A stretch of DNA of 56,303 nucleotides from Anaerolineae bacterium. GTDB taxonomy: Bacteria > Chloroflexota > Anaerolineae > B4-G1 > DUEL01. Positions 1-56,303 of the stretch are shown here, one piece after another. Both the position numbers and the translations under genes were made by a program. The stretch's first letter is position 1. Each line of letters starts with the position of its first letter. Under the pieces are notes generated by a model, which saw only the letters and a list, made by a program, of their open reading frames with translations, did not search any database and had not been told where the DNA came from. The stretch is taken from the NCBI GenBank assembly GCA_034435295.1, contig DAOTYD010000239.1, forward strand, positions 1 to 56,303, in the 5' to 3' direction.

Positions 1-413
1 CCTGAATCGATCAGATCGACCACAGCCAGGCTATAGATCAGCGCCATCAGTCCCCACGCCCGCAGCGGATAGGTAACCCCTTTGACAAAGGCCAGCACAA
101 TGACCACAACATAGCCAGCAGCATAGACGGGGATCAGCCACGGTCTGCCATTGAGGTAGGTGTAATAAGAACCGGCAAGGAAAGCCAGCAAACCCAGCAC
201 AGCCAGGGCACGGAACGCCCCCAGGGCAAATTGTTCCCGCCAGCTCTGGATGTCCTCATGGAAAAGCGGCTGGCTCCGGCGGGAGGGAGGGCGGCCCGTC
301 TCTCCGCTCTCCGCCAGCGGCACCGCCGTCCGCCCTTTTATGCCCTCCGGCGTCGGCGCCGGAACGTCGGAAAAAAGCTCTTCCAACGACCGTTGCAATT
401 CGTCTTCGCGCAT
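1..413 (-). CDS. Partial CDS (N-terminus only, continues beyond the window start): polytopic membrane protein, possibly a sensor
   Basis: Not in the ORF track because it has no stop in the window. Complement ATG at 411-413 with GGAG upstream. Open to position 1. Translation MREDELQRSLEELFSDVPAPTPEG... is followed by hydrophobic helices (FRALAVLGLLAFLAGSYY, LIPVYAAGYVVVIVLAF, WGLMALIYSLAVV). Confidence 0.45.
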   Translation of the reverse strand, partial: MREDELQRSLEELFSDVPAPTPEGIKGRTAVPLAESGETGRPPSRRSQPLFHEDIQSWREQFALGAFRALAVLGLLAFLAGSYYTYLNGRPWLIPVYAAGYVVVIVLAFVKGVTYPLRAWGLMALIYSLAVVDLIDS

Positions 414-439
414 ACCTGCTCTCCTCTACCCAGAAACGC

Positions 440-1282
440 CTACGGGGACGTCGGCGCAAAGAGCGAGCCGTGCGTTGTCGTTGCGCTGCTGCCGTCTACC
501 GCCGTCGCCAGTTCGAGCGACAGGGGCAGCGCCGCGAGCACCTCACGGGCCAGTTCCCGATACTGGGCCGCCGCCCGCGTCTGGGGCGCATACTGGACGA
601 TCGGCAGTGTAAAGGCCGGACTTTCGCGCAGCCGCGTGTCAATCTGGATGGTCGTCTCGAACAGCGCCTGGTAGAAACGCCGGCGCAAATAATGCAGGAT
701 CAGGCGATGCACCCTGTTGCGCATGTCAAACATGGTCACCAGGAGACGGTAACTCAACTGCGGATTGCTCTTGCGTCGCACCAGGGTCACCATGTTCAAC
801 ATCTCGTGCAGCGAGCGCACCGAATAGTACTCACACTGGAGCGGGATGATGAGCAGATCGGCCGCCGTCAGGGCGTTCAACGTCAGCGTGCCAAAGGACG
901 GCGGGCAGTCGATCAGCACCAGGTCATACAACTCGTAGCGCATGCGCTCGAAATCCGCCTTGAGCCGATATTCATAACCAGGCCTTTTGTACAACAGTTT
1001 GTCCAGGAGAACAAGTTCACGATTGGCCGGCGCCAGGTCGATGCCAGGCACGGGCGTCTCGATGCTGACGGCAACCAGCGAGCGCTGGGCGAGCAGGACA
1101 TCGGCGACTGTGCGGCGCAGGGTATCGGGATCGGCCCCCAGGGACATGGTCAGATGGGCCTGGGGGTCCAGGTCCACCAACAGCGTCGTCAGGCCCTGCT
1201 CCGCCAGCGCGCCACCCAGCGAGAGACAGGTGGTCGTTTTGGCCACGCCGCCCTTGTTACTGGCAATGGCAATGACCTTCAT
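440..1282 (-). CDS. ParA/MinD-family P-loop ATPase
   Basis: Deviant Walker A KVIAIASNKGGVAKTTT, and DLVLIDCPPS. Start trimmed to M33 of the ORF (ATG 1280-1282 complement). Confidence 0.85.
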   Translation of the reverse strand: MKVIAIASNKGGVAKTTTCLSLGGALAEQGLTTLLVDLDPQAHLTMSLGADPDTLRRTVADVLLAQRSLVAVSIETPVPGIDLAPANRELVLLDKLLYKRPGYEYRLKADFERMRYELYDLVLIDCPPSFGTLTLNALTAADLLIIPLQCEYYSVRSLHEMLNMVTLVRRKSNPQLSYRLLVTMFDMRNRVHRLILHYLRRRFYQALFETTIQIDTRLRESPAFTLPIVQYAPQTRAAAQYRELAREVLAALPLSLELATAVDGSSATTTHGSLFAPTSP

Positions 1283-1301
1283 CGTTACATCCTCCACCCG
1301 C

Positions 1302-3608
1302 TCACTCTTTCCCTGCCGGGCGGTCCTGGGCGAGGGGGCGCAGCGGCAGGCTGAAAGTGAACGTCGAACCCTGGCCAACCTGGCTCTCCACCCAAATCCT
1401 GCCGCCGTGCATTTCGACGAACTCTTTGCTCAGGGCCAGGCCCAGGCCAGCCCCTTCGGGCCGGCGGCCGTTCTCCAGCGTCCCCTGTTCAAAGCGCTCA
1501 AAGATGCGCTCGTGGTCCTCCGGCGGGATGCCGATGCCGGTGTCGGAGATGCTGACATAGATCCAGTCCGCGTCCGCCCAGGCCCGCACGCGAATCTCCC
1601 CTGTCTCGGTGAAGCGGGCAGCGTTGCTCAGCAGCCCCAACAGCACCTGGCGGATGCGCGCAGGGTCAGCCTGCACCAGGGGCAGGTCTGGCGCGATCTC
1701 CTCACGAAGGGCAATGCTCCGCCCGCGTACCAATGCGCTGGTGGTGACCATCACACTGTGCACCAGATCGGCCAGGTCGATCTGGCGGAATTCGAGCTCC
1801 ATCAGCCCGGCTTCGATCTGGGAAAGGTCTAACAGGTCATTGATCAGCCCCAGCAAATGGCGGCCATTCTGGAGGATGATTTGCAGGTCCTCACGCTGCC
1901 GTGGCGTGAGCGGCGCGTCGATCTCTTTGAGCATCAGTTGTGAAAAGCCCAGGATGTTGGTCAAAGGCGTGCGCAGTTCCCGTGACATGTTGGACAGGAA
2001 GCGGCGCTTGGACTGGTCCAGCTCCTTCAGGCGCTGGACAGCTTCTCGCTCCACGGCATAGGCTCGGGCGTTCTCCAGCGCCGCCGCCACCTGCTGGGCT
2101 ACGTTCTGCAGCACAGAGACCTCGTCGTGGTCGAACTCGTGCTCCTCCAGGCTTTGCACGCCGAGCACGCCGAGCACGCGCCCGCCCCACAGCAGCGGCA
2201 AGGCCACCTCGCAGTGGGTGTAGGAAGCGGTCGGGCCGACGGTCACCGTCAAGGGATAGCTCTCGACTACCGGCTGCCGCTCGCGGAAAGCGCGGCCAAT
2301 CGGCCCGGCCACAGCAGCAAGCGCCGCGTCGCCATGCACAGAAATCGGCTGCCCTGCTGAGGCTGCCAACGTCAACTCCTCTCCGTTCACAGTGTATACC
2401 ACAACGTGCGAGTAGACAAATCGCTCCCGCACGACCTCGACCACGCGCTTGAGCAACAGGTCGGGGTCGCGGATCGAAGTAATGGCCCGGCCAACCTCCA
2501 GGCTGGCCTGCATCTGGATAGCGCGGCGTTGGATCAAATAGTTGGCCCTTTGCAGCAGTTCAGTGCGCTGGGCTACTTTGGCTTCCAGGTCGCTGTAGAG
2601 CACCGCCAGTTCGGCGCTCATGCGGTTAAAGACGTGGGCCAGGATACCGATTTCGTCGCGGGAGTTGACCTCCACTTTTTGCGACAGGTCGCCAGCGGCG
2701 ATGCGCAGCGCCGACTCGGTGAGCTGGACGACAGGGCGGGTGATCTGCCGCGCCACAAAGGCCGCGCTGACCGCGGTCAACATGGCCACGCCCAGCGCAA
2801 AAGCGACCAGCGCGGTGACCAGGGCATCGTTGCTGGCAAAGGCCTCCTGCTGCGATTGCTCGACAAAGAGCGCCATCTCTGCCTCTGGCAGCCAGCGGTA
2901 GGCACCGATAACCGGCGTGCCTTCGTAATCGCTATATAACCCCACCCCCCCCTCGCCGCCGCTCAGCGCGGCGTCGATCACGGAGCTGGAAACCTGCCGG
3001 CCCTGCGGGAAAGCCATCCCCAGTCGATCCACCACATAGACCCGACCGGTCTGGCCCAGGCCGGCCGTCTCTGCCAGCATGCGGCTCAGCGCGTCCGGCG
3101 GCACACGCATGGCGATGTAAGGCCAGCGCGGATCGTCCAATGGGACGACCAGGACAATGCCTGGATTACGGCGGTAGATGAGGGAAAGGCGCGGCGACTC
3201 TGCGTCAGCGGGCAAAGCAAGGACATCGCCCTCCCATCCCGGCGCGCTGGCGCACTGCACCTGCCCCCTGGCGTTCAACAGGGCCAGATCGACGTCGCCC
3301 CACTGCGCGGCAACGCCGGCAAGACAACTGCAAACAGCAGTGCTCCCCGCGGTCAGGCATGAGCGGATGTCGAGAGAAGACAGCGCCGCTCTCTGCTCTT
3401 CCACCCAGCGGACGATCTGGGCCTCTTTCGACGTTGCGACGGAGGCCAGTTTGTCCATCACCTCGTGTTGAATGTTGAGGCGGCTACGGCTGGTGGCGTA
3501 CCAGCTCACGGCACTGAGAGGGAGAATCGCCAGGACGAGGAAAGCCGTCAGGAGGGTACGTCCCAACCCACCACGCAGCCCAATGTCCGGCACCTTTTCC
3601 GCGCTCAT
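1302..3608 (-). CDS. Sensor histidine kinase (periplasmic sensor, HAMP, GAF, HisKA, HATPase_c)
   Basis: HAMP ITRPVVQLTESALRIAAGDL. H-box SNMSRELRTPL. ATPase boxes LLSNAARFT, DTGIGIPPED and GLGLALSKEFVEMHGG. Start trimmed to M35 (GAGGAAAG upstream). Confidence 0.85.
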   Translation of the reverse strand: MSAEKVPDIGLRGGLGRTLLTAFLVLAILPLSAVSWYATSRSRLNIQHEVMDKLASVATSKEAQIVRWVEEQRAALSSLDIRSCLTAGSTAVCSCLAGVAAQWGDVDLALLNARGQVQCASAPGWEGDVLALPADAESPRLSLIYRRNPGIVLVVPLDDPRWPYIAMRVPPDALSRMLAETAGLGQTGRVYVVDRLGMAFPQGRQVSSSVIDAALSGGEGGVGLYSDYEGTPVIGAYRWLPEAEMALFVEQSQQEAFASNDALVTALVAFALGVAMLTAVSAAFVARQITRPVVQLTESALRIAAGDLSQKVEVNSRDEIGILAHVFNRMSAELAVLYSDLEAKVAQRTELLQRANYLIQRRAIQMQASLEVGRAITSIRDPDLLLKRVVEVVRERFVYSHVVVYTVNGEELTLAASAGQPISVHGDAALAAVAGPIGRAFRERQPVVESYPLTVTVGPTASYTHCEVALPLLWGGRVLGVLGVQSLEEHEFDHDEVSVLQNVAQQVAAALENARAYAVEREAVQRLKELDQSKRRFLSNMSRELRTPLTNILGFSQLMLKEIDAPLTPRQREDLQIILQNGRHLLGLINDLLDLSQIEAGLMELEFRQIDLADLVHSVMVTTSALVRGRSIALREEIAPDLPLVQADPARIRQVLLGLLSNAARFTETGEIRVRAWADADWIYVSISDTGIGIPPEDHERIFERFEQGTLENGRRPEGAGLGLALSKEFVEMHGGRIWVESQVGQGSTFTFSLPLRPLAQDRPAGKE

Positions 3609-3633
3609 GCTTTCCTCGACGAGCGGTAACTGT

Positions 3634-3732
3634 CTACCCTCCCGCAGGTTTGGGCGCAATTTCCGCAGTGGAGCGCCCCGCAATGAGCCACCTGCCCTCT
3701 TGCCCACCACTTTCTAACCTGCGGGAGGGTAG
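3634..3732. repeat. Perfect 17-bp inverted repeat pair flanking 65 nt (MITE/REP-like)
   Basis: ctaccctcccgcaggtt (3634-3650) and aacctgcgggagggtag (3716-3732), in the 5' region of the histidine kinase gene. Confidence 0.8.
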
Positions 3733-3857
3733 GGGTGGGCAGATACGACGAGCGATACAAGGAGCGGGCCCCTCTACCCCGCGCCTCCACGAGGGTACTT
3801 GAGCCAGAGACCCGCTTCCTGCCGGCCTACCCACCGCCCCCTCTCAAGCGAGGGGAC

Positions 3858-4268
3858 TCACGAGGTTTCCCAAATCTTTTCCCCTCGCAAGATGCGCTCG
3901 ATCTGCCCGGGAAAACGGTCAGGATCGATCGGCTTGCCGATAAAACCGTCGAAACCAGCCTGACGCGCCTTTTCCATATTCGACTGACTGGCATCCGCCG
4001 TGACCGCAACGATGAGCTTGTCCTTGAAACGAGGGTCCCGGCGCAGCAACTCCAACGCCCTGTACCCATCCACCTCCGGCAGATTGATGTCCATCAGAAT
4101 CAGATCGACGTTGGGCAGCGACTCGACAAACTCGCGCACCTGCCAGCCGGATGCTTTCCACTCACAACGCTCAACGCCCAGGTAGGCCAGAAGACGCGCG
4201 ATGAGCAAAAAGTTATTCAGGTTGTCCTCAATGACCAGAACCGTGGCATCTTGCGGCTTGATGGCCAT
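3858..4268 (-). CDS. Stand-alone response-regulator receiver protein
   Basis: VLVIEDNLNN, LILMDINLPEVDG, IVAVTADA and GFIGKP. No output domain. Start trimmed to MAIKPQD. Confidence 0.85.
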   Translation of the reverse strand: MAIKPQDATVLVIEDNLNNFLLIARLLAYLGVERCEWKASGWQVREFVESLPNVDLILMDINLPEVDGYRALELLRRDPRFKDKLIVAVTADASQSNMEKARQAGFDGFIGKPIDPDRFPGQIERILRGEKIWETS

Positions 4269-4284
4269 TTCTGCCCCCTCTCGG

Positions 4285-4656
4285 CTACCCGGACGCGAAA
4301 AAGCTGGCAATCTGTTCAGCCAGCGTGTCCACGTCGATGGGCTTTTGCAGATAGCCGTTGCAACCAGCTTCCAGCGAGCGCTCGCGGTCGCCCTTCATCA
4401 CATTGGCGGTCAGCGCGACGATGGGCACCTTGCGCAGCCCTGGCGTCCGGCGCAACAGCCCCACCACCTCATAGCCGTCCACGTCCGGCAGGTTGATATC
4501 GAGCAGGATCAGATCCGGCAACGACGCCTGTGCCTTTTGCACGCCCGAAGGGCCGTCGACGGCTTCTTCAACCCTGTAGCCAGCCGCCTCTAACACGCGA
4601 CGCACCAGCAGCCGGTTGGCCGGGTCATCCTCGATATAGAGAATCAATTTGGACAT
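4285..4656 (-). CDS. Stand-alone response-regulator receiver protein
   Basis: LYIEDDPANR, LILLDINLPDVDG, IVALTANV and GYLQKP. Start trimmed to MSKLILY. Confidence 0.85.
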   Translation of the reverse strand: MSKLILYIEDDPANRLLVRRVLEAAGYRVEEAVDGPSGVQKAQASLPDLILLDINLPDVDGYEVVGLLRRTPGLRKVPIVALTANVMKGDRERSLEAGCNGYLQKPIDVDTLAEQIASFFASG

Positions 4657-4761
4657 GCCCACCCCTGATGATCGACTTTCTCTCATCATTATACTCATTT
4701 CTGGGAAAAGTTGCCAGTGCCCCTCTCGTTACAGAATCGTTAAGGAAAGGCGACCATGGGG

Positions 4762-5559
4762 CTACAGCGGTGAACCGAGATGCCGCGTCACCAGCTCCTG
4801 GCCCTCTGGCCCCAGAACCCACTGCATAAACGCGCGAGCTTCCCCTTGAGGCTCGCCAGGCGTGACCAGGAAGAGGACATAGGCCAGAGGCGCACCAGCG
4901 CGGCGCGCTGCGGCCGGAAGTACCCCATCGACCGCCACGACGCGCACATCGCCGTCGAGGCGGGAGAGGGGAACATAACCAATCGCACCTGGCGTCGACG
5001 CCACCGCCGCCAGCACGCCAGCGTCGTCGGCGACCGCCAGCGCCGTCAGCGTCACGTCGTACCCATCCATCACCTCCGCCTCGAACAGCGCCCGCACTCC
5101 CGAGCCGGCCTCGCGGCTGACCACCTGCACAGGCGTGCCGTCGGCCCATTCGCCGATGCGCCCGCGAAAGATCTCGCGCAACGTCTCGCGGTCGAGCCCT
5201 TCGACCGGCACGGCGGGATGGACGATCACGGCAATGGCATCGCTGGCAAAGGGGAGCAACCACAGGTCCACCTCCCCGCCTGGCCAGGCCAGCGCCGCCA
5301 GGTCAGCCGCGCCTGTGCGCAACCGCTCCTCGGCCACTGCGTCGTCGAACACCTCGACCTCGACCACAGCCCACGGATGCGCCGCCTGATAAGCCACCGC
5401 CAGCTCCTCCATCAGCGGCCCGCAGGCGTCCGTCGCCACCAAATGCAAGGTAGTGGGCTCTGATGTCGTCACAACCGGCGCAGGCGAGGTGCAGGCAGAC
5501 AAAAGCAGAGCGATGAACGACAGGCGACAGGCGAGGAGCGATAAACGACCCGCGCCCAC
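4762..5559 (-). CDS. PstS-family (PBP-like type 2) substrate-binding lipoprotein
   Basis: Lipobox LLSAC. SREAGSGVRALF and PGAIGYVPLS motifs typical of phosphate-binding PBP_like_2 proteins. Confidence 0.7.
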   Translation of the reverse strand: MGAGRLSLLACRLSFIALLLSACTSPAPVVTTSEPTTLHLVATDACGPLMEELAVAYQAAHPWAVVEVEVFDDAVAEERLRTGAADLAALAWPGGEVDLWLLPFASDAIAVIVHPAVPVEGLDRETLREIFRGRIGEWADGTPVQVVSREAGSGVRALFEAEVMDGYDVTLTALAVADDAGVLAAVASTPGAIGYVPLSRLDGDVRVVAVDGVLPAAARRAGAPLAYVLFLVTPGEPQGEARAFMQWVLGPEGQELVTRHLGSPL

Positions 5560-5562
5560 CTT

Positions 5563-6375
5563 TCACCCCCTGACCAGGGCCAGCACCAGCCCGCCCAGAC
5601 CGACGAGGGCACAGTAGATGGCAAAGGGGTAGAGAGAGCGGCGCTGTAGATAGCGCAGCAGAAAGTGGATGCAGGCCAGGCCCGCCAGCAGAGCCGCCAG
5701 GAAACCGACCAGGAGCAAGGACAGTTGCGCCGGCAGGCCTCCGCTCCCGACCAGATCGGCCACCTGCAACAGCCCGGCCCCCAGGATGATCGGCGTCGAC
5801 AGCAGAAAGCTGAAGCGAGCGGCGTGCTGGCGCTCCTGCCCCCGCGCCATGCCGGCAGCGATGGTCGAGCCAGAGCGGGAGATGCCGGGCAGGATCGCCG
5901 CCGCCTGCGCCAGCCCGACCAGCAGCGCGTCCAGCCAGGTCATCTGCGCTGGCGACCTGTCACGGCGCGACCCGCTCTCGACCAGGGTCAGGATGCTCGC
6001 CGTGACCAGCAGGAAACCGGCTGCTGCGGCGGGCTGGCCGAACATGCCCTCGAAAAAGTCCTCCAACGCCCAACCGACCAATGCCGCCGGCAGCGTGCCG
6101 ATGACAAGCCAGAGGAGCAGGCGCGCGCGCGGATCGTCCAGCGAGCGGCTGCGCAGGGCCTCCCAGGCGCCCTCGATCAGCCCCAGCCAGTCGCGCCAAA
6201 AGTAGCCGACGACGGCGGCCGCCGTGCCCCAGTGTACCAGCGTGTCAAAGGCCAGCGTTGGCGCAGGCCAGCCCAACAGCCAGGGAACGAGCACAAGGTG
6301 GCCGGAACTGCTGACCGGCAGGAACTCGGTTGCACCCTGGAGCAATCCGAGCAGCAGAGCCTGAATCCAGGACAT
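5563..6375 (-). CDS. uppP: Undecaprenyl-diphosphate phosphatase
   Basis: EFLPVSSSGH and PGISRSGSTI signature motifs. 8 hydrophobic segments. Confidence 0.9.
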   Translation of the reverse strand: MSWIQALLLGLLQGATEFLPVSSSGHLVLVPWLLGWPAPTLAFDTLVHWGTAAAVVGYFWRDWLGLIEGAWEALRSRSLDDPRARLLLWLVIGTLPAALVGWALEDFFEGMFGQPAAAAGFLLVTASILTLVESGSRRDRSPAQMTWLDALLVGLAQAAAILPGISRSGSTIAAGMARGQERQHAARFSFLLSTPIILGAGLLQVADLVGSGGLPAQLSLLLVGFLAALLAGLACIHFLLRYLQRRSLYPFAIYCALVGLGGLVLALVRG

Positions 6376-6384
6376 GGCGCCCTC

Positions 6385-7398
6385 CTAGCAGATGCGCGGC
6401 AAGAGTTCGCCGAGGGGCATATCGACCACACGGCGTCCACTGATGGCGGTGCGCGCCAGCACCAGCCGCGGATGTTCCGCCGTGACCGTGCCGATACGCG
6501 CTGCCTCTCGACCGAGGGGATGAGCGCGCAACGCCGCCAGCGCCGCCTCGGCCTCTGTCGGCGGGACGAAGGCGACCAGCTTGCCTTCGTTGGCGACCGT
6601 CAGGGGGTCAAAGCCCAACATCTCACAGGCGGCGGCGACGGCGGGGCGCAGCGGCACGGCCGCCTCGTCGATCTCGATGCCTACTGCCGAGGAAGCGGCC
6701 AGTTCGTTCAACGCCGCCGCCAGCCCGCCGCGGGTGGGGTCGCGCAGGCAGTGCGTGTGCGGCGCGGCAGCCAGCAATTCCGCCACCAGGCCGTGCAGCG
6801 GCGCGCTGTCGGAAAGGAGCCCGGTCTCGAAGGCCAGCCCTTCGCGCTGGCTGAGCACGGCAATGCCGTGGTCGCCGACCGTGCCGCTGAGCAGCACCAC
6901 GTCGCCGGGCCGCGCCTGGTCCGGCCCCACGGCCACGTCTTCCGGCAGCAGGCCGACGCCAGCGGTGTTGATATAGATGCCATCGCCGTGGCCGCGCTCG
7001 ACGACTTTGGTATCGCCGGCAACGACCTGAACGCCTGCCGCACGCGCGGCATCGGCCATCGAACGGACCACCCGCTCCAGCACATCGATCTCCAGCCCCT
7101 CTTCCAGAATGAAGCCCGCCGTCAGCCAGAGCGGGCGCGCGCCGCTCATCGCCAGGTCGTTGACCGTGCCGTGGACGGCCAGCGAGCCGATGTCACCGCC
7201 GGGGAAAAAGAGCGGTCGGACGACAAACGAATCGGTCGAAATCGCCAGGCGCAGGTCTCGCGTTGCCAGGGACACCAACGTCGCGTCGGCCATCTGCCGC
7301 AGATACGGATTATCCAGCGGCCCGGCAAAGACCTGGCGGATCAACTCGGCCATCATCCGCCCCCCCGCCCCATGCGCCAACCGAATCACCCTCTCCAT
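6385..7398 (-). CDS. hypE: Hydrogenase maturation protein HypE
   Basis: N-terminal LAHGAGG, PurM-like fold, C-terminal PRIC. Confidence 0.9.
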   Translation of the reverse strand: MERVIRLAHGAGGRMMAELIRQVFAGPLDNPYLRQMADATLVSLATRDLRLAISTDSFVVRPLFFPGGDIGSLAVHGTVNDLAMSGARPLWLTAGFILEEGLEIDVLERVVRSMADAARAAGVQVVAGDTKVVERGHGDGIYINTAGVGLLPEDVAVGPDQARPGDVVLLSGTVGDHGIAVLSQREGLAFETGLLSDSAPLHGLVAELLAAAPHTHCLRDPTRGGLAAALNELAASSAVGIEIDEAAVPLRPAVAAACEMLGFDPLTVANEGKLVAFVPPTEAEAALAALRAHPLGREAARIGTVTAEHPRLVLARTAISGRRVVDMPLGELLPRIC

Positions 7399-7422
7399 AT
7401 CACCTGATCACCTGCCTGCCCG

Positions 7423-7472
7423 CAAACTCGCCCGCTTGCACACTTGCAAACTTGCAAACTTGCAAACTTGCC
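7423..7472. repeat. Octamer tandem repeat (NACTTGCA)x5 between hypD and hypE
   Basis: gcttgca cacttgca aacttgca aacttgca aacttgcc. The palindromic core TTGCAA recurs every 8 nt. Confidence 0.8.
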
Positions 7473-7474
7473 CC

Positions 7475-8581
7475 CTACCGTCCCCCATACTGATAATACG
7501 CCGCGCATGCCCCCTCCGCGCTGACCATGCACGGTCCCACCGGATTCTGCGGCGTACAGAGGCGGCCAAAGAGCGCACAATCGGGCGGCGAAAGCACACC
7601 GCGCAGGACGTCGCCGCAGCGACAGCCGGGCGGCTCGCGGGCCGGCGTCACCGTCACGGCAAAAGCCCGCGCCGCGTCGAAGCGAGCATAGGCCTGGCGC
7701 GGCCGCAGCCCACTGGCCGGAATGACGCCAAAACCGCGCCACTCGGCGTCGACTGCCTCAAAGACCTGCGCCATAGCCGCCTGCGCGGACGCGTTACCTG
7801 CCGGGCGGACCGTGCGGGCGTAGGCGTTGACCACATCGGCGCGCCCCGCTTCGACCATTTCCACCAGCGCCAGCACCGCCCGCAGCAGGTCCAGCGGCTC
7901 GAAACCGGCAATCGCGCAGGGGATGCCATACTCGTCGGGCAGAAAGCGCCAGGCGTCTGCGCCGATCACCGTCGTCACGTGGCCTGGGCCGATGATGCCG
8001 TCCAGAGCCACCTCGCCGGCGTCGAGAATGGCGCGCGTGGCCGGCGGGGTCAGCTTGTGCATACTGAACAGATACAAGTTCTCCAGCCCCTCAGCCTGCG
8101 CCGCCAGCAGCGCCGAGGCGCTCATCGGCGCTGTCGTCTCGAAACCAACGCCCAGAAAGACCACCCGGCGAGCCGGGTTCTGCCGCGCGATCTGCAAGGC
8201 GTCCAGGGGCGAATAGACCACGCGCACATCCGCGCCCTCCGCTTTGGCCTGAGCCAGTGAAACACCGCCGCTGCCAGGGACGCGAATCATGTCGCCAAAA
8301 GTGGTCAGGATCACCCCCTCTACCTTCGACAGCGCAATCGCCCAATCCAGCTCGGTCGCGGCGGTGACACAAACCGGGCAGCCCGGACCGGAGAGCAATT
8401 CGACAGTCGGCGGCAGGAGAGAGGGGATACCGTAACGCAAGATAGCATGCGTGTGCCCGCCGCAGAACTCCATGAGCCGCACAGGGCGAGCAGCGCAGCG
8501 ATGGATGGCTGAAGCTATAGCGCGGGCCGCGTCAGGGTCACGAAATGGCTCGGTAAATGATCGCAAAATGTAACGGATCAC
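7475..8581 (-). CDS. hypD: Hydrogenase maturation protein HypD
   Basis: CGGHTHAI, GPGCPVCV, GFETTAP, GPGHVTTVIG, and a C-terminal Cys cluster ...CMVSAEGACAAYY. Confidence 0.9.
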   Translation of the reverse strand: MIRYILRSFTEPFRDPDAARAIASAIHRCAARPVRLMEFCGGHTHAILRYGIPSLLPPTVELLSGPGCPVCVTAATELDWAIALSKVEGVILTTFGDMIRVPGSGGVSLAQAKAEGADVRVVYSPLDALQIARQNPARRVVFLGVGFETTAPMSASALLAAQAEGLENLYLFSMHKLTPPATRAILDAGEVALDGIIGPGHVTTVIGADAWRFLPDEYGIPCAIAGFEPLDLLRAVLALVEMVEAGRADVVNAYARTVRPAGNASAQAAMAQVFEAVDAEWRGFGVIPASGLRPRQAYARFDAARAFAVTVTPAREPPGCRCGDVLRGVLSPPDCALFGRLCTPQNPVGPCMVSAEGACAAYYQYGGR

Positions 8582-8611
8582 CCTCCCGCAGGTTCAGGCG
8601 CGAGTCCAAAG

Positions 8612-10033
8612 CTATCCATGCGCTCCCAATCTCTGGCTTTGAATCTCCCATCCCAGCCTGCGCAGCACTTTGGCCGGCGTCACGCGGCGGACGCGCTGCC
8701 ACTGCTGCCGCGCCCAGCGCTTGAAGGCGTTGAACGGCCGACGGCGCTGGCTCTCGGCCATGGCCCAGCGCAAGAAATCGTAATCCTGCCCGCGAATCTT
8801 GGGCTCGGTCGGATTGCGCCGGTACGAGTCATAGTCGGTGATGCGGCTCAGATCATGCTCGACCACATAGTCGTACAGGTCAGTGCCGGGGTGCGGCGTG
8901 AAAAAGGCCGGGCTGTAATAATCCGGATCGATCTCTTTCATCAGCCGCACCGTCTCCAGCACCTCTTCTTTGGTCTCGGTGGGCAGGCCCATCATATAGT
9001 TGGCCCAGATGGCAACGCCGTACTTTTTGCAGATGCGCGCCGCCTGGCGGTTCTGCTCCACCGTCGTGCCCTTGCGGATGAACTTGAGCACGCGGTCGCT
9101 GCCGCTCTCGAAACCGATGAAATAGCCGCGCAGCCCGGCGCGGGCCATGCGCTCGACCATGTCCTCGTGCCTGACAATGATGTCGGCGCGGCTCTGGCAG
9201 AAAAAGGGCATGGTAAAGCCCTCGGCCACGTATTTTTCGGTGAACTCGGTCACCCAGTCGCGGTCTTCGGTCAGGCAGTCATCGTGGAACATGAACGAGG
9301 CCAGCCGGTAGCGGTCGACCAGATCGCGGATCTCGGCAATGACGTTGTCGACGCTGCGGCGGCGGGTACGCTTGCCGAAAAGATAGTCCTCGCCCGGCTT
9401 GCAAAAGCTACAGTTGTAGATACAGCCACGGCCAGCGATGATGGTGGCAAAAGGCGGCGGCAGTTCGGGCACAAAGGGCACTTCGGGCGAGTCCAGGTCA
9501 TAGCCCCACTTGCGCCACTCGTCGAGGAAGAGGTCGCGGTCGCTGAAGGGAATGGCGTCCAGGTCGGGCGCCTCGCCGCGCAGGACACGCTGCGCGGGTG
9601 GCCTGCCGTCGGCAATGGCGCGCAACAGGCGAGGGAAGGTGATCTCGCCCTCGTGCAGCACCAGATAGTCGACATGGGGGATACGCAGGCTGTCCTGCAG
9701 AGCGATGGTGACATGAGCGCCGCCGATGACGGTGATGACGTCGGGCTTGACCTCTTTGGCGATGGCGACGGCCTGACGGGCGGGGTTGTAATCGACGCTC
9801 ATCATCGTCACGCCGACCACATCGGGGTCGCGTTCGGCCAGCACCTGGCGAAAGTGGTCCCAACTGGAGAGCGCCCGCAGGTCGATCAGATCGACCGCAA
9901 AGCCTTCCGCTTTGGCAGCCGCACTGAGCGAGGCCAGGCCGTGCGAGATCCAGCCGGCCTCCATCCCCTGCCGCAGCGAGTTCCAACCCCGGCCCGCAAT
10001 GCCAGGATAGATCAGCGTCGTCTTGAGCGCCAT
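8612..10033 (-). CDS. B12-binding-domain radical SAM protein (class B), substrate unknown
   Basis: N-terminal cobalamin-binding Rossmann-like region (VGVTMMSVDY..VIGGAHVT). CxxxCxxC as GRGCIYNCSFC. Confidence 0.8.
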   Translation of the reverse strand: MALKTTLIYPGIAGRGWNSLRQGMEAGWISHGLASLSAAAKAEGFAVDLIDLRALSSWDHFRQVLAERDPDVVGVTMMSVDYNPARQAVAIAKEVKPDVITVIGGAHVTIALQDSLRIPHVDYLVLHEGEITFPRLLRAIADGRPPAQRVLRGEAPDLDAIPFSDRDLFLDEWRKWGYDLDSPEVPFVPELPPPFATIIAGRGCIYNCSFCKPGEDYLFGKRTRRRSVDNVIAEIRDLVDRYRLASFMFHDDCLTEDRDWVTEFTEKYVAEGFTMPFFCQSRADIIVRHEDMVERMARAGLRGYFIGFESGSDRVLKFIRKGTTVEQNRQAARICKKYGVAIWANYMMGLPTETKEEVLETVRLMKEIDPDYYSPAFFTPHPGTDLYDYVVEHDLSRITDYDSYRRNPTEPKIRGQDYDFLRWAMAESQRRRPFNAFKRWARQQWQRVRRVTPAKVLRRLGWEIQSQRLGAHG

Positions 10034-10046
10034 CGGCCTTCGAAGT

Positions 10047-10664
10047 TTATGCTGTCGGCAGCAAATAGACGCAGCGGCCTGGCTTTTCCATCTGCCGCTC
10101 GACCGCGCGCGCGTCGACGCCGGCCAGTTCGGCGATCATGCGCGCGCCGATCTCGCAGGTTGGCGGGTGATGGCGCGCGACGCGCCCGTAGGGACAGTTG
10201 GCTATGCGAATAGCCAGCCGGCCATCCTCGCTCTTCTCCAGTGAGGCCAGGTAACCCGTCTCGTTCATAAACGCGAGGGCAGCCGACAGACGCGCCTCGA
10301 AACCCTCGCCGACCGGCAGGTTCACGCCCGCGGCCAGGCGATGGGCTACGCTGCTGACCAGGCTCTCCATCTCCTCTGGCGACAGCCGCTCTTCCAACTC
10401 GGCCAGGAGCGCCTCGGCCAGGCGGTCATAACTCTTGGGGAACAGGTCATCCGCCTCCTCGGCCAGGCGATAGACGTGCTGCGGACGTCCAGGTCCGCCT
10501 TTGCGCACGGCCTTGGGCGGCGCGATGACCCCGTTGCGGCGCAGGACCTCCAGGTGATGGCGGACCGTGACCGCCGTCAGCTCCAACTCGCGGCTCAGGT
10601 CACCTACCGTGGCCTGCCCGCGCCGTTTGATGATCTCGAGAATTCGCTGGCGAGTTTCTTGCAT
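10047..10664 (-). CDS. ArsR/DeoR-type winged-helix regulator with a Cys-containing C-terminal domain (SufR-like)
   Basis: HTH ILEIIKRRGQATVGDLSRELELTAVTVRHHLEVL. C-terminal C-X12-C (NCPYGRVARHHPPTC) plus a third Cys. Confidence 0.6.
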   Translation of the reverse strand: MQETRQRILEIIKRRGQATVGDLSRELELTAVTVRHHLEVLRRNGVIAPPKAVRKGGPGRPQHVYRLAEEADDLFPKSYDRLAEALLAELEERLSPEEMESLVSSVAHRLAAGVNLPVGEGFEARLSAALAFMNETGYLASLEKSEDGRLAIRIANCPYGRVARHHPPTCEIGARMIAELAGVDARAVERQMEKPGRCVYLLPTA

Positions 10665-10682
10665 TTTTCACCCTCAGCGGCG

Positions 10683-10711
10683 ATTCTATCATATTGTAAA
10701 TGATTTGTCAA
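10683..10711 (-). promoter_or_regulatory. Sigma70-type promoter for the regulator/rSAM/hypDE transcription unit
   Basis: On the minus strand, TTGACA (10711-10706), a 17-nt spacer, then TAGAAT (10688-10683). It lies about 20 nt upstream of the start at 10664. Confidence 0.5.
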
Positions 10712-10719
10712 AAAAAGGT

Positions 10720-13098
10720 TTATCTGGCTTTTTCCAGCACCAGCCGCGCCGCTGCCTGGCGCTCCACTTGCTCGCGCGTCCACAGCATAGGGATGTACTC
10801 GCCCGCCAGCCACGGCGCGATCAGGTCATCATAGTGCGGGCTGCCCAGCCGCCCCGACTGCCCCGGCGCCAGCATCATCAGCGAGCGCGAGAGATCGCCC
10901 ATGTCGATGATCTGCCGGTACGACGGCGCCCACGCTTCGACCCCGTAGGGCGTTCGCGCCTTGAACGCCGTCTGGCAGACCGTGTCCGTGTCGCCGCCCA
11001 CAGGATAGGGCCCGCGGTTGAACACGCGGTCCAGCGGCGGCTGGATGCCCATCGCGTGGGGAAAGACAGCCTGGTGCAGCCGCCCCCAACGCCAGTCCTC
11101 CATCCGCGGCCCCAGCTTTTCGCTCAGCCAGCGCACTGCCTCGCCCAGGCTGCGCAGAAGCAGCGCCTGGCGCCCCCCAGCCTCTTGCAGCCAGGGCGAG
11201 TCCGCATCGCTGAGGATACGCAGCGCGGCCACCGTCGCGTGGCCGTAGAACTCGGTGCTGTGGTGCAGCAGCGGATGCGTGCCCTCGCCCATGAGCGCAT
11301 AGAAGAGATCCTCCCCCAGCGCCGATTCGAACAGATTGCGCACCAGGCGGTACAGCGTCACCTCGTACAGCGTCCCGCCGACGACCTCCGGGCCGAGGTC
11401 GCCGTCCCAGGAGCGCAGCGCCTCCAGCGCCGCCTGCACCGCCGGGTCGGGCGAAGACAGGCCGCGGAAATGCGCGGCAAACTCGAGGCCGGGGATGGAG
11501 TAGAAATCGCCGTGCAGAGCGCGGAAATCGGCCGGCGAGAGCACCCCTTTCTGCTCGAACACGTCGACCAGGCGGCGGGCGCGGTAGCCGTTCATCCACA
11601 GCGAACCCAGTTCGTAGGGGTAATCGTCCCCCACCAGGCGGTGGTTGCAGGAAATGACATAGCCCTGGGCAGGGTTGAGGGCATGCGGCATTGCCTCGAA
11701 GGGCACCTCGCCCACCCACTCGTACTCGCCGCTCCAGCCAGGCGAAGGCAGCATACCGCGCCCCTGCTGGCGCAGCGGCACCTTGCCCGTCACCCACAGG
11801 CCGATGTTGCCGGCGACGTCGGCATAGACGACGTTGAGCTGCGGCGCTTCGATCAGGCGCATCGCTTCCACAAAATCGTCCCAGCCGCTGGCGAGGTTCA
11901 ACTGGAACCAGCCCTGCACGATCGGCGCCGGCCGCAGGGCCATCGACTGCAGCGCCAGCCGCTGCTCCGGCGCGCCGATGACGTCGGAAACGACCGGGCC
12001 GTGGTGGGTGACGATCACCTCCTCGATATGCGGGCCGGCCTTGCCCTTGACGCCGATCTCTTCGCGCACGACCTGCGCCTGCCGCCACTCGCCGCGAAAC
12101 TCGTAGCGGCAGGGATCAGCCGGATCGAACTTTTCCACGTACAGGTCTTCGCAGTCGGTAAAGGCCAGCGTCATGCCCCAGGCGATGCGGGCGTTGTGGC
12201 CGACCAGGACCATAGGCACACCGGCGAGTGAGACGCCGCTGGCGTGGTAGAGCTCGCCCTGCGGCCCGGCGACGAGATGAACGGCGTACCAGATCGAGGG
12301 GAGCTGAAGCGCCAGGTGCATGTCGTTGCAAAGCATCGGCGCGCCCGTGCTCATGCGCGAGCCGGTGACGGCCCAGCCGTTGCTGCCCATCGCCCGGTTG
12401 AGGAACGGCCCGCGCAACGCCTCCAGCGCGCCGTCGACAGCAAGGCGGTTGAACTCGATGCCCTGCGGCAGGGTGAGCGGATTCTGCGGCGGGTAGTCGA
12501 TCTCCAGCTCGGCGGCGCGTGCGGGGCCGAGCCGCTCGATCAGCCGGGCGCGGACCAGTTCGCTGGCCCAGCCGTGCGAGAGGCTCCATGCCATCACCCG
12601 CGCCCAGGCCAGCGTGTCCAGCGGCGCCCACGGCTCGGGGCGGTGGCGCAGCAAGGCAAACTCGACCGGCAGGCGATCGCCCATCTCCTCCAGGCAGGCA
12701 TTGACCCCCGCCGCATACGCCTCCAGGTGGCCGCGCAACGACCCCAGCGCGACCAGGTCGGCCTCGGCCAGGCGGCGAAAGCCAAAGGTGCGGCTGAAGC
12801 GGTCTGTGTCGAGGGCCACCGGGCCGAAAAGCTCGGCCAGCCGTCCCATGGCAATGCGCCGGTTCAGCTCCATCTGCCACAGGCGATCCTGGGCGTGGAC
12901 AAACCCCTGGGCGAAGAAGAGGTCATCGAGGCCGGCAGCGTAGATGTGCGGCACTCCCCAGCGGTCGCGGACGATCTCGACGGGGGCGGACAGGCCCCCC
13001 AGACGCAGTGCACCATCGACCGGCAGCGCCCGACGGCGGTCGAGCGGCATCAGCACAGCGCGCAGCGCAGAACCAAGGGCTGAGTTGATAATGGACAT
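10720..13098 (-). CDS. Penicillin acylase-family Ntn hydrolase (peptidase S45)
   Basis: GVPHIYA, FAQGFVHAQDRLWQMEL, and the nucleophile region AMGSNGWAV. Confidence 0.85.
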   Translation of the reverse strand: MSIINSALGSALRAVLMPLDRRRALPVDGALRLGGLSAPVEIVRDRWGVPHIYAAGLDDLFFAQGFVHAQDRLWQMELNRRIAMGRLAELFGPVALDTDRFSRTFGFRRLAEADLVALGSLRGHLEAYAAGVNACLEEMGDRLPVEFALLRHRPEPWAPLDTLAWARVMAWSLSHGWASELVRARLIERLGPARAAELEIDYPPQNPLTLPQGIEFNRLAVDGALEALRGPFLNRAMGSNGWAVTGSRMSTGAPMLCNDMHLALQLPSIWYAVHLVAGPQGELYHASGVSLAGVPMVLVGHNARIAWGMTLAFTDCEDLYVEKFDPADPCRYEFRGEWRQAQVVREEIGVKGKAGPHIEEVIVTHHGPVVSDVIGAPEQRLALQSMALRPAPIVQGWFQLNLASGWDDFVEAMRLIEAPQLNVVYADVAGNIGLWVTGKVPLRQQGRGMLPSPGWSGEYEWVGEVPFEAMPHALNPAQGYVISCNHRLVGDDYPYELGSLWMNGYRARRLVDVFEQKGVLSPADFRALHGDFYSIPGLEFAAHFRGLSSPDPAVQAALEALRSWDGDLGPEVVGGTLYEVTLYRLVRNLFESALGEDLFYALMGEGTHPLLHHSTEFYGHATVAALRILSDADSPWLQEAGGRQALLLRSLGEAVRWLSEKLGPRMEDWRWGRLHQAVFPHAMGIQPPLDRVFNRGPYPVGGDTDTVCQTAFKARTPYGVEAWAPSYRQIIDMGDLSRSLMMLAPGQSGRLGSPHYDDLIAPWLAGEYIPMLWTREQVERQAAARLVLEKAR

Positions 13099-13110
13099 GG
13101 TTGCCTCCTC

Positions 13111-13133
13111 GCTTATCGCTTATCGCTTATCGC
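13111..13133. repeat. Heptamer tandem repeat (GCTTATC)x3
   Basis: gcttatcgcttatcgcttatcgc lies in the 5' UTR of the acylase gene. It belongs to the GCGATAA/GCGTATC family seen at 5 other loci. Confidence 0.8.
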
Positions 13134-13159
13134 AATTCGTGCCCAATTCGCGGCCTTCA

Positions 13160-13168
13160 TGGTATAAT
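13160..13168 (+). promoter_or_regulatory. Extended -10 promoter (TGgTATAAT), probably giving a leaderless mRNA
   Basis: TATAAT at 13163-13168 is preceded by TGG and lies only 7 nt before the ATG at 13176. No SD is possible. Confidence 0.4.
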
Positions 13169-13175
13169 CCCCGCT

Positions 13176-13781
13176 ATGAAAAAACCACAGCGCACCCATA
13201 TCTTTATCCTCATCGGCATCGCCGCCGTCGGCCTGGTTGCCGGCGTGATGGCGCTCAACGGCTATGGCCCCTTCCTCGACAGCCTGATCCGCGCCTGCGG
13301 CCTGTTGGGTTACCTGGCCGTCTTTCTCTCCTGCCTCTCCTCCGCCTTTTTGCGCCAGATGACGCGCGCTTTTGGACGGCCTTTCGTGCAGGTGCACCAC
13401 GTCTTTGCCGTGTCAGGGCTGGTTCTGCTCACCCTGCATGCCCTTGGCGTGGCCTGGAACGAGGGCAGTATAGCCGTCTTTGCGCCCCGCTTCGACTCGC
13501 TGCGCCTCTTCCTGGCGCTGGGCGGACGTCCGGCCCTGTGGCTGCTCGCCATCGGCTCGCTGGCGGCACTGCTGCGCAGCAGCCTGCGCGGGAGCTGGCG
13601 GCTGATCCACCGCCTGAATTACGTCGCCTTCCTGCTCGCCACCGCACACGGGCTCTTGATCGGCAGCGACCTGGGCCATGTAGTCGCCCGCGTGGTCGTG
13701 ATCGCCATGGCAGTGGGCCTGACCGCGGCGATCGGCTGGAAAAAAGCCCGGCAAGCGCGCCAGAAGGCCAGGCGTTCGTAG
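13176..13781 (+). CDS. Ferric-reductase-like (YedZ/MsrQ-type) haem-binding transmembrane protein
   Basis: Six hydrophobic helices. Conserved His pairs (VHHVFAVSG..LHALG; WRLIHRLNYVAFLLATAHG). Start trimmed to MKKPQRT. Confidence 0.6.
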   Translation: MKKPQRTHIFILIGIAAVGLVAGVMALNGYGPFLDSLIRACGLLGYLAVFLSCLSSAFLRQMTRAFGRPFVQVHHVFAVSGLVLLTLHALGVAWNEGSIAVFAPRFDSLRLFLALGGRPALWLLAIGSLAALLRSSLRGSWRLIHRLNYVAFLLATAHGLLIGSDLGHVVARVVVIAMAVGLTAAIGWKKARQARQKARRS

Positions 13782-13790
13782 CTCTTTTGA

Positions 13791-14669
13791 TCAGGTGCTG
13801 CGCCGCCCGACCAGGCCAGCCCCCACAGCCAGCTCCTGCGTCTCGCGGGTGATGGCCTGGCGACGGGCAGTCTGCACGGCCATCATCATCTCCTCGATCA
13901 GCCGCTCTGCGTTTTTGGTGGCGCCGTCCATCAACTGGTAGCGCATGGACTGCTCGGCAGCAGCCGACTCCAGCAACAGGTTGTAGAAGCGCACAGCAGC
14001 CCACTGGCCGACGACCTGGACATAGAGGCGCAGGGGGTCGGTCTCGACAATCGGCGGCGGCCAACTCACCTCGACCTGCCGCCTCATCTCCAGGCGGGGC
14101 GGGATCAGACGGATTATCTGCGGCGTAAAGAGGGCAGGGCCGCGATAGTGGTTGTAGATCACATCGACCGTGTCCAGCTCGTGCGCCTCATAGCGGGCCA
14201 GCCAGCGACGGGCCAGATCGAAGGCCAGCGACGGCGACGGCAGCGCCGTGACCGAGAGCGGCGCGCTCCACGCCGGGCGCCTGCCGCGCTGGCTCAGCAG
14301 GCGGACCGCGCGGCTGCCCAGCGCCAGCAGTTCCAGCCTCTCAACGGGCCGGGCGGCCAATTCCTCCAACGCCAGCTCAACAACGGCCTCGTTGAAGCGA
14401 CCGCAGAGGCCGCGCTCGCTGCCCACCACCACAACCACCTCCCGCGCCGGCTCGGGCACAGGGCGCTGCCGGGGCGCTGGCGGCACATCCAGGGCCGGCA
14501 GCAGCAACGGCAGGATGCTCAGCAGGCGTTCGCTGTAGCGGCGCGCGCCGCCAAGCTGACGCAGGGCCGCCCGCCAACTGCCCAGCGAAATCGTGCGCAG
14601 CGCGCTCAGAATAGGCTCTACAGCGCGGATGTTCCCCAGCCGCTCCTGCACGCGCTCCAGCTCTTCCAT
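13791..14669 (-). CDS. atpG: N-type ATPase gamma subunit
   Basis: MEELERVQERLGNIRAVEPILSALRTISL... and a C-terminal ITRETQELAVGA helix typical of F1 gamma. Confidence 0.85.
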   Translation of the reverse strand: MEELERVQERLGNIRAVEPILSALRTISLGSWRAALRQLGGARRYSERLLSILPLLLPALDVPPAPRQRPVPEPAREVVVVVGSERGLCGRFNEAVVELALEELAARPVERLELLALGSRAVRLLSQRGRRPAWSAPLSVTALPSPSLAFDLARRWLARYEAHELDTVDVIYNHYRGPALFTPQIIRLIPPRLEMRRQVEVSWPPPIVETDPLRLYVQVVGQWAAVRFYNLLLESAAAEQSMRYQLMDGATKNAERLIEEMMMAVQTARRQAITRETQELAVGAGLVGRRST

Positions 14670-14671
14670 CG

Positions 14672-15004
14672 CTAGTACATTTCCACCCGTTCCATCGACC
14701 AGATAAAGACTACCGCTCCGCCGATCTGGGCGCTGACCTCCATCCCAGGATAGACCAGCGGCGGGAACGCTGCCTCATCTCCCCCACCTGCTTCGATACG
14801 AACCTGCGAGTGGCAATTCTGACGGATAATTCCCAGCACCCGCTCGACATCCTGCTTTTTCACCGCGATAAAGAGCATGTACTGGGCCTGACGCAACATG
14901 CCGCCGCGGCTCTCTGTAAACGTCGCCGTAAAGCCCGCAGAGGTCAGGGCATCCAGAACGCGGTCTGCCTCATCCCGCGGGATGACAGCCAAGATCATTT
15001 TCAC
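14672..15004 (-). CDS. PII-like cyclic-di-AMP receptor family protein (DarA/PstA, DUF970)
   Basis: 110 aa, MKMILAVIPRDEADRVLDALTSAGFTATFTESRGGMLRQ...IGGAVVFIWSMERVEMY. It is colinear with B. subtilis DarA as I recall it. GTG start. Its stop lies 2 nt before the atpG start. Confidence 0.75.
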   Translation of the reverse strand: MKMILAVIPRDEADRVLDALTSAGFTATFTESRGGMLRQAQYMLFIAVKKQDVERVLGIIRQNCHSQVRIEAGGGDEAAFPPLVYPGMEVSAQIGGAVVFIWSMERVEMY

Positions 15005-15063
15005 AGTACTTTCCCCCTGATGAGCATCCTCGCCCCATCCTCACCCGCCTTCGGCGGCCTGCC

Positions 15064-15101
15064 CCCTCTCCGCTTGCGGGGAGAGGGCAGCGGCGCCGCT
15101 G
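15064..15101. repeat. REP-like hairpins in the atpA/darA-like spacer
   Basis: ccctctcc..ggagaggg stem (15064-15087) followed by the 14-nt palindrome cagcggcgccgctg (15088-15101). A related hairpin lies at 45391-45418. Confidence 0.6.
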
Positions 15102-15141
15102 CCGGGGAAGGGGTAGAAGGCAAGCTGTTTTCATAACAGGT

Positions 15142-16803
15142 TCAGTGATGGAGCCATTTCTGATGAAACCCGGCAATGGATTCGAGCAACGAAGCGCGCA
15201 GTTCTGCGGACAACTCGCAGGTCCGGTCGAGCTGATGGCATATACTGGGGTGACTGCCCTCGATGTGGGCGCGCAGTTCCCGCTCGTAACGCGGCACATC
15301 CTCCACCGCCACGCTGTCGAGAAAGCCCTCCGTCACCGCCAACAGGATGACGACCTGCTGATCGAGCGAGAGCGGCTGATGGGCGGGCTGGCTCAGCGCG
15401 GCCTGTAGCCGCTGACCGCGTCGAATCTGACGCCGTGTGGCCTCATCCACCTCAGTGCCAAAGCGAGCGAAAGCGGCCACCTCTTCGTACTGGGCCAGTT
15501 CCAGGCGCAGGCGACCCGCCACCGCGCGCATGGCTGGCGTCTGCGCCGCCCCGCCGACGCGCGAGACCGAGCGGCCAATGTCCACCGCCGGCCTGATTCC
15601 CCGGTTGAAGAGCGTCGCGTTGAGCACGATCTGGCCGTCAGTAATCGAGATGAGGTTGGTGGGGATGTAGGCTGCCACGTTGCCGCGCTGGGTCTCGACA
15701 ATGGGCAGCGCCGTCAACGACCCTCCACCGGCAGCCTCGTTCAGCTTGCAGGCGCGCTCCAGGAGGCGGGCGTGCAGGTAAAAGATATCACCGGGATAGG
15801 CCTCGCGGCCCGGCGGCCGGCGCAGCAGCAGGCTCAGCTCGCGATAGGCGTCAGCGTGCCTGGTCAGATCGTCATAGATGACCAGCACATCCCGCCCCTC
15901 GCGGGTCAGATACTCGGCCATCGTGCAACCAGCGTAGGGCGCCAGGTAGCGCAGGGCCGGCGGATCGTTGGGGCTGGCCATGACGACGATCGTGTGCGCC
16001 AGCGCGCCGCTACGGCGCAGCGTCTCCACCACCGCCAGCACGGTCGATTTTTTCTGGCCGATGGCGACATAGACACAAACCACGCCACTGTCACGCTGGT
16101 TGATGATGGCGTCGACCGCCAGCGTCGTCTTGCCGCTCTGCCGGTCGCCCAGGATCAGCTCGCGCTGGCCGCGGCCGATGGGCACCAGCGCGTCGATGAC
16201 CTTGGTGCCGGTGTGTAGCGGCTGCTTCACCGGCTCCCGGCTGACGATGGGCGGCGCATCCTGCTCCAGGTACTCGAACAACGTCGCCTGGATCGGCCCA
16301 CCGCCGTCCAGCGGCTGACCCAGCGGGTCAACCACGCGCCCCAGCAGCGAATGGCCCACCGGCACGCGCAGGCGCTCGCCCGTAGCTGTCACCAGGTCGC
16401 CGCCCTGGATGTTCTCCTCACTGCCGAGCAAGATCACATCGACATGGGCGTGGTCGAGGTTGAGCACCATCCCCTGCACGCCGGTGGGAAAGGTCACCAG
16501 TTCGTCCGTGCGAGCGCGCGGCAGCCCCGACAGCGTGGCCACGCCCTCGCCGATGTGCTGCACCGTGCCCACATCCTGGAAGCGGACCTGCGGCTCGATC
16601 TGTTCGACCTGACGGAGCAACTCGTCTACCAGGCGACCGACGCCAAACCTGGCCTGGGGCAGGTCGGGCAAAGCAGCAATGGTACGGCTCAGCAAGAGGA
16701 CCAGGTCAGCCGGCGAGAGGCCGTCAAGCTGCTCCTCCGCTACCTGCTCGCGCAGCTCGCGCAACAGCAAGGCCACATCAGGCCGCAGCGAACGCTCATT
16801 CAT
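15142..16803 (-). CDS. atpA: N-type ATPase alpha subunit
   Basis: Walker A GDRQSGKT. An N-terminal extension of about 45 aa precedes the beta-barrel (VGTVQHIGEGVATLSGL). Confidence 0.9.
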   Translation of the reverse strand: MNERSLRPDVALLLRELREQVAEEQLDGLSPADLVLLLSRTIAALPDLPQARFGVGRLVDELLRQVEQIEPQVRFQDVGTVQHIGEGVATLSGLPRARTDELVTFPTGVQGMVLNLDHAHVDVILLGSEENIQGGDLVTATGERLRVPVGHSLLGRVVDPLGQPLDGGGPIQATLFEYLEQDAPPIVSREPVKQPLHTGTKVIDALVPIGRGQRELILGDRQSGKTTLAVDAIINQRDSGVVCVYVAIGQKKSTVLAVVETLRRSGALAHTIVVMASPNDPPALRYLAPYAGCTMAEYLTREGRDVLVIYDDLTRHADAYRELSLLLRRPPGREAYPGDIFYLHARLLERACKLNEAAGGGSLTALPIVETQRGNVAAYIPTNLISITDGQIVLNATLFNRGIRPAVDIGRSVSRVGGAAQTPAMRAVAGRLRLELAQYEEVAAFARFGTEVDEATRRQIRRGQRLQAALSQPAHQPLSLDQQVVILLAVTEGFLDSVAVEDVPRYERELRAHIEGSHPSICHQLDRTCELSAELRASLLESIAGFHQKWLHH

Positions 16804-17578
16804 GGCCCAATCGTTCCCTGAGCGCCTTGAGCACGCTCTCGCGCAGCTCTGCCATCTGCCCGCCGATCGAGTTGTCGATGATCATATCGCCCAGACGGAC
16901 GCGGATGCCGGCCACCAGCGAGGGGTCGATCTTGAGCTCCAGGTTGACATGATGGTCGGCCAGAGCGGTCAAGGTCCGCGCGAGCTGGCCCTGCTGCTCT
17001 GGCGAGAGCGGCCGGACAGTGGTCACGTGAGCAACAGGAGTGCGCTCGCCCAGCGAGCGTCGGAACGCCTCGACGCGCTGGATCTCTGTGCGGCCCAGTT
17101 CCCAGACACGCTCATTGAGCTGCTCGACCAGGGTTTGGTGCAGGGAGGGAGAGGCCGTGCGCATCACCAGTTGACCGCTGACTGCCAGCACCGCGTCCAC
17201 CAATTGCTGGTAGGAATCTTCGAGCGCCTGCTGCTGGATGCGGTAGGCATCAGTGCGGGCTTCGACCAGGATACGCTCGACCTCGGCGCGGGCGGCACGC
17301 AGCAGTTCGTCATGCTCCAACTCTGCTTTCTCGTGCGCACGGGTCAGGATGGCATCTGCCTCCTGTTCCACGTTGGCCAGGCGGGTCTCCAGCTCTTCGC
17401 GGAGACGGGCAGCCTCCTGACGCTCTCGCTCGATATCTCGCATCAGCCGCTCTTTCTCTTCGGCCCGTTCTTTCACCCTCTTCGTTACCGGGCGGAAGAG
17501 AAAGCGGTAGAGCAAAAAGCTCAAGACGAGAAAATTGAAAATCTCGAACAGTATGGTGGCGATGTCCAGATCCAGCAT
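16796..17578 (-). CDS. atpF: N-type ATPase b subunit with a delta/OSCP-like C-terminal region
   Basis: N-terminal TM helix and long charged coiled coil. The C-terminus KIDPSLVAGIRVRLGDMIIDNSIGG resembles the delta C-terminus. Start trimmed to MLDLDIA. Confidence 0.7.
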   Translation of the reverse strand: MLDLDIATILFEIFNFLVLSFLLYRFLFRPVTKRVKERAEEKERLMRDIERERQEAARLREELETRLANVEQEADAILTRAHEKAELEHDELLRAARAEVERILVEARTDAYRIQQQALEDSYQQLVDAVLAVSGQLVMRTASPSLHQTLVEQLNERVWELGRTEIQRVEAFRRSLGERTPVAHVTTVRPLSPEQQGQLARTLTALADHHVNLELKIDPSLVAGIRVRLGDMIIDNSIGGQMAELRESVLKALRERLGHE

Positions 17579-17588
17579 ACGCCAACCT

Positions 17589-17861
17589 CTAGAAAAAACG
17601 GTCAAGCAGCGGGTTGGCAAAGATGAGGATCAGGACAATCAGCAGCACATAGATCGCCGTTGACTCGAGCAGAGCCATCGAAATGAGCAGCGTCGTGCGC
17701 AGGTTGCCCGCGACTTCGGGCTGGCGTGTCATGCCTTCCAGCGCCCGCTCCACCGCCCGCCCTTCGGCCAGGGCCGGCATAATGGTGCCCAAAACGATTC
17801 CAAAGCCGGCAACGATGATCGTTACCACGGTGACCAGAGTGCCCGGATCCATTTCCATCAT
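17589..17861 (-). CDS. atpE: N-type ATPase c subunit
   Basis: Hairpin with an RQPE loop. Helix 2 LLESTAIY. Glu in helix 1 (PALAEGRA). Confidence 0.85.
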   Translation of the reverse strand: MMEMDPGTLVTVVTIIVAGFGIVLGTIMPALAEGRAVERALEGMTRQPEVAGNLRTTLLISMALLESTAIYVLLIVLILIFANPLLDRFF

Positions 17862-17897
17862 GCTGTCAACTCCTTCTCGATGTGATGTACGCCGCCT

Positions 17898-18539
17898 CTA
17901 GCCTGACTCGATCGCCCCGAGGCCGGCGGCGATATAGACAGAAGCCAGAGCGGTGAAAATGTAGGCCTGCAGCAGGCCGGTAAAGATGCTAAAGCCGATC
18001 AACGGCAACGGCACCAGAAACGGCAAAAGGACGAAAATAACCGCAACGATCAGCTCGGTGCTGATGATGTTGCCAAACAGGCGCAGGGTGAGCGACAGGG
18101 TGCGGCTCAACTGGCCGATGATCTCCAGCGGCAGGACATAGATCGGCGAGGCCAATTCCTTCAAATAGCCCTTCAGCCCTCTAGAGCGGATGCCGAAATA
18201 GTGGACGGATAAAAAGACCGTCAGCGCCAGCGCCAGGGGCGTGTTGATGTCGCGGGTGGGAGAAATGAGAAAGGGAACAAGGCCGATGAGATTGGCCACA
18301 GCGATAAAGATCGCCAGCGAGCCGAGAAAAGGCAGATAGTCAACAGCAGGGCGGCCCATGACGCTGGAGATCAGATCGTTCAAAAAGTCGGTCAGCATCT
18401 CCAGCGCCATCGGCTGGCGGCGGCCCAGGATCAGCGCCAGGGCCAGGATGATCGCCATCATCACCCACGTCGAGACGACCGTGTCGCGCACCGGAATGCC
18501 AAAGAGGGTGAAAACTACCCGGGGGAAAACCTCTTCCAT
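17898..18539 (-). CDS. atpB: N-type ATPase a subunit
   Basis: LSRTLSLTLRLFGNI (essential Arg). Start trimmed to MEEVFPR, with AGGAGG upstream. Confidence 0.8.
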   Translation of the reverse strand: MEEVFPRVVFTLFGIPVRDTVVSTWVMMAIILALALILGRRQPMALEMLTDFLNDLISSVMGRPAVDYLPFLGSLAIFIAVANLIGLVPFLISPTRDINTPLALALTVFLSVHYFGIRSRGLKGYLKELASPIYVLPLEIIGQLSRTLSLTLRLFGNIISTELIVAVIFVLLPFLVPLPLIGFSIFTGLLQAYIFTALASVYIAAGLGAIESG

Positions 18540-18802
18540 GCTTCCTCCTGCGTGCCGAACCAGAGCACAGCCAGCGAGCGGGCCAGCCACAGGCCGCCAA
18601 AGGCGCCCAACCCCGGCAGGATGCCCTGCCGCAGCGCCAGGCTCAACAGCAACACGGCCAGGCTCCAGCGCAGGGCAGCCCCACCCCACACCATTGCCAG
18701 CCCAGCCCCTGCCGACTCTGGCCGCAGCCGCCCCACCGTCCAGGCCAGCGACAAGGCGTTGAGCGCGCCCAAGAGCAGGCCAGCCAGCAACCAGCCCATC
18801 AT
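18515..18802 (-). CDS. atpR: AtpR-like small membrane protein of N-ATPase operons
   Basis: 95 aa, about three hydrophobic segments, and Arg in the first helix (WTVGRLR). It sits between the atpQ-like gene and atpB. ATGA overlap with the upstream stop. Confidence 0.55.
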   Translation of the reverse strand: MMGWLLAGLLLGALNALSLAWTVGRLRPESAGAGLAMVWGGAALRWSLAVLLLSLALRQGILPGLGAFGGLWLARSLAVLWFGTQEEAWKRFSPG

Positions 18803-19057
18803 GGCTCGTCCTCCGCTTCCTGCTCCTGCGCCGCCTTCTGGTCGCGCCGCGCCATGCGCTGGATGAAGCGGCCAACGGTATAGAAACCGGTCGCAATGCC
18901 CGCCATCAGCAGACCGATGGTGAAAATATGGCCCGTCCCCAGCCAGCGGTCGAGGTAATAGCCTGCCAGCACGCCGGCAAAGATCGGCAGGGCCAGTTCC
19001 CAGCCGAGCGACATGGCCGCCAGCCCTTCGCGCAGCAAATAGCTCCACGTGCCGGCC

Positions 19058-19077
<20 letters not shown>
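18799..19077 (-). CDS. atpQ: AtpQ (AtpI/AtpZ-like) membrane protein of N-ATPase operons
   Basis: 92 aa, two TM helices (LGWELALPIFAGVLAGYYLD; IFTIGLLMAGIATGFY). It sits right after atpC. Confidence 0.6.
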
Positions 19078-20870
<1,793 letters not shown>

Positions 20871-20983
20871 TCATCGCAGGGAACGCCGGGGGCAGAGTTT
20901 TTCTTCCTCTCGGCGTTCTCTGCGCCCTCTGCGGTTAAAGAACCCATCCGGAGGCCAGGCAGCCCACAGCTACAAACCTCATA

Positions 20984-21012
20984 AGTATAGCCGATGACAG
21001 AGGAAAAGTCAA
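20984..21012 (-). promoter_or_regulatory. Candidate sigma70 promoter of the N-ATPase operon
   Basis: On the minus strand, TTGACT (21012-21007), a 17-nt spacer, then TATACT (20989-20984). It lies about 150 nt upstream of atpD. Confidence 0.4.
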
Positions 21013-21755
21013 AAAGCGCTTTCCACCAACCACCCTGCTGCGGCGGCATCGACCAGCCAGCGCAGGTTGCCCTGCACAGGCCGGATCGCCTGGGCAGGAA
21101 GCCGCTGAGGCTGGTACGGCCCCACGATCACCTGGCGCAACCGTTCCGCCTTGTCCGCTCCACTGACCATAAAGATCACCTCGGCGGCAGCGTTGAACAG
21201 CACGGGGGTCAGCGTGAGCCGCCAGGCCCCCAGCGCTTCGACATACTCCGCCACTGCCCAGCGCCCTGTCTCGCCGGGCGCTGCCGCGCCGGGGAAAAGA
21301 GATGCCGTGTGCCCGTCCCGCCCCAGCCCCAGCAGGACCAGGTCAAAAGCCGGCGGGCCGCCAGCAAAGAAAGAGCGCAGTTCACGCTCGCAGGCATCCG
21401 CGGCCTGGCGGGGATCGAGTTCGCCGCGCAGGCGATGAACATTCTCAAGCGGGATCGGCACGTGCTCCAGCAGCGCCTGGCGGGCCATGCGATAGTTGCT
21501 GTCGGGGTGCTCCGGCGGGACGCAGCGCTCGTCGCCCCAAAAGACATGCACGCGCGCCCAATCGACGCGGGCGGCATAGTGCGGGAGTGCCAGGAGCGCA
21601 TAAGCCGCGCGCGGCGTCGTCCCGCCAGCCAGCGCCACCGCAAAACGTCCCCGCGCCGCGACCGCCTCCACCGCCCGCGCGACGAACCGCTCCGCTACCG
21701 CCTGCGCCAGCGCCTCGGGGTCAGGATAGACCTCGACAACGGCGCCGCCCGTCAC
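21009..21755 (-). CDS. pgl: 6-phosphogluconolactonase
   Basis: ALAGGTTP and GLGRDGHTASLFPG. The GTG start at 21755 makes a GTGA overlap with the upstream stop. The ORF could instead extend to 21779. Confidence 0.85.
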   Translation of the reverse strand: MTGGAVVEVYPDPEALAQAVAERFVARAVEAVAARGRFAVALAGGTTPRAAYALLALPHYAARVDWARVHVFWGDERCVPPEHPDSNYRMARQALLEHVPIPLENVHRLRGELDPRQAADACERELRSFFAGGPPAFDLVLLGLGRDGHTASLFPGAAAPGETGRWAVAEYVEALGAWRLTLTPVLFNAAAEVIFMVSGADKAERLRQVIVGPYQPQRLPAQAIRPVQGNLRWLVDAAAAGWLVESAF

Positions 21756-22225
21756 GCCGCGTGACCCCCGCAGCCACAAAACCAGACCCGCCCTTCGCTG
21801 GCCAGCAAGTCATCCGCCTCGGCTGGGCCCCAACTCCCCGGCTCGTAAAAGGCCAGCGGCGTTCCGGGCAACTCGCAGGCTGCAACCAGCGGGTCGATCA
21901 ACCCCCACGCCAGCTCGATCTCGTCGGCGCGGGCAAAGAGCGAGGCGTCGCCATGGAGCGCGTCCAGCAGCAACCGCTCGTAGGCCTCTGGCAGCGCCAC
22001 AGGGCCGAAATCCTCGGCATAGTGAAACTCCATATCGACCGGACGCGTGCGCATGCCGGCCCCCGGCTGCTTGGTCTCGAAGCGGAGATGAACGCCCTCG
22101 TCCGGCTGCACACACAGCGAGAGGAGAGTCGAGCGATTATAGCCCACCAGGCGATGTCCGCCGCGCGCCAGCCGGCGCGCCATGTTGCCGCCCATCCTGC
22201 CCAGACCGACCATCCCCACTTCCAT
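21752..22225 (-). pseudogene. In-frame chimeric remnant: the first ~32 codons of a 6-phosphogluconate dehydrogenase fused to the last ~120 codons of glucose-6-phosphate dehydrogenase
   Basis: MEVGMVGLGRMGGNMARRLARGGHRLVGYNRS (Gnd NAD-binding N-terminus) is followed directly by LCVQPDEGVHLRF...PEAYERLLLDALHGDASLF...YEPGSWGPAEADDLL (Zwf C-terminus). Confidence 0.7.
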
Positions 22226-22228
22226 CGT

Positions 22229-22933
22229 TCACGCTCCCTTCCGTTCGAGGTGGCGGACCCCTGTAGCACCCGCCACGATCACATCCGTCGCCAGGCCCAG
22301 GAACAGGCCGTGCTCCACGATCCCCGTGCGCCCCTTCATCTGCGCCGCCAACCGCGGCGGGTCAGCGATCGGCCCAAAGGCGCAGTCGAGGATCAGGTTG
22401 CCGTGGTCGGTGACAAACGGCGTTCCCTCGCCCGTCCGGCGCAGAGCTGGCCGCCCCCCCAGCGATTCGAGAAAGGCCGCCTGCGTGCGCCAGCCAAAAG
22501 GCACCACCTCGACCGGCACGGGCCAGCGCGTGCCCAGGCGCGGCGAGAGCTTGGACTCGTCGACCACAATGACCAGGCGGCGGCTGGCCTGGGCGACCAG
22601 CTTCTCGCGCAGGAGCGCCCCCCCACCCCCTTTGATCAGATCGAGCTGCGGGTCGACCTCGTCCGCCCCGTCGATGGTCAGGTCGACGACGGGATGCTCG
22701 TCGAGCGTGGTCAGCGGGATGCCCAGCGCGCGCGCTTCCTCTTCGACCTGGCGCGAACAGGGCACGCCGAGGACGCCCATCAGCCGGCCCTCACCCAGCA
22801 GGGCGGCGATGCGGCGCACGGCCCATATCGCCGTGCTGCCGTGGCCCAGCCCCACCACCATCCCCGGCTCGACGAACTCGACCGCCCGCCCGGCAGCCTG
22901 CCGTTTGAGGTCTGCCACATCGGCGCTCATCAC
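22229..22933 (-). CDS. rpiA: Ribose-5-phosphate isomerase A
   Basis: [16 protein letters not shown] and [11 protein letters not shown]. Confidence 0.9.
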
Positions 22934-24579
22934 TCCCCCTCCAGCGCGCGCGTCAGCGCCATCAGCTCACCCGCCACGTCCTGGCCCAGGTGAAAGCGGA
23001 TCAGCCGCCGGCCAGCCTGGCGCAGCGCCTGCGCGTCGCCCAGCGCCTGCGCCGTCTTGAGCACGCCAAAGGTCATGGACGACGCCGGCGAATCGGCCTC
23101 GTCCGGGATGGGCACGTCATGCGGCATCTCGGCGGTGAACTGGATGAACAGCCCACTGCCATCGTCGCCCTTGTGGAGCTGACCGGTGGAATGGAGAAAG
23201 CGCGGGCCGTAGCCGACCGTCGTCGCCAGGCGGGTGCGCTGGCGCAGGCACAGGCGCAGCGCCCGCAGCGCCGCCGTGACCTCGGCGCGCGGACAGACGT
23301 AGGCCTGCAGGGCGATATAGTCGCCAGGGCGAGCCTGGGCCAGAAAGCGCCGCAGCGCCTCGGCCGTCGGCGCGGCCACCTCCTCTGTCGGCAGCGCCCC
23401 CGTGGCTGTGTACGCGGCCACCGCCTCGCGCGCCAGCACTTTGGCCGCTTCGACGTCCGGCTGGTCGAACGGGTTGATCCCCAGGCGATAGCCCGCGACG
23501 GCGGTGGCAAACTCCCACAGGAAGAACTGCCCGCCCAGGTCGTAGACATCGTCCAGCTCGTAGCGCAGCAAGGGCTGACCGGCGGCTGTCAACGCCGCCA
23601 GCGCCGCGTCGTCGGCTGCGTCGCCTGCCAGCCGCAGGTGGACAAAGAGACGGTCATCGCCATAGACCTCCGGCGGCCCCGGCGGCTCATCGACGACGGG
23701 GACGATGCCCCGGCCATCCTTGCCCGTGCTTTCAGCGATGAGCTGTTCGACCCAGTCACCAAAACTGGCGATGGGGGGAGAGACGACAAAGGTCACCTTG
23801 TTGCGGCCAGCGCGGGCCAGCTCGCCCAGCACAGCGCCCAGGCGCGCGCCGGGGTTCTCTGCCGCCGCGCTCTTCGCGCACGCGCTCGCCGCCTCCAGCG
23901 CCCGGTCGAGCAGGCGGTCCAGGTCGACGCCGACCAGCGCCGCCGGGACGAGGCCGAAATAGGAGAGGGCCGAGTAGCGCCCGCCGATGTTCGGGTCGTT
24001 GAGGAACGCGGCGCGGAAATGATACTGCCCGGCCCACCCGGCCAGTTGGCTGCCGGGGTCGGTGATGGCGACCCAGTGCGCGCCGGCGGCCTCGCTGCCC
24101 AGCGCGTCGACGGTCCAGCGGTAAAAGAACTTGAAGAACGACGCCGTCTCGACCGTGCCGCCGGACTTGGTCGAGACGATGAAGAGCGTGCGCGCCGGAT
24201 CGAGGCGGCCGGCGGGGGCCAGCACCGCGCCAGGGTCCGTGCTATCGAGAACGGCCAGGCGCAGGCGGCCCTGCCCAAAGACGCGGCCAAACAATTCCGG
24301 CGCCAGGCTGGAACCGCCCATGCCCAGCAGCAGCACGTCGGTATAGCCGTCGGCCTGCACCTGGCGGGCCAGCGCTTGCAGCGCGGGGACGTGCGGACGC
24401 ATCGCTGCGGCAACGTGCAGCCAGCCCAGGCGGTTGGCGATCTCGGTCGGTTCGGGCTTCCAGAGCGTGTGGTCGTGCTGCCACAAGCGCTCGACCGCGC
24501 GCGCGGCGTCCATCTCGGCCAGCGCCGTTTCTACCGCGCGGCGGTACTCTCCTGATTCGATCTCCTGATGGTATTTCAT
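22930..24579 (-). CDS. pgi: Glucose-6-phosphate isomerase (the type usually found in Tal-Pgi fusions)
   Basis: [23 protein letters not shown] and [10 protein letters not shown]. Start trimmed to MKYHQEI. Confidence 0.85.
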
Positions 24580-24635
24580 TCCCCTTCCACTCCCGGCCCC
24601 CATTTTACTCCAGGAGGTGGAAACGGACAAAACCA

Positions 24636-24669
24636 TTTGTAGGACAACTGCTCGCAGTTGTCCTACAAA
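24636..24669. promoter_or_regulatory. Perfect 16-bp inverted repeat (candidate PadR operator)
   Basis: tttgtaggacaactgc-tc-gcagttgtcctacaaa lies 15 nt upstream of the -35 of the padR promoter, in the divergent pgi/padR region. Confidence 0.45.
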
Positions 24670-24684
24670 CTACTACGAACACCC

Positions 24685-24713
24685 TTGACACCAGGCCTTT
24701 TTCACATTACAAT
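24685..24713 (+). promoter_or_regulatory. Sigma70 promoter of the padR operon
   Basis: TTGACA (24685-24690), a 17-nt spacer, then TACAAT (24708-24713). Confidence 0.55.
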
Positions 24714-24750
24714 GAGACATAATAAAATTATGGGTATACGGAGCAGGGAG

Positions 24751-25122
24751 ATGACAGGCAGGGACGAGATGGAAGCAGGGCAGCTCAACCAGATGCGCAA
24801 GGGAACGACGACGCTGGCAGTGCTCAAGCTGCTGGTCGACGCCGGCGAGCCCATGCACGGCTATCAGATCATCCGCGCGCTGGAGGAGCGCAGCCAGGGC
24901 CTCTTCCAGTTCAAGGAAGGGCTGATCTATCCCCGCCTGCACCAGATGGAGCAGGACGGCCTGCTGGAGAGCCGGTGGGAGGGCGAACCCGGCACACGCC
25001 GTCGCAAGGTCTATGCTGTGACGGACAAGGGCCGCCGTCGGCTCGAGGCGGAGATGGCGCAGTGGGAAGCGTTCCGCCAGGGCATGACCAACCTGCTGGG
25101 GCTGAAGGCCATTCGCTCCTAG
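24751..25122 (+). CDS. PadR-family transcriptional regulator
   Basis: LAVLKLLVDAGEPMHGYQIIRALEE...GLIYPRLHQMEQDGLLESRWE...RRKVYAVTDKG. Start at MTGRDE, with GGAG upstream. Confidence 0.85.
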   Translation: MTGRDEMEAGQLNQMRKGTTTLAVLKLLVDAGEPMHGYQIIRALEERSQGLFQFKEGLIYPRLHQMEQDGLLESRWEGEPGTRRRKVYAVTDKGRRRLEAEMAQWEAFRQGMTNLLGLKAIRS

Positions 25123-25159
25123 TCATGCGCGGCCAGAGACCGCGCCGGGAGAGAGCCAG

Positions 25160-25636
25160 GTGACCATCGACGAAACACTCGACCGCATCCGTGCCCGGCT
25201 CAGTCTGGAAGCGGAGACAGAGTACGAACTGCTGGAGGAAATCCGCGCCCATCTGGAAGACGCGGTCGAAGAAGCGCGCGCACGCGGCCTGGACGAAGAA
25301 GCGGCGCTGGCGCAGGCGGCAGCCCGCTTCGGCCTGGAGGAGTCGGCCCAGGAGCTGCAGGCCACCCATGTTGGCTGGGGCACACTGGAAGGCATCGCGG
25401 CGGCGGCCCTGCCGGTCCTCTTTGCGCTGGTCCTGCGCTGGTTGATCTTTGCGCCGGACGGCACGGCCATCGGCTGGCGCGAACTGTTGAATCGCCCCGC
25501 TCTATGGGCCGTCGCCGCGCTGGCCCTCCTGCTGCCCATCCGTCACTTCCCTCGCCGCCGCTACGCCCTCCTCGCCTGGGTCGTCTTTTGGGGCCTCTCC
25601 ATCCTCTTCATCACCTTCCCCGCTCTCCGCTGGTAA
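25160..25636 (+). CDS. Membrane protein with a DUF1700/HAAS-like N-terminal helix (PadR partner)
   Basis: GTG start. The N-terminal soluble helical region EYELLEEIRAHLEDAVEEARARGLDEEAA...FG is followed by 3 TM helices. Confidence 0.5.
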   Translation: MTIDETLDRIRARLSLEAETEYELLEEIRAHLEDAVEEARARGLDEEAALAQAAARFGLEESAQELQATHVGWGTLEGIAAAALPVLFALVLRWLIFAPDGTAIGWRELLNRPALWAVAALALLLPIRHFPRRRYALLAWVVFWGLSILFITFPALRW

Positions 25637-25652
25637 CCCCTCCCCACCTGCA

Positions 25653-25676
25653 AACTTGCATACTTGCACACTTGCA
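25653..25676. repeat. Octamer tandem repeat (NACTTGCA)x3
   Basis: aacttgca tacttgca cacttgca. Same family as 7423-7472. The last unit supplies the -35 of the ridA promoter. Confidence 0.7.
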
Positions 25677-25699
25677 TCCTGGCCACCTTGCACTACAAT
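25672..25699 (+). promoter_or_regulatory. Candidate promoter of ridA
   Basis: TTGCAT (25672-25677), a 16-nt spacer, then TACAAT (25694-25699). It lies 27 nt before the ATG at 25727. Confidence 0.4.
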
Positions 25700-25726
25700 G
25701 AGATTATCTTCCCGGAGGTGAAGCCT

Positions 25727-26152
25727 ATGAGCAAAACGATCATCGCCACAGATCAAGCCCCCGCTGCTGTTGGACCCTATTCCCAGGCCGTGCGCATGGG
25801 TGACCTCATCTATACCGCCGGCCAGTTGGGACTGGTGCCGGGCACGAAAGAGTTTGCCGGGCCCGACATCGAGGCACAGACCCGTCAGGCGCTGGAAAAC
25901 CTGCGCGCCATCCTGGAAGCGGCCGGCTCGTGCCTGGAGCACGTGGTCAAAACCACCGTCTTTTTGCAGGACATGGCCGAGTTTTCCCGCATGAACGGCG
26001 TCTATGCCTCATTCTTTCCGCAGAACCCACCAGCCCGCTCAGCGGTGCAGGTGGCGGCGCTGCCGCTGGGCGGACGGGTCGAGATCGAGGCCGTGGCCGA
26101 GGCCTGCGACTGCGAATCAGTGGACGCCTGCGGCTGCCGGGATCCCGAGTAA
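25727..26152 (+). CDS. ridA: RidA/YjgF-family enamine/imine deaminase with a Cys-rich C-terminal tail
   Basis: APAAVGPYSQAV..GDLIYTAGQ...ARSAVQVAALPLGGRVEIEAV, followed by an extra tail AEACDCESVDACGCRDPE. Confidence 0.85.
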   Translation: MSKTIIATDQAPAAVGPYSQAVRMGDLIYTAGQLGLVPGTKEFAGPDIEAQTRQALENLRAILEAAGSCLEHVVKTTVFLQDMAEFSRMNGVYASFFPQNPPARSAVQVAALPLGGRVEIEAVAEACDCESVDACGCRDPE

Positions 26153-26271
26153 AAGTTCAAGAGCCGATAGTCTCCCTCTTGAGTGTTGGCCTGACCGGGC
26201 GGCAGAAAAATGGCCAACAACACTCAATCGGAGCACTACTCAAGAGCCTGAGCCAGGCGAAAGGAGAAACC

Positions 26272-27342
26272 ATGAACAGGCGCTTTACAGCCAGCATCGT
26301 CCTGTCCACGGTGCTGCTAGCACTGCTTTGGGGAGGGACAGGCCGGGCGGCCAGCATGCCGCGCGCTGCCCTGGCAGAGCTGCCCAAAGCGTCTGCTGTC
26401 GTCTTGGGGCCGAACGGGCCCCTCGTAACGTATAAAAACTGTAGCGCAGAGCAACAAACCGCCCTGGGCAACGCCCTGACCGGCATCGGCACGACGCTGG
26501 CAGGAGACTGCGTTGCTGGCGCCGCTCTCAAGACATGCCTGACCAACAAGTCGGCAAGTGTCACCATCATATGCGGGGGTAAATCATGCACAGAAGAACC
26601 TCGACTGGCTGGCGAGACGGTGCGCGGCAGCAACTGGGTGCGCATCTGCCCGCGCTCGTTCAACAACGCCCAACGGCTCGAGGCGGTCCTCTTTCACGAA
26701 CTGGTCCATACCTGCGACCGCGACGAAAAGACGGCGGAGGCCTGCCAGAACGCCTGCTATGAGGGCAAAGGAGCCACGCCGCCAGACGAGGGCGAGGGAG
26801 GCGGCACGTGCAACGGCCAACAAAGCCACACGCTGGCGATCTTTCCCATTGCCCCCGCTGCGCCGCAGCAGATTGCCGCTGCCCTGACCGTTGCTTCCCC
26901 CTTCGCCTTTTGGGGCGATCCCATCACCCTCACCTTCCAACTGGTCAACACCGACCCCACCAATGTGATCACCGTCAACACGAGCTGGTACGACCCCAAC
27001 CAGAACAGCCTCGCCATCACCGGCCCCGGTGGGCAGCCCGTGCCCTCCAACATCCTCTGGGAGGTCGATCCGCCAGGCGCGTCCAGCTATATCGCCCTGC
27101 CGCCAAACGGAGGGGCGTTTAGCGACCAATTCGTCATCACGCCCGAATCTTACAGCCTGCAGCCAGGACCGCAAAACATCCAGGTCATCTACAGCAACTT
27201 TGAGACGGGCATCTATTTCCAGGTCTACCCCTTTCCTCTGATAGGGAATGCTCACGCCTGGACAGGCACCGTAGCCAGCAACTTTGTTCTCGTCCATGTC
27301 CAGCCGCGGATGATCTACCTGCCGCTGGTACTCAGGAACTAG
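26272..27342 (+). CDS. Secreted Cys-rich protein with an HExxH motif and a C-terminal beta-rich domain
   Basis: AGGAGA SD. Signal peptide MNRRFTASIVLSTVLLALLWGGTGRAAS. FHELVHTC. About ten Cys in the N-terminal half. Confidence 0.55.
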   Translation: MNRRFTASIVLSTVLLALLWGGTGRAASMPRAALAELPKASAVVLGPNGPLVTYKNCSAEQQTALGNALTGIGTTLAGDCVAGAALKTCLTNKSASVTIICGGKSCTEEPRLAGETVRGSNWVRICPRSFNNAQRLEAVLFHELVHTCDRDEKTAEACQNACYEGKGATPPDEGEGGGTCNGQQSHTLAIFPIAPAAPQQIAAALTVASPFAFWGDPITLTFQLVNTDPTNVITVNTSWYDPNQNSLAITGPGGQPVPSNILWEVDPPGASSYIALPPNGGAFSDQFVITPESYSLQPGPQNIQVIYSNFETGIYFQVYPFPLIGNAHAWTGTVASNFVLVHVQPRMIYLPLVLRN

Positions 27343-27343
27343 A

Positions 27344-27877
27344 ATGTCAGAAGAAAAACGTCGCTTTGGTCCCTACACGGTAGAGGAGCGCACGGCGCGA
27401 CGGCTGGTCGTCGAGAGAGCAGGAAAACCGCTGCTGGCGGTGGGCCTGCTGTGGGCCGTCTGGGTGCCCATCGCCCTGCTGATCGGGCCGTGGCGCGGCG
27501 GGGCGGCGCTGGCGATCACCCTGAGTGCATCCATCGTCGCGGCCATCGTCAGCCTGCTGATCCTGCGCTTTGTGCCGCGCCGGACGTGGTTCGCGGTCGA
27601 TCTGGAAAGCGGCGAGTTCCGCAGCGAGCGGTCGTATCTCCTCCTGCGCGCCCCCAAGGCCACTCAGGCCGGTCTGGACGCCGTGGCTGGCATTCGCTCC
27701 CGCCGCCAGTTCTGGCGCGACATGCCCGGCGTCGAAGCGGCGCGCTGGGTGGTCGAGCTTGTGGCGCAAGACGGGCGGGTTTGGCGGCTGGCCAAAGAAG
27801 AGCAGGAAGCGCCGATGAACGAACTGGCGCGGCTGGTCGCCGAAGTCTCTGGACGCCCTCTGCTGGCAGAGGAATAA
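27344..27877 (+). CDS. Hypothetical two-TM membrane protein
   Basis: It starts 2 nt after the upstream stop. Two hydrophobic helices, then a soluble C-terminal region. No recognisable family. Confidence 0.45.
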   Translation: MSEEKRRFGPYTVEERTARRLVVERAGKPLLAVGLLWAVWVPIALLIGPWRGGAALAITLSASIVAAIVSLLILRFVPRRTWFAVDLESGEFRSERSYLLLRAPKATQAGLDAVAGIRSRRQFWRDMPGVEAARWVVELVAQDGRVWRLAKEEQEAPMNELARLVAEVSGRPLLAEE

Positions 27878-27878
27878 A

Positions 27879-27913
27879 AAGACAGCGCGCTGCCCCTGGC
27901 CGCGCGCTGTCTT
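27879..27913 (-). terminator. Intrinsic terminator downstream of infA
   Basis: Perfect 12-bp stem aagacagcgcgc/gcgcgctgtctt with an 11-nt loop, followed on the minus strand by a T-run (tttttatt). Confidence 0.6.
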
Positions 27914-27928
27914 GCCCACCCAACGGCG

Positions 27929-28177
27929 TTATTCCTCTTCCTCTTCCTCTTGCTCTTTGCGGTAGCGATAGATGATGCGGCCGCGGCTGAGGTCGTAGGG
28001 CGAAAGCTCGACCTTGACGCGGTCGCCCAGGAGGATGCGGATGTAATACTTGCGCATACGGCCAGATAGGTAGGACACAACCTGGTGTCCGCTGTCCAGT
28101 TCGACGCGGAACTGGGTGCCGGGCAGCGCTTCCACGACCGTGCCTTCAACCGTGATCTTGCCTTCCTTCTTTGCCAT
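27929..28177 (-). CDS. infA: Translation initiation factor IF-1 with a C-terminal poly-Glu tail
   Basis: [64 protein letters not shown], followed by [11 protein letters not shown]. Confidence 0.92.
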
Positions 28178-28201
28178 TCCGCGTCCTCTGTATGGGCTGC
28201 G

Positions 28202-29530
28202 CTACACCTGGTCGGCTTCAGCGTCTGCGTCGCCTTCGTCTTCCATGCCGACCGGGGAGATGTCCTCCTCTTCCGGCAGCAGGTCGATGTCCTCCGCCAC
28301 CTCGACGGTCAGCTCCGTCTCTTCGACTGGGGGGGCGGCAGCTTCCGCTTCGGAAGCCGGGGGCTGCTCGGGGTGCCGGGCGGCCCAATCTTCCCACTCC
28401 TCGCGACGCACACGCCTGGCGCTCAGGCCGATGCGGCGGCGCGAACGGTCGACGCGCAGGACTTTGAGCAGCGGCCTCTCGCCTGGTTTGAGCACATCTT
28501 TGGGCGCCACGTTGGGCGCGCCGATCAGTTCGCTGACGTGCAGCAACCCTTCGACCCCCGGCTCCAACTCGACAAAAGCACCGATCTCGGTCACACGGGT
28601 AACCGTGCCCTGGACCAGGCTATTTAGCGGATAGCGGGCCTCGACGTGCTCCCACGGGTCTTCGAGCGTCTGCTTGATGCTCAGGCCGACCCGCTCGCGG
28701 GCGCGGTCGACTTCCAGCACCACCACATCGACCGGGTCGCCCACCTTGAACGCCTCGCGGGGATTCTCGATGTGGTGCCAGGCCAGTTCGGAGACGTGGA
28801 CGAGCCCGTCCACCCCACCCAGGTCGACAAAGACGCCAAAGTCGGTGATGCTGGAGACGACGCCAGAGCGACGCTGTCCGACCTCGAGTTCTTCCAGCAG
28901 GCGGCGCCGGCGGCGGCGCTGCCAGGCGCGATAGGCCTGGCGCTGGGAAAAGATCAGGCGACGGCGCTGGCGGTCGACCTCCAGCACGCGCAGGCCGATG
29001 GGCTTGCCCACCATATCGAGCAGCCGCTCGCGCCGTTCCGTCTCTTTCAAACCACGACGAACGCCGACGATGTGGGAAAGAGGGACAAAGCCACGGATGC
29101 GCCCAAACTGGATGGTCAGACCACCGCGGTTATAGCCGCTGACCTCGGTCTCGTAAATCTCGCCGCTCTTGAGCATCTCCTCGGCCTTCAGCCAGTCCTC
29201 TTCCAGGCGAGCGCGGAAGATCGAGGCTTCGACATAGCCCTCCTCGGGCATGCCGAGGATGACAACAGGCACTCTGTCGCCGGCCTTGACCTCGCCCATG
29301 CCGGCCCGTTCGAGCTGGCGCAGGTCCTCTGCCGGCACGAAACCCTCCCGCTTGAGCCCAATGTCCACCAGCGCGCCGTCAGTGGAAACTTCGATCACTT
29401 CGCCTATACGGACGTCGCCGCGCTTGCCGAGATAGGCCTCTTGCTGGTCCAGGTGTTCTTCCAGGAGGGCTTCCATATCGATTTCCCCCTCCTCCTGGGA
29501 TTCGGGTTGGGGTTCGGGTTCCAACTGCAT
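28202..29530 (-). CDS. rpsA: 30S ribosomal protein S1 (four S1 domains, acidic termini)
   Basis: Four S1/OB repeats (e.g. GQRRSGVVSSITDFGVFVDLG, LVQGTVTRVTEIGAFVELEPG). Start trimmed to MQLEPEP, with GAGGAGA upstream. Confidence 0.85.
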   Translation of the reverse strand: MQLEPEPQPESQEEGEIDMEALLEEHLDQQEAYLGKRGDVRIGEVIEVSTDGALVDIGLKREGFVPAEDLRQLERAGMGEVKAGDRVPVVILGMPEEGYVEASIFRARLEEDWLKAEEMLKSGEIYETEVSGYNRGGLTIQFGRIRGFVPLSHIVGVRRGLKETERRERLLDMVGKPIGLRVLEVDRQRRRLIFSQRQAYRAWQRRRRRRLLEELEVGQRRSGVVSSITDFGVFVDLGGVDGLVHVSELAWHHIENPREAFKVGDPVDVVVLEVDRARERVGLSIKQTLEDPWEHVEARYPLNSLVQGTVTRVTEIGAFVELEPGVEGLLHVSELIGAPNVAPKDVLKPGERPLLKVLRVDRSRRRIGLSARRVRREEWEDWAARHPEQPPASEAEAAAPPVEETELTVEVAEDIDLLPEEEDISPVGMEDEGDADAEADQV

Positions 29531-29845
29531 ACGTATCTCCTCGACTCGGCTGCCGCGCCGCAACAAAAACCGGCCTCGTTGACGCTGCGAGTCGCCGCGC
29601 ACCAGACGCCGGGTTCAGGTTGTTTTCTTGCTGGTACGAACCTGCCTGGCCAGACCTCCTCCAACAGGTCGGCGCCCACAACAAGCACCTTCCGACACAA
29701 CCCTGGTCACGCGGTGCGGCATTGCCAGATTTCGCACTATTTTATCACGTCGTGGAGGAAAGTCAAATACAAAACTGTGCCCTCTCCCAAGCGGAACCAT
29801 TTACCCTGCCCGAACGTCTTAAACCATGAGTGGAGGAAAACGGAT

Positions 29846-32374
29846 ATGGCACGAATGGCAAAAGGCACGCCGGGTTCTGCCTCGAGCGGACTCTTGTTCC
29901 TTATCGTGTTCCTCGTCGTTGTCGGCTTTGGGACGCTGGCCTTGCTGGCCGCGTTTGCCCTGTTGGGATGGTTGCCCTTTCCCATCCCGGCGCCGACCCC
30001 CACCCTGCCAGCCGCGCCGACCGCCTGGCTCATCCCCAGCCAGGGCGCACCGGGCACGACGGTCACCGCCGCTGGCAGCCAGTGGCCAGCCAACCAGGTC
30101 GTCCTGATCGCCATGTCCAACGGCGGGCCGGGAGGACAAGGCGAAACGATCCTGGCAACCGCCGTCACGGACGCAGACGGGAGCTGGCAAACCACGTTCA
30201 TCATCCCATCGGCCGAGCAGTGGGCCAGCCTGCCGAGCGATGTGCCGCTGCAAATCTGGGCGCCTGCCGCAGACAGCGAGGTCTCGGTGCTGTTGCGGGT
30301 CAGCGCGGCCGCCGAAACGCCAGCGCCGGGCGCCACGCCGACCAGCACGACGGCTCCACCCTCGCCCACCCCCTCAGCCGAGCCGCCCTGCAGCGACCGC
30401 GCGGCGTTCGTGGCCGACGTGACAATCCCCGACAACAGCCGCCTCTCGCCAGGGCAGGCGTTCGTCAAAACGTGGCGGCTGCGTAACGCCGGCACCTGCA
30501 TCTGGACGACGGCCTATGCGCTCGTCTTTGTCGGCGACGACCAGATGGGTGGCCCTGCCTCCATAGCCCTGGCGTCGGAGGTGGCTCCCGGCGCGACTGT
30601 CGACCTGTCGGTCAACCTGATCGCGCCAACTGCACCTGGCACATACCGCGGCCGCTGGCAACTGCGCAACGCCAACGGCGCCCTCTTTGGCATCGGCGAC
30701 GCTGGCGACAGCCCCTTCTGGGTGCGCATCGTCGTCGGCCCGACGCCAACGCCAACGTCGACGCCAACGCGAACGCCGACGCCCGCCGCTGGCTGGCGCG
30801 GCGATTATTTCGCCAACATCAACCTGAGCGGCAATCCTGCCCTCACCCGCACCGACGCAGCGATCGATTTCGACTGGGGCACGCGCTCTCCCGCCGCCAA
30901 CCTGCCCGTCGACGGCTTTTCGGTGCGCTGGAATGGCACCTTCCCCTTCCAGCAGGCCGTCTACCGCTTCTACGCCCGCAGCGATGACGGCGTGCGCCTT
31001 TGGCTCGACGATGTGCTGATCATCGACCAGTGGCACGAAGCTGCCACGATCACCTACGCCGTCGAGCGAACGATGAGCGCCGGCAACCATCGCCTGCGCG
31101 TCGAATACTATGAGAACCTGGGCAACGCGCGCATCCGCGTCTGGTGGGAGCGGACGACCGATTTCCCCCAGTGGCGCGCCGAGTACTTTGCGCGCGTCGA
31201 CCTGAGCGGCACGCCAGCCCTGGTGCGCAACGATGCTGCCATCGACTTTGATTGGAAGCGCAACGCCCCTGCCAGCGGCCTGCCAGCCGATGCCTTTTCC
31301 GTGCGCTGGACGCGCGCCCTGCTGATGGAGGCCGGCACCTATCGCTTCTCTGCGACGATGGACGACGGCATGCGCGTCTATGTGGACGACATCCTATTGA
31401 TCGACCAGTGGCGCGATGGAGCGCAGCGCACGGCGACCGCCGATCGCAACCTGGCCGCTGGCTATCACCTGCTGCGGGTCGAGTATTACGAGCGCACCGG
31501 CGAAGCAGTGGCTCGCTTCAGATGGGAGCGGATCACGGGCTACCCCGAGTGGAAAGGCGAGTACTGGTCGAACCAGACGCTGCAGGGGGCGCCCGTGCTG
31601 GTGCGCAACGACCCGGCGGTCGATTTCAACTGGGGCGCTGGCGCGCCCGCCGCCGAGCTGCCCACCGATGGCTTCTCGGTCCGCTGGACGCGCGAGCTGA
31701 CTTTTACCCCCGGCGTCTACCGCCTGCACGCCACCGCCGACGACGGCATCCGCGTCTATGTGGACGGCACCCGCGTGATCAACGAGTGGCACGACAGCAG
31801 CGGCACCCAGGTCTATACAGTCGATGTGCCGCTCAACGGCCGGCACCAGATCAAGATCGAATACTATGAGCACGGCGGGCAGGCGTCGGTCAAGTTCTGG
31901 TGGCAGCGGCAGGGCGATCTGCCGACGGTGACGCCCACGCCCACACGAACGCCCACACCCACATCGACTCCCACTCGAACGCCCACGCCCACATCGACTC
32001 CCACGCACACGCCGACGCCCACGGCAACGCCAACCAACACCCCCATCCCCAACAACCCGCCGGTGGCAATAGACGACACGGCGGTGACGACGGCGAGCGT
32101 GGCTGTGGACATCAACGTGCTGGCAAACGACAGCGATCCCGACGGCGATCCGTTGACCGTGAGCGCCTTCGACGCGACAGGCGCGCAGGGCGGCACGGTC
32201 TCCTGCACCAGCGCGGGCATCTGCACCTACACACCCCCGCCCGGCTTTACCGGCATAGACACGTTCGGCTACACGGTCAGCGACGGGCGGGGCGGCACAG
32301 ACACAGCGACGGTCACGGTCACGGTGAATCCGCTGCTGAAGCTGCAACGTGTCCCGCTCCGGCGGCGTCCGTGA
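29846..32374 (+). CDS. Membrane-anchored surface protein: NBR1-like Ig domain, 4 PA14 domains, Thr/Pro linker, cadherin-like Ig domain
   Basis: GGAGG SD. N-terminal TM helix. KTWRLRNAGTCIW. Four repeats of W(R/K)(G/A)(D/E)YF/W...DFxWG...FSVRW...DDG(V/M/I)R(L/V)... Linker TPTPTRTPTPTSTP. NVLANDSDPDGDPLTV. Confidence 0.8.
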   Translation: MARMAKGTPGSASSGLLFLIVFLVVVGFGTLALLAAFALLGWLPFPIPAPTPTLPAAPTAWLIPSQGAPGTTVTAAGSQWPANQVVLIAMSNGGPGGQGETILATAVTDADGSWQTTFIIPSAEQWASLPSDVPLQIWAPAADSEVSVLLRVSAAAETPAPGATPTSTTAPPSPTPSAEPPCSDRAAFVADVTIPDNSRLSPGQAFVKTWRLRNAGTCIWTTAYALVFVGDDQMGGPASIALASEVAPGATVDLSVNLIAPTAPGTYRGRWQLRNANGALFGIGDAGDSPFWVRIVVGPTPTPTSTPTRTPTPAAGWRGDYFANINLSGNPALTRTDAAIDFDWGTRSPAANLPVDGFSVRWNGTFPFQQAVYRFYARSDDGVRLWLDDVLIIDQWHEAATITYAVERTMSAGNHRLRVEYYENLGNARIRVWWERTTDFPQWRAEYFARVDLSGTPALVRNDAAIDFDWKRNAPASGLPADAFSVRWTRALLMEAGTYRFSATMDDGMRVYVDDILLIDQWRDGAQRTATADRNLAAGYHLLRVEYYERTGEAVARFRWERITGYPEWKGEYWSNQTLQGAPVLVRNDPAVDFNWGAGAPAAELPTDGFSVRWTRELTFTPGVYRLHATADDGIRVYVDGTRVINEWHDSSGTQVYTVDVPLNGRHQIKIEYYEHGGQASVKFWWQRQGDLPTVTPTPTRTPTPTSTPTRTPTPTSTPTHTPTPTATPTNTPIPNNPPVAIDDTAVTTASVAVDINVLANDSDPDGDPLTVSAFDATGAQGGTVSCTSAGICTYTPPPGFTGIDTFGYTVSDGRGGTDTATVTVTVNPLLKLQRVPLRRRP

Positions 32375-32446
32375 CCCCGCCGCTATGCCCGCAACCTCCC
32401 CCGCTCCGGCGGGGTCTGTGACTCCGCCGCTTTGCCAGCAACCTCA
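32353..32446. repeat. Tandem 47-nt duplication, each copy holding a GGCGGnGTCnGTGACnCCGCC hairpin
   Basis: Unit 1 is 32353-32399 and unit 2 is 32400-32446. Unit 1 contains the stop codon (32372-32374) of the PA14 gene. Confidence 0.75.
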
Positions 32447-32452
32447 CCGCTC

Positions 32453-33439
32453 CTACGGCTGCGGGCGCGGCCACCGGGCAGTGTAAAAGGCCAGATAGGC
32501 AGGCAGCATCTGCGACCAGTAGCCGTCGCTATGGCTGCCCTCGCCGGTGACGTATTCATAGGCCAGGCCCTGCGCGCTGAGCGCCTGGGCCAGTTGCTCC
32601 GTGCCGCCGCGCGCCCAATCGGCGTCGCCAGCATCCAGCCAGATGCGCAAAAAGCCCACCATCGGCTCTCTCAGCAAATTGAACGGGTCATACATGGGGT
32701 GAGGATAGTTGACCGCCAGCGCCGGGCTGTGCGCGCCCACGGCGGCGAAGAGGTCGGGATGGCGGAAGCCGATCTCGAGCGACCAGACGCCGCCGCGCGA
32801 AATGCCACCGATGGCCCGCCCCTCCCGCGCGGCCCACGTCGTATAGGTCGCATCGATGTGGGGAATCAGCTCGTTGACGATCAGCCCCTCCACCGAGTTA
32901 TCGCCCCCGCTGCTGTTGACATAGAGACCCTCCGGCGCGGGGTCGCCGTTGGGCAGCACGATGATCAGCGGCGGATAGGCGCCGGAACGGATGCCGGCGT
33001 CAGCGACGCCGGCGATGCCCAGCCGCTCCCAATGATATTCGTCGTAGGGATGGCCGTGGAGCAGATAGAGCACCGGGTAGGTGCGCTCCAGAATGCCGTA
33101 GCAGGGCGGCAGGTAGATGCGATAGGGCATTTCGCGGTTCAGCACCTGGCTGTAATACGTCCCGCTCTCCATCCGCCCGCTGGTCTCGCTACAAAGGGGC
33201 GTCGGCGTGGCCGTGGGAGTGGCGGTAGCGGTCGGCGTCGGCGTGGCCGTTGCGGTGGGGGTCGCCGTAGCGGTCGGCGTGGCTGATTGGAGCGGCACCA
33301 GGACGGGCGAGGCGTAGAGAACGGGCGCCGTCGCCGTGGGGGCCAGCGAAGCCGTTACGGAGGGCGTGCAGGCAACAGCCAGTGACAACAAAAGCGGCAG
33401 CCATACCAGGCGCCGCAAAAGGCGTCGGGTTGTCCTCAA
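32453..33439 (-). CDS. Secreted esterase-family alpha/beta hydrolase (putative esterase, PF00756-like)
   Basis: Signal peptide. Linker TPTATATPTATATPTP. YPVLYLLHG. Serine-motif region GGISRGG. Confidence 0.75.
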   Translation of the reverse strand: MRTTRRLLRRLVWLPLLLSLAVACTPSVTASLAPTATAPVLYASPVLVPLQSATPTATATPTATATPTPTATATPTATPTPLCSETSGRMESGTYYSQVLNREMPYRIYLPPCYGILERTYPVLYLLHGHPYDEYHWERLGIAGVADAGIRSGAYPPLIIVLPNGDPAPEGLYVNSSGGDNSVEGLIVNELIPHIDATYTTWAAREGRAIGGISRGGVWSLEIGFRHPDLFAAVGAHSPALAVNYPHPMYDPFNLLREPMVGFLRIWLDAGDADWARGGTEQLAQALSAQGLAYEYVTGEGSHSDGYWSQMLPAYLAFYTARWPRPQP

Positions 33440-33449
33440 GGCGCGCTCC

Positions 33450-33866
33450 CTACTCTTCGTCTTCCATCAAAGCGACTTCGACCGCCTGAGGTCCCTTTGG
33501 CGAGTCCTCGATCAGGTAGGTCACCCGCGCCCCCTCTTTGAACTGATCCGGTCCGCCCGGCACAATGCCGCTGCGGTGGAAAAAGATCTCTTTGCCGTTC
33601 TCCTGAATGATAAAGCCATAGGCGCGAGCAGGGTCATACCATTTGACCGTGCCCTCGAACGGTCCTTCATCCAGCAAGCCGCTCTCCCGTAGCGGCGGAG
33701 GCGGCACAGGAGGCCGACTCCGCTCCGTTTTACGGCGGCAGTCGGGGCACAGGCTGGGAGGCTCGACCGCTTTCCCCTCCCGCGCCAGCCGCCGCTGTTC
33801 TTCGACAGGAAAAACGAAATTCTTGCCGCATTCTGTGCATAGAATCCAACGATCTCGATAGGGCAT
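33450..33866 (-). CDS. Zinc-ribbon / cold-shock-domain fusion protein
   Basis: N-terminal CTECG...CPDC. C-terminal CSD GTVKWYDPARAYGFIIQENGKEIFFH. Start trimmed to MPYRDRW. Confidence 0.8.
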   Translation of the reverse strand: MPYRDRWILCTECGKNFVFPVEEQRRLAREGKAVEPPSLCPDCRRKTERSRPPVPPPPLRESGLLDEGPFEGTVKWYDPARAYGFIIQENGKEIFFHRSGIVPGGPDQFKEGARVTYLIEDSPKGPQAVEVALMEDEE

Positions 33867-33907
33867 CGAAAGCCTCCACAGTGCTTGTTTACCGTTTCTT
33901 TTTGGGG

Positions 33908-36340
33908 TCATGCCGACAGGCGCGGCAGCGGGCAGACAGCGTCGACAACCCCATCGCCTTTGCGCAAGGTGATGATGGTTTTGCCCTGCGCCGGGCGGCC
34001 CATCTGCGGGATGCTGTCCGCGTCGACAGCCTTGATGCCCCCCCTGGCCGTGATCAGCACGGGCGTATCGCCGGCCCGCACCAGGGCCGCTGCCGCCAGG
34101 CCGACGCCCGTCCCGCTGAAGCGGGCGGCGATCACCCCCTTGCCGGAGCGCGACTGGGTAGGATATTCGTCCAGCGGCATGCGCTTGCCCTTCCCGTCCT
34201 CGGCGACCACGAACAGCTCGCAGTCGGGGCGCACGACAAGCAGCGCCACGGCGCGGTCGTCCTTTTCGGCCAGCCTGACCCCCTTGACGGGGCCGGCGGG
34301 AAGGCCCATGGGCCGCACTTCTTCCTCGGCAAAGCGGATAGCCTGCCCGGCGCGGGTGACCAGCAGCACCTCATCCTTGCCGCCGGTCAGCGCGACGCGG
34401 CAGAGTTCATCTCCTGCGCCCAGGCCGATCACGGAAAAGGCCTGCGCACTGACGCCGGGCAGGTCGTCCAGCGCGATGCGCTTCACGTCGCCCTGGCGGG
34501 TCATCAGGAAGAGATAGCCGCCTGCCGCCGTAGGGACAGTCAGCGCGGCGACGACCTTGTGCCGGCGGGTCAGCGGCGTCAGGTCGGCCAGGTGAGTTCC
34601 CTGCCCCTCCCAGGCTATGCCCTCCGGCAACTGATGGACGGGGTAAGCGGCGGCCTGGCCGTCGGCGGTGAAGAGGTAGAGCGCGTCCTGCGTCGAGGCG
34701 CCCAGGATGGCCAGCGGCGCGGCCTGCGCCCGCGCCGAAACACGGGGCGCCTTGCCGCTGTCGGCGGCGCGGGCCACCAGCCCCTCGCGGCTGACGGTCA
34801 CCCACACCGGCAGGTCGGGCACCAGGTCGCTGCGGGTCACCGGCGCGGCTTTGGCGTCGACCATCTCGCTGCGGCGAGCGCTGGCATAGGTCTTTTTGAT
34901 CTCCATCAGCTCCTGGCGGATGACCTGGCGGATCCTGGCCGGGCTCTTGAGCAGGGCGGTCAGGTCGCGGATCAACTGCAACTTTTCCTTGTACTCGTCC
35001 TGAATCTTGCGCTGCTCCAGCGCCGCCAGCCGCTTGAGCGGCATGTCGAGGATGGCGTTGGCCTGGATCTCGGTCAGCTTGAAGCGGCGGCGCAGGTTGT
35101 CGCGGGCCGTCTCGGTGGTGCGCGAGCGGCGGATGGTGTCGATCACCTCGTCCAGGTTGTCCAGCGCGATCAGCAGCCCTTCCAGGACGTGGGCGCGCTC
35201 TTTCGCCCGCGCCAGGTCATACTGGCTGCGGCGGGTGACGATCTCGTAGCGATGATCCACATAGACCTGGAGGGCCTTTTTCAGCGTCAACAGGCGCGGC
35301 TCGCCGTCGACCAGGGCCAGCAGGATGATGCTGACGGTCGATTCGAGCGGCGTCAGGCGGAAGAGGCTCTCCAGCACCGCCTGCGGCTCAGCCGTCCGGC
35401 TCAGCTCGATCACCAGGCGCATCCCCCGCCGGTCCGACTCGTCACGCAGGTCGGTGATCCCCTCCAGGCGCCCCTCGCGCACCAGGCTGGCGATGCGCTC
35501 GACCAGGTTGCTCTTGTTGACCTGATAGGGCAGTTCGCTGACGACCAGGCGGTGGCGAGAACGGCTCATCTCCTCGATGTGGACGCGGGCGCGCACGGTG
35601 ACACGGCCCCGCCCAGAACCATAGGCTGCCGCCAGGGCGCTCTCCTCCCCCTCGCGGGCCTTGAAGACCAGCCCGCCGGTGGGAAAGTCCGGCCCCTGGA
35701 TGAACTGCATCAGCTCCTCGACGCCGATGTCATCCAACCGCTTCCAGTTGTCCAGAATGTAGGCCAGCGCGTCGCACACTTCGCCCAGGTTGTGGGGCGG
35801 GATGGAGGTGGCCATGCCCACGGCGATGCCATAGGCGCCGTTGACCAGCAGGTTGGGAATCGCCGCCGGAAGGACGGACGGCTCGAGCAGCGTGTCGTCA
35901 AAGTTGGGGACGAAATCGACCGTCTCTTTCTGGATGTCCTTGAGCATCTCGAGGGCGATAGGGGCCAGGCGAGCTTCGGTGTAGCGCATGGCAGCCGGGC
36001 TATCGCCGTCGACGGAGCCAAAGTTGCCCTGCCCGTCGATCAGCGGATGGCGCAGGCTGAAATCCTGAGCCATGCGCGCCATGGCCTCGTAGACGGCCAT
36101 GTCACCGTGGGGATGATACTTGCCCAGCGTTTCGCCGACGATACGCGCCGACTTCTTGTACGGCGCGTCGGGCCGCAGGCCCAGCTCGTGCATGGCGTAG
36201 AGGATGCGTCGCTGCACCGGCTTGAGGCCGTCGCGGGCATCGGGCAGCGCCCGCGCCACAATGACGCTCATCGCATAGCTCAGATAAGCGTCCTGCATCT
36301 CGGTTTCGATGTTGACCTGTCGGACGGTGCCGATTTCCAT
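33908..36340 (-). CDS. gyrA: DNA gyrase subunit A
   Basis: [28 protein letters not shown]. Catalytic-Tyr region AAMRYTE. C-terminal beta-pinwheel repeats. Confidence 0.95.
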
Positions 36341-36721
36341 CTACGACTCCTGCTGTCCCTTGCCGCGCCCAAAGATGAGCGCCAGCGTGCCGGCAATCCA
36401 GGCGACGATCCAGGCGGTGAGCAACACGGCGGCCATGGTGATCTTTTGCTCGTCGACCACGGGCTGGACGCGCACGCCGTCGGCGGTGATTTCGACCATG
36501 CCCAACGGCCGCGCGCGTATCCCGCCGCCACTGCCGCCCCCGCTGGGGGCTCCTTCCTCGCCGGCCACGCCCAGGCCGGCCCCCAGGCCATAGGCAACCT
36601 CGGCAACAGGGATAACCGTGCGTCCCTCGGCGGTGACAGGCTCGCCGAAAACCGCGTCGACGCTGGCCTTTTGCTGCACGCCGTCGAGCAGATCGAGCAA
36701 TCGTTGGATACTGTCTGTCAT
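36341..36721 (-). CDS. GerW/YtfJ-family protein
   Basis: VFGEPVTAEGRTVIPVAEVAYGLGAGLG...GGGSGGG...PLGMVEITADGVRV, plus a C-terminal TM helix. Confidence 0.7.
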   Translation of the reverse strand: MTDSIQRLLDLLDGVQQKASVDAVFGEPVTAEGRTVIPVAEVAYGLGAGLGVAGEEGAPSGGGSGGGIRARPLGMVEITADGVRVQPVVDEQKITMAAVLLTAWIVAWIAGTLALIFGRGKGQQES

Positions 36722-36765
36722 CGAATTCCCTCCTCTTTTTTACACGAATCGTAACTGCTCAGCCT

Positions 36766-36888
36766 GTCATTCTGAACGCCCAAAGGGCGCGAAGCCTGCC
36801 CTGAGCGAAGTCGAAGGGAATCTCGTTCTCGGAGCACAATGCCCCATCCAATAACGAGATTCTTCGGCGCTTCGCGCCTCAGAATGAC
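36766..36888. repeat. About 120-nt nested inverted-repeat element (long imperfect hairpin)
   Basis: Outer arms gtcattctga (36766-75) / tcagaatgac (36879-88). Middle arms gcgcgaagc / gcttcgcgc. Inner arms gaatctcgtt (36818-27) / aacgagattc (36853-62). Confidence 0.7.
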
Positions 36889-36933
36889 ATTCGCAGAAGC
36901 CACGTAACAGCCTACATCCTCCCGCAGGCACCA

Positions 36934-37245
36934 TCAACTGCTCATCCGCCGCGAGAGCCACGCGCCCAGCACGAGCAGGATCGGCACGACCAGGGCAACC
37001 ACCAACAAGCCCAGCAACGTCTCGCGGGTCTGGTCGTGGATGGCGACAAAGCGCTCTGCGCCGTCGCGCTGCTCGAGCAGGCCCAGCGGGCGCAGGCGGG
37101 CGAACGCCATGCCGCGCGCCGCCTGACTGTGCGCGCCGACGAACAGCTTTTGCTGCCCGCCTGCCGTCCGCTGCACCAGCGGCACCCAGGCACGCCCTCC
37201 CGCCTCGATGGGCTTTCCCCTGACCACTTCAGTCCGAACGTGCAC
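36934..37245 (-). CDS. Hypothetical protein with a C-terminal TM anchor
   Basis: 103-aa ORF overlapping the upstream stop by 17 nt. C-terminal helix LLGLLVVALVVPILLVLGAWL. No recognisable family. Confidence 0.35.
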   Translation of the reverse strand: MHVRTEVVRGKPIEAGGRAWVPLVQRTAGGQQKLFVGAHSQAARGMAFARLRPLGLLEQRDGAERFVAIHDQTRETLLGLLVVALVVPILLVLGAWLSRRMSS

Positions 37246-39868
37246 GGTTCCCCTCCTCCTGTCCGATCTCGATGCCCTCGGCCTTCAACAGCCGGCGCAG
37301 CAGCGCCTCCTCGTCCTCCCTGGTCCTGACCTGGCCATTCAGCCGCGCGTCGCGCAGCGCGCCCAGGAGACGTCCGAACAGCGGCCCGGGTTTGAGCCCC
37401 AGCGCCTTCAGCTCATCGCCGCCCAGCAGCGGCTCGACGCGACGGTAGATGGTCTGGTAGCGCCAGAGCCTGGCCCGCGCGCCGCCGCGCTCGCTGGCCA
37501 GCCAGCCAACGGCCAGGATGCGCGGCGGGTAGGGTCGGAAGGCGTGATCGATGGCGCTGGCCTTGCGCACGAAAACGATCGAGCGCAAGATGCGGCGCAG
37601 TTCGGGCATCATCTCCAGGTCGTCCGCGTCGGCGCGGGGGATCTTGAGCCGCTCCAGCACCTCCTTCAACGGTTGAGGCTCGAGCCGGTAGAGCAGCAAC
37701 GCCAGATAGACCATGCGCCGGTCGGCTGGTTGCAGCCCCCAGACGGCCAGGTCGAGCTCGCCGCGCACGGCGCGAAAGCGCCCCGTCAGCCAGCGGTCGC
37801 AGCCCAGGGCGGGGTGAAGCTGGGCCAGCACCCCCAGTTCGTCCAGCCGGCAGATGGCCCGTTCCGGCTCCTTCTCGTCCAGAATCTGCTCCAGCTCGTG
37901 ACGGATGCGGTCGCCGCTCACCCGGCTGAGCATGGGCAGGGCGTTGGCGATCAGCCCTTCGCTGCGCGGGTCAAGGTGGAAGCCCAGCCGCGCTTCCAGG
38001 CGGGCGGCGCGGAGGATGCGCGTCGGGTCGTCGATAAAGCTGAGGCTGTGCAGGACGCGGATGATCTTGTTCTGCAGGTCCGCCTCGCCGCCGTAAAAGT
38101 CCAGCAGCTCGCCCCAGTGCGGGGGATCCAGGCGGATGGCCAGCGTGTTGATCGTAAAGTCGCGCCGGTGCAGGTCCTGCTTGATCGCGCTGCGTTCGAC
38201 GACGGGCAGGGCGGTTGGGTGGGTGTAGAACTCGGTGCGGGCCGTGGCAAAGTCGATCGAGCGCAGTTCCGGCTCGGGCGGCGGGGCACCGACTGCCTCC
38301 TGCCAGACTGTTGGGGCCAGCAACCATTTGGCCGTGCCAAAGCTGGCGTGGGCGACGACCCGCCCGCCGAAGCGTCCGGTCAGTCGCCGCGCCAGGTGGA
38401 TGGCGTCTCCTTCGACCACAATGTCGATGTCAAAGATCGGCGCGCCCAGGAGCAGGTCGCGCACCAGGCCGCCGACAAAGTAGAGGCTGTATTCCATCTC
38501 GTGGGCCACGTCGGCGATCTGGCGCACCAGGGCCAGCGTCTGTGGCGGCAGGGCGCGTTCGAGCTGGGCGTCGACGCGCCGCCGCTGCGGCTGGCCGGAC
38601 GGCATCCCCCAGTGGTTGATCAGATCGGTGCGGGTGACCACGCCGACGATCTTGCCGTCCTGGACGACGGGGACCTGACCCCAGCCGGTGTTCATCATGA
38701 TCTGCTGGAGCTTTTCGATCGGATCGCCAGGGGCGACGGTGACGTTGCCCGGCTGCATCATCTCCCCGACCAGGGCGTCATCCATCTTGTAGCGCAGGGC
38801 GCGGTCAACCTGGCGGCGGGTGAGCAGGCCCAGCACCTGCGCGCCTTCCACCACCGGATAGCCCTCGTGGCCCGTGCGGCGCATGCGCTCGTCGGCCTCG
38901 GCAATGGTAGTGACTGGCGTCAGGCTCTGCACGCCGCGCGACATGATCTGGGCCACCGTATCTGCCGGGCGGATGGCGCGGGGCAGCAGGTCGACCAGTT
39001 CTTGATAGACCGCTTGCAGTGGACGGTTGCGGATCAGCGCCGCCGCCGCGCGGGAGTGGCCGCCGCCGCCAAAATGAGCGGCAATGTCCGAGACGTCGAT
39101 GCGCGCGGTGGTCGAGCGGGCCACCATCTGGACATTGTCCTTCACCGCGACCAGGACGAACAGCGCCGCCGGCTCGAGCAGATCGCGCAGGCGGTGCGCC
39201 AGGGTCGAAATCTCCTCGTCGTAATTGTCCGTCTCGCCGCGGGCGATGATGACCGTATGACCTCCCACCTCGTGGGTGGCGAGCCCTTCGAGCAGCCGTT
39301 CGTACAGCTCATGCTGCCCCTGGGAAAGGGGATGGTGGATGTAACGGTCGACCACGCTCAGGTCGGCGCCGCGCTCGATCAGCCAGGCCGCAGCGCGCGC
39401 GTCGCGGGCGGTGGTCGAGTCGTAGGAGAGGTTGCCGGTGTCCTCGTAGATGCCCAGCAGCAGCAGCGTCGCCTCGATCGGTTCGATTTCCAGGCCGCGT
39501 TCGGCGATCTGTTCCACCAGCAGCGTCGTCGTCGCGCCCATCGGCTCACCGGCAAAGGTCCAGCCGGCGGGGAGCTTGCGATCGAGTTCGTGGTGGTCGA
39601 TGACGTGGACCTGGGTCCAGCGGCCGATACCTTTGACCGTGGTCAATCCCTGCGTGTCTACCAGGAGAGCACGGTGAACGCGCTGGCGGGACAGCTCATC
39701 GGCGGGGACGAGGGGAGGCTTGAGCTGGTAGAGATCGATCAGGTCGCGGCAGTTGCGGTTGACGCGGCGCGGCAGGACAGGGACAGCCTGGGGGAACAGC
39801 CTGTGGGCCGCCCACAGCGAGGCGACGGCGTCGAAATCGGCGTTCTCGTGAGTCAGAATGACCTCCAC
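37229..39868 (-). CDS. DHH/DHHA1 + CBS pair + tRNA nucleotidyltransferase/poly(A) polymerase-family fusion protein (CCA-adding-like)
   Basis: N-terminal THENADFDAVAS (DHH). GGGHSRAAAA (DHHA1). CBS pair. YFVGGLVRDLLLG..DIDIVVEGDA head domain. GTG start. Confidence 0.85.
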   Translation of the reverse strand: MEVILTHENADFDAVASLWAAHRLFPQAVPVLPRRVNRNCRDLIDLYQLKPPLVPADELSRQRVHRALLVDTQGLTTVKGIGRWTQVHVIDHHELDRKLPAGWTFAGEPMGATTTLLVEQIAERGLEIEPIEATLLLLGIYEDTGNLSYDSTTARDARAAAWLIERGADLSVVDRYIHHPLSQGQHELYERLLEGLATHEVGGHTVIIARGETDNYDEEISTLAHRLRDLLEPAALFVLVAVKDNVQMVARSTTARIDVSDIAAHFGGGGHSRAAAALIRNRPLQAVYQELVDLLPRAIRPADTVAQIMSRGVQSLTPVTTIAEADERMRRTGHEGYPVVEGAQVLGLLTRRQVDRALRYKMDDALVGEMMQPGNVTVAPGDPIEKLQQIMMNTGWGQVPVVQDGKIVGVVTRTDLINHWGMPSGQPQRRRVDAQLERALPPQTLALVRQIADVAHEMEYSLYFVGGLVRDLLLGAPIFDIDIVVEGDAIHLARRLTGRFGGRVVAHASFGTAKWLLAPTVWQEAVGAPPPEPELRSIDFATARTEFYTHPTALPVVERSAIKQDLHRRDFTINTLAIRLDPPHWGELLDFYGGEADLQNKIIRVLHSLSFIDDPTRILRAARLEARLGFHLDPRSEGLIANALPMLSRVSGDRIRHELEQILDEKEPERAICRLDELGVLAQLHPALGCDRWLTGRFRAVRGELDLAVWGLQPADRRMVYLALLLYRLEPQPLKEVLERLKIPRADADDLEMMPELRRILRSIVFVRKASAIDHAFRPYPPRILAVGWLASERGGARARLWRYQTIYRRVEPLLGGDELKALGLKPGPLFGRLLGALRDARLNGQVRTREDEEALLRRLLKAEGIEIGQEEGNRARSD

Positions 39869-40031
39869 CTGTTTCCTCCACGCCTATTATAACACGATAC
39901 GAATTTCGTGACGAAAGGTGACGCTTATCTGCTACGGTACCTTCGATGCAGGCTGTGCTCTTGCCCAACAGCGCCAAGGTCTCTGCCTTGTTGCCCCAGA
40001 CAACGCGCAATTTTCGGGCGATCTGAAAAGA

Positions 40032-40066
40032 GACCTCCGGGGTCAAGGCCCCGGAGGTCCTTTTTG
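40032..40066. terminator. Bidirectional intrinsic terminator-like hairpin in a 385-nt spacer
   Basis: Perfect 11-bp stem gacctccgggg/ccccggaggtc with a 6-nt loop. ctttttgtg follows on the plus strand and tcttttcag on the minus strand. Confidence 0.55.
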
Positions 40067-40148
40067 TGAGGAACCCGCCGGATAACAAGCTGGTGGAAAT
40101 GGCAGCGCCTGGCCAGGTGCAGGGGGCGACCCGTTGGGTTGCCACGTA

Positions 40149-40254
40149 GGGGCGAGGCGGTGCCTCGCCCGTGCAACGGGCAAGGCACCGGCTCGCCCTA
40201 CAACGGGCGAGGCGCCGGCTCACCCGTGCAACGGGCGAGCCACCGGCTCGCCCC
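40149..40254. repeat. Four tandem ~28-nt hairpin units (GGGCGAGSC-NNN-GSCTCGCCC)
   Basis: Units start at about 40149, 40178, 40205 and 40233. The first and last stems are perfect 9-bp inverted repeats. The last unit overlaps the stop codon at 40254-56. Confidence 0.75.
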
Positions 40255-40802
40255 TACCCCTCGAAAAACGGCAACTGCTCGCTATCCCACCACGTCTGGT
40301 TGCTGTCCAGATAATCGATCGTGTTCTGCAGCAGCCGGTAGTGCGCTTCTTCCTGCTCAACCAGGAACTGATAGGCGGCGCGGGCGTGGGGGTCGTCCGC
40401 CGCCTGAGCGCCCTGGAAGTAGAGCGCCCGCGAGAGCTCTTCCGTCTCCAGTCCGTAACGCAACGCGGCGATGTCGCCCTCCAGCGAGATCTCGCGCTCC
40501 GGCGTAAAGACCGGCGCCACCTCCGGCGGCTCGTCGCCTGGCAGAGCGGGGTTGGCCGGATCGAAGGCCAGCGGCTGGGCCATGGCCTGCTCATAGGGCA
40601 GCCAGCCGCGCCCATCCTCCAACGCGCCGTACTCGACCAGCAAGAGATGCAGGTGGTCGGCCTCCTGGCGGGCCAGGTCAAGGAACATGGCCCTGCCGCG
40701 CGGGTCCGAGGCACGCCCGGCGACCTCCATATAGAAACGGTAGCCGTCCCGCTCCAGGCTCATGCCACGCCGCAGGATGCCCTGGGGAGTGCTCCAGTCC
40801 AT
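40254..40802 (-). CDS. Ferritin-like (rubrerythrin diiron-domain) protein
   Basis: LERDGYRFYMEVA...ARQEADHLHLL and a second half ETEELSRALY...LVEQEEAHYRLL (ExxH pairs). Confidence 0.7.
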   Translation of the reverse strand: MDWSTPQGILRRGMSLERDGYRFYMEVAGRASDPRGRAMFLDLARQEADHLHLLLVEYGALEDGRGWLPYEQAMAQPLAFDPANPALPGDEPPEVAPVFTPEREISLEGDIAALRYGLETEELSRALYFQGAQAADDPHARAAYQFLVEQEEAHYRLLQNTIDYLDSNQTWWDSEQLPFFEG

Positions 40803-40817
40803 CTCGTCGTCTCCTTT

Positions 40818-41339
40818 TCACACCGATTCGAGCGTAAACTCGCGCACGTCAAACCAGAAACCGGTCTGGGTCATATAGTCGTACTCGCCCTGGAGGATGG
40901 TGCGATGGCTCCGCTCCTGCTCGACCAGGTAGGCGTACATGGCTCTGGCGTCGGCGTCCTGGGTCGCTTCCATCTGGCGGCTGTAAAAGTCGATCGACTC
41001 TTCCTCGGCGCGGATGCCGCGCTGCAGCGCCGCCAGTTCGCGCTGCGGCAGCTCCAGCGGCTGCCCGCCCTTGACCGGCGGAAAGACCGGCAGCCGACGG
41101 GAGGGGTTGAGCGCCGCGACCTGCTCCGGCGTCGGCCAGCCCTTTTCTTCCAGCAGCGACGCCTTGACCGACTCGAAGAGGCGCAGGTGCGCCGCCTCGT
41201 CGCGGGCCAGCGTCTCGAACATGCGCCGCCCGGCGGCGTCGTCGGTCTGGCGCGCCGCCTGGCTGTAAAAGGCCAGCCCGTCCTTCTCGATCTGAATGGC
41301 TGTCTCGATAGCCTGCAAAGCCTGATCGATTGTTGTCAT
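40818..41339 (-). CDS. Ferritin-like (rubrerythrin diiron-domain) protein
   Basis: IEKDGLAFYSQAA...ARDEAAHLRLF...AEEESIDFY...LVEQERSHRTIL. Confidence 0.75.
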   Translation of the reverse strand: MTTIDQALQAIETAIQIEKDGLAFYSQAARQTDDAAGRRMFETLARDEAAHLRLFESVKASLLEEKGWPTPEQVAALNPSRRLPVFPPVKGGQPLELPQRELAALQRGIRAEEESIDFYSRQMEATQDADARAMYAYLVEQERSHRTILQGEYDYMTQTGFWFDVREFTLESV

Positions 41340-41359
41340 TTTACCTCTTTCGTAACAGC

Positions 41360-41399
41360 CTATTCTCCCGCAGGTTTGTTCTAACCTGCGGGAGGGTAG
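41360..41399. repeat. Hairpin of the CTAyyCTCCCGCAGGTT / AACCTGCGGGAGGGTAG family
   Basis: 17-nt arms (41360-76 and 41383-99) with a 6-nt loop, between the FTR-like stop and the ferritin-like start. Arms match the 3634/3716 pair. Confidence 0.75.
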
Positions 41400-41408
41400 C
41401 TGAAAAGC

Positions 41409-41915
41409 TCACCAAAAACGCTCAAAGCGCTCCCGTTTGGCCTTGCAGATGGGACAGACGCCGGGCGGGTTTTCGCGGGCGCAGAGGTAGCCGCAGACGC
41501 GGCAGCGCCAGACGGGCAGGGCAGCAGGGGCCGGTCCGCCGGCCGGCTGCGCAGGGCGGTTCTGCGGGCGCTGCGCCGGGTCGGGCGAGCGGCGCTCAGG
41601 GATAGGCTGCAAGGGCTGCTCGCCGCGCAGCACCTGGTCGGAGACGTAGAGGGCGCAGTAACAGGCGCCCCACTCGGCCAGGTCAGCGTCGCGATAGTCA
41701 CATGGGCAGATAATGTCCAGGTCGGCCTGTTTGTCGCCTGCCGCCAGGCGACAGGGACAGGCCCAGTAGCCATAGCGCTGCTCGTTGACCAGGAGGCTAT
41801 GCACCAGTTCGCGGGTAAACTCGCGGTCAGGGTTGAGGTGATAGCCCGCCGCTTCGGCCTCCTGAGTCAGCCGCTCGTAGAGCGCGTCGACCTGTTCTTC
41901 GGAGACGGTGCTCAT
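41409..41915 (-). CDS. Ferredoxin:thioredoxin-reductase catalytic-subunit-like protein fused to a C-terminal rubredoxin-type domain
   Basis: WACPCR-X14-CPCDY-X12-CYC (FTRc-like CPC...CPC...C[H/Y]C). Pro-rich linker. WRCRVCGY...[11 protein letters not shown]. Confidence 0.8.
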
Positions 41916-42205
41916 CTTCCCAGCGCCTCCCTGATCTCTTCCGGGCGAAAGCCGACGATGGCGCGACGGTTGTCCAGGACCAGGGTGGGGAAAGAGACGG
42001 AGGGGTTCCATCGGCGCACCTGCTCGACCACCGCTTCGCGCTCCTGGCCCTGCAGGAGATCGACGTAGAAGAAATCGAACGTCACGCCCAGCTCCTCGAG
42101 AAGCTGACGCGTCCGCCTGCACCAGACGCAGGTCGAAAGGCCATAGAAGGTGATTTGTGGTCCGGGGCGCGCCCCCTGGACGCTGCCGCTGGCTATGGTC
42201 ATCAT
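41912..42205 (-). CDS. Glutaredoxin/NrdH-like thioredoxin-fold protein (CVWC)
   Basis: [24 protein letters not shown]...[12 protein letters not shown] overlap with the FTR-like gene. Confidence 0.75.
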
Positions 42206-42210
42206 CCCCT

Positions 42211-42393
42211 CTACCTCTTCTGGCCGATCTGCGGGTCGATCTGGCCCGGGCCGCCGCAGTCGGGGGTGTAGCAGGTCGCGTCGATAAAGACACACTTTTT
42301 CTGACAGCCCGGGCAGACCTCGGGCGGCGTCGCTGCCTGCAGGGTGTAGCCACACTCGGAACACTTCCACCAGTTTTGAGCTTCTTGATCCAT
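42211..42393 (-). CDS. Cys-rich zinc-ribbon/rubredoxin-like small protein
   Basis: 60 aa with WKCSECGY...CPGCQKKC...CYTPDC (7 Cys). Tightly packed between the dsrE-like and grx-like genes. Confidence 0.55.
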
Positions 42394-42404
42394 GATTCCC
42401 TCCG

Positions 42405-42833
<429 letters not shown>

Positions 42834-42879
42834 TTTGCCCTCCTTGCAGGCCTTTTTTCCCCTCTTGCCATTCCTGCCA

Positions 42880-42911
42880 GTGCTGGCGGGTCACAGACCC
42901 GCCAGGAGCGA
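42880..42911. repeat. REP-like element GTGCTGGCGGGTCACAGACCCGCCAGGAGCGA
   Basis: Hairpin ggcgggt-cacag-acccgcc. A near-identical copy lies at 45332-45363. The core, with an inverted loop, also occurs at 32361, 32408 and 45302. Confidence 0.7.
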
Positions 42912-42996
42912 AAAAACTCCGTGTACCTCCGCGCTCGTCCGCATCCCCTTTTCTGCGCTCTCAGCGCACCGGTCTGAAGGGGATAAGGGCAGATGT

Positions 42997-43260
42997 CTAC
43001 CGCTGAATGCGAATGATCCAGCGGTCCTCTTCTTCTTCGATGCTCAGCACCTGGAGACCCAGAGCTTTGGCGGCCATCGGAATCTCCTCTTTCGAGGCAG
43101 GGTGAGTGCCCACCACCGTCACAATATCGCCCGGCGCGGCGCGGCGCAACGCCTTGCGCGTCTCCACCAGCGGCACCGGACAGGTCTGGCCACAGACGTC
43201 GATCCTGATCTCGACGCCAGGGCAGACAGGCCTGCTCACGTCAACTGTGATCTCTGGCAT
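42997..43260 (-). CDS. tusA: TusA/SirA-family sulfurtransferase
   Basis: DVCGQTCPVPLVETRKAL (CPxP motif). Start trimmed to MPEITV. Confidence 0.8.
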   Translation of the reverse strand: MPEITVDVSRPVCPGVEIRIDVCGQTCPVPLVETRKALRRAAPGDIVTVVGTHPASKEEIPMAAKALGLQVLSIEEEEDRWIIRIQR

Positions 43261-43271
43261 CTTTCCCCCTC

Positions 43272-43907
43272 TCAACCGGCAAACTCGACCACGACCTCTT
43301 TGACATCCCAGCGCGAGCCGATCTTTTCGACAATCTCCTCGCGGATGTTGTTGGCGAACTGGTGATCAGGCGGCAGGTCCATCACGACACGCACGACGCC
43401 GTCGGCAATCTCGATCTCCTTGACCAGTTTGGTGCGCACCACGTCCAGGCCGACAACGGGGTTCATGACGTGCTTGAGCCGCCTGCGCACGACTTCCTCG
43501 GTGGTCGGTGTGCGTTCTTTGACCAGGCCATGGCGCTCCTCGTAATTCTCGATCGCCGCGCGCAGGCCGTCCACTGCCAGCACCGAGCAGTGGGTCTTGA
43601 GCGCGGGCAGTCCGCCCAGCGCCTCCGCCGCCTGCTGCCAGGTGATCTCTTTGGCCTCGGCCAGCGTCTTGCCCTTGGCCAGCTCGGTGATGATCGAACC
43701 GGTGGCGATGTTGGACGCACAGCCGTAGGACTCGAACTTGATGTCGGTGATGCGCTGGGTCGCCTCGTCCACCTTGAGATAGACGGCAACCATGTCGCCG
43801 CAGGCGGGGCTTCCCTCCACCGATTTGGCATCCGCATCCTCGATCCGCCCCACGTTGCGCGGGTTGCGGAAGTGTTCCATCACGATCTCACTGTATGGCA
43901 ATGGCAT
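43272..43907 (-). CDS. IscU/NifU-N Fe-S scaffold fused to a DUF59-like C-terminal domain
   Basis: HFRNPRNVG...GSPACGDMV...ESYGCASNIA...THCSVLA, then a VMNPVVGLDVVRTKLVKEIEI... DUF59-like region lacking the usual Cys. Confidence 0.85.
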   Translation of the reverse strand: MPLPYSEIVMEHFRNPRNVGRIEDADAKSVEGSPACGDMVAVYLKVDEATQRITDIKFESYGCASNIATGSIITELAKGKTLAEAKEITWQQAAEALGGLPALKTHCSVLAVDGLRAAIENYEERHGLVKERTPTTEEVVRRRLKHVMNPVVGLDVVRTKLVKEIEIADGVVRVVMDLPPDHQFANNIREEIVEKIGSRWDVKEVVVEFAG

Positions 43908-43923
43908 AGTGTCCTCCTTACTC

Positions 43924-44035
43924 GCGTATCGCGTATCGCTTATCGCTTATCGCGTATCGCTTATCGCCTGATGTGATATGCGATTAGCGATATGCAATAA
44001 GCGATTAGCGATCAGCGATCAGCGATCAGCGATAG
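43924..44035. repeat. Inverted pair of heptamer arrays: (GCGTATC/GCTTATC)x6, spacer, (GCGATNA)x8
   Basis: Left array 43924-43967 and right array 43980-44035, in opposite orientation. The right array contains the last 5 codons and the stop of nifS. Confidence 0.8.
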
Positions 44036-45203
44036 ACGATTCTTTCCCCAGCGGGCTGATGCGCCGCAGTTGGGCAACCACTTCGGCCACGGCGTCAGCC
44101 ACGGCGTCGACGTCCCCTTCCTCGTTGAAGCGGCCAAAGGTAAAGCGCACCGAGCCATGCGCGCGCTCGTGGTTGCCGCCAATGCCCAGGATGACATGGC
44201 TGGCCTCCAGCGAGCGGCTGAAGCAGGCCGAGCCGGTGCTGACGGCAAAGCCGCGCATGTCCAGGTGCAGCAGCAGCGACTCGCCCTCGACAAAACGGAA
44301 AGAGACGTTGACATTGTGCGGCAGGCGCAGCGTGCGGTGCCCGTTGACGCGGCTGTGCGGAATCTGCAACAGCCGCTCGAACAGCCGGTCGCGCATGGCC
44401 TGCAGGCGGGCGGTCTCCTCCGGCGTGACCAGCTCCACAGCGCGGGCAAAGCCCACGGCGCTGGGGATGTCCTCCACACCGGCGCGCAGGTCGAACTCTT
44501 GAAAGCCGCCGTCCATCCACTTGCGGATGGGCGTGCCGCTGCGCACATAGAGGCCACCAATGCCCTTGGGGCCGTGGATCGTGTGCGCGGCAACGGTCAC
44601 CAGATCGACCGGCACCTGGCGCACGTCCAGCGGCAGGCGCGGGAAGCTGTGGGTGGCGTCCGTGTGGAAGAGCACACCCCTTTCGCGGCAGATCGCGGCG
44701 ATGGCCGCCAGGTCCTGCAACGTGCCGATCTCCTGGTTGGCCGCCTGGATCGAGACCAGGATCGTCTCGTCGGTGATCGAGTCGCGCAGATGGTCCAGGT
44801 CGATCCGCCCGTCCTCATCAACAGCCACGCGGGTCACCCGAAAGCCCTGCCGTTCCAGAGCGCGGGCGCTGTGCAGGACAGGGAAATCTTCGATCGGGCT
44901 GATGATCAGATGGCGGCCCTTTTTCTCACCCAGAGCCAGGGCGACACCTTTGAGCGCCATGTTGCTGGACTCGGTGCTGCCAGAGGTAAAGATGAACTCT
45001 TCCTGGTTGGCTCCCAGCGCAGAGGCGATGCGGGCGCGGGCGTCATCCAGCGCGTCGCGGGCATCGATGCCCAGCGAATAGCCAAACTGGGACGTAGCCA
45101 CGGCATAGACGTCGAAAAAGTAGGGCTTCATCGCCTCCAGCACGCGCTCGTCCAGCCGCGTCGCCGCCGCATTGTCGAGATAGACGATCTTTTCGAAGAA
45201 CAC
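44019..45203 (-). CDS. nifS: Cysteine desulfurase (NifS/IscS class)
   Basis: YLDNAAAT, ANQEIGT, HTDA, SAHTIHGPKGIGGLY-like and SGSACFS. GTG start, with GGAGG upstream. Confidence 0.9.
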   Translation of the reverse strand: MFFEKIVYLDNAAATRLDERVLEAMKPYFFDVYAVATSQFGYSLGIDARDALDDARARIASALGANQEEFIFTSGSTESSNMALKGVALALGEKKGRHLIISPIEDFPVLHSARALERQGFRVTRVAVDEDGRIDLDHLRDSITDETILVSIQAANQEIGTLQDLAAIAAICRERGVLFHTDATHSFPRLPLDVRQVPVDLVTVAAHTIHGPKGIGGLYVRSGTPIRKWMDGGFQEFDLRAGVEDIPSAVGFARAVELVTPEETARLQAMRDRLFERLLQIPHSRVNGHRTLRLPHNVNVSFRFVEGESLLLHLDMRGFAVSTGSACFSRSLEASHVILGIGGNHERAHGSVRFTFGRFNEEGDVDAVADAVAEVVAQLRRISPLGKESSIADR

Positions 45204-45236
45204 GGAAACAGCCTCCGCTCGTCGATTCTGGCAATT

Positions 45237-45265
45237 ATTGTATCACGCCACAGGAATAAAGTCAA
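45237..45265 (-). promoter_or_regulatory. Sigma70 promoter of the nifS-iscU-tusA unit
   Basis: On the minus strand, TTGACT (45265-45260), a 17-nt spacer, then TACAAT (45242-45237). Confidence 0.5.
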
Positions 45266-45301
45266 TGGATTTCTATTATATCTTTGTTAGACCTTTGTTC
45301 C

Positions 45302-45418
45302 GGCGGGGTCTGTGACCCCGCCGTCCGGTCCGTGCTGGTCGGTCACAAACCCGCCAGGAGCGAGGCCCCCTCCCCGGCAGCTTCGCCGTTGTCCTCTCCC
45401 CGCAAGCGGGGAGAGGAC
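45302..45418. repeat. Cluster of three REP-like hairpins
   Basis: ggcggggtctgtgaccccgcc (45302-22). gtgctggtcggtcacaaacccgccaggagcga (45332-63). Perfect 13-bp stem gtcctctccccgc-aa-gcggggagaggac (45391-418). Confidence 0.75.
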
Positions 45419-45475
45419 AATCCGCCGTAGGGGAATGGGGCGAAGATACAGCGCAGCGGCAGAGACGTGCGCCGC

Positions 45476-45970
45476 CTAGAGCGTCGCTTCTCCGCCGCGC
45501 AGCAGTTTGGCCAGGCGCGTGGCGTGGCCCTTCTCCTCGCGGATGATCTCGTCCACCGCGCCGCGCTCCGATTCGGGCATCATCTCGCGGAGGTCGTAGT
45601 AAAAGAGCAGCGAGTCCTTCTCCAGCCCCAGCGCCATACGCAGCGCCTGCTCGGTGCTCTCCACCTGATCGGCTACCGCCACGGCCTTGTCCGGACCGTA
45701 GAACATGGCGTTGCCCAACGCCGCCTGGATGTAGAGCTCATACTCCTCCCAGTACGGCCCGCTCAGGAGCGGCGGCTCGGCGAGCTTGAGCCGGTCAGCC
45801 AGCTTCTGGAACGTCTCATAGTGGCGCTGTTCCCACTGGGCCAGGGTCAAGAGCAGCTCTCTCACCTCGACATGGTTGATCTTGCGCGCGGCGGCCTCGT
45901 AAAAGGCCTGGCCGTTGCGCTCCAGGCGCATGGCAATGTCCAGCGCCTCAGAAGCGGTAAATCCTGCCAT
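45476..45970 (-). CDS. Ferritin-like (rubrerythrin diiron-domain only) protein
   Basis: MRLERNGQAFYEAA...AQWEQRHYETF...LGLEKDSLLFY...IREEKGHATRL. Confidence 0.7.
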   Translation of the reverse strand: MAGFTASEALDIAMRLERNGQAFYEAAARKINHVEVRELLLTLAQWEQRHYETFQKLADRLKLAEPPLLSGPYWEEYELYIQAALGNAMFYGPDKAVAVADQVESTEQALRMALGLEKDSLLFYYDLREMMPESERGAVDEIIREEKGHATRLAKLLRGGEATL

Positions 45971-45983
45971 CGTTCAACTCCTC

Positions 45984-46487
45984 TCAATCGATGCGAACGA
46001 ACCTGTCCGGTTTGGCCCCACAGACGGGGCAATCGTCTTCCGGCCTGCCTTCGGAAACATAGCCGCACACCTCGCAGACATAGTAGGTGCACGGTTCTTC
46101 GCGCAGCATGCAACCAACGGCCACTTTGTAAAGCCGGGCGTGCATCTCCTCGACGTCGCGTGCCTGGCTGAAGGCCAGCGCCGCCCGCCGGTCGCCCTCT
46201 TCCTCCGCCTCCTGGATAAAGCGCGGATAGGCGTTCTGGCTGGCGGCGGACTCGCGCTCGAACGATGACTGCAGGTTCGATTCGGTGTCCTTCACCACCA
46301 CATCGCCCAGCAGGCGCAGGGCCCTGTCGGCGTGAATGCCCTCGGCGTAGGCCACGGCGCGGAAGAGGCGGGCGATATCGGGATAGCCCTCCTCATCCGC
46401 CTTGCGGGCGTAGGCCAGCAATCGGCGATGGGCCTTGGCCTCGCCGACAAAGGCCTCGTAGAGGTTGCGGTTTGTCTTTTCGCCCAT
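45984..46487 (-). CDS. rbr: Rubrerythrin
   Basis: Diiron domain (FVGEAKAHRR..AEGIHA...EEMHARLY) plus C-terminal rubredoxin-like CEVCGY...CPVCGA. Confidence 0.85.
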   Translation of the reverse strand: MGEKTNRNLYEAFVGEAKAHRRLLAYARKADEEGYPDIARLFRAVAYAEGIHADRALRLLGDVVVKDTESNLQSSFERESAASQNAYPRFIQEAEEEGDRRAALAFSQARDVEEMHARLYKVAVGCMLREEPCTYYVCEVCGYVSEGRPEDDCPVCGAKPDRFVRID

Positions 46488-46490
46488 CGG

Positions 46491-46994
46491 CTAGAACTTG
46501 ATGAACCTGTCCTTGGGCGCGCCGCACAGCGGGCAGCGGTCGGGCGCCTCGCCCTCCACCGTCCAGCCGCAGACCTCGCAGACGTGAATGGGGCCGACCT
46601 CGACATCCTGCCCGGCCATGACGGCCTGGCGGGCGCGCTGGTACATGCCGGCGTGGACCTTTTCGGCCTCGTAGGCGAACTTGTGCGAGCGCAGCGCCAC
46701 CTTTTCCTCCTGTAGCTCGGCCACAGCCTGGAAGGCGGGGTACATCTCGTCGACCTCGTAGGTCTCGCCGTTGATGGCCTCCTGCAGGTTCTCCTCGCTC
46801 TGGTTGATGCCGCCCAGGGCGCGCAGGTGGCTGGTGGCGTGGACGAGCTCAGCCCTGGCCACAGCGCGGAAAAGGCGCGCGACCTCGGGCAGGCCCTCTT
46901 TCTCTGCCTTGTCAGCATAGATTGTGTAGCGGGTGAAGGCCTGGCTCTCCCCGGCGAAAGCGGCCTCCAGGTTGGAACGACTCATCTTGTGCAT
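46491..46994 (-). CDS. rbr: Rubrerythrin
   Basis: FAGESQAFTRY..ARAELVHA..YEAEKVHAGMY plus CEVCGW...CPLCGA. Confidence 0.88.
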   Translation of the reverse strand: MHKMSRSNLEAAFAGESQAFTRYTIYADKAEKEGLPEVARLFRAVARAELVHATSHLRALGGINQSEENLQEAINGETYEVDEMYPAFQAVAELQEEKVALRSHKFAYEAEKVHAGMYQRARQAVMAGQDVEVGPIHVCEVCGWTVEGEAPDRCPLCGAPKDRFIKF

Positions 46995-47044
46995 CTTTCC
47001 TCTCCTTTCTGATCAAAATCCATGTAATCTGTGGCTAAAAAACC

Positions 47045-48259
47045 TCACCCGAGCAGCTCCTTGAGATCGAAATCGTCATCCAGCAATCGGTCGACATAGG
47101 CCGAGACGTCCACCCCGCCTTCGAGCAGGCGGCGGACGGCCAGCGTGCGCTCGCGCTCGTTGAGCAGAATGGCGCCAATGATCCGCCCGTCCTGGAGGAC
47201 GAACTTGCGATAGTGGCGATGGGCCAGGTCGACGTGACGCAGCACGGTGTAGGAGGAGTCCTCGCCAGCACAGAGGCCCAGCGAGGTCAGCTCGGCGCCG
47301 GCGACTTTGAGCGTGGTGAAGGGCAGCGTGCCCCCGTAGACAGCGCTGCCCGGCGCGACCATGTTCGCTGCCGCCACGCGGGCCTGCTCGACCGCCGCCG
47401 GGACAATGCCGTAGAGCCGCCCGCCCGCCTCGGCGACGTCGCCTGCCGCATAGACGCCCTCGGCGCTGGTCTGCAGGTGTGCGTCCACAATCACCGCGCG
47501 GCCGATAGCCAGCCCGGCCTGCCGCGCCAGCGTCAGCTCGGGCCGCCAGCCGGCAGCACAGACGACCATATCGGCGGGGAGCTCGTGGCCGTCGCGCAGG
47601 CGCACGGCGCGCACAGCGCCATCCCCCAGGATAGCTTCCGTGGCAACGCCGGTGAGCACCTCGATGCCCAGGCCCTCGACCAGCTTCTGCAGCAGCGCTG
47701 CCCCCTCGCGATCGACCTGGCGGGGCAGCAAATAGTCGGCGGCTTCCAGAACGGTCACTCCGGCGCCCAGGGCGCGGACGGCGCGCGCCGTTTCCAGGCC
47801 GAGCAATCCTCCGCCGATCACGACGGCATGGCGCCCCTGACGGGCATGCTCGCGGATGGCACGGGCGTCGTCGAGCGTGCGCAGGGTGAACACGCCGCGC
47901 TGCGCCGCCCCATCGACCGGCAACATCCAGGCATAGCCCCCCGTTGCCAGCAATAGCCGGTCATAAGCGACGGCCACGCCATCTTCCAGGCGCAGCCGCC
48001 GCGCGGCCGTGTCCAGCTCTGCCACCCGGCTGTTCAGATGAACGCGGATGCCCTGTTCCTCGTACCAGTCAGGCGGGCGGTGGAGGATGTCTACCTCGGC
48101 AACCTCGCCGGCGATCAAAGCGGGTAGCTGCGGACGGCGGTAGTAGGGATAAGGCTCGGCGGCGTAGATGTGCAGGTCAGCGCCCGGCTCGGCCGCAGCG
48201 ATGGCCTGGGCCGCCATCACACCGGCGACGCCATTGCCGACGATGACATAGCGGGTCAT
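47045..48259 (-). CDS. FAD-dependent NAD(P)H:rubredoxin oxidoreductase-like pyridine-nucleotide-disulfide oxidoreductase
   Basis: VIVGNGVAGVMAA (FAD). VVIGGGLLGLETA (NAD). YAAGDVAE. Immediately downstream of the rubredoxin gene. Confidence 0.8.
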   Translation of the reverse strand: MTRYVIVGNGVAGVMAAQAIAAAEPGADLHIYAAEPYPYYRRPQLPALIAGEVAEVDILHRPPDWYEEQGIRVHLNSRVAELDTAARRLRLEDGVAVAYDRLLLATGGYAWMLPVDGAAQRGVFTLRTLDDARAIREHARQGRHAVVIGGGLLGLETARAVRALGAGVTVLEAADYLLPRQVDREGAALLQKLVEGLGIEVLTGVATEAILGDGAVRAVRLRDGHELPADMVVCAAGWRPELTLARQAGLAIGRAVIVDAHLQTSAEGVYAAGDVAEAGGRLYGIVPAAVEQARVAAANMVAPGSAVYGGTLPFTTLKVAGAELTSLGLCAGEDSSYTVLRHVDLAHRHYRKFVLQDGRIIGAILLNERERTLAVRRLLEGGVDVSAYVDRLLDDDFDLKELLG

Positions 48260-48270
48260 ACGAAGCGGCT

Positions 48271-48429
48271 TTACCCTACCTGCTCGAACATATCCTTGCC
48301 TGCGCCGCAGTCGGGGCAGACCCAGTCATCGGGCAGGTCTTCGAAAGCAGTGCCAGGCTCGATACCCCCTTGCGGATCGCCAACAGCGGGGTCGTAAACG
48401 TAACCACAGACCAGACATTCCCACTTCAT
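48271..48429 (-). CDS. rub: Rubredoxin (52 aa; below the ORF-track size cut-off)
   Basis: My own translation of the complement: [60 protein letters not shown]. Canonical CxxCG...CPxCG. Confidence 0.85.
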
Positions 48430-48495
48430 GATTCTTTCTCCTTGTCAAGATAAATTGTGAGGAGCACCCTTTGCGAAAAGAGAGCGCAGGCAGTA

Positions 48496-48524
48496 ATTAT
48501 AACGTGTGTCGCTGAAAACGTCAA
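48496..48524 (-). promoter_or_regulatory. Sigma70 promoter of the rubredoxin/rubrerythrin operon
   Basis: On the minus strand, TTGACG (48524-48519), a 17-nt spacer, then TATAAT (48501-48496). Confidence 0.55.
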
Positions 48525-48579
48525 GCCAGCTTTCCGGGACGTATCAGATTGGGGACATGGCGGGAGGTTTATGATGCCA

Positions 48580-48799
48580 CCCTGGGAGCGCGGACGTCCC
48601 CTCCGCGCTGCGGCGGGCGGGGACGCCCGCGCTCCCAGAAAACACGGATGCCCCCTCCGCCCTGCGGCGGGCGGGGACGCCCGCGCTCCCAGGAAACACG
48701 GATGCCCCGTCCGCCCTGCGGCGGGCGGGGACGCCCGCGCTCCCAGGAAACACGGATGCCCCCTCCGCGCTGCGGCGGGCGGGGACGCCCGCGCTCCCC
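48580..48799. repeat. 54-nt tandem repeat, about 3.8 copies
   Basis: Equivalent positions at 48602, 48656, 48710 and 48764. Each unit holds the hairpin gcgggc-gggga-cgcccgc. It explains the long ORFs in all frames here. Confidence 0.85.
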
Positions 48800-48872
48800 G
48801 CCCAACCTTCGCTTCGCCGCCTTCGGCGGCTCGTTCAGTACACTCTCGATTTCCTGGGCTTCGGATTTCCGG

Positions 48873-48900
48873 TTGCGACCCTGCCACGTTATGGTATAAT
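48873..48900 (+). promoter_or_regulatory. Promoter of the aspS leader
   Basis: TTGCGA (48873-78), a 16-nt spacer, then the extended -10 TGgTATAAT (48892-48900). Confidence 0.5.
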
Positions 48901-48915
48901 TTGACCGAGGTCTCT

Positions 48916-48990
48916 ATGTCACACCGCGCAGCGTTCAACGACGACGACCAGCCGACCCGTCCCAGGGGACGGTCCGTGCTGCGCGGTTGA
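48916..48990 (+). CDS. Candidate 24-aa attenuator leader peptide [24 protein letters not shown]
   Basis: GAGG lies 5 nt upstream of the ATG. Codons 8-11 are AAC GAC GAC GAC. The ORF overlaps hairpin arms that can alternatively pair with the downstream terminator. Confidence 0.45.
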
Positions 48991-49011
48991 AAATGCGTTT
49001 TGCCAGACCAG

Positions 49012-49043
49012 GCCGTCCCCAGCGGGGCGGCTTGTTCTTTATT
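49012..49043 (+). terminator. Attenuator terminator in the aspS leader
   Basis: GC-rich 8-bp stem (gccgTcccc-agc-ggggcggc, one bulge) followed by UUGUUCUUUAUU. It ends 15 nt before the aspS ATG. Confidence 0.55.
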
Positions 49044-49057
49044 CCGGAGGTGCAAGG

Positions 49058-50827
<1,770 letters not shown>

Positions 50828-50847
50828 CAACACGAACGGCACGAATT

Positions 50848-50889
50848 GCGATAAGCGATATGCGATGTACGATAAGCGATATGCGAAGG
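50848..50889. repeat. Heptamer tandem repeat (GCGATAA-like)x6
   Basis: gcgataa gcgatat gcgatgt acgataa gcgatat gcgaagg, in the aspS/glnA spacer. Confidence 0.75.
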
Positions 50890-50897
50890 AGGGAACA

Positions 50898-52229
50898 ATG
50901 AACAAGGAGCTAATCCGCCGCGCCAGGGAGGACGGAGTTCGCTTTGTCAGCCTCCAGTTCACCGACATCCTGGGTGCGGTCAAGAGCGTGACGATTCCCC
51001 TGGGTCGGCTGGAGAGCGCGCTGGAGGAGGGGGTCTGGTTCGATGGCTCCTCTATCGCCGGCTTTGCCCGCATCTATGAGAGCGACATGGTGCTGATGCC
51101 CGACCCGGCAACCTATCGGGTGCTGCCCTGGAGCGACCCGGAGCGGCGACGGGCGCGGCTCATCTGCAACGTGCACGGGCCGGACGGTCAGCCCTCTCCC
51201 AGCGATCCGCGCTCGGCGCTCAGGCGGATGCTGGCCCGCGCCGGCGAGCGCGGTTACGTCTACAACGTGGGGCCGGAGATCGAGTTCTTTCTCTTCAAGC
51301 GCGACGGCGCGACCCCCCTGCGCCCCGTCCCCCACGACGTGGGCGGCTATTTTGACTTTTCGCCGCGCGACGAGGCGCAGCAGGTGCGCAGCGAGATCAT
51401 CCTGGCGCTGGAGACGATGGACATCGCCGTAGAGACGAGTCATCACGAAGGGGCCACCGCCCAGCACGAGATCGATTTTCGCTATGCCGACGCCCTGACC
51501 AGCGCCGACAACGCCATCACCTTCAAGTACGCCGTGCGCGCGGTCGCTGCCAGCCACGGCCTTTACGCCAGCTTTATGCCCAAGCCGATCTTTGGCGTCA
51601 ACGGCAGCGGCATGCACTGCCATCAGAGCATCTTTGGGCCGGACGGCCACAATCTCTTCTACAACCCTGGCGACGCCTATTGTCTTTCCCGCATGGCCTA
51701 CCACTTTATCGCCGGACAGTTGGCCCACGCGCGGGCGCTGGCCGCCGTCGTCGCCCCGACCGTCAACAGCTACAAGCGCCTTACCCCAGGCTATGAAGCG
51801 CCGGTCTATATCTGCTGGGCGCACCTCAACCGCTCGGCGCTCATCCGCGTCCCGGCGGCGCGGGCCAACGTGGAAAAGGCGGCACGCCTCGAGCTGCGCT
51901 GCCCCGACCCCAGCGCCAACCCTTATCTGGCCTTTGCCGCCAGCCTGGCCGCCGGCCTCGACGGCATCGAACGCCAGTTGGAACCGCCCCCGCCGGTCAA
52001 CGAGGACGTGTACGACCTGGACAGCGGCGGCCTGAAGGAGCGGGCCATCGGCGTCCTCCCCGGCACGCTGGCCGAGGCGCTGGACGAGCTGGAGCGCGAT
52101 GAGGTGATCCAGGCTGCGCTCGGCCCGGCGATCACTGAGACGATGCTGCGGGCGCGGCGGGCGGAGTGGGACGCCTACCGCATCCAGGTCACGGAGTGGG
52201 AGCTGGAGCGCTACCTGGAGACGGCCTGA
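50898..52229 (+). CDS. glnA: Glutamine synthetase, type I
   Basis: VRFVSLQFTDILG, DGSSIAGF, NGSGMHCHQS and the NSYKRL region. Start trimmed to MNKELIR, with GGAGGG upstream. Confidence 0.9.
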   Translation: MNKELIRRAREDGVRFVSLQFTDILGAVKSVTIPLGRLESALEEGVWFDGSSIAGFARIYESDMVLMPDPATYRVLPWSDPERRRARLICNVHGPDGQPSPSDPRSALRRMLARAGERGYVYNVGPEIEFFLFKRDGATPLRPVPHDVGGYFDFSPRDEAQQVRSEIILALETMDIAVETSHHEGATAQHEIDFRYADALTSADNAITFKYAVRAVAASHGLYASFMPKPIFGVNGSGMHCHQSIFGPDGHNLFYNPGDAYCLSRMAYHFIAGQLAHARALAAVVAPTVNSYKRLTPGYEAPVYICWAHLNRSALIRVPAARANVEKAARLELRCPDPSANPYLAFAASLAAGLDGIERQLEPPPPVNEDVYDLDSGGLKERAIGVLPGTLAEALDELERDEVIQAALGPAITETMLRARRAEWDAYRIQVTEWELERYLETA

Positions 52230-52923
52230 GCTCCTTGCCTGCCGCGCGCCACAGGTTGGCGCGGATGCGGCGCTGCTGACGGCCAAAGCTGCGCAGGAAA
52301 GCGGCGACGGCCTGGCGGTTGGTGTCGCTCTCGAAGGGGCAGGGCGGCGTGGGCGGAAAGCCGGCGGCGCGGGCGTAGTAAGCGATCTCCTTCGCCGGCA
52401 CATAGATCAGCGGGCGGATGAGCACGATCTGCCCGCCGAACAGGTCAACCCGCGGGGCCAGCGTCTCGGCTCGCCCGGCGAACATCAGATTGAGCAGCGT
52501 CGTCACCGCCGCGTCGTCGGCGTGGTGGCCGAGGGCCAGCTTGTTGCAGCCCTGCGCGTCCGCCGCCAGCAGCAGCGCCCGGCGCCGCTGCCGCGAGCAG
52601 CGGAAACAGTCCAGCGGCGGCTGATCGGCGGGGCCGAGCTCCAGCGGGACAAAGTGATAGGCCACGCCTCGCTCCTCGAACCACGGCGCCAACTGCTCCC
52701 GCAGGTCAGGCAGGCCGACGTGCGCGCCGACGACGTGCAGGGCGACCAGTTCGCAGGGGAGCCGTTCGCGGTAGCGCAGCAACAGGTCAAGCAGCGTGCG
52801 GCTGTCCTTGCCGCCGGAAACCGCCACCGCCACGCGGTCCCCCGCCGCCAGCAGGTCGAACTCTTTGCACGCCCGCGCGACGTCTTTCAACAGAAAGCGG
52901 GCGATGCGCTCCGCGTCGGCCAT
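52189..52923 (-). CDS. PP-loop ATP pyrophosphatase, TtcA-like tRNA thiolation family
   Basis: VAVSGGKDS, CFRCSRQRR and LALGHHADD. Start trimmed to MADAERI. Convergent 41-nt overlap with the glnA 3' end. Confidence 0.75.
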   Translation of the reverse strand: MADAERIARFLLKDVARACKEFDLLAAGDRVAVAVSGGKDSRTLLDLLLRYRERLPCELVALHVVGAHVGLPDLREQLAPWFEERGVAYHFVPLELGPADQPPLDCFRCSRQRRRALLLAADAQGCNKLALGHHADDAAVTTLLNLMFAGRAETLAPRVDLFGGQIVLIRPLIYVPAKEIAYYARAAGFPPTPPCPFESDTNRQAVAAFLRSFGRQQRRIRANLWRAAGKELRPSPGSAPAPTP

Positions 52924-52939
52924 CCCGCCCCGGTCTCTC

Positions 52940-53968
52940 CTACGGCCTGATCTCTCGCCCTTCGTACTGCTGTTTGTAGTAGGCGCGGTAGTGCTCGCCG
53001 CTCTTGATCTTGCGCCACCACCATTCATTCTCGACGTACCAGCGCACCGTGTCGGCGATGGCCTGCTCGAACGTGTGGCCGCACTCCCAGCCCAGGGCGC
53101 GGATCTTGGACACGTCCAGCGCATAGCGCCGGTCGTGGCCGGGGCGGTCCTTGACCGGCTGGATGAGCGAATAGGGCTTGCCCAGCAGGTCGAGGATGGC
53201 GTGGGCCATGTCGATGTTGCGCGTCTCCTGGCCGCTGCCCAGGTTGTAGACCTCGCCGATCTGACCCTTGTGCAACACCAGGTCAATGCCCTCGCAGTGG
53301 TCCAGGACGTGCTGATAGTCGCGCATCTGCGAGCCGTCGCCGTAGAGAGGCAGCGGCAGATCGTCGATGGCGTTGGTGATGAAGAGGGGCACAACCTTTT
53401 CCGGGTACTGGTAGGGGCCGATGTTGTTGGAGCCGCGGGTGATCGTCACCGGCACGCCAAAGCTGGTGTAGTAGGCGATACACATCAGGTCGCCCGCCGC
53501 CTTGGAGGCGGAGTAGGGGCTGCGCGTGTGCAGGCGGTCCGTCTCGCGGGAGCGGCCCTCCAGCACCTCGCCATAGACCTCGTCGGTGCTGATCTGATGG
53601 TAACGCTCCAGGCCGAACTCTTTGGCCGCTTCCAACAGCACGTAGGTGCCAAAAACATCGGTGCGGAGGAACTCGTCTGGCTCCATCAGCGAGCGGTCGA
53701 CGTGGGTGGCGGCGGCAAAGTTGACGATGGTGTCGATCCCATACGCCTGGATCGTCTGGCGCACCAGTGCGGCGTCGCAAATGTCGCCCTTGACAAAAGC
53801 ATAACGCGGCCCGAAACGCTCTTCGACATCTTTCAGGTTGTCGAGATTGCCCGCATAGGTCAGCCTGTCATAGACGACGACGCGATAGTCGGCGTATTTG
53901 CTCAGCATGTAGCGGACAAAGTTCGAGCCGATGAATCCGGCAGCGCCGGTGACCAGCAAATTACGCAT
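52940..53968 (-). CDS. rfbB: dTDP-glucose 4,6-dehydratase
   Basis: VTGAAGFIGSNF, YSASKAAGD and the HVxD region. Start trimmed to MRNLLVT. Confidence 0.9.
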   Translation of the reverse strand: MRNLLVTGAAGFIGSNFVRYMLSKYADYRVVVYDRLTYAGNLDNLKDVEERFGPRYAFVKGDICDAALVRQTIQAYGIDTIVNFAAATHVDRSLMEPDEFLRTDVFGTYVLLEAAKEFGLERYHQISTDEVYGEVLEGRSRETDRLHTRSPYSASKAAGDLMCIAYYTSFGVPVTITRGSNNIGPYQYPEKVVPLFITNAIDDLPLPLYGDGSQMRDYQHVLDHCEGIDLVLHKGQIGEVYNLGSGQETRNIDMAHAILDLLGKPYSLIQPVKDRPGHDRRYALDVSKIRALGWECGHTFEQAIADTVRWYVENEWWWRKIKSGEHYRAYYKQQYEGREIRP

Positions 53969-54042
53969 CCTGATTTCTCTCCCTGGAAGGAATGATTGGG
54001 CGAGTATACCATCGAAGCGCTTCTTTGACCACTGCGGTCGTT

Positions 54043-54816
54043 TCACACAAGCGCTGTGATCGCTGCCATCACCTGCCGCGCCACGGCGCGGTCGCGCCCA
54101 GCCCGTTCCGGGGGAATCTGGGGCACAAAGCATGGTCCGAAGGCCAGCCGCAGCCGCCCTCGCCGCTCGCTGACGCCGACCGGCAGCACCGGCATGCCAG
54201 CCTGCACCAGCAGGGCGATGAAAGAGCCCGCCCCTGGCGGCGGCTCACCTGGCTTGCCGTCGGGCGTATCCTGCCCTTCGGGCGCCAGGCCGATCATGCC
54301 CCCGGACTGCGCCAGTCGGCGGGCCAGGCGCAGCGTCCGCCGCACGGCGATGGCCCGCGCCTCGACCTCGTCCGGGTCGGGTGGCATCGGCGGCATGGGC
54401 ACAAAACCATAGACATGCGCCACGCGCGCAAAGGCCCAGCGCGTCAGCGGCGTCAGCAGACGGCGCTTCCAGCGGCTCTGTGGAAAAGTCCACGCTGCTG
54501 TCATCACCCAATAGATTTCGCAGTCGGCGTCGGCGGTGCGCTGCGCAGCGACGATCGCGTTGATCGTCAGCGGCAGCCACCAGGCGCCCAGCCCCGGCCG
54601 GCTGTAGTGATTGCAGGTCACCAGGCACGGTCCACGGGCAGGGATTTCTGCGGCTCCCGTTACCTCCGGCTCTGGATGCATCCCTGCCATAGCCAGCCGC
54701 GCATCGGCGGCGAAAGAGCGCTGCCGCAGCGTCAGCGCCGCCCAGACCAGCCCGCCCGCCAGGCGCAGCGGGACACGGTAGCGCGCTTTCCTCTCCAAAG
54801 TATCTTGTGGTATCAT
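54043..54816 (-). CDS. Lysophospholipid (PlsC-like) acyltransferase-family protein
   Basis: CNHYSRPG (an NHxxxxD-like block, degenerate), GLAPEG and a PVLPVGV region. The ORF-track N-terminal 265 aa, antisense to the MFS gene, were removed. Confidence 0.55.
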   Translation of the reverse strand: MIPQDTLERKARYRVPLRLAGGLVWAALTLRQRSFAADARLAMAGMHPEPEVTGAAEIPARGPCLVTCNHYSRPGLGAWWLPLTINAIVAAQRTADADCEIYWVMTAAWTFPQSRWKRRLLTPLTRWAFARVAHVYGFVPMPPMPPDPDEVEARAIAVRRTLRLARRLAQSGGMIGLAPEGQDTPDGKPGEPPPGAGSFIALLVQAGMPVLPVGVSERRGRLRLAFGPCFVPQIPPERAGRDRAVARQVMAAITALV

Positions 54817-54864
54817 GGTGCAATCTCCTGCTGGAAACAACCAATCAGATGGAGTTCCTGATCT

Positions 54865-56091
54865 ATGCGTAAGCGAGACTATATCGGCATGAACGTCTAC
54901 TGGTTCGGCCTGGCCTTTCTGTGGAACGGCCTGCACCCCATCATCCTGCCGGCAATGCTGTTGGGCTTTGTGCCGGAAGCGCTCAAGAACACTTACCTGG
55001 GCAGCCTCACCTTCGGCGGTCTGATCCTGGCCATGGTCATACAACCGCTGGCCGGCGCGCTCAGCGACCGCACGCGCTCGCGCTGGGGGCGGCGACGGCC
55101 CTGGATCCTGCTGGGTGTAATTCTCACCCTGATCGTTCTGGCCATTATGGCCCGCGCCAGCAGCCTGGGGGTGCTGATCCTGGCCTACGTTCTGCTGCAG
55201 CTCGTCTCCAATACCGCCCATGGCCCCGCCCAGGGCCTCATCCCCGACCTGGTGCCGCAGGAGCGGCATGGGCTGGCAGCGGGGATCAAAAACCTCTTTG
55301 AAATGAGCGGCCTGATCGTGACCTCGCTGGTGGCCGGCAAGCTGATGAGCGATGGCAACGCCGCGCTGGCCCTGACCGTCACCGGCGTCGTCGTCACGGC
55401 GGCCGCAGGGGTCACCCTGGTGGGCACGCCCGAAGCGCCCGCCAGCGGCGCCGGCGGCCCGGCCGCTGTCCAGGCGCTGCGCGAGACCCTGCGCGTCGAC
55501 CTGAGCCGTGCTCCTGGCTACGCCCGTCTGCTCGTCTCCCGCTTCCTGATCCTGTTGGGCATCTATGCCGTGCAGGCCTTTGCCCAGTATTATATCCGCG
55601 ACCGGCTGCAAGTGCCAGACCCCGCCGCCGTTACCGGCAACCTCATGGCTACCATCGGCCTGGCGCTGACGGTGCTGGTCTTTCCCGCCGGCTACCTCTC
55701 CGACCGCTTTGGCCGTCTACGGCTGAACCAGTTGGCGGGCATCCTGGCTGCGCTGGGCGTGCTGATGCTCATTCCCATCCGCACGGTTCCCCCTCTCTAC
55801 ATCGCCGGGACAATCATCGGCGCAGCGACGGGCATCTTTTTGAGCGTCAACTGGGCGCTGGCGACCGACATGATTCCCCAGGACGAGGCCGGCAAGTACC
55901 TGGGCCTCTCCAACCTGGCGACGGCCGGCGCCGGAGCCGCCAGCCGCCTGGGCGGCCCGCTCATCGACGGCCTGAACGCCCTCCGCCCTGGCGCTTTCCT
56001 GGGCTACCCGGCGCTCATGCTGCTGGCGGCGCTCAGTATCGCTGTGGGTACGTGGCTGGCCAATCGCTTATCGCGGATCGCGTATCGCTAA
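54865..56091 (+). CDS. MFS transporter
   Basis: 12 hydrophobic segments. GALSDRTRSRWGRRRPW loop motif. The last 8 codons (SRIAYR) lie in the heptamer repeat. Confidence 0.8.
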   Translation: MRKRDYIGMNVYWFGLAFLWNGLHPIILPAMLLGFVPEALKNTYLGSLTFGGLILAMVIQPLAGALSDRTRSRWGRRRPWILLGVILTLIVLAIMARASSLGVLILAYVLLQLVSNTAHGPAQGLIPDLVPQERHGLAAGIKNLFEMSGLIVTSLVAGKLMSDGNAALALTVTGVVVTAAAGVTLVGTPEAPASGAGGPAAVQALRETLRVDLSRAPGYARLLVSRFLILLGIYAVQAFAQYYIRDRLQVPDPAAVTGNLMATIGLALTVLVFPAGYLSDRFGRLRLNQLAGILAALGVLMLIPIRTVPPLYIAGTIIGAATGIFLSVNWALATDMIPQDEAGKYLGLSNLATAGAGAASRLGGPLIDGLNALRPGAFLGYPALMLLAALSIAVGTWLANRLSRIAYR

Positions 56092-56303
56092 TCGCGTATC
56101 GCGTATCGCGTATCGCGTATCGCGTATCGCATATCACGTATCGCGTATCGCGTATCGCGTATCGCATATCGCATATCGCGTATCGCGTATCGCGTATCGC
56201 ATATCGGATATCGCGTATCGCGTATCGTGAATTGCGGTCGACGATTGGCGAGAGGCGATAAGCGAGAGGCGATAAGCGAGAGGCGATAAGCGAGAGGCGA
56301 TAG
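56066..56303. repeat. Large heptamer array (GCGTATC)x~23 followed by an opposite-orientation (GCGAGAG GCGATAA)x4, running off the window
   Basis: 56066-56227 has period 7 with point variants (gcatatc, gcggatc, acgtatc). 56248-56303 has period 14. Confidence 0.9.

Follow-up and report, generated by a model that had tools for sequence, protein, structure and literature searches.

Why does a gene for a small PII-like protein lie between the alpha- and gamma-subunit genes of a rotary ATPase in an Anaerolineae genome, and does its product act on the enzyme alongside which it is encoded? The locus lies on contig DAOTYD010000239.1, the full 56,303 nt of which are referred to below as the window. The original prediction had read the gene as a DarA/PstA-type receptor for c-di-AMP, inserted into an N-type ATPase operon and possibly coupling c-di-AMP levels to an ion-exporting enzyme. 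The place of this gene in a conserved ATPase operon hints that an ion-pumping ATPase is controlled or assembled in a manner not yet described. The evidence was considered at the level of the protein, the operon, the related loci and the ligand cleft.

Family and fold of the DarA-like protein

14672..15004, minus strand: darA-like gene; PII-like product of 110 aa (CdAMP_rec family, ATPase-linked subfamily; T-loop TATFTESRGGMLRQAQ)

The predicted 110-aa reading frame between atpA and atpG proved to be a real gene, matching Pfam CdAMP_rec (PF06153) with 62.7 bits (cut-off 27; E = 4e-17) and having over 220 homologues (E <= 1e-3), all those listed carrying PF06153. The closest relative, present in JGI and Logan metagenomes, is 95% identical. 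Translation starts at a GTG codon and gives the N-terminus MKMILAV (family consensus MKMVMAV), and the TAG stop at 14674-14672 lies 2 nt from the ATG of atpG at 14669, a spacing with which the proposed translational coupling of the two genes is plausible. The protein is colinear end to end with DarA (YaaQ) of B. subtilis and PstA of S. aureus and L. monocytogenes, all about 110 aa long, with residues 1-106 aligning to positions 1-105 of the 109 in the PF06153 profile, and the C-terminal GGA-VF motif that had been pointed out is present as G95-G96-A97-V-V-F100.

Assignment to classical PII proteins (GlnB/GlnK) was rejected on the basis of the P-II model (PF00543), which at 23.7 bits stayed under its cut-off of 25 and aligned to residues 1-66 alone, and of the Walker-A-like B-loop motif TGxxGDGKI of classical PII, which is absent from the protein sequence. 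Consistent with this, searches of PDB sequences matched the PstA/DarA structures (LmPstA, SaPstA and DarA) at E = 3e-11 to 1e-7, while GlnK/GlnB entries gave weak matches (E = 0.24-0.9). An AlphaFold2 monomer model (pLDDT 85, pTM 0.74, less certain in the T-loop and in the B-loop, residues 71-90) shows the predicted ferredoxin-like PII fold shared with DarA and PstA, arranged beta-alpha-beta-beta-alpha-beta with a short T-loop and a long B-loop. Its best Foldseek matches were 4rww, 4rle, 3m05 and 4d3h (E = 6e-11 to 1e-7), with GlnK/PII structures next in rank; the PII-NrtBCD structure 8wm7 was also among the matches. Orthology to DarA itself was ruled out, given a score of about 61 bits (61.3) against the DarA equivalog model NF058593, far under its cut-off of 140; identity to DarA and PstA is only 25-29%. 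These results place the protein in the PII superfamily, as a divergent offshoot of its DarA/PstA branch (Pfam CdAMP_rec). The crystal structures of PstA and DarA, as homologues, suggest that it probably forms a homotrimer, with a ligand cleft at each of the three subunit interfaces.

The atp operon and its class

The genes surrounding the darA-like gene, all on the minus strand, are given below in the order of transcription. Several gene boundaries follow the homologous calls in the related genome L083.

20984..21012, minus strand: candidate sigma-70-like promoter upstream of atpD (consensus scan, 10/12 matches; weak evidence)
19419..20834, minus strand: atpD, beta subunit, first gene of the operon (Pfam and NCBIfam matches)
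19058..19426, minus strand: atpC, epsilon subunit, 122 aa (PF02823; 122-aa homologue call in L083)
18799..19077, minus strand: atpQ, ATPase_gene1 (PF09527, 60.7 bits, above the cut-off)
18515..18802, minus strand: AtpR/AtpI-like small membrane protein, about 95 aa (gene call after L083)
17898..18539, minus strand: atpB, a subunit (PF00119, 150 bits; 213-aa length after the L083 homologue)
17589..17861, minus strand: atpE, c subunit (Pfam match; aligned to c-ring structures)
16796..17578, minus strand: atpF, b subunit with a fused C-terminal segment of delta/OSCP (PF00430 and PF00213; length after L083)
15142..16803, minus strand: atpA, alpha subunit, 553 aa, with an N-terminal extension of ~50 aa (Pfam and NCBIfam; model match from about residue 58)
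13791..14669, minus strand: atpG, gamma subunit (Pfam ATP-synt, 144 bits)
13747..13764, minus strand: terminator-like hairpin and T-run just 3' of atpG (consensus scan; weak evidence)

The gene order atpD-C-Q-R-B-E-F-A-G was confirmed by Pfam for each ORF and recurs in related loci, with the darA-like gene added between atpA and atpG. N-ATPases were described as having the operon atpDCQRBEFAG, a c subunit with a helix-1 Glu and an ESTxxY motif, and, as tell-tale subunit, AtpR, with 3 TM helices and a conserved Arg (Dibrova, Galperin, Mulkidjanian 2010, PMC2881411). Most of these features are shared by the operon in the window. Its c subunit reads PALAEGRA where that of Spirulina reads GPGLGQGQA, placing a Glu of helix 1 at the Gln position, and the segment LLESTAIY corresponds to ESTxxY; AtpQ is present; a separate delta gene is absent, and the OSCP C-terminal segment is instead carried by the b subunit, where PF00213 is matched over profile positions 102-171 and the best NCBIfam model is alt_F1F0_F0_B. 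The operon differs from the described N-ATPases in the additional gene between alpha and gamma, in the ~50-aa N-terminal extension of alpha (the offset of the alpha P-loop is ~221 in this ATPase clade, compared to 168 in canonical operons), and in the weak match to AtpR, the AtpR/AtpI-like ORF scoring 18.3 bits against AtpR (cut-off 26) and 21.7 bits against ATP-synt_I (cut-off 25.1); the related genome L166 has a single I-like gene instead. It also differs in its NCBIfam scores: the alternate F1F0 models fall under their cut-offs (beta 606/752, alpha 662/750, gamma 80/282, c 86/131, a 150/302 and b 110/225 bits), while the canonical models for atpD (715 bits, cut-off 463) and atpA (687 bits, cut-off 484) are passed. 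Judged by gene order, by AtpQ, by the fusion of b and delta and by the motif of its c subunit, the operon is of the predicted N-type; judged by the NCBIfam cut-offs, it is not.

In the original description (Dibrova et al. 2010, PMC2881411), an N-ATPase always accompanies another rotary ATPase, of F- or A-type. ProAD, whose operational definition beta-epsilon-X-X-a-c-(b-delta)-alpha-gamma the operon fits, lists N-ATPases in Chloroflexota, with N and A types together in some members and the N-type alone in the genus T78; among the scanned ORFs of the 56-kb window, no second rotary ATPase was seen. Since the N-type enzyme may be the sole rotary ATPase in some Chloroflexota (T78), the ATPase linked to the darA-like gene may synthesize ATP. 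Given also the failure of the alternate models, its description as ion-exporting is not established.

Retention of the gene in the operon and origin of the spacer

Conservation of this arrangement was surveyed in two ways. First, a profile of the darA-like subfamily retrieved 80 genomic loci, mostly from Anaerolineae MAGs and spanning Anaerolineales, Thermoflexales and Ardenticatenaceae. At all 80, down to 42% identity, the gene lies within an atpD-C-(Q/R)-B-E-F-A-X-G operon (X denoting the darA-like gene), usually overlapping the atpA stop by 4 nt (ATGA); the median gap is -4 nt to atpA (at most 40 nt in 71/77) and 9 nt to atpG. No fusion of its domain to an ATPase subunit was found among the profile matches. 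The second survey, of metagenomes, was seeded with AtpG and is thus independent of the darA-like gene, which was present in 31 of the 35 N-like operons and in none of the 39 canonical F-type (alpha-gamma-beta) loci. In the N-like operons it is directly upstream of atpG in 26, beside a duplicated alpha gene in 3, after atpG in 2 and absent in 4 (L087, L108, L109 and L112). That the gene changes place within the operon yet remains there argues for a functional linkage.

These surveys show that the darA-like gene is fixed in the N-type-like ATPase operon of the class Anaerolineae (Chloroflexota), and they reverse the notion of an insertion into a canonical operon, as its presence is the norm for this clade. 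Through the ATGA stop/start overlap, its translation normally keeps pace with that of alpha, and the gene lies a few nucleotides ahead of the one for gamma. It is not essential to the ATPase machine, since the N-ATPases of other phyla and the four related operons named above do without it, and its conserved position shows co-expression rather than physical interaction. The N-terminal extension of alpha was considered as a correlate of the gene and rejected, the extension being found in the same four operons. Among individual loci, L129 has a DarA with the canonical motif (GGFL..N) located after atpG. Among the profile matches, P0205 has the look of a chimera, and those with two domains consist of canonical-type DarA in tandem.

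The window itself departs from the usual overlap, the TGA stop of atpA at 15144-15142 being followed by a spacer.

15005..15141, minus strand: spacer of 137 nt between atpA and the darA-like gene, containing a dispersed, palindromic repeat of ~90 nt at about 15030-15120

Repeat search and alignment delimited a palindromic element of ~75-90 nt, with a second, inverted copy of 80% identity at 45366-45440, so that the earlier description of the hairpins as REP-like is a fair one. Folding of the spacer gave -71 kcal/mol across 156 nt (z = -2.5). It was considered as an intrinsic terminator and rejected, as no T-run follows the hairpin and the consensus scan finds no site there; a search of the operon region against Rfam revealed neither a riboswitch nor any further RNA family, the one match, to a miRNA (E = 0.39), being due to chance. 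The same spacer occurs in the 95%-identical relative L083 and is absent from most other species. A palindromic repeat was inserted between atpA and the darA-like gene in this window, thereby breaking the overlap of the two genes and leaving the latter with its own ribosome-binding site, a Shine-Dalgarno-like GGGGGA run 7 nt ahead of the GTG start.

This arrangement might be taken to mean that the darA-like gene is a recent insertion, a hitch-hiker or a decaying pseudogene at a site of repeat-mediated insertion, and the repeat-filled spacer upstream of the gene, as well as its GC3 of 0.70, somewhat under the 0.81-0.85 of its neighbors, would fit such a history. However, the gene occupies the same place at 80/80 loci, mostly without any spacer, its frame is intact, strongly conserved and yields a confident fold model, and the repeat itself is what was inserted. 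We therefore regard this reading as scarcely credible and as refuted by the comparative data. The spacer is not the insertion scar that it had been thought to be; the gene is ancient in the operon, and the repeat is a lineage-specific insertion.

The ligand cleft and a possible role at the ATPase

Residues of the cleft were counted over 121 sequences of the darA-like subfamily. Part of the scaffold of the c-di-AMP site is kept, with T28, G35, L37, G95 and A97 each conserved in 121/121 and F100 (F99 of the L. monocytogenes protein) in 120/121, and DarA and PstA share T28, the G34-G35-x-L37 turn of the T-loop, the G-G-A kink of the B-loop and F100. Seven of the eight invariant columns (T28, G35, L37, Q39, G95, A97 and W102) fall in the T-loop/beta3, B-loop or beta4 of the cleft. 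The T-loop, ESRGGMLRQAQ, is nearly invariant, and R33, R38, Q39 and W102 are invariant or nearly so, in distinction to DarA and PstA. Since the best-conserved residues are those of the cleft and the T-loop, the pattern is one typical of a sensor.

The side chains that contact the ligand present a different picture. In PstA, F36 stacks on the second adenine of c-di-AMP, N41 contacts the ribose, R26 makes a cation-pi contact, and T97 and H108 contact the phosphate; in LmPstA, F36A and N41A weaken c-di-AMP binding, while R26 is dispensable (PMC4475381). In the darA-like subfamily, position 36, where F gives way to M, V or I, is M in 109/121 sequences and never aromatic, N41 is replaced by Q in 114/121, R26 by T in 103/121, T97 by V98 in 99/121, and H108 by E in 84/121, this last equivalence resting on our own alignment of the C terminus. 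In contrast, canonical and tandem members of the CdAMP_rec family retain the GGFL..N motif. The replacement of contacting side chains in an otherwise kept cleft suggests a ligand change within the family. Because F36, N41, R26 and H108 are systematically replaced, binding of c-di-AMP is not a given, and c-di-AMP may not be the ligand. The assignment as a DarA/PstA-type c-di-AMP receptor therefore stands as to family and fold but not as to the DarA equivalog or the four contacting side chains, and this possible change bears on the trust that can be placed in an automatic annotation of the subfamily as 'cyclic-di-AMP receptor'. A tblastn search for a diadenylate cyclase, with a CdaA DAC-domain query, gave no match in the window and 165 loci (1.6 Mb), a result that is uninformative, as these flanks cover <1% of each genome.

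Proteins of the PII family are known to regulate partners with which they share an operon. We consider it probable, if only just, and the best explanation of the data taken jointly, that the DarA-like protein senses a ligand and, as a trimer, serves the ATPase of its operon as an accessory or regulatory partner. The trimer would bind a small adenine-containing ligand in its remodeled cleft, candidates being c-di-AMP, held in a different pose, and mononucleotides (ADP, ATP or AMP, for example). Depending on this ligand, it might dock on the ATPase through the nearly invariant T-loop, most plausibly on the three-fold symmetric alpha3beta3 head or on gamma, and would thereby gate either ATP hydrolysis with ion pumping or ATP synthesis, just as GlnK gates AmtB, PII gates NrtBCD and SbtB gates SbtA, each a partner from the same operon. 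As in those systems, a small PII-fold protein, here a trimer by homology, is encoded beside and co-translated with the membrane complex that it would control, and no surface element is better conserved than the T-loop. The present case differs in that a rotary F/N-type ATPase would be the partner and in that the T-loop is short, as in PstA, rather than of the long GlnK type.

ATP hydrolysis by F-type enzymes is inhibited by the C-terminal domain of epsilon, mitochondrial IF1, alphaproteobacterial zeta and cyanobacterial AtpTheta, some of which respond to nucleotides. The DarA-like protein is possibly a functional analogue that restrains wasteful hydrolysis, although the folds of these inhibitors are unrelated to its own and none is a PII-type trimer. 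In the epsilon subunit of the window, the beta-sandwich domain alone was detected by Pfam; the C-terminal inhibitory domain may therefore be reduced, leaving room for another regulator. To our knowledge, no PII-type regulator of a rotary F- or N-type ATPase is known. As the original prediction had supposed, a link between a DarA, PstA or PII-like protein and ATP synthase or an N-ATPase was not found in the open-access literature searched, although such an absence is not proof.

A more specific version, which we offer tentatively and with considerable doubt, is that the protein is an unrecognized accessory subunit of Anaerolineae rotary ATPases, a PII-fold trimer made about 1:1 with alpha and seated on the F1 head, where a nucleotide signal, be it c-di-AMP or the adenylate state read by the remodeled cleft, would be coupled directly to rotary catalysis or to Na+/H+ pumping. 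If this is true, no PII-type regulator of a rotary ATPase would precede it, and one branch of the DarA/PstA family would gain a defined partner. The gene bears on the targets of DarA/PstA-type PII-like proteins, on the purpose and control of N-type ATPases, and on the regulation of rotary ATPases beyond epsilon, IF1, zeta and AtpTheta, and the fixation of a PII-fold protein in the ATPase operon of an entire, environmentally abundant class provides a concrete and testable hypothesis as to its partner.

It is also conceivable that the protein is an ordinary receptor for c-di-AMP or another nucleotide, with targets elsewhere, such as transporters, transcription factors or metabolic enzymes, and that its place in the operon ties its expression only. 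The partners reported for PstA and DarA are unrelated to ATPases, as in the GlnR-GlnA-PstA complex of S. aureus (2026 preprint, PMC13484208) and the action of PstA in thymineless death in Listeria (PMC12802241), and position in an operon does not prove binding; canonical pstA, in Firmicutes, lies in an operon with tmk without a demonstrated direct interaction with Tmk (PMC4475381), compared to the atp operon of Chloroflexota for the gene studied here. Several observations nevertheless render this account unlikely, namely the deep, near-universal retention of the gene at the alpha/gamma junction, with its stop/start overlap, in three groups of Chloroflexota, its persistence in the operon even after relocation, its absence from 39/39 sampled canonical F-type loci, and the linkage to atp genes of 80/80 retrieved loci of the subfamily.

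Finally, the protein could be a structural or assembly subunit rather than a sensor, the trimer capping the alpha3beta3 crown or chaperoning F1 assembly by binding the three extended alpha N-termini and replacing the missing N-terminal domain of delta/OSCP, with one trimer per enzyme. The overlap with atpA would imply synthesis at about 1:1 with alpha, three copies making one trimer per F1; the three-fold symmetry of a trimer matches that of alpha3beta3; the b subunit carries the C-terminal part of OSCP alone; and the extension of the alpha N-terminus is specific to this clade. Against this, canonical N-ATPases share the b-delta architecture without the protein, the alpha extension also occurs in the four operons lacking the gene, and conservation is concentrated at the ligand cleft and T-loop in a sensor-like manner. 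We accordingly hold a purely structural function to be decidedly improbable, and the pattern of conservation is that expected of a protein that senses a ligand.

Position of X in the ATPase operon

The 110-aa darA-like ORF, here called X, lies between the genes for the alpha and gamma subunits of a rotary ATPase. On re-reading of the sequence, the coordinates originally predicted for X, atpA, and atpG at their junctions all proved correct: X begins with a GTG at 15004, 7 nt downstream of a GGGGGA run, and ends with a TAG at 14674-14672, while the atpA TGA (15144-15142) is 137 nt upstream of X and the atpG ATG is 2 nt past its stop. The N-terminus, MKMILAV, agrees with the family consensus MKMVMAV, indicating that this GTG is the right start. 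Pfam analysis of every ORF in the cluster gave the order atpD-atpC-atpQ-AtpR/AtpI-like-atpB-atpE-atpF-atpA-X-atpG.

Features of the ATPase operon, assigned with Pfam
19419-20834, minus: atpD (beta)
19058-19426, minus: atpC (epsilon), 122 aa, beta-sandwich domain alone detected
between atpC and the AtpR/AtpI-like gene, minus: atpQ (PF09527)
between atpQ and atpB, minus: AtpR/AtpI-like small membrane protein
between the AtpR/AtpI-like gene and atpE, minus: atpB (a)
between atpB and atpF, minus: atpE (c)
16796-17578, minus: atpF (b with OSCP C-terminal segment)
15142-16803, minus: atpA (alpha)
14672-15004, minus: X, 110 aa
ATG at 14669, after X, minus: atpG (gamma)

A consensus scan detected a promoter-like site upstream of atpD and a terminator-like hairpin directly 3' of atpG, and no terminator-like hairpin between atpA and X. 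The G+C content of the window is 65.7%, and GC3 is 0.70 for X, somewhat below the 0.81-0.85 of its neighbours.

A subfamily profile, searched against a one-genome-per-species collection, returned 80 loci, mostly from Anaerolineae MAGs, including Anaerolineales, Thermoflexales, Ardenticatenaceae, Brevefilum, and Pelolinea. X was on the same strand within the atpD-C-..-B-E-F-A-X-G cluster in 80/80 of these. In most, the atpA stop and X start share a 4-nt ATGA overlap (median gap -4 nt; ≤40 nt in 71/77), and X and atpG are separated by a median of 9 nt; these tight, often overlapping junctions point to translational coupling, as had been proposed. Because this survey was seeded on X itself, a second employed an AtpG profile on metagenome contigs, counting operons of the X-carrying type with enough upstream sequence. 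X was immediately upstream of atpG in 26 operons, beside a duplicated alpha (A1-X-A2-G) in 3, and present as a copy downstream of atpG in 2, and 4 operons were without X. It occurred in 0/39 loci whose gamma is distantly related (24-30% identity) and whose order, where the flanks reveal it, is the canonical alpha-gamma-beta. X shifts place inside the operon yet remains part of it. Both surveys contradict the original view of X as an insertion into a canonical operon; it is a fixed part of this one. The association with the ATPase, the core of the original prediction, is strengthened, since it is class-wide and not a one-off.

Several relatives show variant arrangements. A PII-like gene follows atpG in a few related operons, among them L129 (4839-5207) and L121 (4851-5231), and the L129 copy carries the canonical DarA motif GGFLRQSN (GVTRIDSSGGFLRQSN). 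Locus L068 has two PII-like genes (3740-4111 and 5044-5385), of which one lies between alpha and gamma and the other past gamma. Two alpha genes, arranged F-A1-X-A2-G or F-A1-A2-X-G, are found in others (L110:124-3954; L005:1-2681; L021; L034:1253-4753; L088; L089). Comparison of the copies in L110 and L034 and the complete copy of L005 showed an unbroken P-loop GDRQTGKT and 76-80% identity between alphas of the same operon; such pairs may form a heteromeric alpha ring. In L166:4599-11192, on a 3.68-Mb ENA contig, epsilon and a are separated by one small AtpI-like gene in place of AtpQ and AtpR, and X follows atpA with zero intergenic gap. A full operon with X filed under a 'Methanosarcinales archaeon' MAG (L038; 6-kb contig, 0.26x coverage) is probably a Chloroflexota binning contaminant, rather than an archaeal copy.

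Family, fold and ligand cleft of X

X passes the Pfam CdAMP_rec model (PF06153) over its full length with 62.7 bits (cut-off 27), whereas the classical P-II model gave 23.7 bits, just under its cut-off of 25. The best-matching solved structures were L. monocytogenes PstA (E = 2.7e-11), S. aureus PstA, and B. subtilis DarA/YaaQ, with GlnK and GlnB matching solely at E > 0.2. AlphaFold2, given 121 homologues, produced a model (pLDDT 85) of beta-alpha-beta-beta-alpha-beta topology whose confidence drops in the T-loop (mean pLDDT 74 over residues 31-40) and is poorest in the B-loop (about 53 over residues 71-90), and Foldseek ranked PstA and DarA top, followed by GlnK and PII. The predicted DarA/PstA membership is borne out, and by profile and model X is a member of the CdAMP_rec family with the PII-like fold of that family. 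An NCBIfam DarA equivalog score of 61 bits against a cut-off of 140 rules X out as a DarA orthologue. Public annotation labels its relatives 'cyclic-di-AMP receptor' or 'YaaQ'.

The canonical pstA/darA gene accompanies tmk in Firmicutes and has been described as absent from Gram-negative lineages (PMC4475381), in contrast with X in the atp operon of Anaerolineae. Its known roles are in control of glutamine synthesis (PMC13484208) and in thymineless death (PMC12802241). We found no open-access paper that places a DarA/PstA protein, or any other member of the PII family, in a rotary ATPase operon or describes one acting on such an enzyme; what is new is the conserved association of an already known fold and family with an ATPase operon.

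In the L. monocytogenes PstA (LmPstA) complex, c-di-AMP is contacted by the backbone of G26-A27, G35-F36-L37, G47, and G94 and by the side chains of T28, N41, T97, F99, H108, and F36; R26 is an additional contact in S. aureus PstA and DarA, and LmPstA F36A and N41A bind more weakly (PMC4475381). Among 121 ATPase-linked subfamily members, T28, G35, L37, G95, and A97 do not vary, and 120/121 have F100. Backbone-contact position 47 is A, not G, in 106/121, and position 36 is M in 109/121, with V, I, L, or T in the remainder and an aromatic residue in none. Q41 (114/121), T26 (103/121), V98 (99/121), and E108 (84/121, its equivalence to H108 resting on a C-terminal alignment made here) are also common. 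Much of the contact scaffold is retained, but the side chains at 26, 36, 41, 98, and 108 differ systematically. Given that 7/8 invariant columns fall in cleft elements (T28, G35, L37, Q39, G95, A97, W102) while contact side chains have changed, the cleft is under strong selection but remodelled, which is compatible with a changed ligand pose or with another adenine nucleotide as ligand. A shift of the ligand site in this subfamily is probable. Of the proposed c-di-AMP receptor, the family, fold, and much of the cleft scaffold stand, and the assumption about the ligand is weakened.

Searching 1.84 billion cluster representatives with a profile separated an ATPase-linked motif, T-A-T-F-x-E-S-R-G-G-[MVI]-L-R-Q-[AS]-Q, with F36 in a few members, from a canonical one, [R/x]-x-T-[KR]-x-x-[ST]-x-G-G-F-L-[RK]-x-G-N, which includes tandem two-domain forms. 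Many of the matches P0154-P0220 are 210-260-aa proteins made up of two DarA-like domains in tandem, both halves often carrying canonical GGFL..N.

The ATPase and possible roles for X

Dibrova et al. define N-ATPases by gene order, AtpQ, AtpR, lack of a separate delta, and a c-subunit Glu with ESTxxY (PMC2881411). Here the gene order and AtpQ are present, there is no separate delta, and the c subunit has a rare pairing of a helix-1 Glu with ESTxxY. The AtpR match is below the Pfam threshold, and every NCBIfam alternate F1F0 model scores under its cut-off, whereas atpA and atpD pass their canonical models. In the passages searched, the ProAD work uses the operational definition beta-epsilon-X-X-a-c-(b-delta)-alpha-gamma, records Chloroflexota N-ATPases beside A-type enzymes and genus T78 with the N-type as sole rotary ATPase, and makes no mention of a gene between alpha and gamma (PMC11738941). 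On these grounds 'N-type-like' is a fair label; of the predicted N-type ion-exporting ATPase, ion export is not established. Alpha has a clade-specific N-terminal extension of ~50 aa (P-loop offset ~221, against 168 for the canonical subunit), the b subunit of the clade retains the C-terminal third of delta/OSCP only, and epsilon in the clade is 122 aa with its beta-sandwich domain alone detected.

PII-family proteins act on partners from their own operon, as in GlnK-AmtB, PII-NrtBCD, and SbtB-SbtA, and X would do likewise. We consider it somewhat probable that X is a trimeric adenine-nucleotide-binding regulator of the ATPase: it would trimerize, bind its nucleotide, and dock on the enzyme through the nearly invariant T-loop. 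The atpA overlap would favour roughly 1:1 synthesis of X and alpha, and this, with the truncated delta, speaks for X as a structural component or assembly factor capping the alpha3beta3 crown; however, the alpha extension is found in X-less operons too, and we regard a cap as distinctly unlikely. X could also be a receptor merely co-expressed with the ATPase, with targets elsewhere, a possible if unlikely arrangement that has precedent in the known PstA partners GlnR and GlnA (PMC13484208).

Repeats at the atpA/X junction and elsewhere

The 137-nt atpA/X spacer, originally read as the scar of an X insertion, is lineage-specific and recurs, at 143 nt, in L083, a relative with 95% identity. It is largely a ~90-nt G+C-rich palindromic element at about 15030-15120 (core GCCCTCTCCCCGCAAGCGGAGAGGGGGC) that looks like a dispersed REP/MITE-like repeat, with a second, inverted copy at 45366-45440, likewise intergenic and 80% identical. 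What entered the junction was the repeat, not gene X, and recent insertion of X is refuted by the comparative data and extremely improbable.

Other repeats were also noted. Intergenic 7-nt tandem arrays (TATCGCG/TATCGCT and complement) occur on both strands at 5496-5548, 13095-13139, 43893-44046, 50827-50886, and 56035-56300, reaching ~35 units at the window end, and tandem 8-nt repeats (CTTGCAAA/CTTGCACA) lie at 7395-7480 and 25615-25692. A 1242-aa ORF at 28646-32374, with three PA14 domains, Ig-like and cadherin-like domains, and 378-nt internal direct repeats at 30794-31794, probably encodes a surface adhesin or glycan-binding protein.

Follow-up and report, generated by a model that had tools for sequence, protein, structure and literature searches.

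A candidate cysteine-independent Fe-S assembly and repair operon with a lysine-less NifS-like protein in an uncultured Anaerolineae bacterium

A nine-gene array in an uncultured anaerobic Anaerolineae (Chloroflexi) bacterium may encode a cysteine-independent, MIS-type system for Fe-S assembly and repair, in which sulfur would arrive through TusA and DsrE and reductant through ferredoxin, ferredoxin:disulfide reductase (FDR) and a glutaredoxin-like protein (Grx), within an oxidative-stress island of an anaerobe. We give this reading a probability of about 50%. The window, the whole stretch of DNA that was analyzed, is 56,303 nucleotides long. A sequence-only reading had placed nine same-strand genes here; all nine ORFs were found again on the minus strand (40254-45203), and JGI/ENA, whose genes on contigs of this organism were called independently, gave the same ORF lengths. 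The overall model proposed in that reading is partly supported. The combination does differ from a standard isc, suf or nif operon, and Pfam agreed with the domain calls throughout, with a reservation for the nifS product that is explained below. The island and its upstream neighbor contain the following features:

45476-48429, minus strand: upstream neighbor operon encoding rubredoxin, an NROR-like reductase, two rubrerythrins and an erythrin-like protein (Pfam)
45237-45265, minus strand: putative sigma-70-like promoter upstream of the nifS-like gene (TTGACT-17 nt-TACAAT, TG-extended)
44019-45203, minus strand: NifS/IscS-like protein, 394 aa (PF00266, E 2.7e-67)
43272-43907, minus strand: IscU scaffold fused to DUF59/FeS_assembly_P, 211 aa (PF01592, E 4.5e-43; PF01883, E 5.9e-13)
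42997-43260, minus strand: TusA-family sulfur carrier, 87 aa, active site TCPVP (PF01206, E 1.7e-22)
42405-42833, minus strand: DsrE2-like protein, 142 aa (PF13686/COG2210; PF13686, E 7e-35)
42211-42393, minus strand: rubredoxin-like protein, 60 aa, 7 Cys (weak PF21349)
41912-42205, minus strand: methanoredoxin-type glutaredoxin-like protein, 97 aa, CVWC (PF00462)
41409-41915, minus strand: FDR, 168 aa (PF02943 and PF21349)
40818-41339, minus strand: rubrerythrin-family (erythrin-like) diiron protein without a rubredoxin domain, 173 aa (PF02915, E 2.7e-11)
40254-40802, minus strand: second such erythrin-like diiron protein, 182 aa (PF02915, E 1.3e-09)

The nine genes are predicted to form one co-oriented operon, as suggested by a single promoter-like site and by junctions that are short or overlap. 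The promoter matches 10 of 12 positions, a match to consensus only, and no other promoter-like site was found on the minus strand from 45.3 kb to 39.9 kb. The short junctions, read from the sequence, measure 11, 11, 5, -4 and 15 nt. The same gene order was seen in seven other Anaerolineae genomes, so the array is more than chance. In a promoter scan, the upstream operon had its own promoter-like site at 48496-48524.

Three long intergenic spacers break the array: 111 nt between nifS and iscU, 163 nt between tusA and dsrE2, and 69 nt after FDR. The last two had been reported before and are real, and the first had been missed. The spacers and repeats are as follows:

45324-45363, no strand assigned: second copy of a 40-nt palindromic repeat element, upstream of the putative promoter and 85% identical to 42872-42911
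43908-44018, minus strand: nifS-iscU spacer, 111 nt, with two opposed arrays of 7-nt repeats (TRF)
42834-42996, minus strand: tusA-dsrE2 spacer, 163 nt, holding the 40-nt palindromic element at 42872-42911
41340-41408, minus strand: spacer, 69 nt, with a 12-bp G+C-rich hairpin lacking a T-run (inverted repeat I17)
40146-40257, no strand assigned: repeat/hairpin block of 28/55-nt units after the last gene (TRF)

The 111-nt spacer forms a long hairpin (inverted repeat I2, 46-nt arms, 83% complementary; RNA fold -65.2 kcal/mol, z = -7.6) that ends immediately before the iscU Shine-Dalgarno sequence; in relatives, this spacer varies in length or has a ferritin gene inside it. The 163-nt spacer has an unexceptional RNA fold (z = -1.2), and a scan found no promoter-like or terminator-like match in it. 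Both previously reported spacers had been called REP-containing. This description fits the 163-nt spacer, whose palindrome has one further copy (two in the 56-kb window, 0.04 expected). Since the element is absent from all related loci compared, it looks like a species-specific REP-like sequence rather than a conserved operator. For the 69-nt spacer it is not borne out within 40100-45500, the region to which the repeat scan was limited and in which its hairpin (RNA fold -31.3 kcal/mol, z = -6.2) had no second copy. The terminal repeat/hairpin block (inverted repeat I1, 53-nt arms; RNA fold -96 kcal/mol, z = -8.3) is likely the end of the transcription unit.

In the NifS-like protein, the PLP Schiff-base lysine is replaced by Thr and the PLP-stacking histidine by Asp. 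At the E. coli positions it has T at K206, D at H104, Q at N155, H at Q183 and V at T243; the first two were read from an ungapped alignment of AAHTIHGPKG with SAHKMYGPKG/SGHKIYGPKG and from IEDF aligned with IEHH. The flexible-loop cysteine is retained (Cys327, loop STGSACFS), and the substitutions are kept in about 55 orthologues across independent assemblies. The protein also scores below the NCBIfam equivalog cut-offs (NifS, 433 against 531; IscS, 381 against 548), which together with the Thr and Asp argues against an active cysteine desulfurase. Its top PDB match is Archaeoglobus fulgidus IscS2 (4EB5, E 5.5e-95). A. fulgidus IscS, which has likewise lost the PLP lysine, is desulfurase-inactive (PMC7585200, PMC8918507). 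Loss of both the lysine and the stacking histidine suggests that the NifS-like protein is unable to desulfurate cysteine, and by the A. fulgidus precedent we infer that this activity has been lost in the whole clade. Judged by these residues, the label "cysteine desulfurase" would be valid at the level of fold only. In Ignavibacteria and WOR-3, the lysine-less protein of a second clade, of the A. fulgidus type (N205/D206), is paired with another DsrE protein, of 120 aa.

The lysine-less NifS, IscU-DUF59, TusA and DsrE2-like genes are a tight four-gene core. By its translation, IscU has Cys36, Asp38, Cys63 and His106-Cys107, while its DUF59 domain is Cys-less; the fusion is kept in Anaerolineae and WOR-3 cassettes. 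The active Cys of TusA is invariant in 84 homologues, and TusA lies immediately upstream of the DsrE2-like gene in 59/69 metagenomic loci. The DsrE2-like protein scores below the DsrE2 equivalog cut-off (66 against 210), is closest to the structures 2QS7 and 3PNX, and has one Cys, Cys101, invariant in alignment A2. We know of no established biochemical function for DsrE2-type proteins. A same-strand TusA and/or DsrE-family gene was found within 3 kb of 61/61 lysine-less NifS-like ORFs examined, compared with 1/6 lysine-bearing ones. The loci compared here are phylogenetically non-independent and amount to roughly 3-5 lineages. The FDR-anchored set, chosen without bias towards DsrE, gave 13/13 and 0/5. 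The NifS-IscU and TusA-DsrE2 pairs stay intact in two gene orders (29 and 28 loci).

The best-known roles of the TusA and DsrE families are in tRNA thiolation and dissimilatory sulfur oxidation. TusA, DsrE2 and the NifS-like protein could therefore serve other sulfur traffic, such as tRNA or molybdopterin thiolation or the handling or detoxification of sulfane sulfur, thiosulfate or polysulfide, with IscU incidental. Genes for heavy-metal P-type ATPases, YHS and SHOCT proteins, which often come after DsrE2, would fit such a role. We consider it improbable, since IscU lies within 3 kb of 51/61 lysine-less NifS-like genes (several of the remaining loci are cut by contig ends), is fused to an Fe-S assembly domain in one clade, and is accompanied by Nfu and an Rrf2 regulator inside the WOR-3 operon. 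Also, no MnmA, ThiI, MoaD/MoeB or sHdr/Dsr genes were found among the recurrent neighbor families.

The Grx-like and FTR-rubredoxin proteins are orthologues of Methanosarcina methanoredoxin and FDR. Grx matched 3NZN (E 3e-32) and 5CAX (methanoredoxin, E 1e-29), with an STCVWC motif common to all, and its stop overlaps the FDR start as ATGA. FDR consists of an FTR catalytic domain (CPC-x14-CPC-x12-CYC) followed by a C-terminal rubredoxin domain, and matched M. acetivorans FDR over its full length (4TPU, E 1.3e-67). The pair is already known and not new. Every FDR Cys is invariant in alignment A1. The family has more than 8000 90%-identity clusters, and the NCBI name for relatives is "ferredoxin:glutaredoxin reductase". 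Grx was directly upstream of FDR in 78/80 genomes of Bacteria and Archaea, and a natural Grx-FTR fusion is on record (7PWE).

The sequence-only reading had free rubredoxin (48271-48429) as the electron source. Rubredoxin potentials near 0 mV are a poor fit for dithiol/disulfide couples near -200 to -270 mV, which argues against such a donor. Near FDR, a free rubredoxin gene occurred in 5/80 loci, compared with 20/80 for 2-oxoacid:ferredoxin oxidoreductase (OFOR). The characterized Methanosarcina orthologue takes its electrons from reduced ferredoxin, and the rubredoxin center is an internal domain (PMC7278568, PMC6262447). These data, together with the missing K206 and H104, a conserved state, count against a scheme in which active NifS desulfurates cysteine and feeds TusA and then DsrE, while an NAD(P)H reductase and free rubredoxin drive the FTR-like enzyme to recycle Grx-like or persulfide carriers in an obligate nine-gene module. 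In its favor, every domain is there and in one orientation, the same strand has rubredoxin and NROR 3-6 kb upstream, and sulfur transfer from IscS to TusA is known in E. coli (PMC2854127). With the cassettes separate in most genomes, we regard this as the least probable of the schemes considered.

The 60-aa protein has 7 invariant Cys (CxxC...CxxC plus C34, C41 and C46) and a [11 protein letters not shown] motif (alignment A3), and belongs to a small family of 33 clusters. Its AF2 model (pLDDT 81) has the rubredoxin domains of rubrerythrin and FDR as closest folds. In tblastn searches of the seven full Anaerolineae arrays, the gene was found in L003, L006, L019 and L049 and not detected in L007, L009 and L012; elsewhere it adjoins Grx-FDR (L008), lies about 5 kb upstream (L005), or stands alone (Desulfohalobiaceae). 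It is an optional cluster member. The 173-aa erythrin-like protein has the motifs E...ExxH...E...ExxH in its translation, and its orthologue comes after FDR in L019. L004, L005, L008, L009, L012, L019 and L049 each have an orthologue of the 182-aa protein (65-70% identity) downstream of FDR.

The island is a string of cassettes, each also found separately. Lysine-less cassettes adjoin Grx-FDR in 13/80 species-level genomes from three phyla, being joined in Anaerolineae, WOR-3 (TusA-DsrE2-NifS-IscU59-Nfu-Rrf2-Grx-FDR) and Ignavibacteria (OFOR-Rbr-OFOR-Prx-Prx-TusA-DsrE-NifS-IscU-Grx-FDR), in a minority of loci. FDR-Grx was beside the cassette in about 10-15% of DsrE2-anchored and 16% of FDR-anchored loci, and FDR was near the NifS-IscU-TusA-DsrE2 core in 2/22 and 0/12 loci with enough flank. 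Grx-FDR is thus a cassette that stands by itself, and the idea of one integrated module is not supported by these counts.

Another possible explanation, though a rather unlikely one, is that the cassettes are independent neighbors sharing only an oxygen-stress regulon: Grx-FDR would perform general ferredoxin-dependent thiol-disulfide repair, the core would make Fe-S clusters alone, and the diiron proteins would scavenge peroxide. About 76% of Grx-FDR loci lack NifS and about 85-90% of DsrE2 cores lack FDR, as this explanation would predict. FDR is also said to have been linked to ribonucleotide reductase by Wei et al. 2015. In other genomes, the surroundings of FDR are rich in genes for SOR, FprA, Prx, Rbr and ferritin-like proteins; with the Rd-NROR-Rbr-Rbr-erythrin operon directly upstream, they bear out the oxidative-stress setting suggested earlier. 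In Methanosarcina, FDR reduces thioredoxin (PMC6262447). Against independence, the juxtaposition recurs in three phyla with differing gene orders and two lysine-less NifS clades, and the WOR-3 operon includes the Rrf2 (IscR-like) regulator gene. Some arrays, among them those of WOR-3 and Ignavibacteria, are tightly packed, with the IscU and Grx ORFs abutting or overlapping by about 10 nt in L046, the sole array with spacing measured. Moreover, 13/18 NifS-like genes near FDR are lysine-less, compared with 19/150 of the nearest 50%-identity representatives. The repeated juxtaposition makes it plausible that the Grx-FTR pair is functionally linked to the Fe-S/sulfur-carrier genes, but shared regulation without direct electron transfer would explain the adjacency equally well.

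In the cysteine-independent assembly and repair system that we favor, the NifS-like protein would partner the IscU-DUF59 scaffold and serve as its cysteine ligand. TusA and the DsrE-family carrier would pass sulfane sulfur, originating from a source other than the NifS-like protein, to its loop cysteine and then to IscU. Ferredoxin, FDR and Grx could keep carrier and scaffold cysteines reduced, and FDR-Grx may give the two electrons that convert persulfide S(0) to cluster sulfide. The two erythrin-like proteins would handle iron or peroxide, so that the island and the adjacent Rd-NROR-rubrerythrin operon together may serve oxygen-stress defense and Fe-S repair. In one relative (L112), a canonical lysine-bearing NifS lies directly upstream, and the sulfur could therefore still come from cysteine in the end, by way of a different enzyme.

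The core of NifS-like protein, IscU-DUF59 and carriers is best compared with the MIS-type, A. fulgidus-like route of Fe-S assembly. Free sulfide is the presumed sulfur source of A. fulgidus-type and MIS systems; they would then need no TusA/DsrE relay, which counts against our reading. A 2026 review describes MIS/SMS systems as able to use sulfide and states their electron donors as unknown (PMC13066941). The operon described here suggests routes by which such minimal Fe-S systems may be supplied with both sulfur and electrons.

An ORF check recovered all nine minus-strand genes that the sequence-only reading had placed at 40254-45265, and every domain it had named was backed by Pfam. On contigs of the same organism, independent JGI and ENA calls gave identical protein lengths (394, 211, 87, 142, 60, 96/97, 168, 173, and 182 aa).

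Junctions between neighboring genes of the island (40254-45265, minus strand), read from the sequence
nifS-like to iscU-DUF59 (IscU59): 111 nt
iscU-DUF59 to tusA: 11 nt
tusA to dsrE2-like: 163 nt
dsrE2-like to the gene for the 60-aa, 7-Cys protein (ZnR): 11 nt
ZnR to grx (41912-42205, minus strand, methanoredoxin-type with CVWC): 5 nt
grx to FDR (41409-41915, minus strand, FTR catalytic domain fused to a rubredoxin domain): 4-nt ATGA overlap
FDR to ferL1 (ferritin-like): 69 nt
ferL1 to ferL2 (ferritin-like): 15 nt

The first gene had been read as encoding a cysteine desulfurase, a label of which the fold and the loop cysteine stood, but not the catalytic residues. The product has the aminotransferase class V fold over its full length (PF00266, E 2.7e-67). 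It keeps R354 (E. coli IscS numbering) and the flexible-loop Cys327 (STGSACFS, equivalent to C328), a column that is Cys in all full-length homologues. In ungapped alignment, it reads AAHTIHGPKG where active enzymes have SAHKMYGPKG or SGHKIYGPKG, and IEDF where they have IEHH, which places Thr at the PLP lysine K206 and Asp at the PLP-stacking position His104. N155, Q183, and T243 are also replaced, by Gln, His, and Val. The NCBIfam equivalog cut-offs were missed for NifS (TIGR03402, 433 < 530.75) and for IscS (NF010611 and TIGR02006, 381 < 548 and 371 < 643). The best solved relative was A. fulgidus IscS2 (4EB5, E 5.5e-95). A. fulgidus IscS has no catalytic lysine and no desulfurase activity, and it gives a cysteine ligand to the IscU-borne cluster (PMC7585200; PMC8918507). 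The NifS-like protein of the window is thus probably not a desulfurase.

The lysine-less state is kept in about 55 orthologues. Across 160 loci, every orthologue beside TusA-DsrE2 carries D104/Q155/H183 with Thr, or sometimes Leu, at 206, so the loss is not an assembly error. The 150 closest representatives at 50% identity, drawn from a library of 1.8 billion proteins, were also compared: the lysine was kept in 131 and absent in 19. Replacements among these 19 are varied, so the lysine was lost in several clades; the window's own clade is narrow. In public databases, the lysine-less proteins still go by "cysteine desulfurase" or "PLP-dependent enzyme", names that probably misrepresent what they do chemically. 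Where reconstructions of metabolism in anaerobic Chloroflexota, WOR-3, and Ignavibacteria build on these names, they may err on how Fe-S clusters are made.

The two putative sulfur carriers belong to known families but fall short of the curated equivalogs. TusA scored 79 bits with PF01206 (cut-off 28.6) and has a CPxP Cys invariant in 84 sequences; it missed the E. coli TusA equivalog NF001423 (31 < 78). The DsrE2-like protein matched PF13686 (120.7 bits) with an invariant Cys101 and fell below the equivalog NF047629 (65.6 < 210); it is a DsrE2 relative, not an equivalog. A second, resolving Cys by the TusA active Cys was considered as a target of FDR or Grx. It is present in 50/84 homologues and so is not a defining feature.

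Synteny was examined in loci anchored on the DsrE2-like gene and in loci anchored on FDR. The DsrE2-anchored set comprises 80 metagenomic loci and close relatives only (73-82% identity), since the metagenome scan yielded no others, and its figures describe approximately one clade. TusA lies immediately 5' of the DsrE2-like gene in 59 of the 69 loci with enough flank. A NifS-like gene occurs in 57 loci, almost always accompanied by IscU-DUF59, and two gene orders were found (29 and 28 loci). For each of the 61 lysine-less NifS-like ORFs, TusA and/or a DsrE-family gene lies on the same strand no more than 3 kb away. The FDR-anchored set, which has no bias to DsrE, gave such neighbors for 13/13 lysine-less copies versus 0/5 lysine-bearing ones. 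A second lysine-less clade, with the N205/D206 signature of A. fulgidus, was found in Ignavibacteria (L030, L046) and WOR-3 (L075). Upstream of this type lie TusA and a different DsrE-family protein of 120 aa.

Only one lysine-bearing copy has TusA/DsrE neighbors, an additional, canonical NifS in the metagenomic locus L112 (1672-2991). It immediately precedes a lysine-less NifS-IscU59-TusA-DsrE2 core, for which it may be the actual source of sulfur.

Because the carriers travel with lysine-less proteins and have no active desulfurase partner, we infer that TusA and DsrE feed NifS-like/IscU and do not receive sulfur from them, a direction to which we give about even odds. The opposite flow proposed earlier, NifS to TusA to DsrE, was not supported, as the NifS-like protein lacks K206 and H104. 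In L121 (8469-10724) and 15 other loci, a heavy-metal P-type ATPase (HMA domain, Pfam) was noted; it often lies beside the DsrE2-like gene or separates the cassette from Grx-FDR. The same positions are often taken by small proteins that look YHS/TRASH- and SHOCT-like by eye (for example L123:2753-2947, L160:7376-7687). These neighbors hint that the Fe-S cassette is connected with copper or metal stress.

The Grx and FDR genes form a known pair. FDR matched PF02943 and PF21349, with CPC...CPC...CYC and, at the C-terminus, a Cys4 rubredoxin domain; none of its 10 Cys varies among homologues. It aligned with M. acetivorans 4TPU over its whole length (residues 5-167, E 1.3e-67). Grx (PF00462) fell under the YruB and NrdH NCBIfam cut-offs and matched methanoredoxin 5CAX (E 1.3e-29) and M. 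mazei Grx 3NZN (E 3.3e-32), where the STCVWC motif is identical. Both proteins were also matched by 7PWE, a natural Grx-FTR fusion. The FDR family is very large, with at least 7999 significant clusters among the 8000 scored, and NCBI already names relatives 'ferredoxin:glutaredoxin reductase'. Among 80 species-level genomes with an FDR homologue, from many phyla of Bacteria and Archaea, a Grx gene lies immediately 5' of FDR in 78. FDR depends on ferredoxin and reduces proteins of the Grx/Trx type, and FDR with methanoredoxin has been described (PMC7278568, PMC6262447). The pair by itself is therefore already known and ordinary.

OFOR (2-oxoacid:ferredoxin oxidoreductase) genes were found near FDR in 20/80 loci, and SOR, FprA, peroxiredoxin, rubrerythrin, and erythrin-like proteins also recur there. 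These neighbors fit ferredoxin as the donor and a role in oxygen stress, and from this context and the adjacent Grx gene the window's FDR would take electrons from ferredoxin and pass them to a Grx/Trx-type partner. Free rubredoxin, the electron source suggested from sequence, was near FDR in 5/80 loci compared to the 20/80 for OFOR, and found no support.

Several variations on the pair were observed. In the WOR-3 locus L024, a rare exception to Grx standing immediately upstream of FDR, a nucleotidyltransferase/HEPN pair resembling a toxin-antitoxin system separates the two genes (L024:9078-9982). A subgroup of FDR homologues of 205-220 aa has two tandem rubredoxin domains (P0002, P0021, P0036, P0048, P0113 in alignment A1). 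Four Aminicenantes loci (L020, L021, L027, L034; at about 10.7-12.4 kb) carry a convergent, lysine-bearing NifS-like domain just after Grx-FDR, in an ORF of unusual length (485-580 aa when counted from the earliest possible start codon); this is a further, distinct association of NifS with FDR. Nitroreductase-family genes (PF00881) lie directly upstream of Grx-FDR in L014 (9135-9698) and five other archaeal loci. Downstream of the pair in Anaerolineae is a 250-aa family that looks nitroreductase-like by sequence (L004:922-1674 and six loci). Such neighbors are possible further clients or partners of FDR.

The nine genes had been proposed to be one integrated module, and the evidence cuts both ways. 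The order NifS-IscU59-TusA-DsrE2-[ZnR]-Grx-FDR occurs in seven other Anaerolineae genomes (L006 without DsrE2). A WOR-3-type tight operon reads TusA-DsrE2-NifS-IscU59-Nfu-Rrf2-Grx-FDR, and one Ignavibacteria genome has OFOR-Rbr-OFOR-Prx-Prx-TusA-DsrE-NifS-IscU-Grx-FDR. NifS-like genes near FDR are lysine-less in 13 of 18 cases, compared to a background of 13% among the nearest representatives. Against a single module, the majority of FDR loci have no NifS. In DsrE2-anchored loci with enough flank, FDR was within 1.5 kb in 2/22 of one gene order (order A) and present in 0/12 of the other (order B); three more cases were on truncated or distant contigs. Recurrent joint arrays among mostly separate loci show that the cassettes are separable units that have been repeatedly joined. 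Shared regulation only could account for this joining; a direct role of FDR and Grx in Fe-S assembly is possible, though we consider it doubtful.

The layout of the island is compatible with one transcript of all nine genes. Its sole sigma-70-like promoter match on this strand (TTGACT-17-TACAAT, 45265-45237) lies ahead of nifS, and a repeat hairpin of -96 kcal/mol was predicted by RNA folding after the last gene. A simple scan for internal promoters and terminators gave none above chance: the terminator-like sites numbered 7 against 5.9 expected, and each of the 7 lay either within a gene or on the opposite strand. A second promoter-like consensus match (48524-48496) serves the upstream Rd-NROR-Rbr-Rbr-erythrin operon, in which NROR is a flavoprotein reductase. 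Just upstream of that match, between aspS and rd, a 54-nt unit is repeated 3.9 times with 95% matches (48591-48798); it may represent either a REP array or several regulator sites.

The two long spacers reported earlier do exist, and a third, the 111 nt between nifS and iscU, had been overlooked. It consists of two opposed 7-nt repeat arrays predicted to fold into a hairpin (-65 kcal/mol, z = -7.6) that terminates at the iscU ribosome-binding site. The tandem heptamers (TCGCTTA / TCGCGTA / GCGATAA / ATCGCGT) belong to a genome-wide family found in the window at 13109-13133, 43917-44040, 50847-50886, and 56063-56302, and recall the heptamer STRR repeats of cyanobacteria. They reach 23.6 copies at the window end, and those of the hairpin extend into the last nifS codons. 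In several Anaerolineae relatives (L049:4218-4712, L009:3473-3967, and six further loci), a classical ferritin gene (PF00210) separates the NifS-like gene from iscU. This insertion falls exactly where the window has its hairpin, so this junction is a hot spot of variation.

Two candidate signals in the spacers were rejected. No Rfam riboswitch or leader family was found there, the one hit being a sub-threshold miRNA model on the heptamer hairpin, on both strands. A 40-nt palindromic element (CTGGCGGGTC-ACA-GACCCGCCAG core) occurs at two non-coding sites of this island, upstream of dsrE2 (42872-42911) and of the nifS promoter (45324-45363). None of the 162 related loci has it, and the host spacers are not conserved, which rules it out as a conserved operator.

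The 60-aa protein represents a small family (33 clusters) with seven invariant Cys, two CxxC knuckles and three extra, and a conserved tail motif. Its only match was PF21349 (30 bits) and not PF00301, and its model (pLDDT 81) resembles the rubredoxin domains of rubrerythrin and FDR by weak fold matches (E 0.05-0.17). It was rejected as an obligate member, being undetected in 3/7 full Anaerolineae arrays (L007, L009, L012); it also stands alone in Desulfohalobiaceae. Both 'ferritin-like' proteins (40254-41339, minus strand) have rubrerythrin-family diiron motifs (E, ExxH, E, ExxH) and no rubredoxin domain, and are erythrin-like rather than rubrerythrins proper.

A mechanism can be proposed for these parts. 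DsrE2-like Cys101 and TusA Cys27 would pass sulfane sulfur to Cys327 of the NifS-like protein and then to IscU-DUF59. Ferredoxin, FDR, and Grx would keep carrier and scaffold thiols reduced and give the electrons that turn S(0) into S(2-). The diiron proteins may handle iron or peroxide, and the whole operon would be used when oxygen damages Fe-S proteins. In its broadest form, to which we assign a probability of roughly 0.3, the lysine-less IscS/NifS would mark a cysteine-independent Fe-S route, a more complete form, in bacteria, of the minimal Fe-S system MIS that arose at least twice, once in the Thr/Leu type and once in the Asn-Asp type. The dedicated TusA/DsrE persulfide relay would be the sulfur input to the loop Cys and IscU, and ferredoxin to FDR to Grx the long-sought donor that turns sulfane sulfur into cluster sulfide.

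According to a 2026 review, sulfur handling in the minimal systems MIS and SMS is partly understood and their electron donors are unknown (PMC13066941). The island offers concrete candidates for both gaps, TusA with a DsrE-family protein for sulfur and FDR with its Grx partner for electrons, all of them small, soluble, and expressible. FDR/methanoredoxin and lysine-less IscS are each already known. The literature searched, which covered few subscription papers, contained no description of a system joining lysine-less IscS, TusA, and DsrE, and none of an FDR link to Fe-S assembly or of repeated joining with the FDR cassette. Given this thin coverage, the silence is weak evidence of novelty.

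Among known systems, the island is not a standard isc, suf, or nif operon, as had been noted: no component of IscR-IscSUA-HscBA-Fdx or SufBCD-SufS-SufE/U and no three-domain NifU is among the nine genes, and the scaffold is an IscU N-domain plus DUF59. With E. coli IscS-TusA-TusBCD, DsrE3/TusA, and the DsrE2 of sulfur oxidizers, it shares a CPxP TusA domain and a single-Cys DsrE fold. Unlike those relays, its TusA and DsrE2-like proteins lie below the NCBIfam equivalog cut-offs and have no active desulfurase partner, and no Dsr, sHdr, or tRNA-thiolation genes were found among the neighbor families of related loci. The upstream operon (45476-48429) recalls the Rd-NROR-rubrerythrin defense of the Clostridium/Desulfovibrio type, with a rubredoxin, an NROR-like flavoprotein, and two rubrerythrins, and related loci also carry SOR, FprA, and Prx. 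This operon is context only, with its own promoter-like site and no sign of feeding FDR.

Bacillus subtilis thio-cofactor synthesis depends on thioredoxin to reduce persulfide intermediates, a precedent for a disulfide reductase system giving electrons to persulfide carriers. It uses NADPH-TrxR/Trx and is not known to be genomically linked, whereas the window would use ferredoxin-FDR/Grx. The Grx-FDR pair itself shares with Methanosarcina FDR/methanoredoxin the CPC...CPC...CYC motif, a Tyr in place of the plant FTR His, the Cys4 rubredoxin domain at the C-terminus, STCVWC, and full-length orthology. It differs in its bacterial host, presumably without coenzyme M, and in its placement downstream of genes for Fe-S assembly and sulfur carriers.

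The core resembles A. fulgidus IscS-IscU (4EB5/4EB7/4HVK) and MIS, which likewise have no PLP lysine, retain the loop Cys, have an adjacent IscU-type scaffold, and do without HscBA, Fdx, and IscA (PMC7585200; PMC13066941). At the lysine position, the window clade has Thr (or Leu) where A. fulgidus has Asp; it has also lost His104, and its IscU is fused to DUF59. TusA and the DsrE2-like protein invariably join NifS-IscU in this clade, an association that none of the papers searched describes in the archaeal system. By analogy with the A. fulgidus type, the NifS-like protein would work without PLP and lend its loop Cys as a ligand to an IscU-borne [2Fe-2S] cluster.

Follow-up and report, generated by a model that had tools for sequence, protein, structure and literature searches.

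A probable leader-peptide attenuator with mixed Asn and Asp codons upstream of aspS in Anaerolineae

In E. coli, the pheST attenuator (with the pheM leader peptide) combines a run of cognate codons with alternative antiterminator and terminator hairpins. The trp, his, leu, thr and ilv leaders (Rfam Trp_leader, His_leader, Leu_leader and Thr_leader), which occur in Proteobacteria and some other phyla, regulate amino-acid biosynthesis, and two of them, thr (Thr and Ile) and ilv (Leu, Val and Ile), are multivalent. A T-box precedes aspS or hisS-aspS in Firmicutes, where uncharged tRNA is read directly, via a specifier codon and the T-box sequence and without translation. In organisms without AsnRS, AspRS also charges tRNA-Asn, by the Asn-transamidosome pathway of a non-discriminating (ND) AspRS plus GatCAB. 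Here we describe an element preceding aspS in DNA from an Anaerolineae bacterium (the window, by which we mean the whole stretch of 56,303 nt that was analysed). We read it, with a probability of roughly 0.8, as a ribosome-mediated (leader-peptide) transcription attenuator of aspS, a type of regulator already known, of which it would form a new family. A permissive Rfam scan of 48300-49300 (E<=10) found no T-box and no known leader (Trp, His, Leu, Thr or Phe), and scans at the gathering score gave no T-box or leader match in the whole window or upstream of aspS in 19 leaderless relatives. The sequence-only reading that first proposed the element knew of no aspS leader-peptide attenuator; we likewise found none, nor any based on Asp or Asn codons, in the openly searchable full-text literature, while the subscription literature may hold an earlier mention. 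A Shewanella entry named 'aspS tRNA synthetase leader' is an unspecified structural prediction (PMC2659441).

The window locus begins with a -35-like hexamer, TTGCGA (48873-48878; this and the following features are on the forward strand), which has a 16-nt spacer to an extended -10 box, TGgTATAAT (48892-48900). The promoter scan scored 10 of 12 hexamer matches plus the TG, and returned two promoter-like sites in the 1-kb region against 0.2 expected. An SD-like GAGG, read from the sequence (48907-48910), lies 5 nt before the ATG of a leader ORF of 24 codons plus TGA (48916-48990, with ATG at 48916-48918 and TGA at 48988-48990); judging from the predicted transcription start, this GAGG probably sits at the very 5' end of the transcript. 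Within the ORF lie the putative regulatory codons AAC GAC GAC GAC (Asn Asp Asp Asp; 48937-48948), that is, three for Asp and one for Asn. Promoter, Shine-Dalgarno, 24-codon ORF and codon run had all been proposed from the sequence, and all were found in place. The gene downstream, aspS (49058-50827), has a GGAGG Shine-Dalgarno (49046-49050) and encodes a bacterial-type aspartate--tRNA ligase of 589 aa (NCBIfam NF001750, 825.6 bits, and Pfam domains).

Between the codon run and aspS, the RNA can pair in alternative ways. In MFE folds of the window an outer stem, whose 5' strand ACCGCGCAGC (48923-48932) pairs with the 3' strand GCTGCGCGGT (48978-48987) that ends at the leader stop codon, encloses the Asn/Asp codons together with segments 1 and 2. 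Segment 1 (GACCCGTCC, 48954-48962) is predicted to form a local hairpin of -10.0 kcal/mol with segment 2 (GGGGACGGTC, 48965-48974), the antiterminator 5' strand, which is part of the leader ORF, with 16 nt between it and the last Asp codon upstream. Segment 3 (GGCCGTCCCC, 49011-49020) is common to the antiterminator, where it pairs with segment 2, and to the terminator, where its partner is segment 4 (49024-49031). The intrinsic terminator hairpin (49009-49034) has 11 bp, a CAGC loop and about -21 kcal/mol, with a U-rich tract, TTGTTCTTTATT, at 49032-49043. Its stem, previously described as bulged, is continuous, 49009-49019 pairing with 49024-49034 through a helix with two G.U pairs and no bulge. 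The proposed segment positions and the 10-bp 2:3 pairing hold up, but the 2:3 pairing is not, as had been claimed, more stable than the terminator: its energy is -18.8 kcal/mol when computed as a long-range hairpin and -22.6 when the duplex is taken by itself, versus -21.2 for the terminator.

In footprint-constrained folding of the window leader, the terminator formed when the ribosome was absent or stood at the stop codon, and the antiterminator when it was stalled on AAC, the first GAC or the second GAC. When the A site was placed on the last GAC with a footprint of at least +13, the equilibrium fold reverted to the terminator, so the attenuation model needs kinetic capture. Except in this last case, the alternative states follow the position of the ribosome, as the sequence-only reading had supposed.

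The mechanism that we propose is as follows. Transcription would start a few nt past TGgTATAAT, and the 24-codon leader would be translated at once. When Asn-tRNA(Asn) and Asp-tRNA(Asp) are both plentiful, the ribosome would pass segment 2 and reach the stop codon at 48988, segment 3 would pair with segment 4, and RNA polymerase would terminate at about 49035-49045, 15-20 nt short of aspS. When either charged tRNA is scarce, the ribosome would stall on AAC GAC GAC GAC, covering the outer stem 5' strand and segment 1 and leaving segment 2 bare just past its leading edge; segment 2 could then capture the emerging segment 3 in the 10-bp antiterminator, so that no terminator forms and aspS is transcribed, probably together with glnA. 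Without translation, the leader would fold on itself and terminate. We infer the stalling, and termination and read-through in vivo, from elements that are themselves directly observed and that match the make-up of leader-peptide attenuators: an ORF after a promoter, cognate codons, a terminator, a mutually exclusive antiterminator and the appropriate spacing.

Taken alone, the window is statistically unconvincing. Its leader has an MFE z-score of -1.13 in a single-sequence fold, for which reason we dropped single-sequence thermodynamics as evidence, and terminator-like sites in the region number 2 versus 0.9 expected; the case for more than chance therefore rests on comparative data. We searched 165 related sources (Anaerolineae/Thermoflexia, about 945 kb) with two covariance models, built from two sequence subfamilies, A and B, and found matches at E<1e-3 in 89 of them. 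Every such match is on the aspS strand, and all those checked against the aspS start precede the gene by about 20-180 nt; in one relative (L085) the gene that follows the match is aspS2, in an aspS2-aspS tandem. Nothing else reached E<1e-3 in the roughly 945 kb, the whole 56-kb window included, and the ten largest ORFs of the window, inspected as a test for a general strategy, hold no other synthetase gene. Runs of Asp/Asn codons and alternative pairings do recur upstream of aspS in relatives, the outcome that the sequence-only reading had made its check. More broadly, a terminator precedes aspS in 118 of 157 loci, with an ATG-ORF across the complement of the terminator 5' arm in 92. Of 62 unique leaders in the family, 53 have a -10-like box no further than 70 nt upstream of their ATG. 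SD-like motifs were seen in 27 of the 62 leaders, against 19% at control positions, so that translation of many leaders would have to begin on mRNAs that are leaderless or nearly so.

About 45% of related loci are without the element. In L001 (82% identity), aspS directly follows another gene, and Anaerolinea-labelled loci lack the element as well, which indicates that it is dispensable and not simply tied to the absence of AsnRS. These absences, like the unexceptional statistics of the window, would sit well with there being no regulation at all, the hairpin being an ordinary terminator or stabilising structure, the ORF a chance occurrence in a GC-rich spacer, and aspS having its own unrecognised promoter. 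We find this barely credible. Upstream of the leader, the rubredoxin gene (48271-48429) is encoded on the other strand and points away from the leader, and such a divergent gene needs no forward-strand terminator there. The 23 nt scanned between the terminator stem and the aspS ATG contain no promoter-like site, so that aspS needs read-through of the terminator. The full architecture is found in those 89 sources, before aspS and on its strand only, and antisense controls never give D/N-rich ORFs.

The alternative pairings are conserved and covary. Terminators of the two families are 90-91% paired (91% in family A), a value that drops to 32-53% when the pairing is slid, and 43 and 11 of their cells show double changes. 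The family B antiterminator, of 11 bp, is paired in 81.5% of cells versus 29-46% when slid, and four of its pairs show double changes (for example, GC in 15 and AU in 7); some of these positions fall in an interior loop of the terminator. The family A antiterminator has a 7-bp core that is about 100% paired in 30 sequences. The window lineage alone has A-U where the 29 family A relatives have G-C (G to A in segment 2, C to U in segment 3), and the terminator keeps a G.U pair at this swap. In 26 of 35 loci, the duplex of segments 2 and 3 outperforms at least 95% of shuffles; RNAalifold on family B recovered the terminator alone.

Other structures fared less well. Besides the window, some relatives (L004, L007, L011, L012 and others) have a local 1:2 hairpin. 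The helix in fixed register is 64.8% paired across the family, no better than slid controls, and the 1:2 hairpin of the sequence-only reading is therefore not supported as a general feature. In 58 of 62 loci a predicted hairpin encloses the leader stop codon; we note this hairpin as an observation, since its energies are like those of shuffles (median z = -0.5) and its compensation, GACG/CGUC versus GGCG/CGCC, was seen only by eye.

Close relatives of the window locus bear on the coding sequence. Strain loci that are 98% identical (L161-163) are almost the same as the window from a few bases before the -35 hexamer onwards and are unalignable further upstream. Within the leader ORF, the 98%-identical strain differs only by a synonymous GAC to GAT change and by a silent CCA to CCG change in the 1:2 loop, which suggests that the Asn/Asp run is under coding constraint. 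A more distant locus (L164, with 86% AspRS identity) keeps NDDDQPT while the N-terminus of the leader diverges, and appears to keep the outer stem by other sequence, GCGCUGA/UCAGCGC instead of GCGCAGC/GCUGCGC (judged by eye at this one locus).

The codon signal is specific to the reading frame. Where leader ORFs were picked on structural grounds only, Asn makes up 19.0% and Asp 11.7% of the 10 codons preceding segment 2 in frame, versus 2.2% and 2.0% in the other two frames. Clusters of at least four D/N in seven residues are found in 29 of 79 and 19 of 76 sense regions, and in no antisense region. From the last D/N codon to segment 2 the median distance is 9.5-13 nt, a figure to be read with the selection of the 62 leaders in mind, since extension of the ORF beyond the segment 2 start was among the criteria. 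Each leader has 2 to 9 D/N codons. Within the leaders, T-ending D/N codons, the wobble-read form, are favoured (GAT 71% versus 41% in aspS; AAT 62% versus 36%; p about 1e-9). The idea that the link between Asn and Asp is queuosine, both being read by Q-modified tRNAs, was rejected, as His (1.4%) and Tyr (1.7%) are not enriched.

A terminator and antiterminator alone would fit any attenuator, and it is worth considering that the fold is picked by a metabolite, a tRNA (in T-box-like fashion) or a protein, the switch being independent of translation and the ORF and its codons incidental. That aspS is T-box-regulated in Firmicutes, and that an SD-like motif is present in less than half of the leaders, would be in keeping with such a switch. 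We nevertheless regard it as very unlikely: no Rfam family, T-box included, matches the window leader even at E<=10; the roughly 50 nt from the ATG to segment 2 are variable in sequence and hold no conserved structured aptamer; and the sole family-wide features upstream of segment 2 are the in-frame ATG and the Asn/Asp codons, whose enrichment is gone in the other two frames, while the strain-level changes in the ORF are silent.

Outside the D/N run the leader peptides are unrelated, with a length of 18-58 aa as scored. Family A peptides end in P.GRP(T/A)V, often with a Pro after the D/N run, and this could be taken to mean that the mini-ORF encodes a functional or arrest peptide in the manner of TnaC or SecM, sensing free Asp or Asn, or another signal, in the ribosome tunnel. 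However, the GR(P) shared within family A is segment 2 itself (GGG CGG CCG), and the GGGCG core of that segment, read as GGG CGG in family A, is read as CGG GCG in family B, where the same RNA core gives R-A. Judged by these two frames, segment 2 is constrained at the RNA level and not at the peptide level. Length and sequence are otherwise unconserved, and a D/N count that varies from 2 to 9 fits hungry-codon sensing and not a defined arrest motif; we consider an arrest peptide highly improbable. The attenuation logic of the trp, his and pheST leaders, on which the sequence-only reading was modelled, is supported by recurrence, frame-specific codons, compensatory changes and constraint folding.

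Where that reading emphasised Asp codons, these are indeed present, and Asn codons matter equally: family-wide they outnumber Asp codons, 186 versus 101 in the 62 leaders, and both kinds occur in 54 of the 62, Asn alone in 7 and Asp alone in 1. Asn-tRNA and a non-discriminating AspRS had been mentioned as an aside, and in the light of these counts the Asn codons become central; the enzyme type we judge from sequence comparison. The N-domain of the window AspRS has its best match in the P. aeruginosa Asp/Asn ligase 4WJ3, and, in contrast to E. coli, it has RDHGG and RPEG in common with PDB chains deposited under the name Asp/Asn ligase. The aspS2 behind the leader in L085, which is followed by a bacterial-type aspS, is an archaeal-type aspartate--tRNA(Asn) ligase (NF003483, 533 bits; PDB 1N9W, 2.6e-112). 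It should be noted that an ND-like His motif, present in loci with and without the leader, showed no correlation with leader presence. Anaerolinea thermophila is listed with asnS=0, gatCAB=1, glnS=1 and aspS=1 (PMC4206432 Table S1). The window AspRS is most likely non-discriminating and the first enzyme for Asp-tRNA(Asp) and, via GatCAB, for Asn-tRNA(Asn), which would explain why both Asn and Asp codons occur in the leader.

The next gene, glnA (glutamine synthetase; 50898-52229, forward strand, Pfam Gln-synt_N/C), is separated from aspS by a 70-nt spacer in which a scan found no terminator-like or promoter-like site, and may possibly be co-transcribed with aspS. Their same-strand adjacency is kept in 16 loci, 14 of which have a family-A leader at E<1e-3. 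Together with the excess of Asn codons, the seven Asn-only leaders against one Asp-only, and the aspartate--tRNA(Asn) ligase gene behind the L085 leader, the position of glnA raises the possibility that the same attenuator responds essentially to Asn-tRNA(Asn), as a measure of amide nitrogen or GatCAB flux, with the Asp codons minor. The three Asp codons to one Asn in the window, the retention of both codons in 54 of 62 leaders, and family B, in which no glnA follows aspS, all speak against this, and we think it unlikely. Somewhat easier to accept, though less likely than not, is a dual hungry-codon sensor, for both Asn and Asp, of indirect Asn-tRNA flux (ND-AspRS, then GatCAB, with glutamine as amide donor), which would drive an aspS-glnA transcript in the Thermoflexia-like clade of the window and the aspS2(ND)-aspS1 pair in some relatives. 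If this were true, low Asn-tRNA(Asn) would lead to more of the mischarging enzyme and also of the enzyme that supplies the amide donor, and nitrogen assimilation would be tied by regulation to tRNA-dependent asparagine synthesis, on a ribosome-mediated attenuator that is widespread in Chloroflexota and often carried on leaderless mRNAs.

Returning to attenuation of aspS itself, the element would bring Asp/Asn into the small set of amino acids sensed through leader-peptide attenuation, and add a second synthetase gene, after pheST, to its targets, in a phylum, the Chloroflexota (class Anaerolineae), that is known almost only from metagenomes. It would also provide a non-T-box route for feedback control of aspS. 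The mixed Asn/Asp codons may be a sequence-level sign that one AspRS serves both tRNAs, such that the leader could predict a non-discriminating AspRS and indirect Asn-tRNA synthesis from a genome sequence; coupling to glutamine synthetase is suggested and testable. About 90 natural variants in two subfamilies with compensatory changes offer material for the study of attenuator evolution, and the RNA/uORF family defined here could join annotation pipelines.

Comparison with known systems places the element as follows. The Asn-transamidosome pathway (Thermus AspRS2, 1N9W/3KFU, which the L085 aspS2 resembles in its likeness to 1N9W, and P. aeruginosa 4WJ3) supplies a rationale for the Asn codons, but it is a metabolic pathway and not a regulatory element, and leader-peptide control of it was not found in the searchable literature. 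The Firmicutes T-box shares the gene, the charging of tRNA-Asp and antitermination of a leader terminator; no T-box model matches the aspS leader, however, and sensing here would go through the ribosome. The biosynthetic leaders follow the same logic and are similar in geometry, with regulatory codons that precede the antiterminator 5' strand by about 10-15 nt, a stop codon beyond that strand and a terminator directly ahead of the first structural gene, whereas the target of the aspS leader is a tRNA synthetase in Chloroflexota, a fixed-register 1:2 helix finds no support across its family, and translation in many members appears to begin at the 5' end of the mRNA or close to it. Finally, pheST and the aspS leader are both leader-peptide attenuators of an aminoacyl-tRNA synthetase gene, on our reading of the latter, with codons cognate to the enzyme. 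The pheST system differs in sensing Phe, in belonging to another phylum and in having no sequence relation to the aspS leader, which matches no Rfam leader; and, unlike pheST, the aspS leader has two kinds of codon, corresponding to the two tRNA species that its one enzyme would serve.

Every element that the sequence-only reading had named upstream of aspS, the gene for a bacterial-type aspartate–tRNA ligase, is present on the forward strand of the window. A promoter (TTGCGA at 48873-48878, a 16-nt spacer and the extended -10 box TGgTATAAT at 48892-48900) and a GAGG Shine-Dalgarno (SD)-like motif (48907-48910) precede a leader ORF running from an ATG at 48916 to a TGA at 48988-48990, with AAC GAC GAC GAC at 48937-48948. 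Segments 1 (48954-48962), 2 (48965-48974), 3 (49011-49020) and 4 (49024-49031, with a U-rich tract next) follow, and GGAGG (49046-49050) lies before the aspS ATG at 49058. The terminator, however, had been described as bulged and as less stable than the 2:3 pairing; its stem is a continuous 11 bp (49009-49019 against 49024-49034) that includes two G.U pairs and closes a CAGC loop, and window folding gives it about -21 kcal/mol versus -18.8 kcal/mol for 2:3 with its real 36-nt loop. The window alone is not statistically striking (MFE z-score = -1.13).

We consider ribosome-mediated attenuation to be the probable mode of aspS control, at roughly four chances in five, judging from predicted folds and comparative sequence data. 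When 48907-49037 was folded without a ribosome, the 11-bp terminator formed together with the 1:2 hairpin and an outer stem (48923-48932 with 48978-48987). With the ribosome footprint forced single-stranded and the A site at AAC 48937, GAC 48940 or GAC 48943, the fold instead held the 10-bp antiterminator plus a 1:4 extension and zero terminator pairs, as had been proposed for a stall on the Asp codons. At the last GAC the outcome varied with the footprint, an end at or before +11 giving the antiterminator and one at or beyond +13 the terminator; a ribosome placed at the stop codon gave the terminator fold. A ribosome stalled at AAC or either of the first two GAC codons would thereby favor the antiterminator and read-through into aspS, and one at the stop codon would favor termination. 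Since a promoter scan of the 23 nt from the terminator to the aspS ATG turned up nothing promoter-like, aspS expression appears to depend on such read-through.

Three contigs whose AspRS is 98% identical to that of the window cannot be aligned to it upstream of the promoter region, and they lack the 54-bp GC-rich tandem repeat that in the window separates the divergent rubredoxin gene from the aspS promoter (48591-48798; 3.9 copies, 95% identical, a palindrome per unit, unique in the window). Over the stretch that starts a few bases 5' of the -35 hexamer and ends at the aspS ATG, just three positions differ from the window: a synonymous GAC to GAT change in the third Asp codon, a silent A to G within the loop of the 1:2 hairpin, and a single base ahead of the ATG. 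A further relative (L164, 86% identity) retains NDDDQPT and identical segments 2-4 with changed N-terminal codons, and keeps an outer stem with a different sequence (GCGCUGA/UCAGCGC versus GCGCAGC/GCUGCGC).

The wider comparison set, 164 related loci, was drawn from collections of genomes and metagenomes and from closest-protein look-ups; the aspS relatives put the window in the Chloroflexota, class Anaerolineae/Thermoflexia. Scanning 300-320 nt 5' of aspS on both strands for at least four Asp/Asn within seven residues found short ORFs on the sense strand in 29/79 and 19/76 loci and none on the antisense strand (examples are MSAAWLLIDDNDNPSALPGRPAA, MVTHIVGLIVDNDNQPCGPQGRPTM, MPVHTQNRFATQDDNNNDNNRPGGRGWLRRTR, MNNNNNNAADDAHRAVCCLLPIR and MTLFTWAFTALNDNDNPIWRRARGIRLQMS). 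To avoid circularity, ORFs were also picked by structure only, taking the best terminator, then whichever segment 5' of it best complements its 5' arm, and then any ATG-ORF spanning that segment. Over the 10 codons before segment 2, Asn made up 19.0% and Asp 11.7% in frame; out of frame, over both alternatives, the figures were 2.2% and 2.0%. No other amino acid was comparably enriched (runners-up Val and Met, about 2-2.6-fold). Asn/Asp codon runs recur in relatives, and Asn, which had been given only a possible part in sensing, counts as much as Asp: 54 of 62 unique leaders have both codons, seven Asn only and one Asp only. Leader codons prefer T-ending forms relative to aspS (GAT 71% versus 41% of Asp codons, AAT 62% versus 36% of Asn codons; p about 1e-9); the window's own are C-ending. 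An SD-like motif is present in 27 of the 62. In many members (L044, L048, L052, L053, L067, L071 and others) a gap of only about 7-16 nt separates the -10 box from the leader ATG, and the mRNAs from which these peptides are made would be leaderless or nearly so.

A strong hairpin with a T-tract follows every leader, ending 20-176 nt before aspS, and the leaders fall into two sequence subfamilies. Family A, with the window, has GGGCGGC as segment 2 and the terminator AAGCCGCCC-loop-GGGCGGCTT-TTTT; family B has (G)TCGGGCGA and aTCGCCCGACGC-loop-GCGgAGGGCGAtTTATTTT. The GGGCG core is read in different frames, as Gly-Arg (GGG CGG) in A and as Arg-Ala (CGG GCG) in B, so what is conserved is RNA, not peptide. 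The covarying stems anticipated in relatives were found in family B (37 sequences, MAFFT). Its 11-bp antiterminator is 81.5% paired versus 29-46% with the 3' partner slid, a score reached by 0/500 shuffles, with double changes at four pairs (e.g. G-C 15 / A-U 7), several of them antiterminator-specific because they sit in the terminator interior loop. The family B terminator is 90.3% paired versus 36-44% in the control, with 43 double-change cells. In family A (30 sequences) the core of the antiterminator shows almost no variation and pairs throughout, and pairing over 10 bp is 81.5% versus 35-53% slid; the window alone has an A-U pair where the 29 other rows have G-C, its segment 1 has the matching U, and the terminator accepts the swap as G.U. 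When the 2:3 duplex was compared with shuffles in 35 loci, it was stronger than 95% of them in 26. The local 1:2 hairpin folds in the window without a ribosome but is not supported as a general feature, its fixed-register pairing across the family (64.8%) equalling slid controls. The observation of these elements before aspS is confirmed, and its interpretation is supported with three corrections, on the share of Asn, the unbulged terminator and the 1:2 hairpin, for which no general role is supported.

Two covariance models, R1 for family A and R2 for family B, were run over about 945 kb, including the full 56-kb window, at E<1e-3. They gave 41 and 48 non-overlapping matches (89 of 165 sources), all on the aspS strand and every one that was checked against the aspS start immediately 5' of aspS; the window has a single match, at 48944-49041. 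Beyond these, only a weaker match on the minus strand (E = 0.004) and echoes of the palindromic terminators on the reverse strand scored. An Rfam scan at gathering score found no T-box in 19 loci without the element; in L001, which also lacks it, aspS simply comes after another gene.

Several observations bear on the Asn codons. In Anaerolinea thermophila a survey lists asnS=0, gatCAB=1, glnS=1 and aspS=1 (PMC4206432 Table S1), so that its single AspRS must charge tRNA-Asn too. The anticodon-binding domain of the window's AspRS is closest to that of the P. aeruginosa Asp/Asn ligase (4WJ3). RDHGG and RPEG are common to the window's AspRS and three chains entered in the PDB as Asp/Asn ligases, where E. 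coli AspRS has RDLGS and RDEKN. These residues reportedly affect tRNA-Asn recognition; the His of RDHGG does not distinguish loci with and without the leader. Most telling is L085, where an archaeal-type gene lies behind a leader of family A (MIIAHAIRPAVNNNDNDPGAPPGRPAM; 81.7 bits with R1). NF003483 scores this gene as an aspartate--tRNA(Asn) ligase (533 bits, cutoff 353), and it matches Thermus non-discriminating AspRS2 (1N9W, 2.6e-112). It (460-1755) is followed by a bacterial-type aspS (1949-3712), a tandem also seen in L082 and L093, both cut at the contig end; another GC-rich tandem repeat lies in the spacer between the two genes. L140 has, 3' of aspS, a further class IIb synthetase gene (3321-4613), a distant paralogue with about 25% identity to AspRS.

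Downstream, glnA begins 70 nt 3' of aspS (49058-52229 for the pair), with no terminator-like or promoter-like site in the spacer. Sixteen related loci have aspS and glnA adjacent on the same strand with a short spacer, and 14 of these carry a leader of family A at E<1e-3 (adjacency is listed for the window, L005-L020, L038, L082, L083, L090, L091 and L094), which suggests an operon. Co-regulation would make sense, as glutamine is the usual amide donor of GatCAB. The spacer is filled by one array of the heptamer GCGATAN (CGATAAGCGATATGCGA, twice); arrays occur at 13114-13133, 43927-44034, 50848-50881 and 56062-56302, the largest, close to where the window ends, having about 24 copies (43 matches in all versus 0.15 expected by chance; at least three of the four sites outside long ORFs). 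They may be short tandem repeats in dispersed positions, or a site for a regulator. On the minus strand (46491-48429), divergent from aspS, a cluster joins rubredoxin with a flavoprotein resembling rubredoxin reductase (Pyr_redox_2 + Rubredoxin_C) and a rubrerythrin-like ORF, an oxidative-stress module typical of anaerobes. Among leaderless loci, six (L018, L021, L024, L026, L029, L032) carry a 6S RNA gene (RF00013, 70-83 bits; about 4810-5070) directly 3' of aspS, and another group (L023, L031, L037, L055, L100, L113) has 5' of aspS a conserved ORF of about 35-40 aa (M.IYS.IA..ETWNGH.YRYPYIARWVE.Q...) that probably encodes a genuine small protein.

No Rfam family matches the element, and searches of the searchable full-text literature yielded no account of a leader-peptide attenuator for aspS or for Asp/Asn. 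The logic of the element is that of the trp, his, leu and thr leaders, with thr and ilv as precedents for mixed codons. The closest likeness is the E. coli pheST attenuator, where, as here, a synthetase gene lies behind a leader of cognate codons. We file the aspS element as a new family of a known kind of regulator, with a new specificity, target and phylum.
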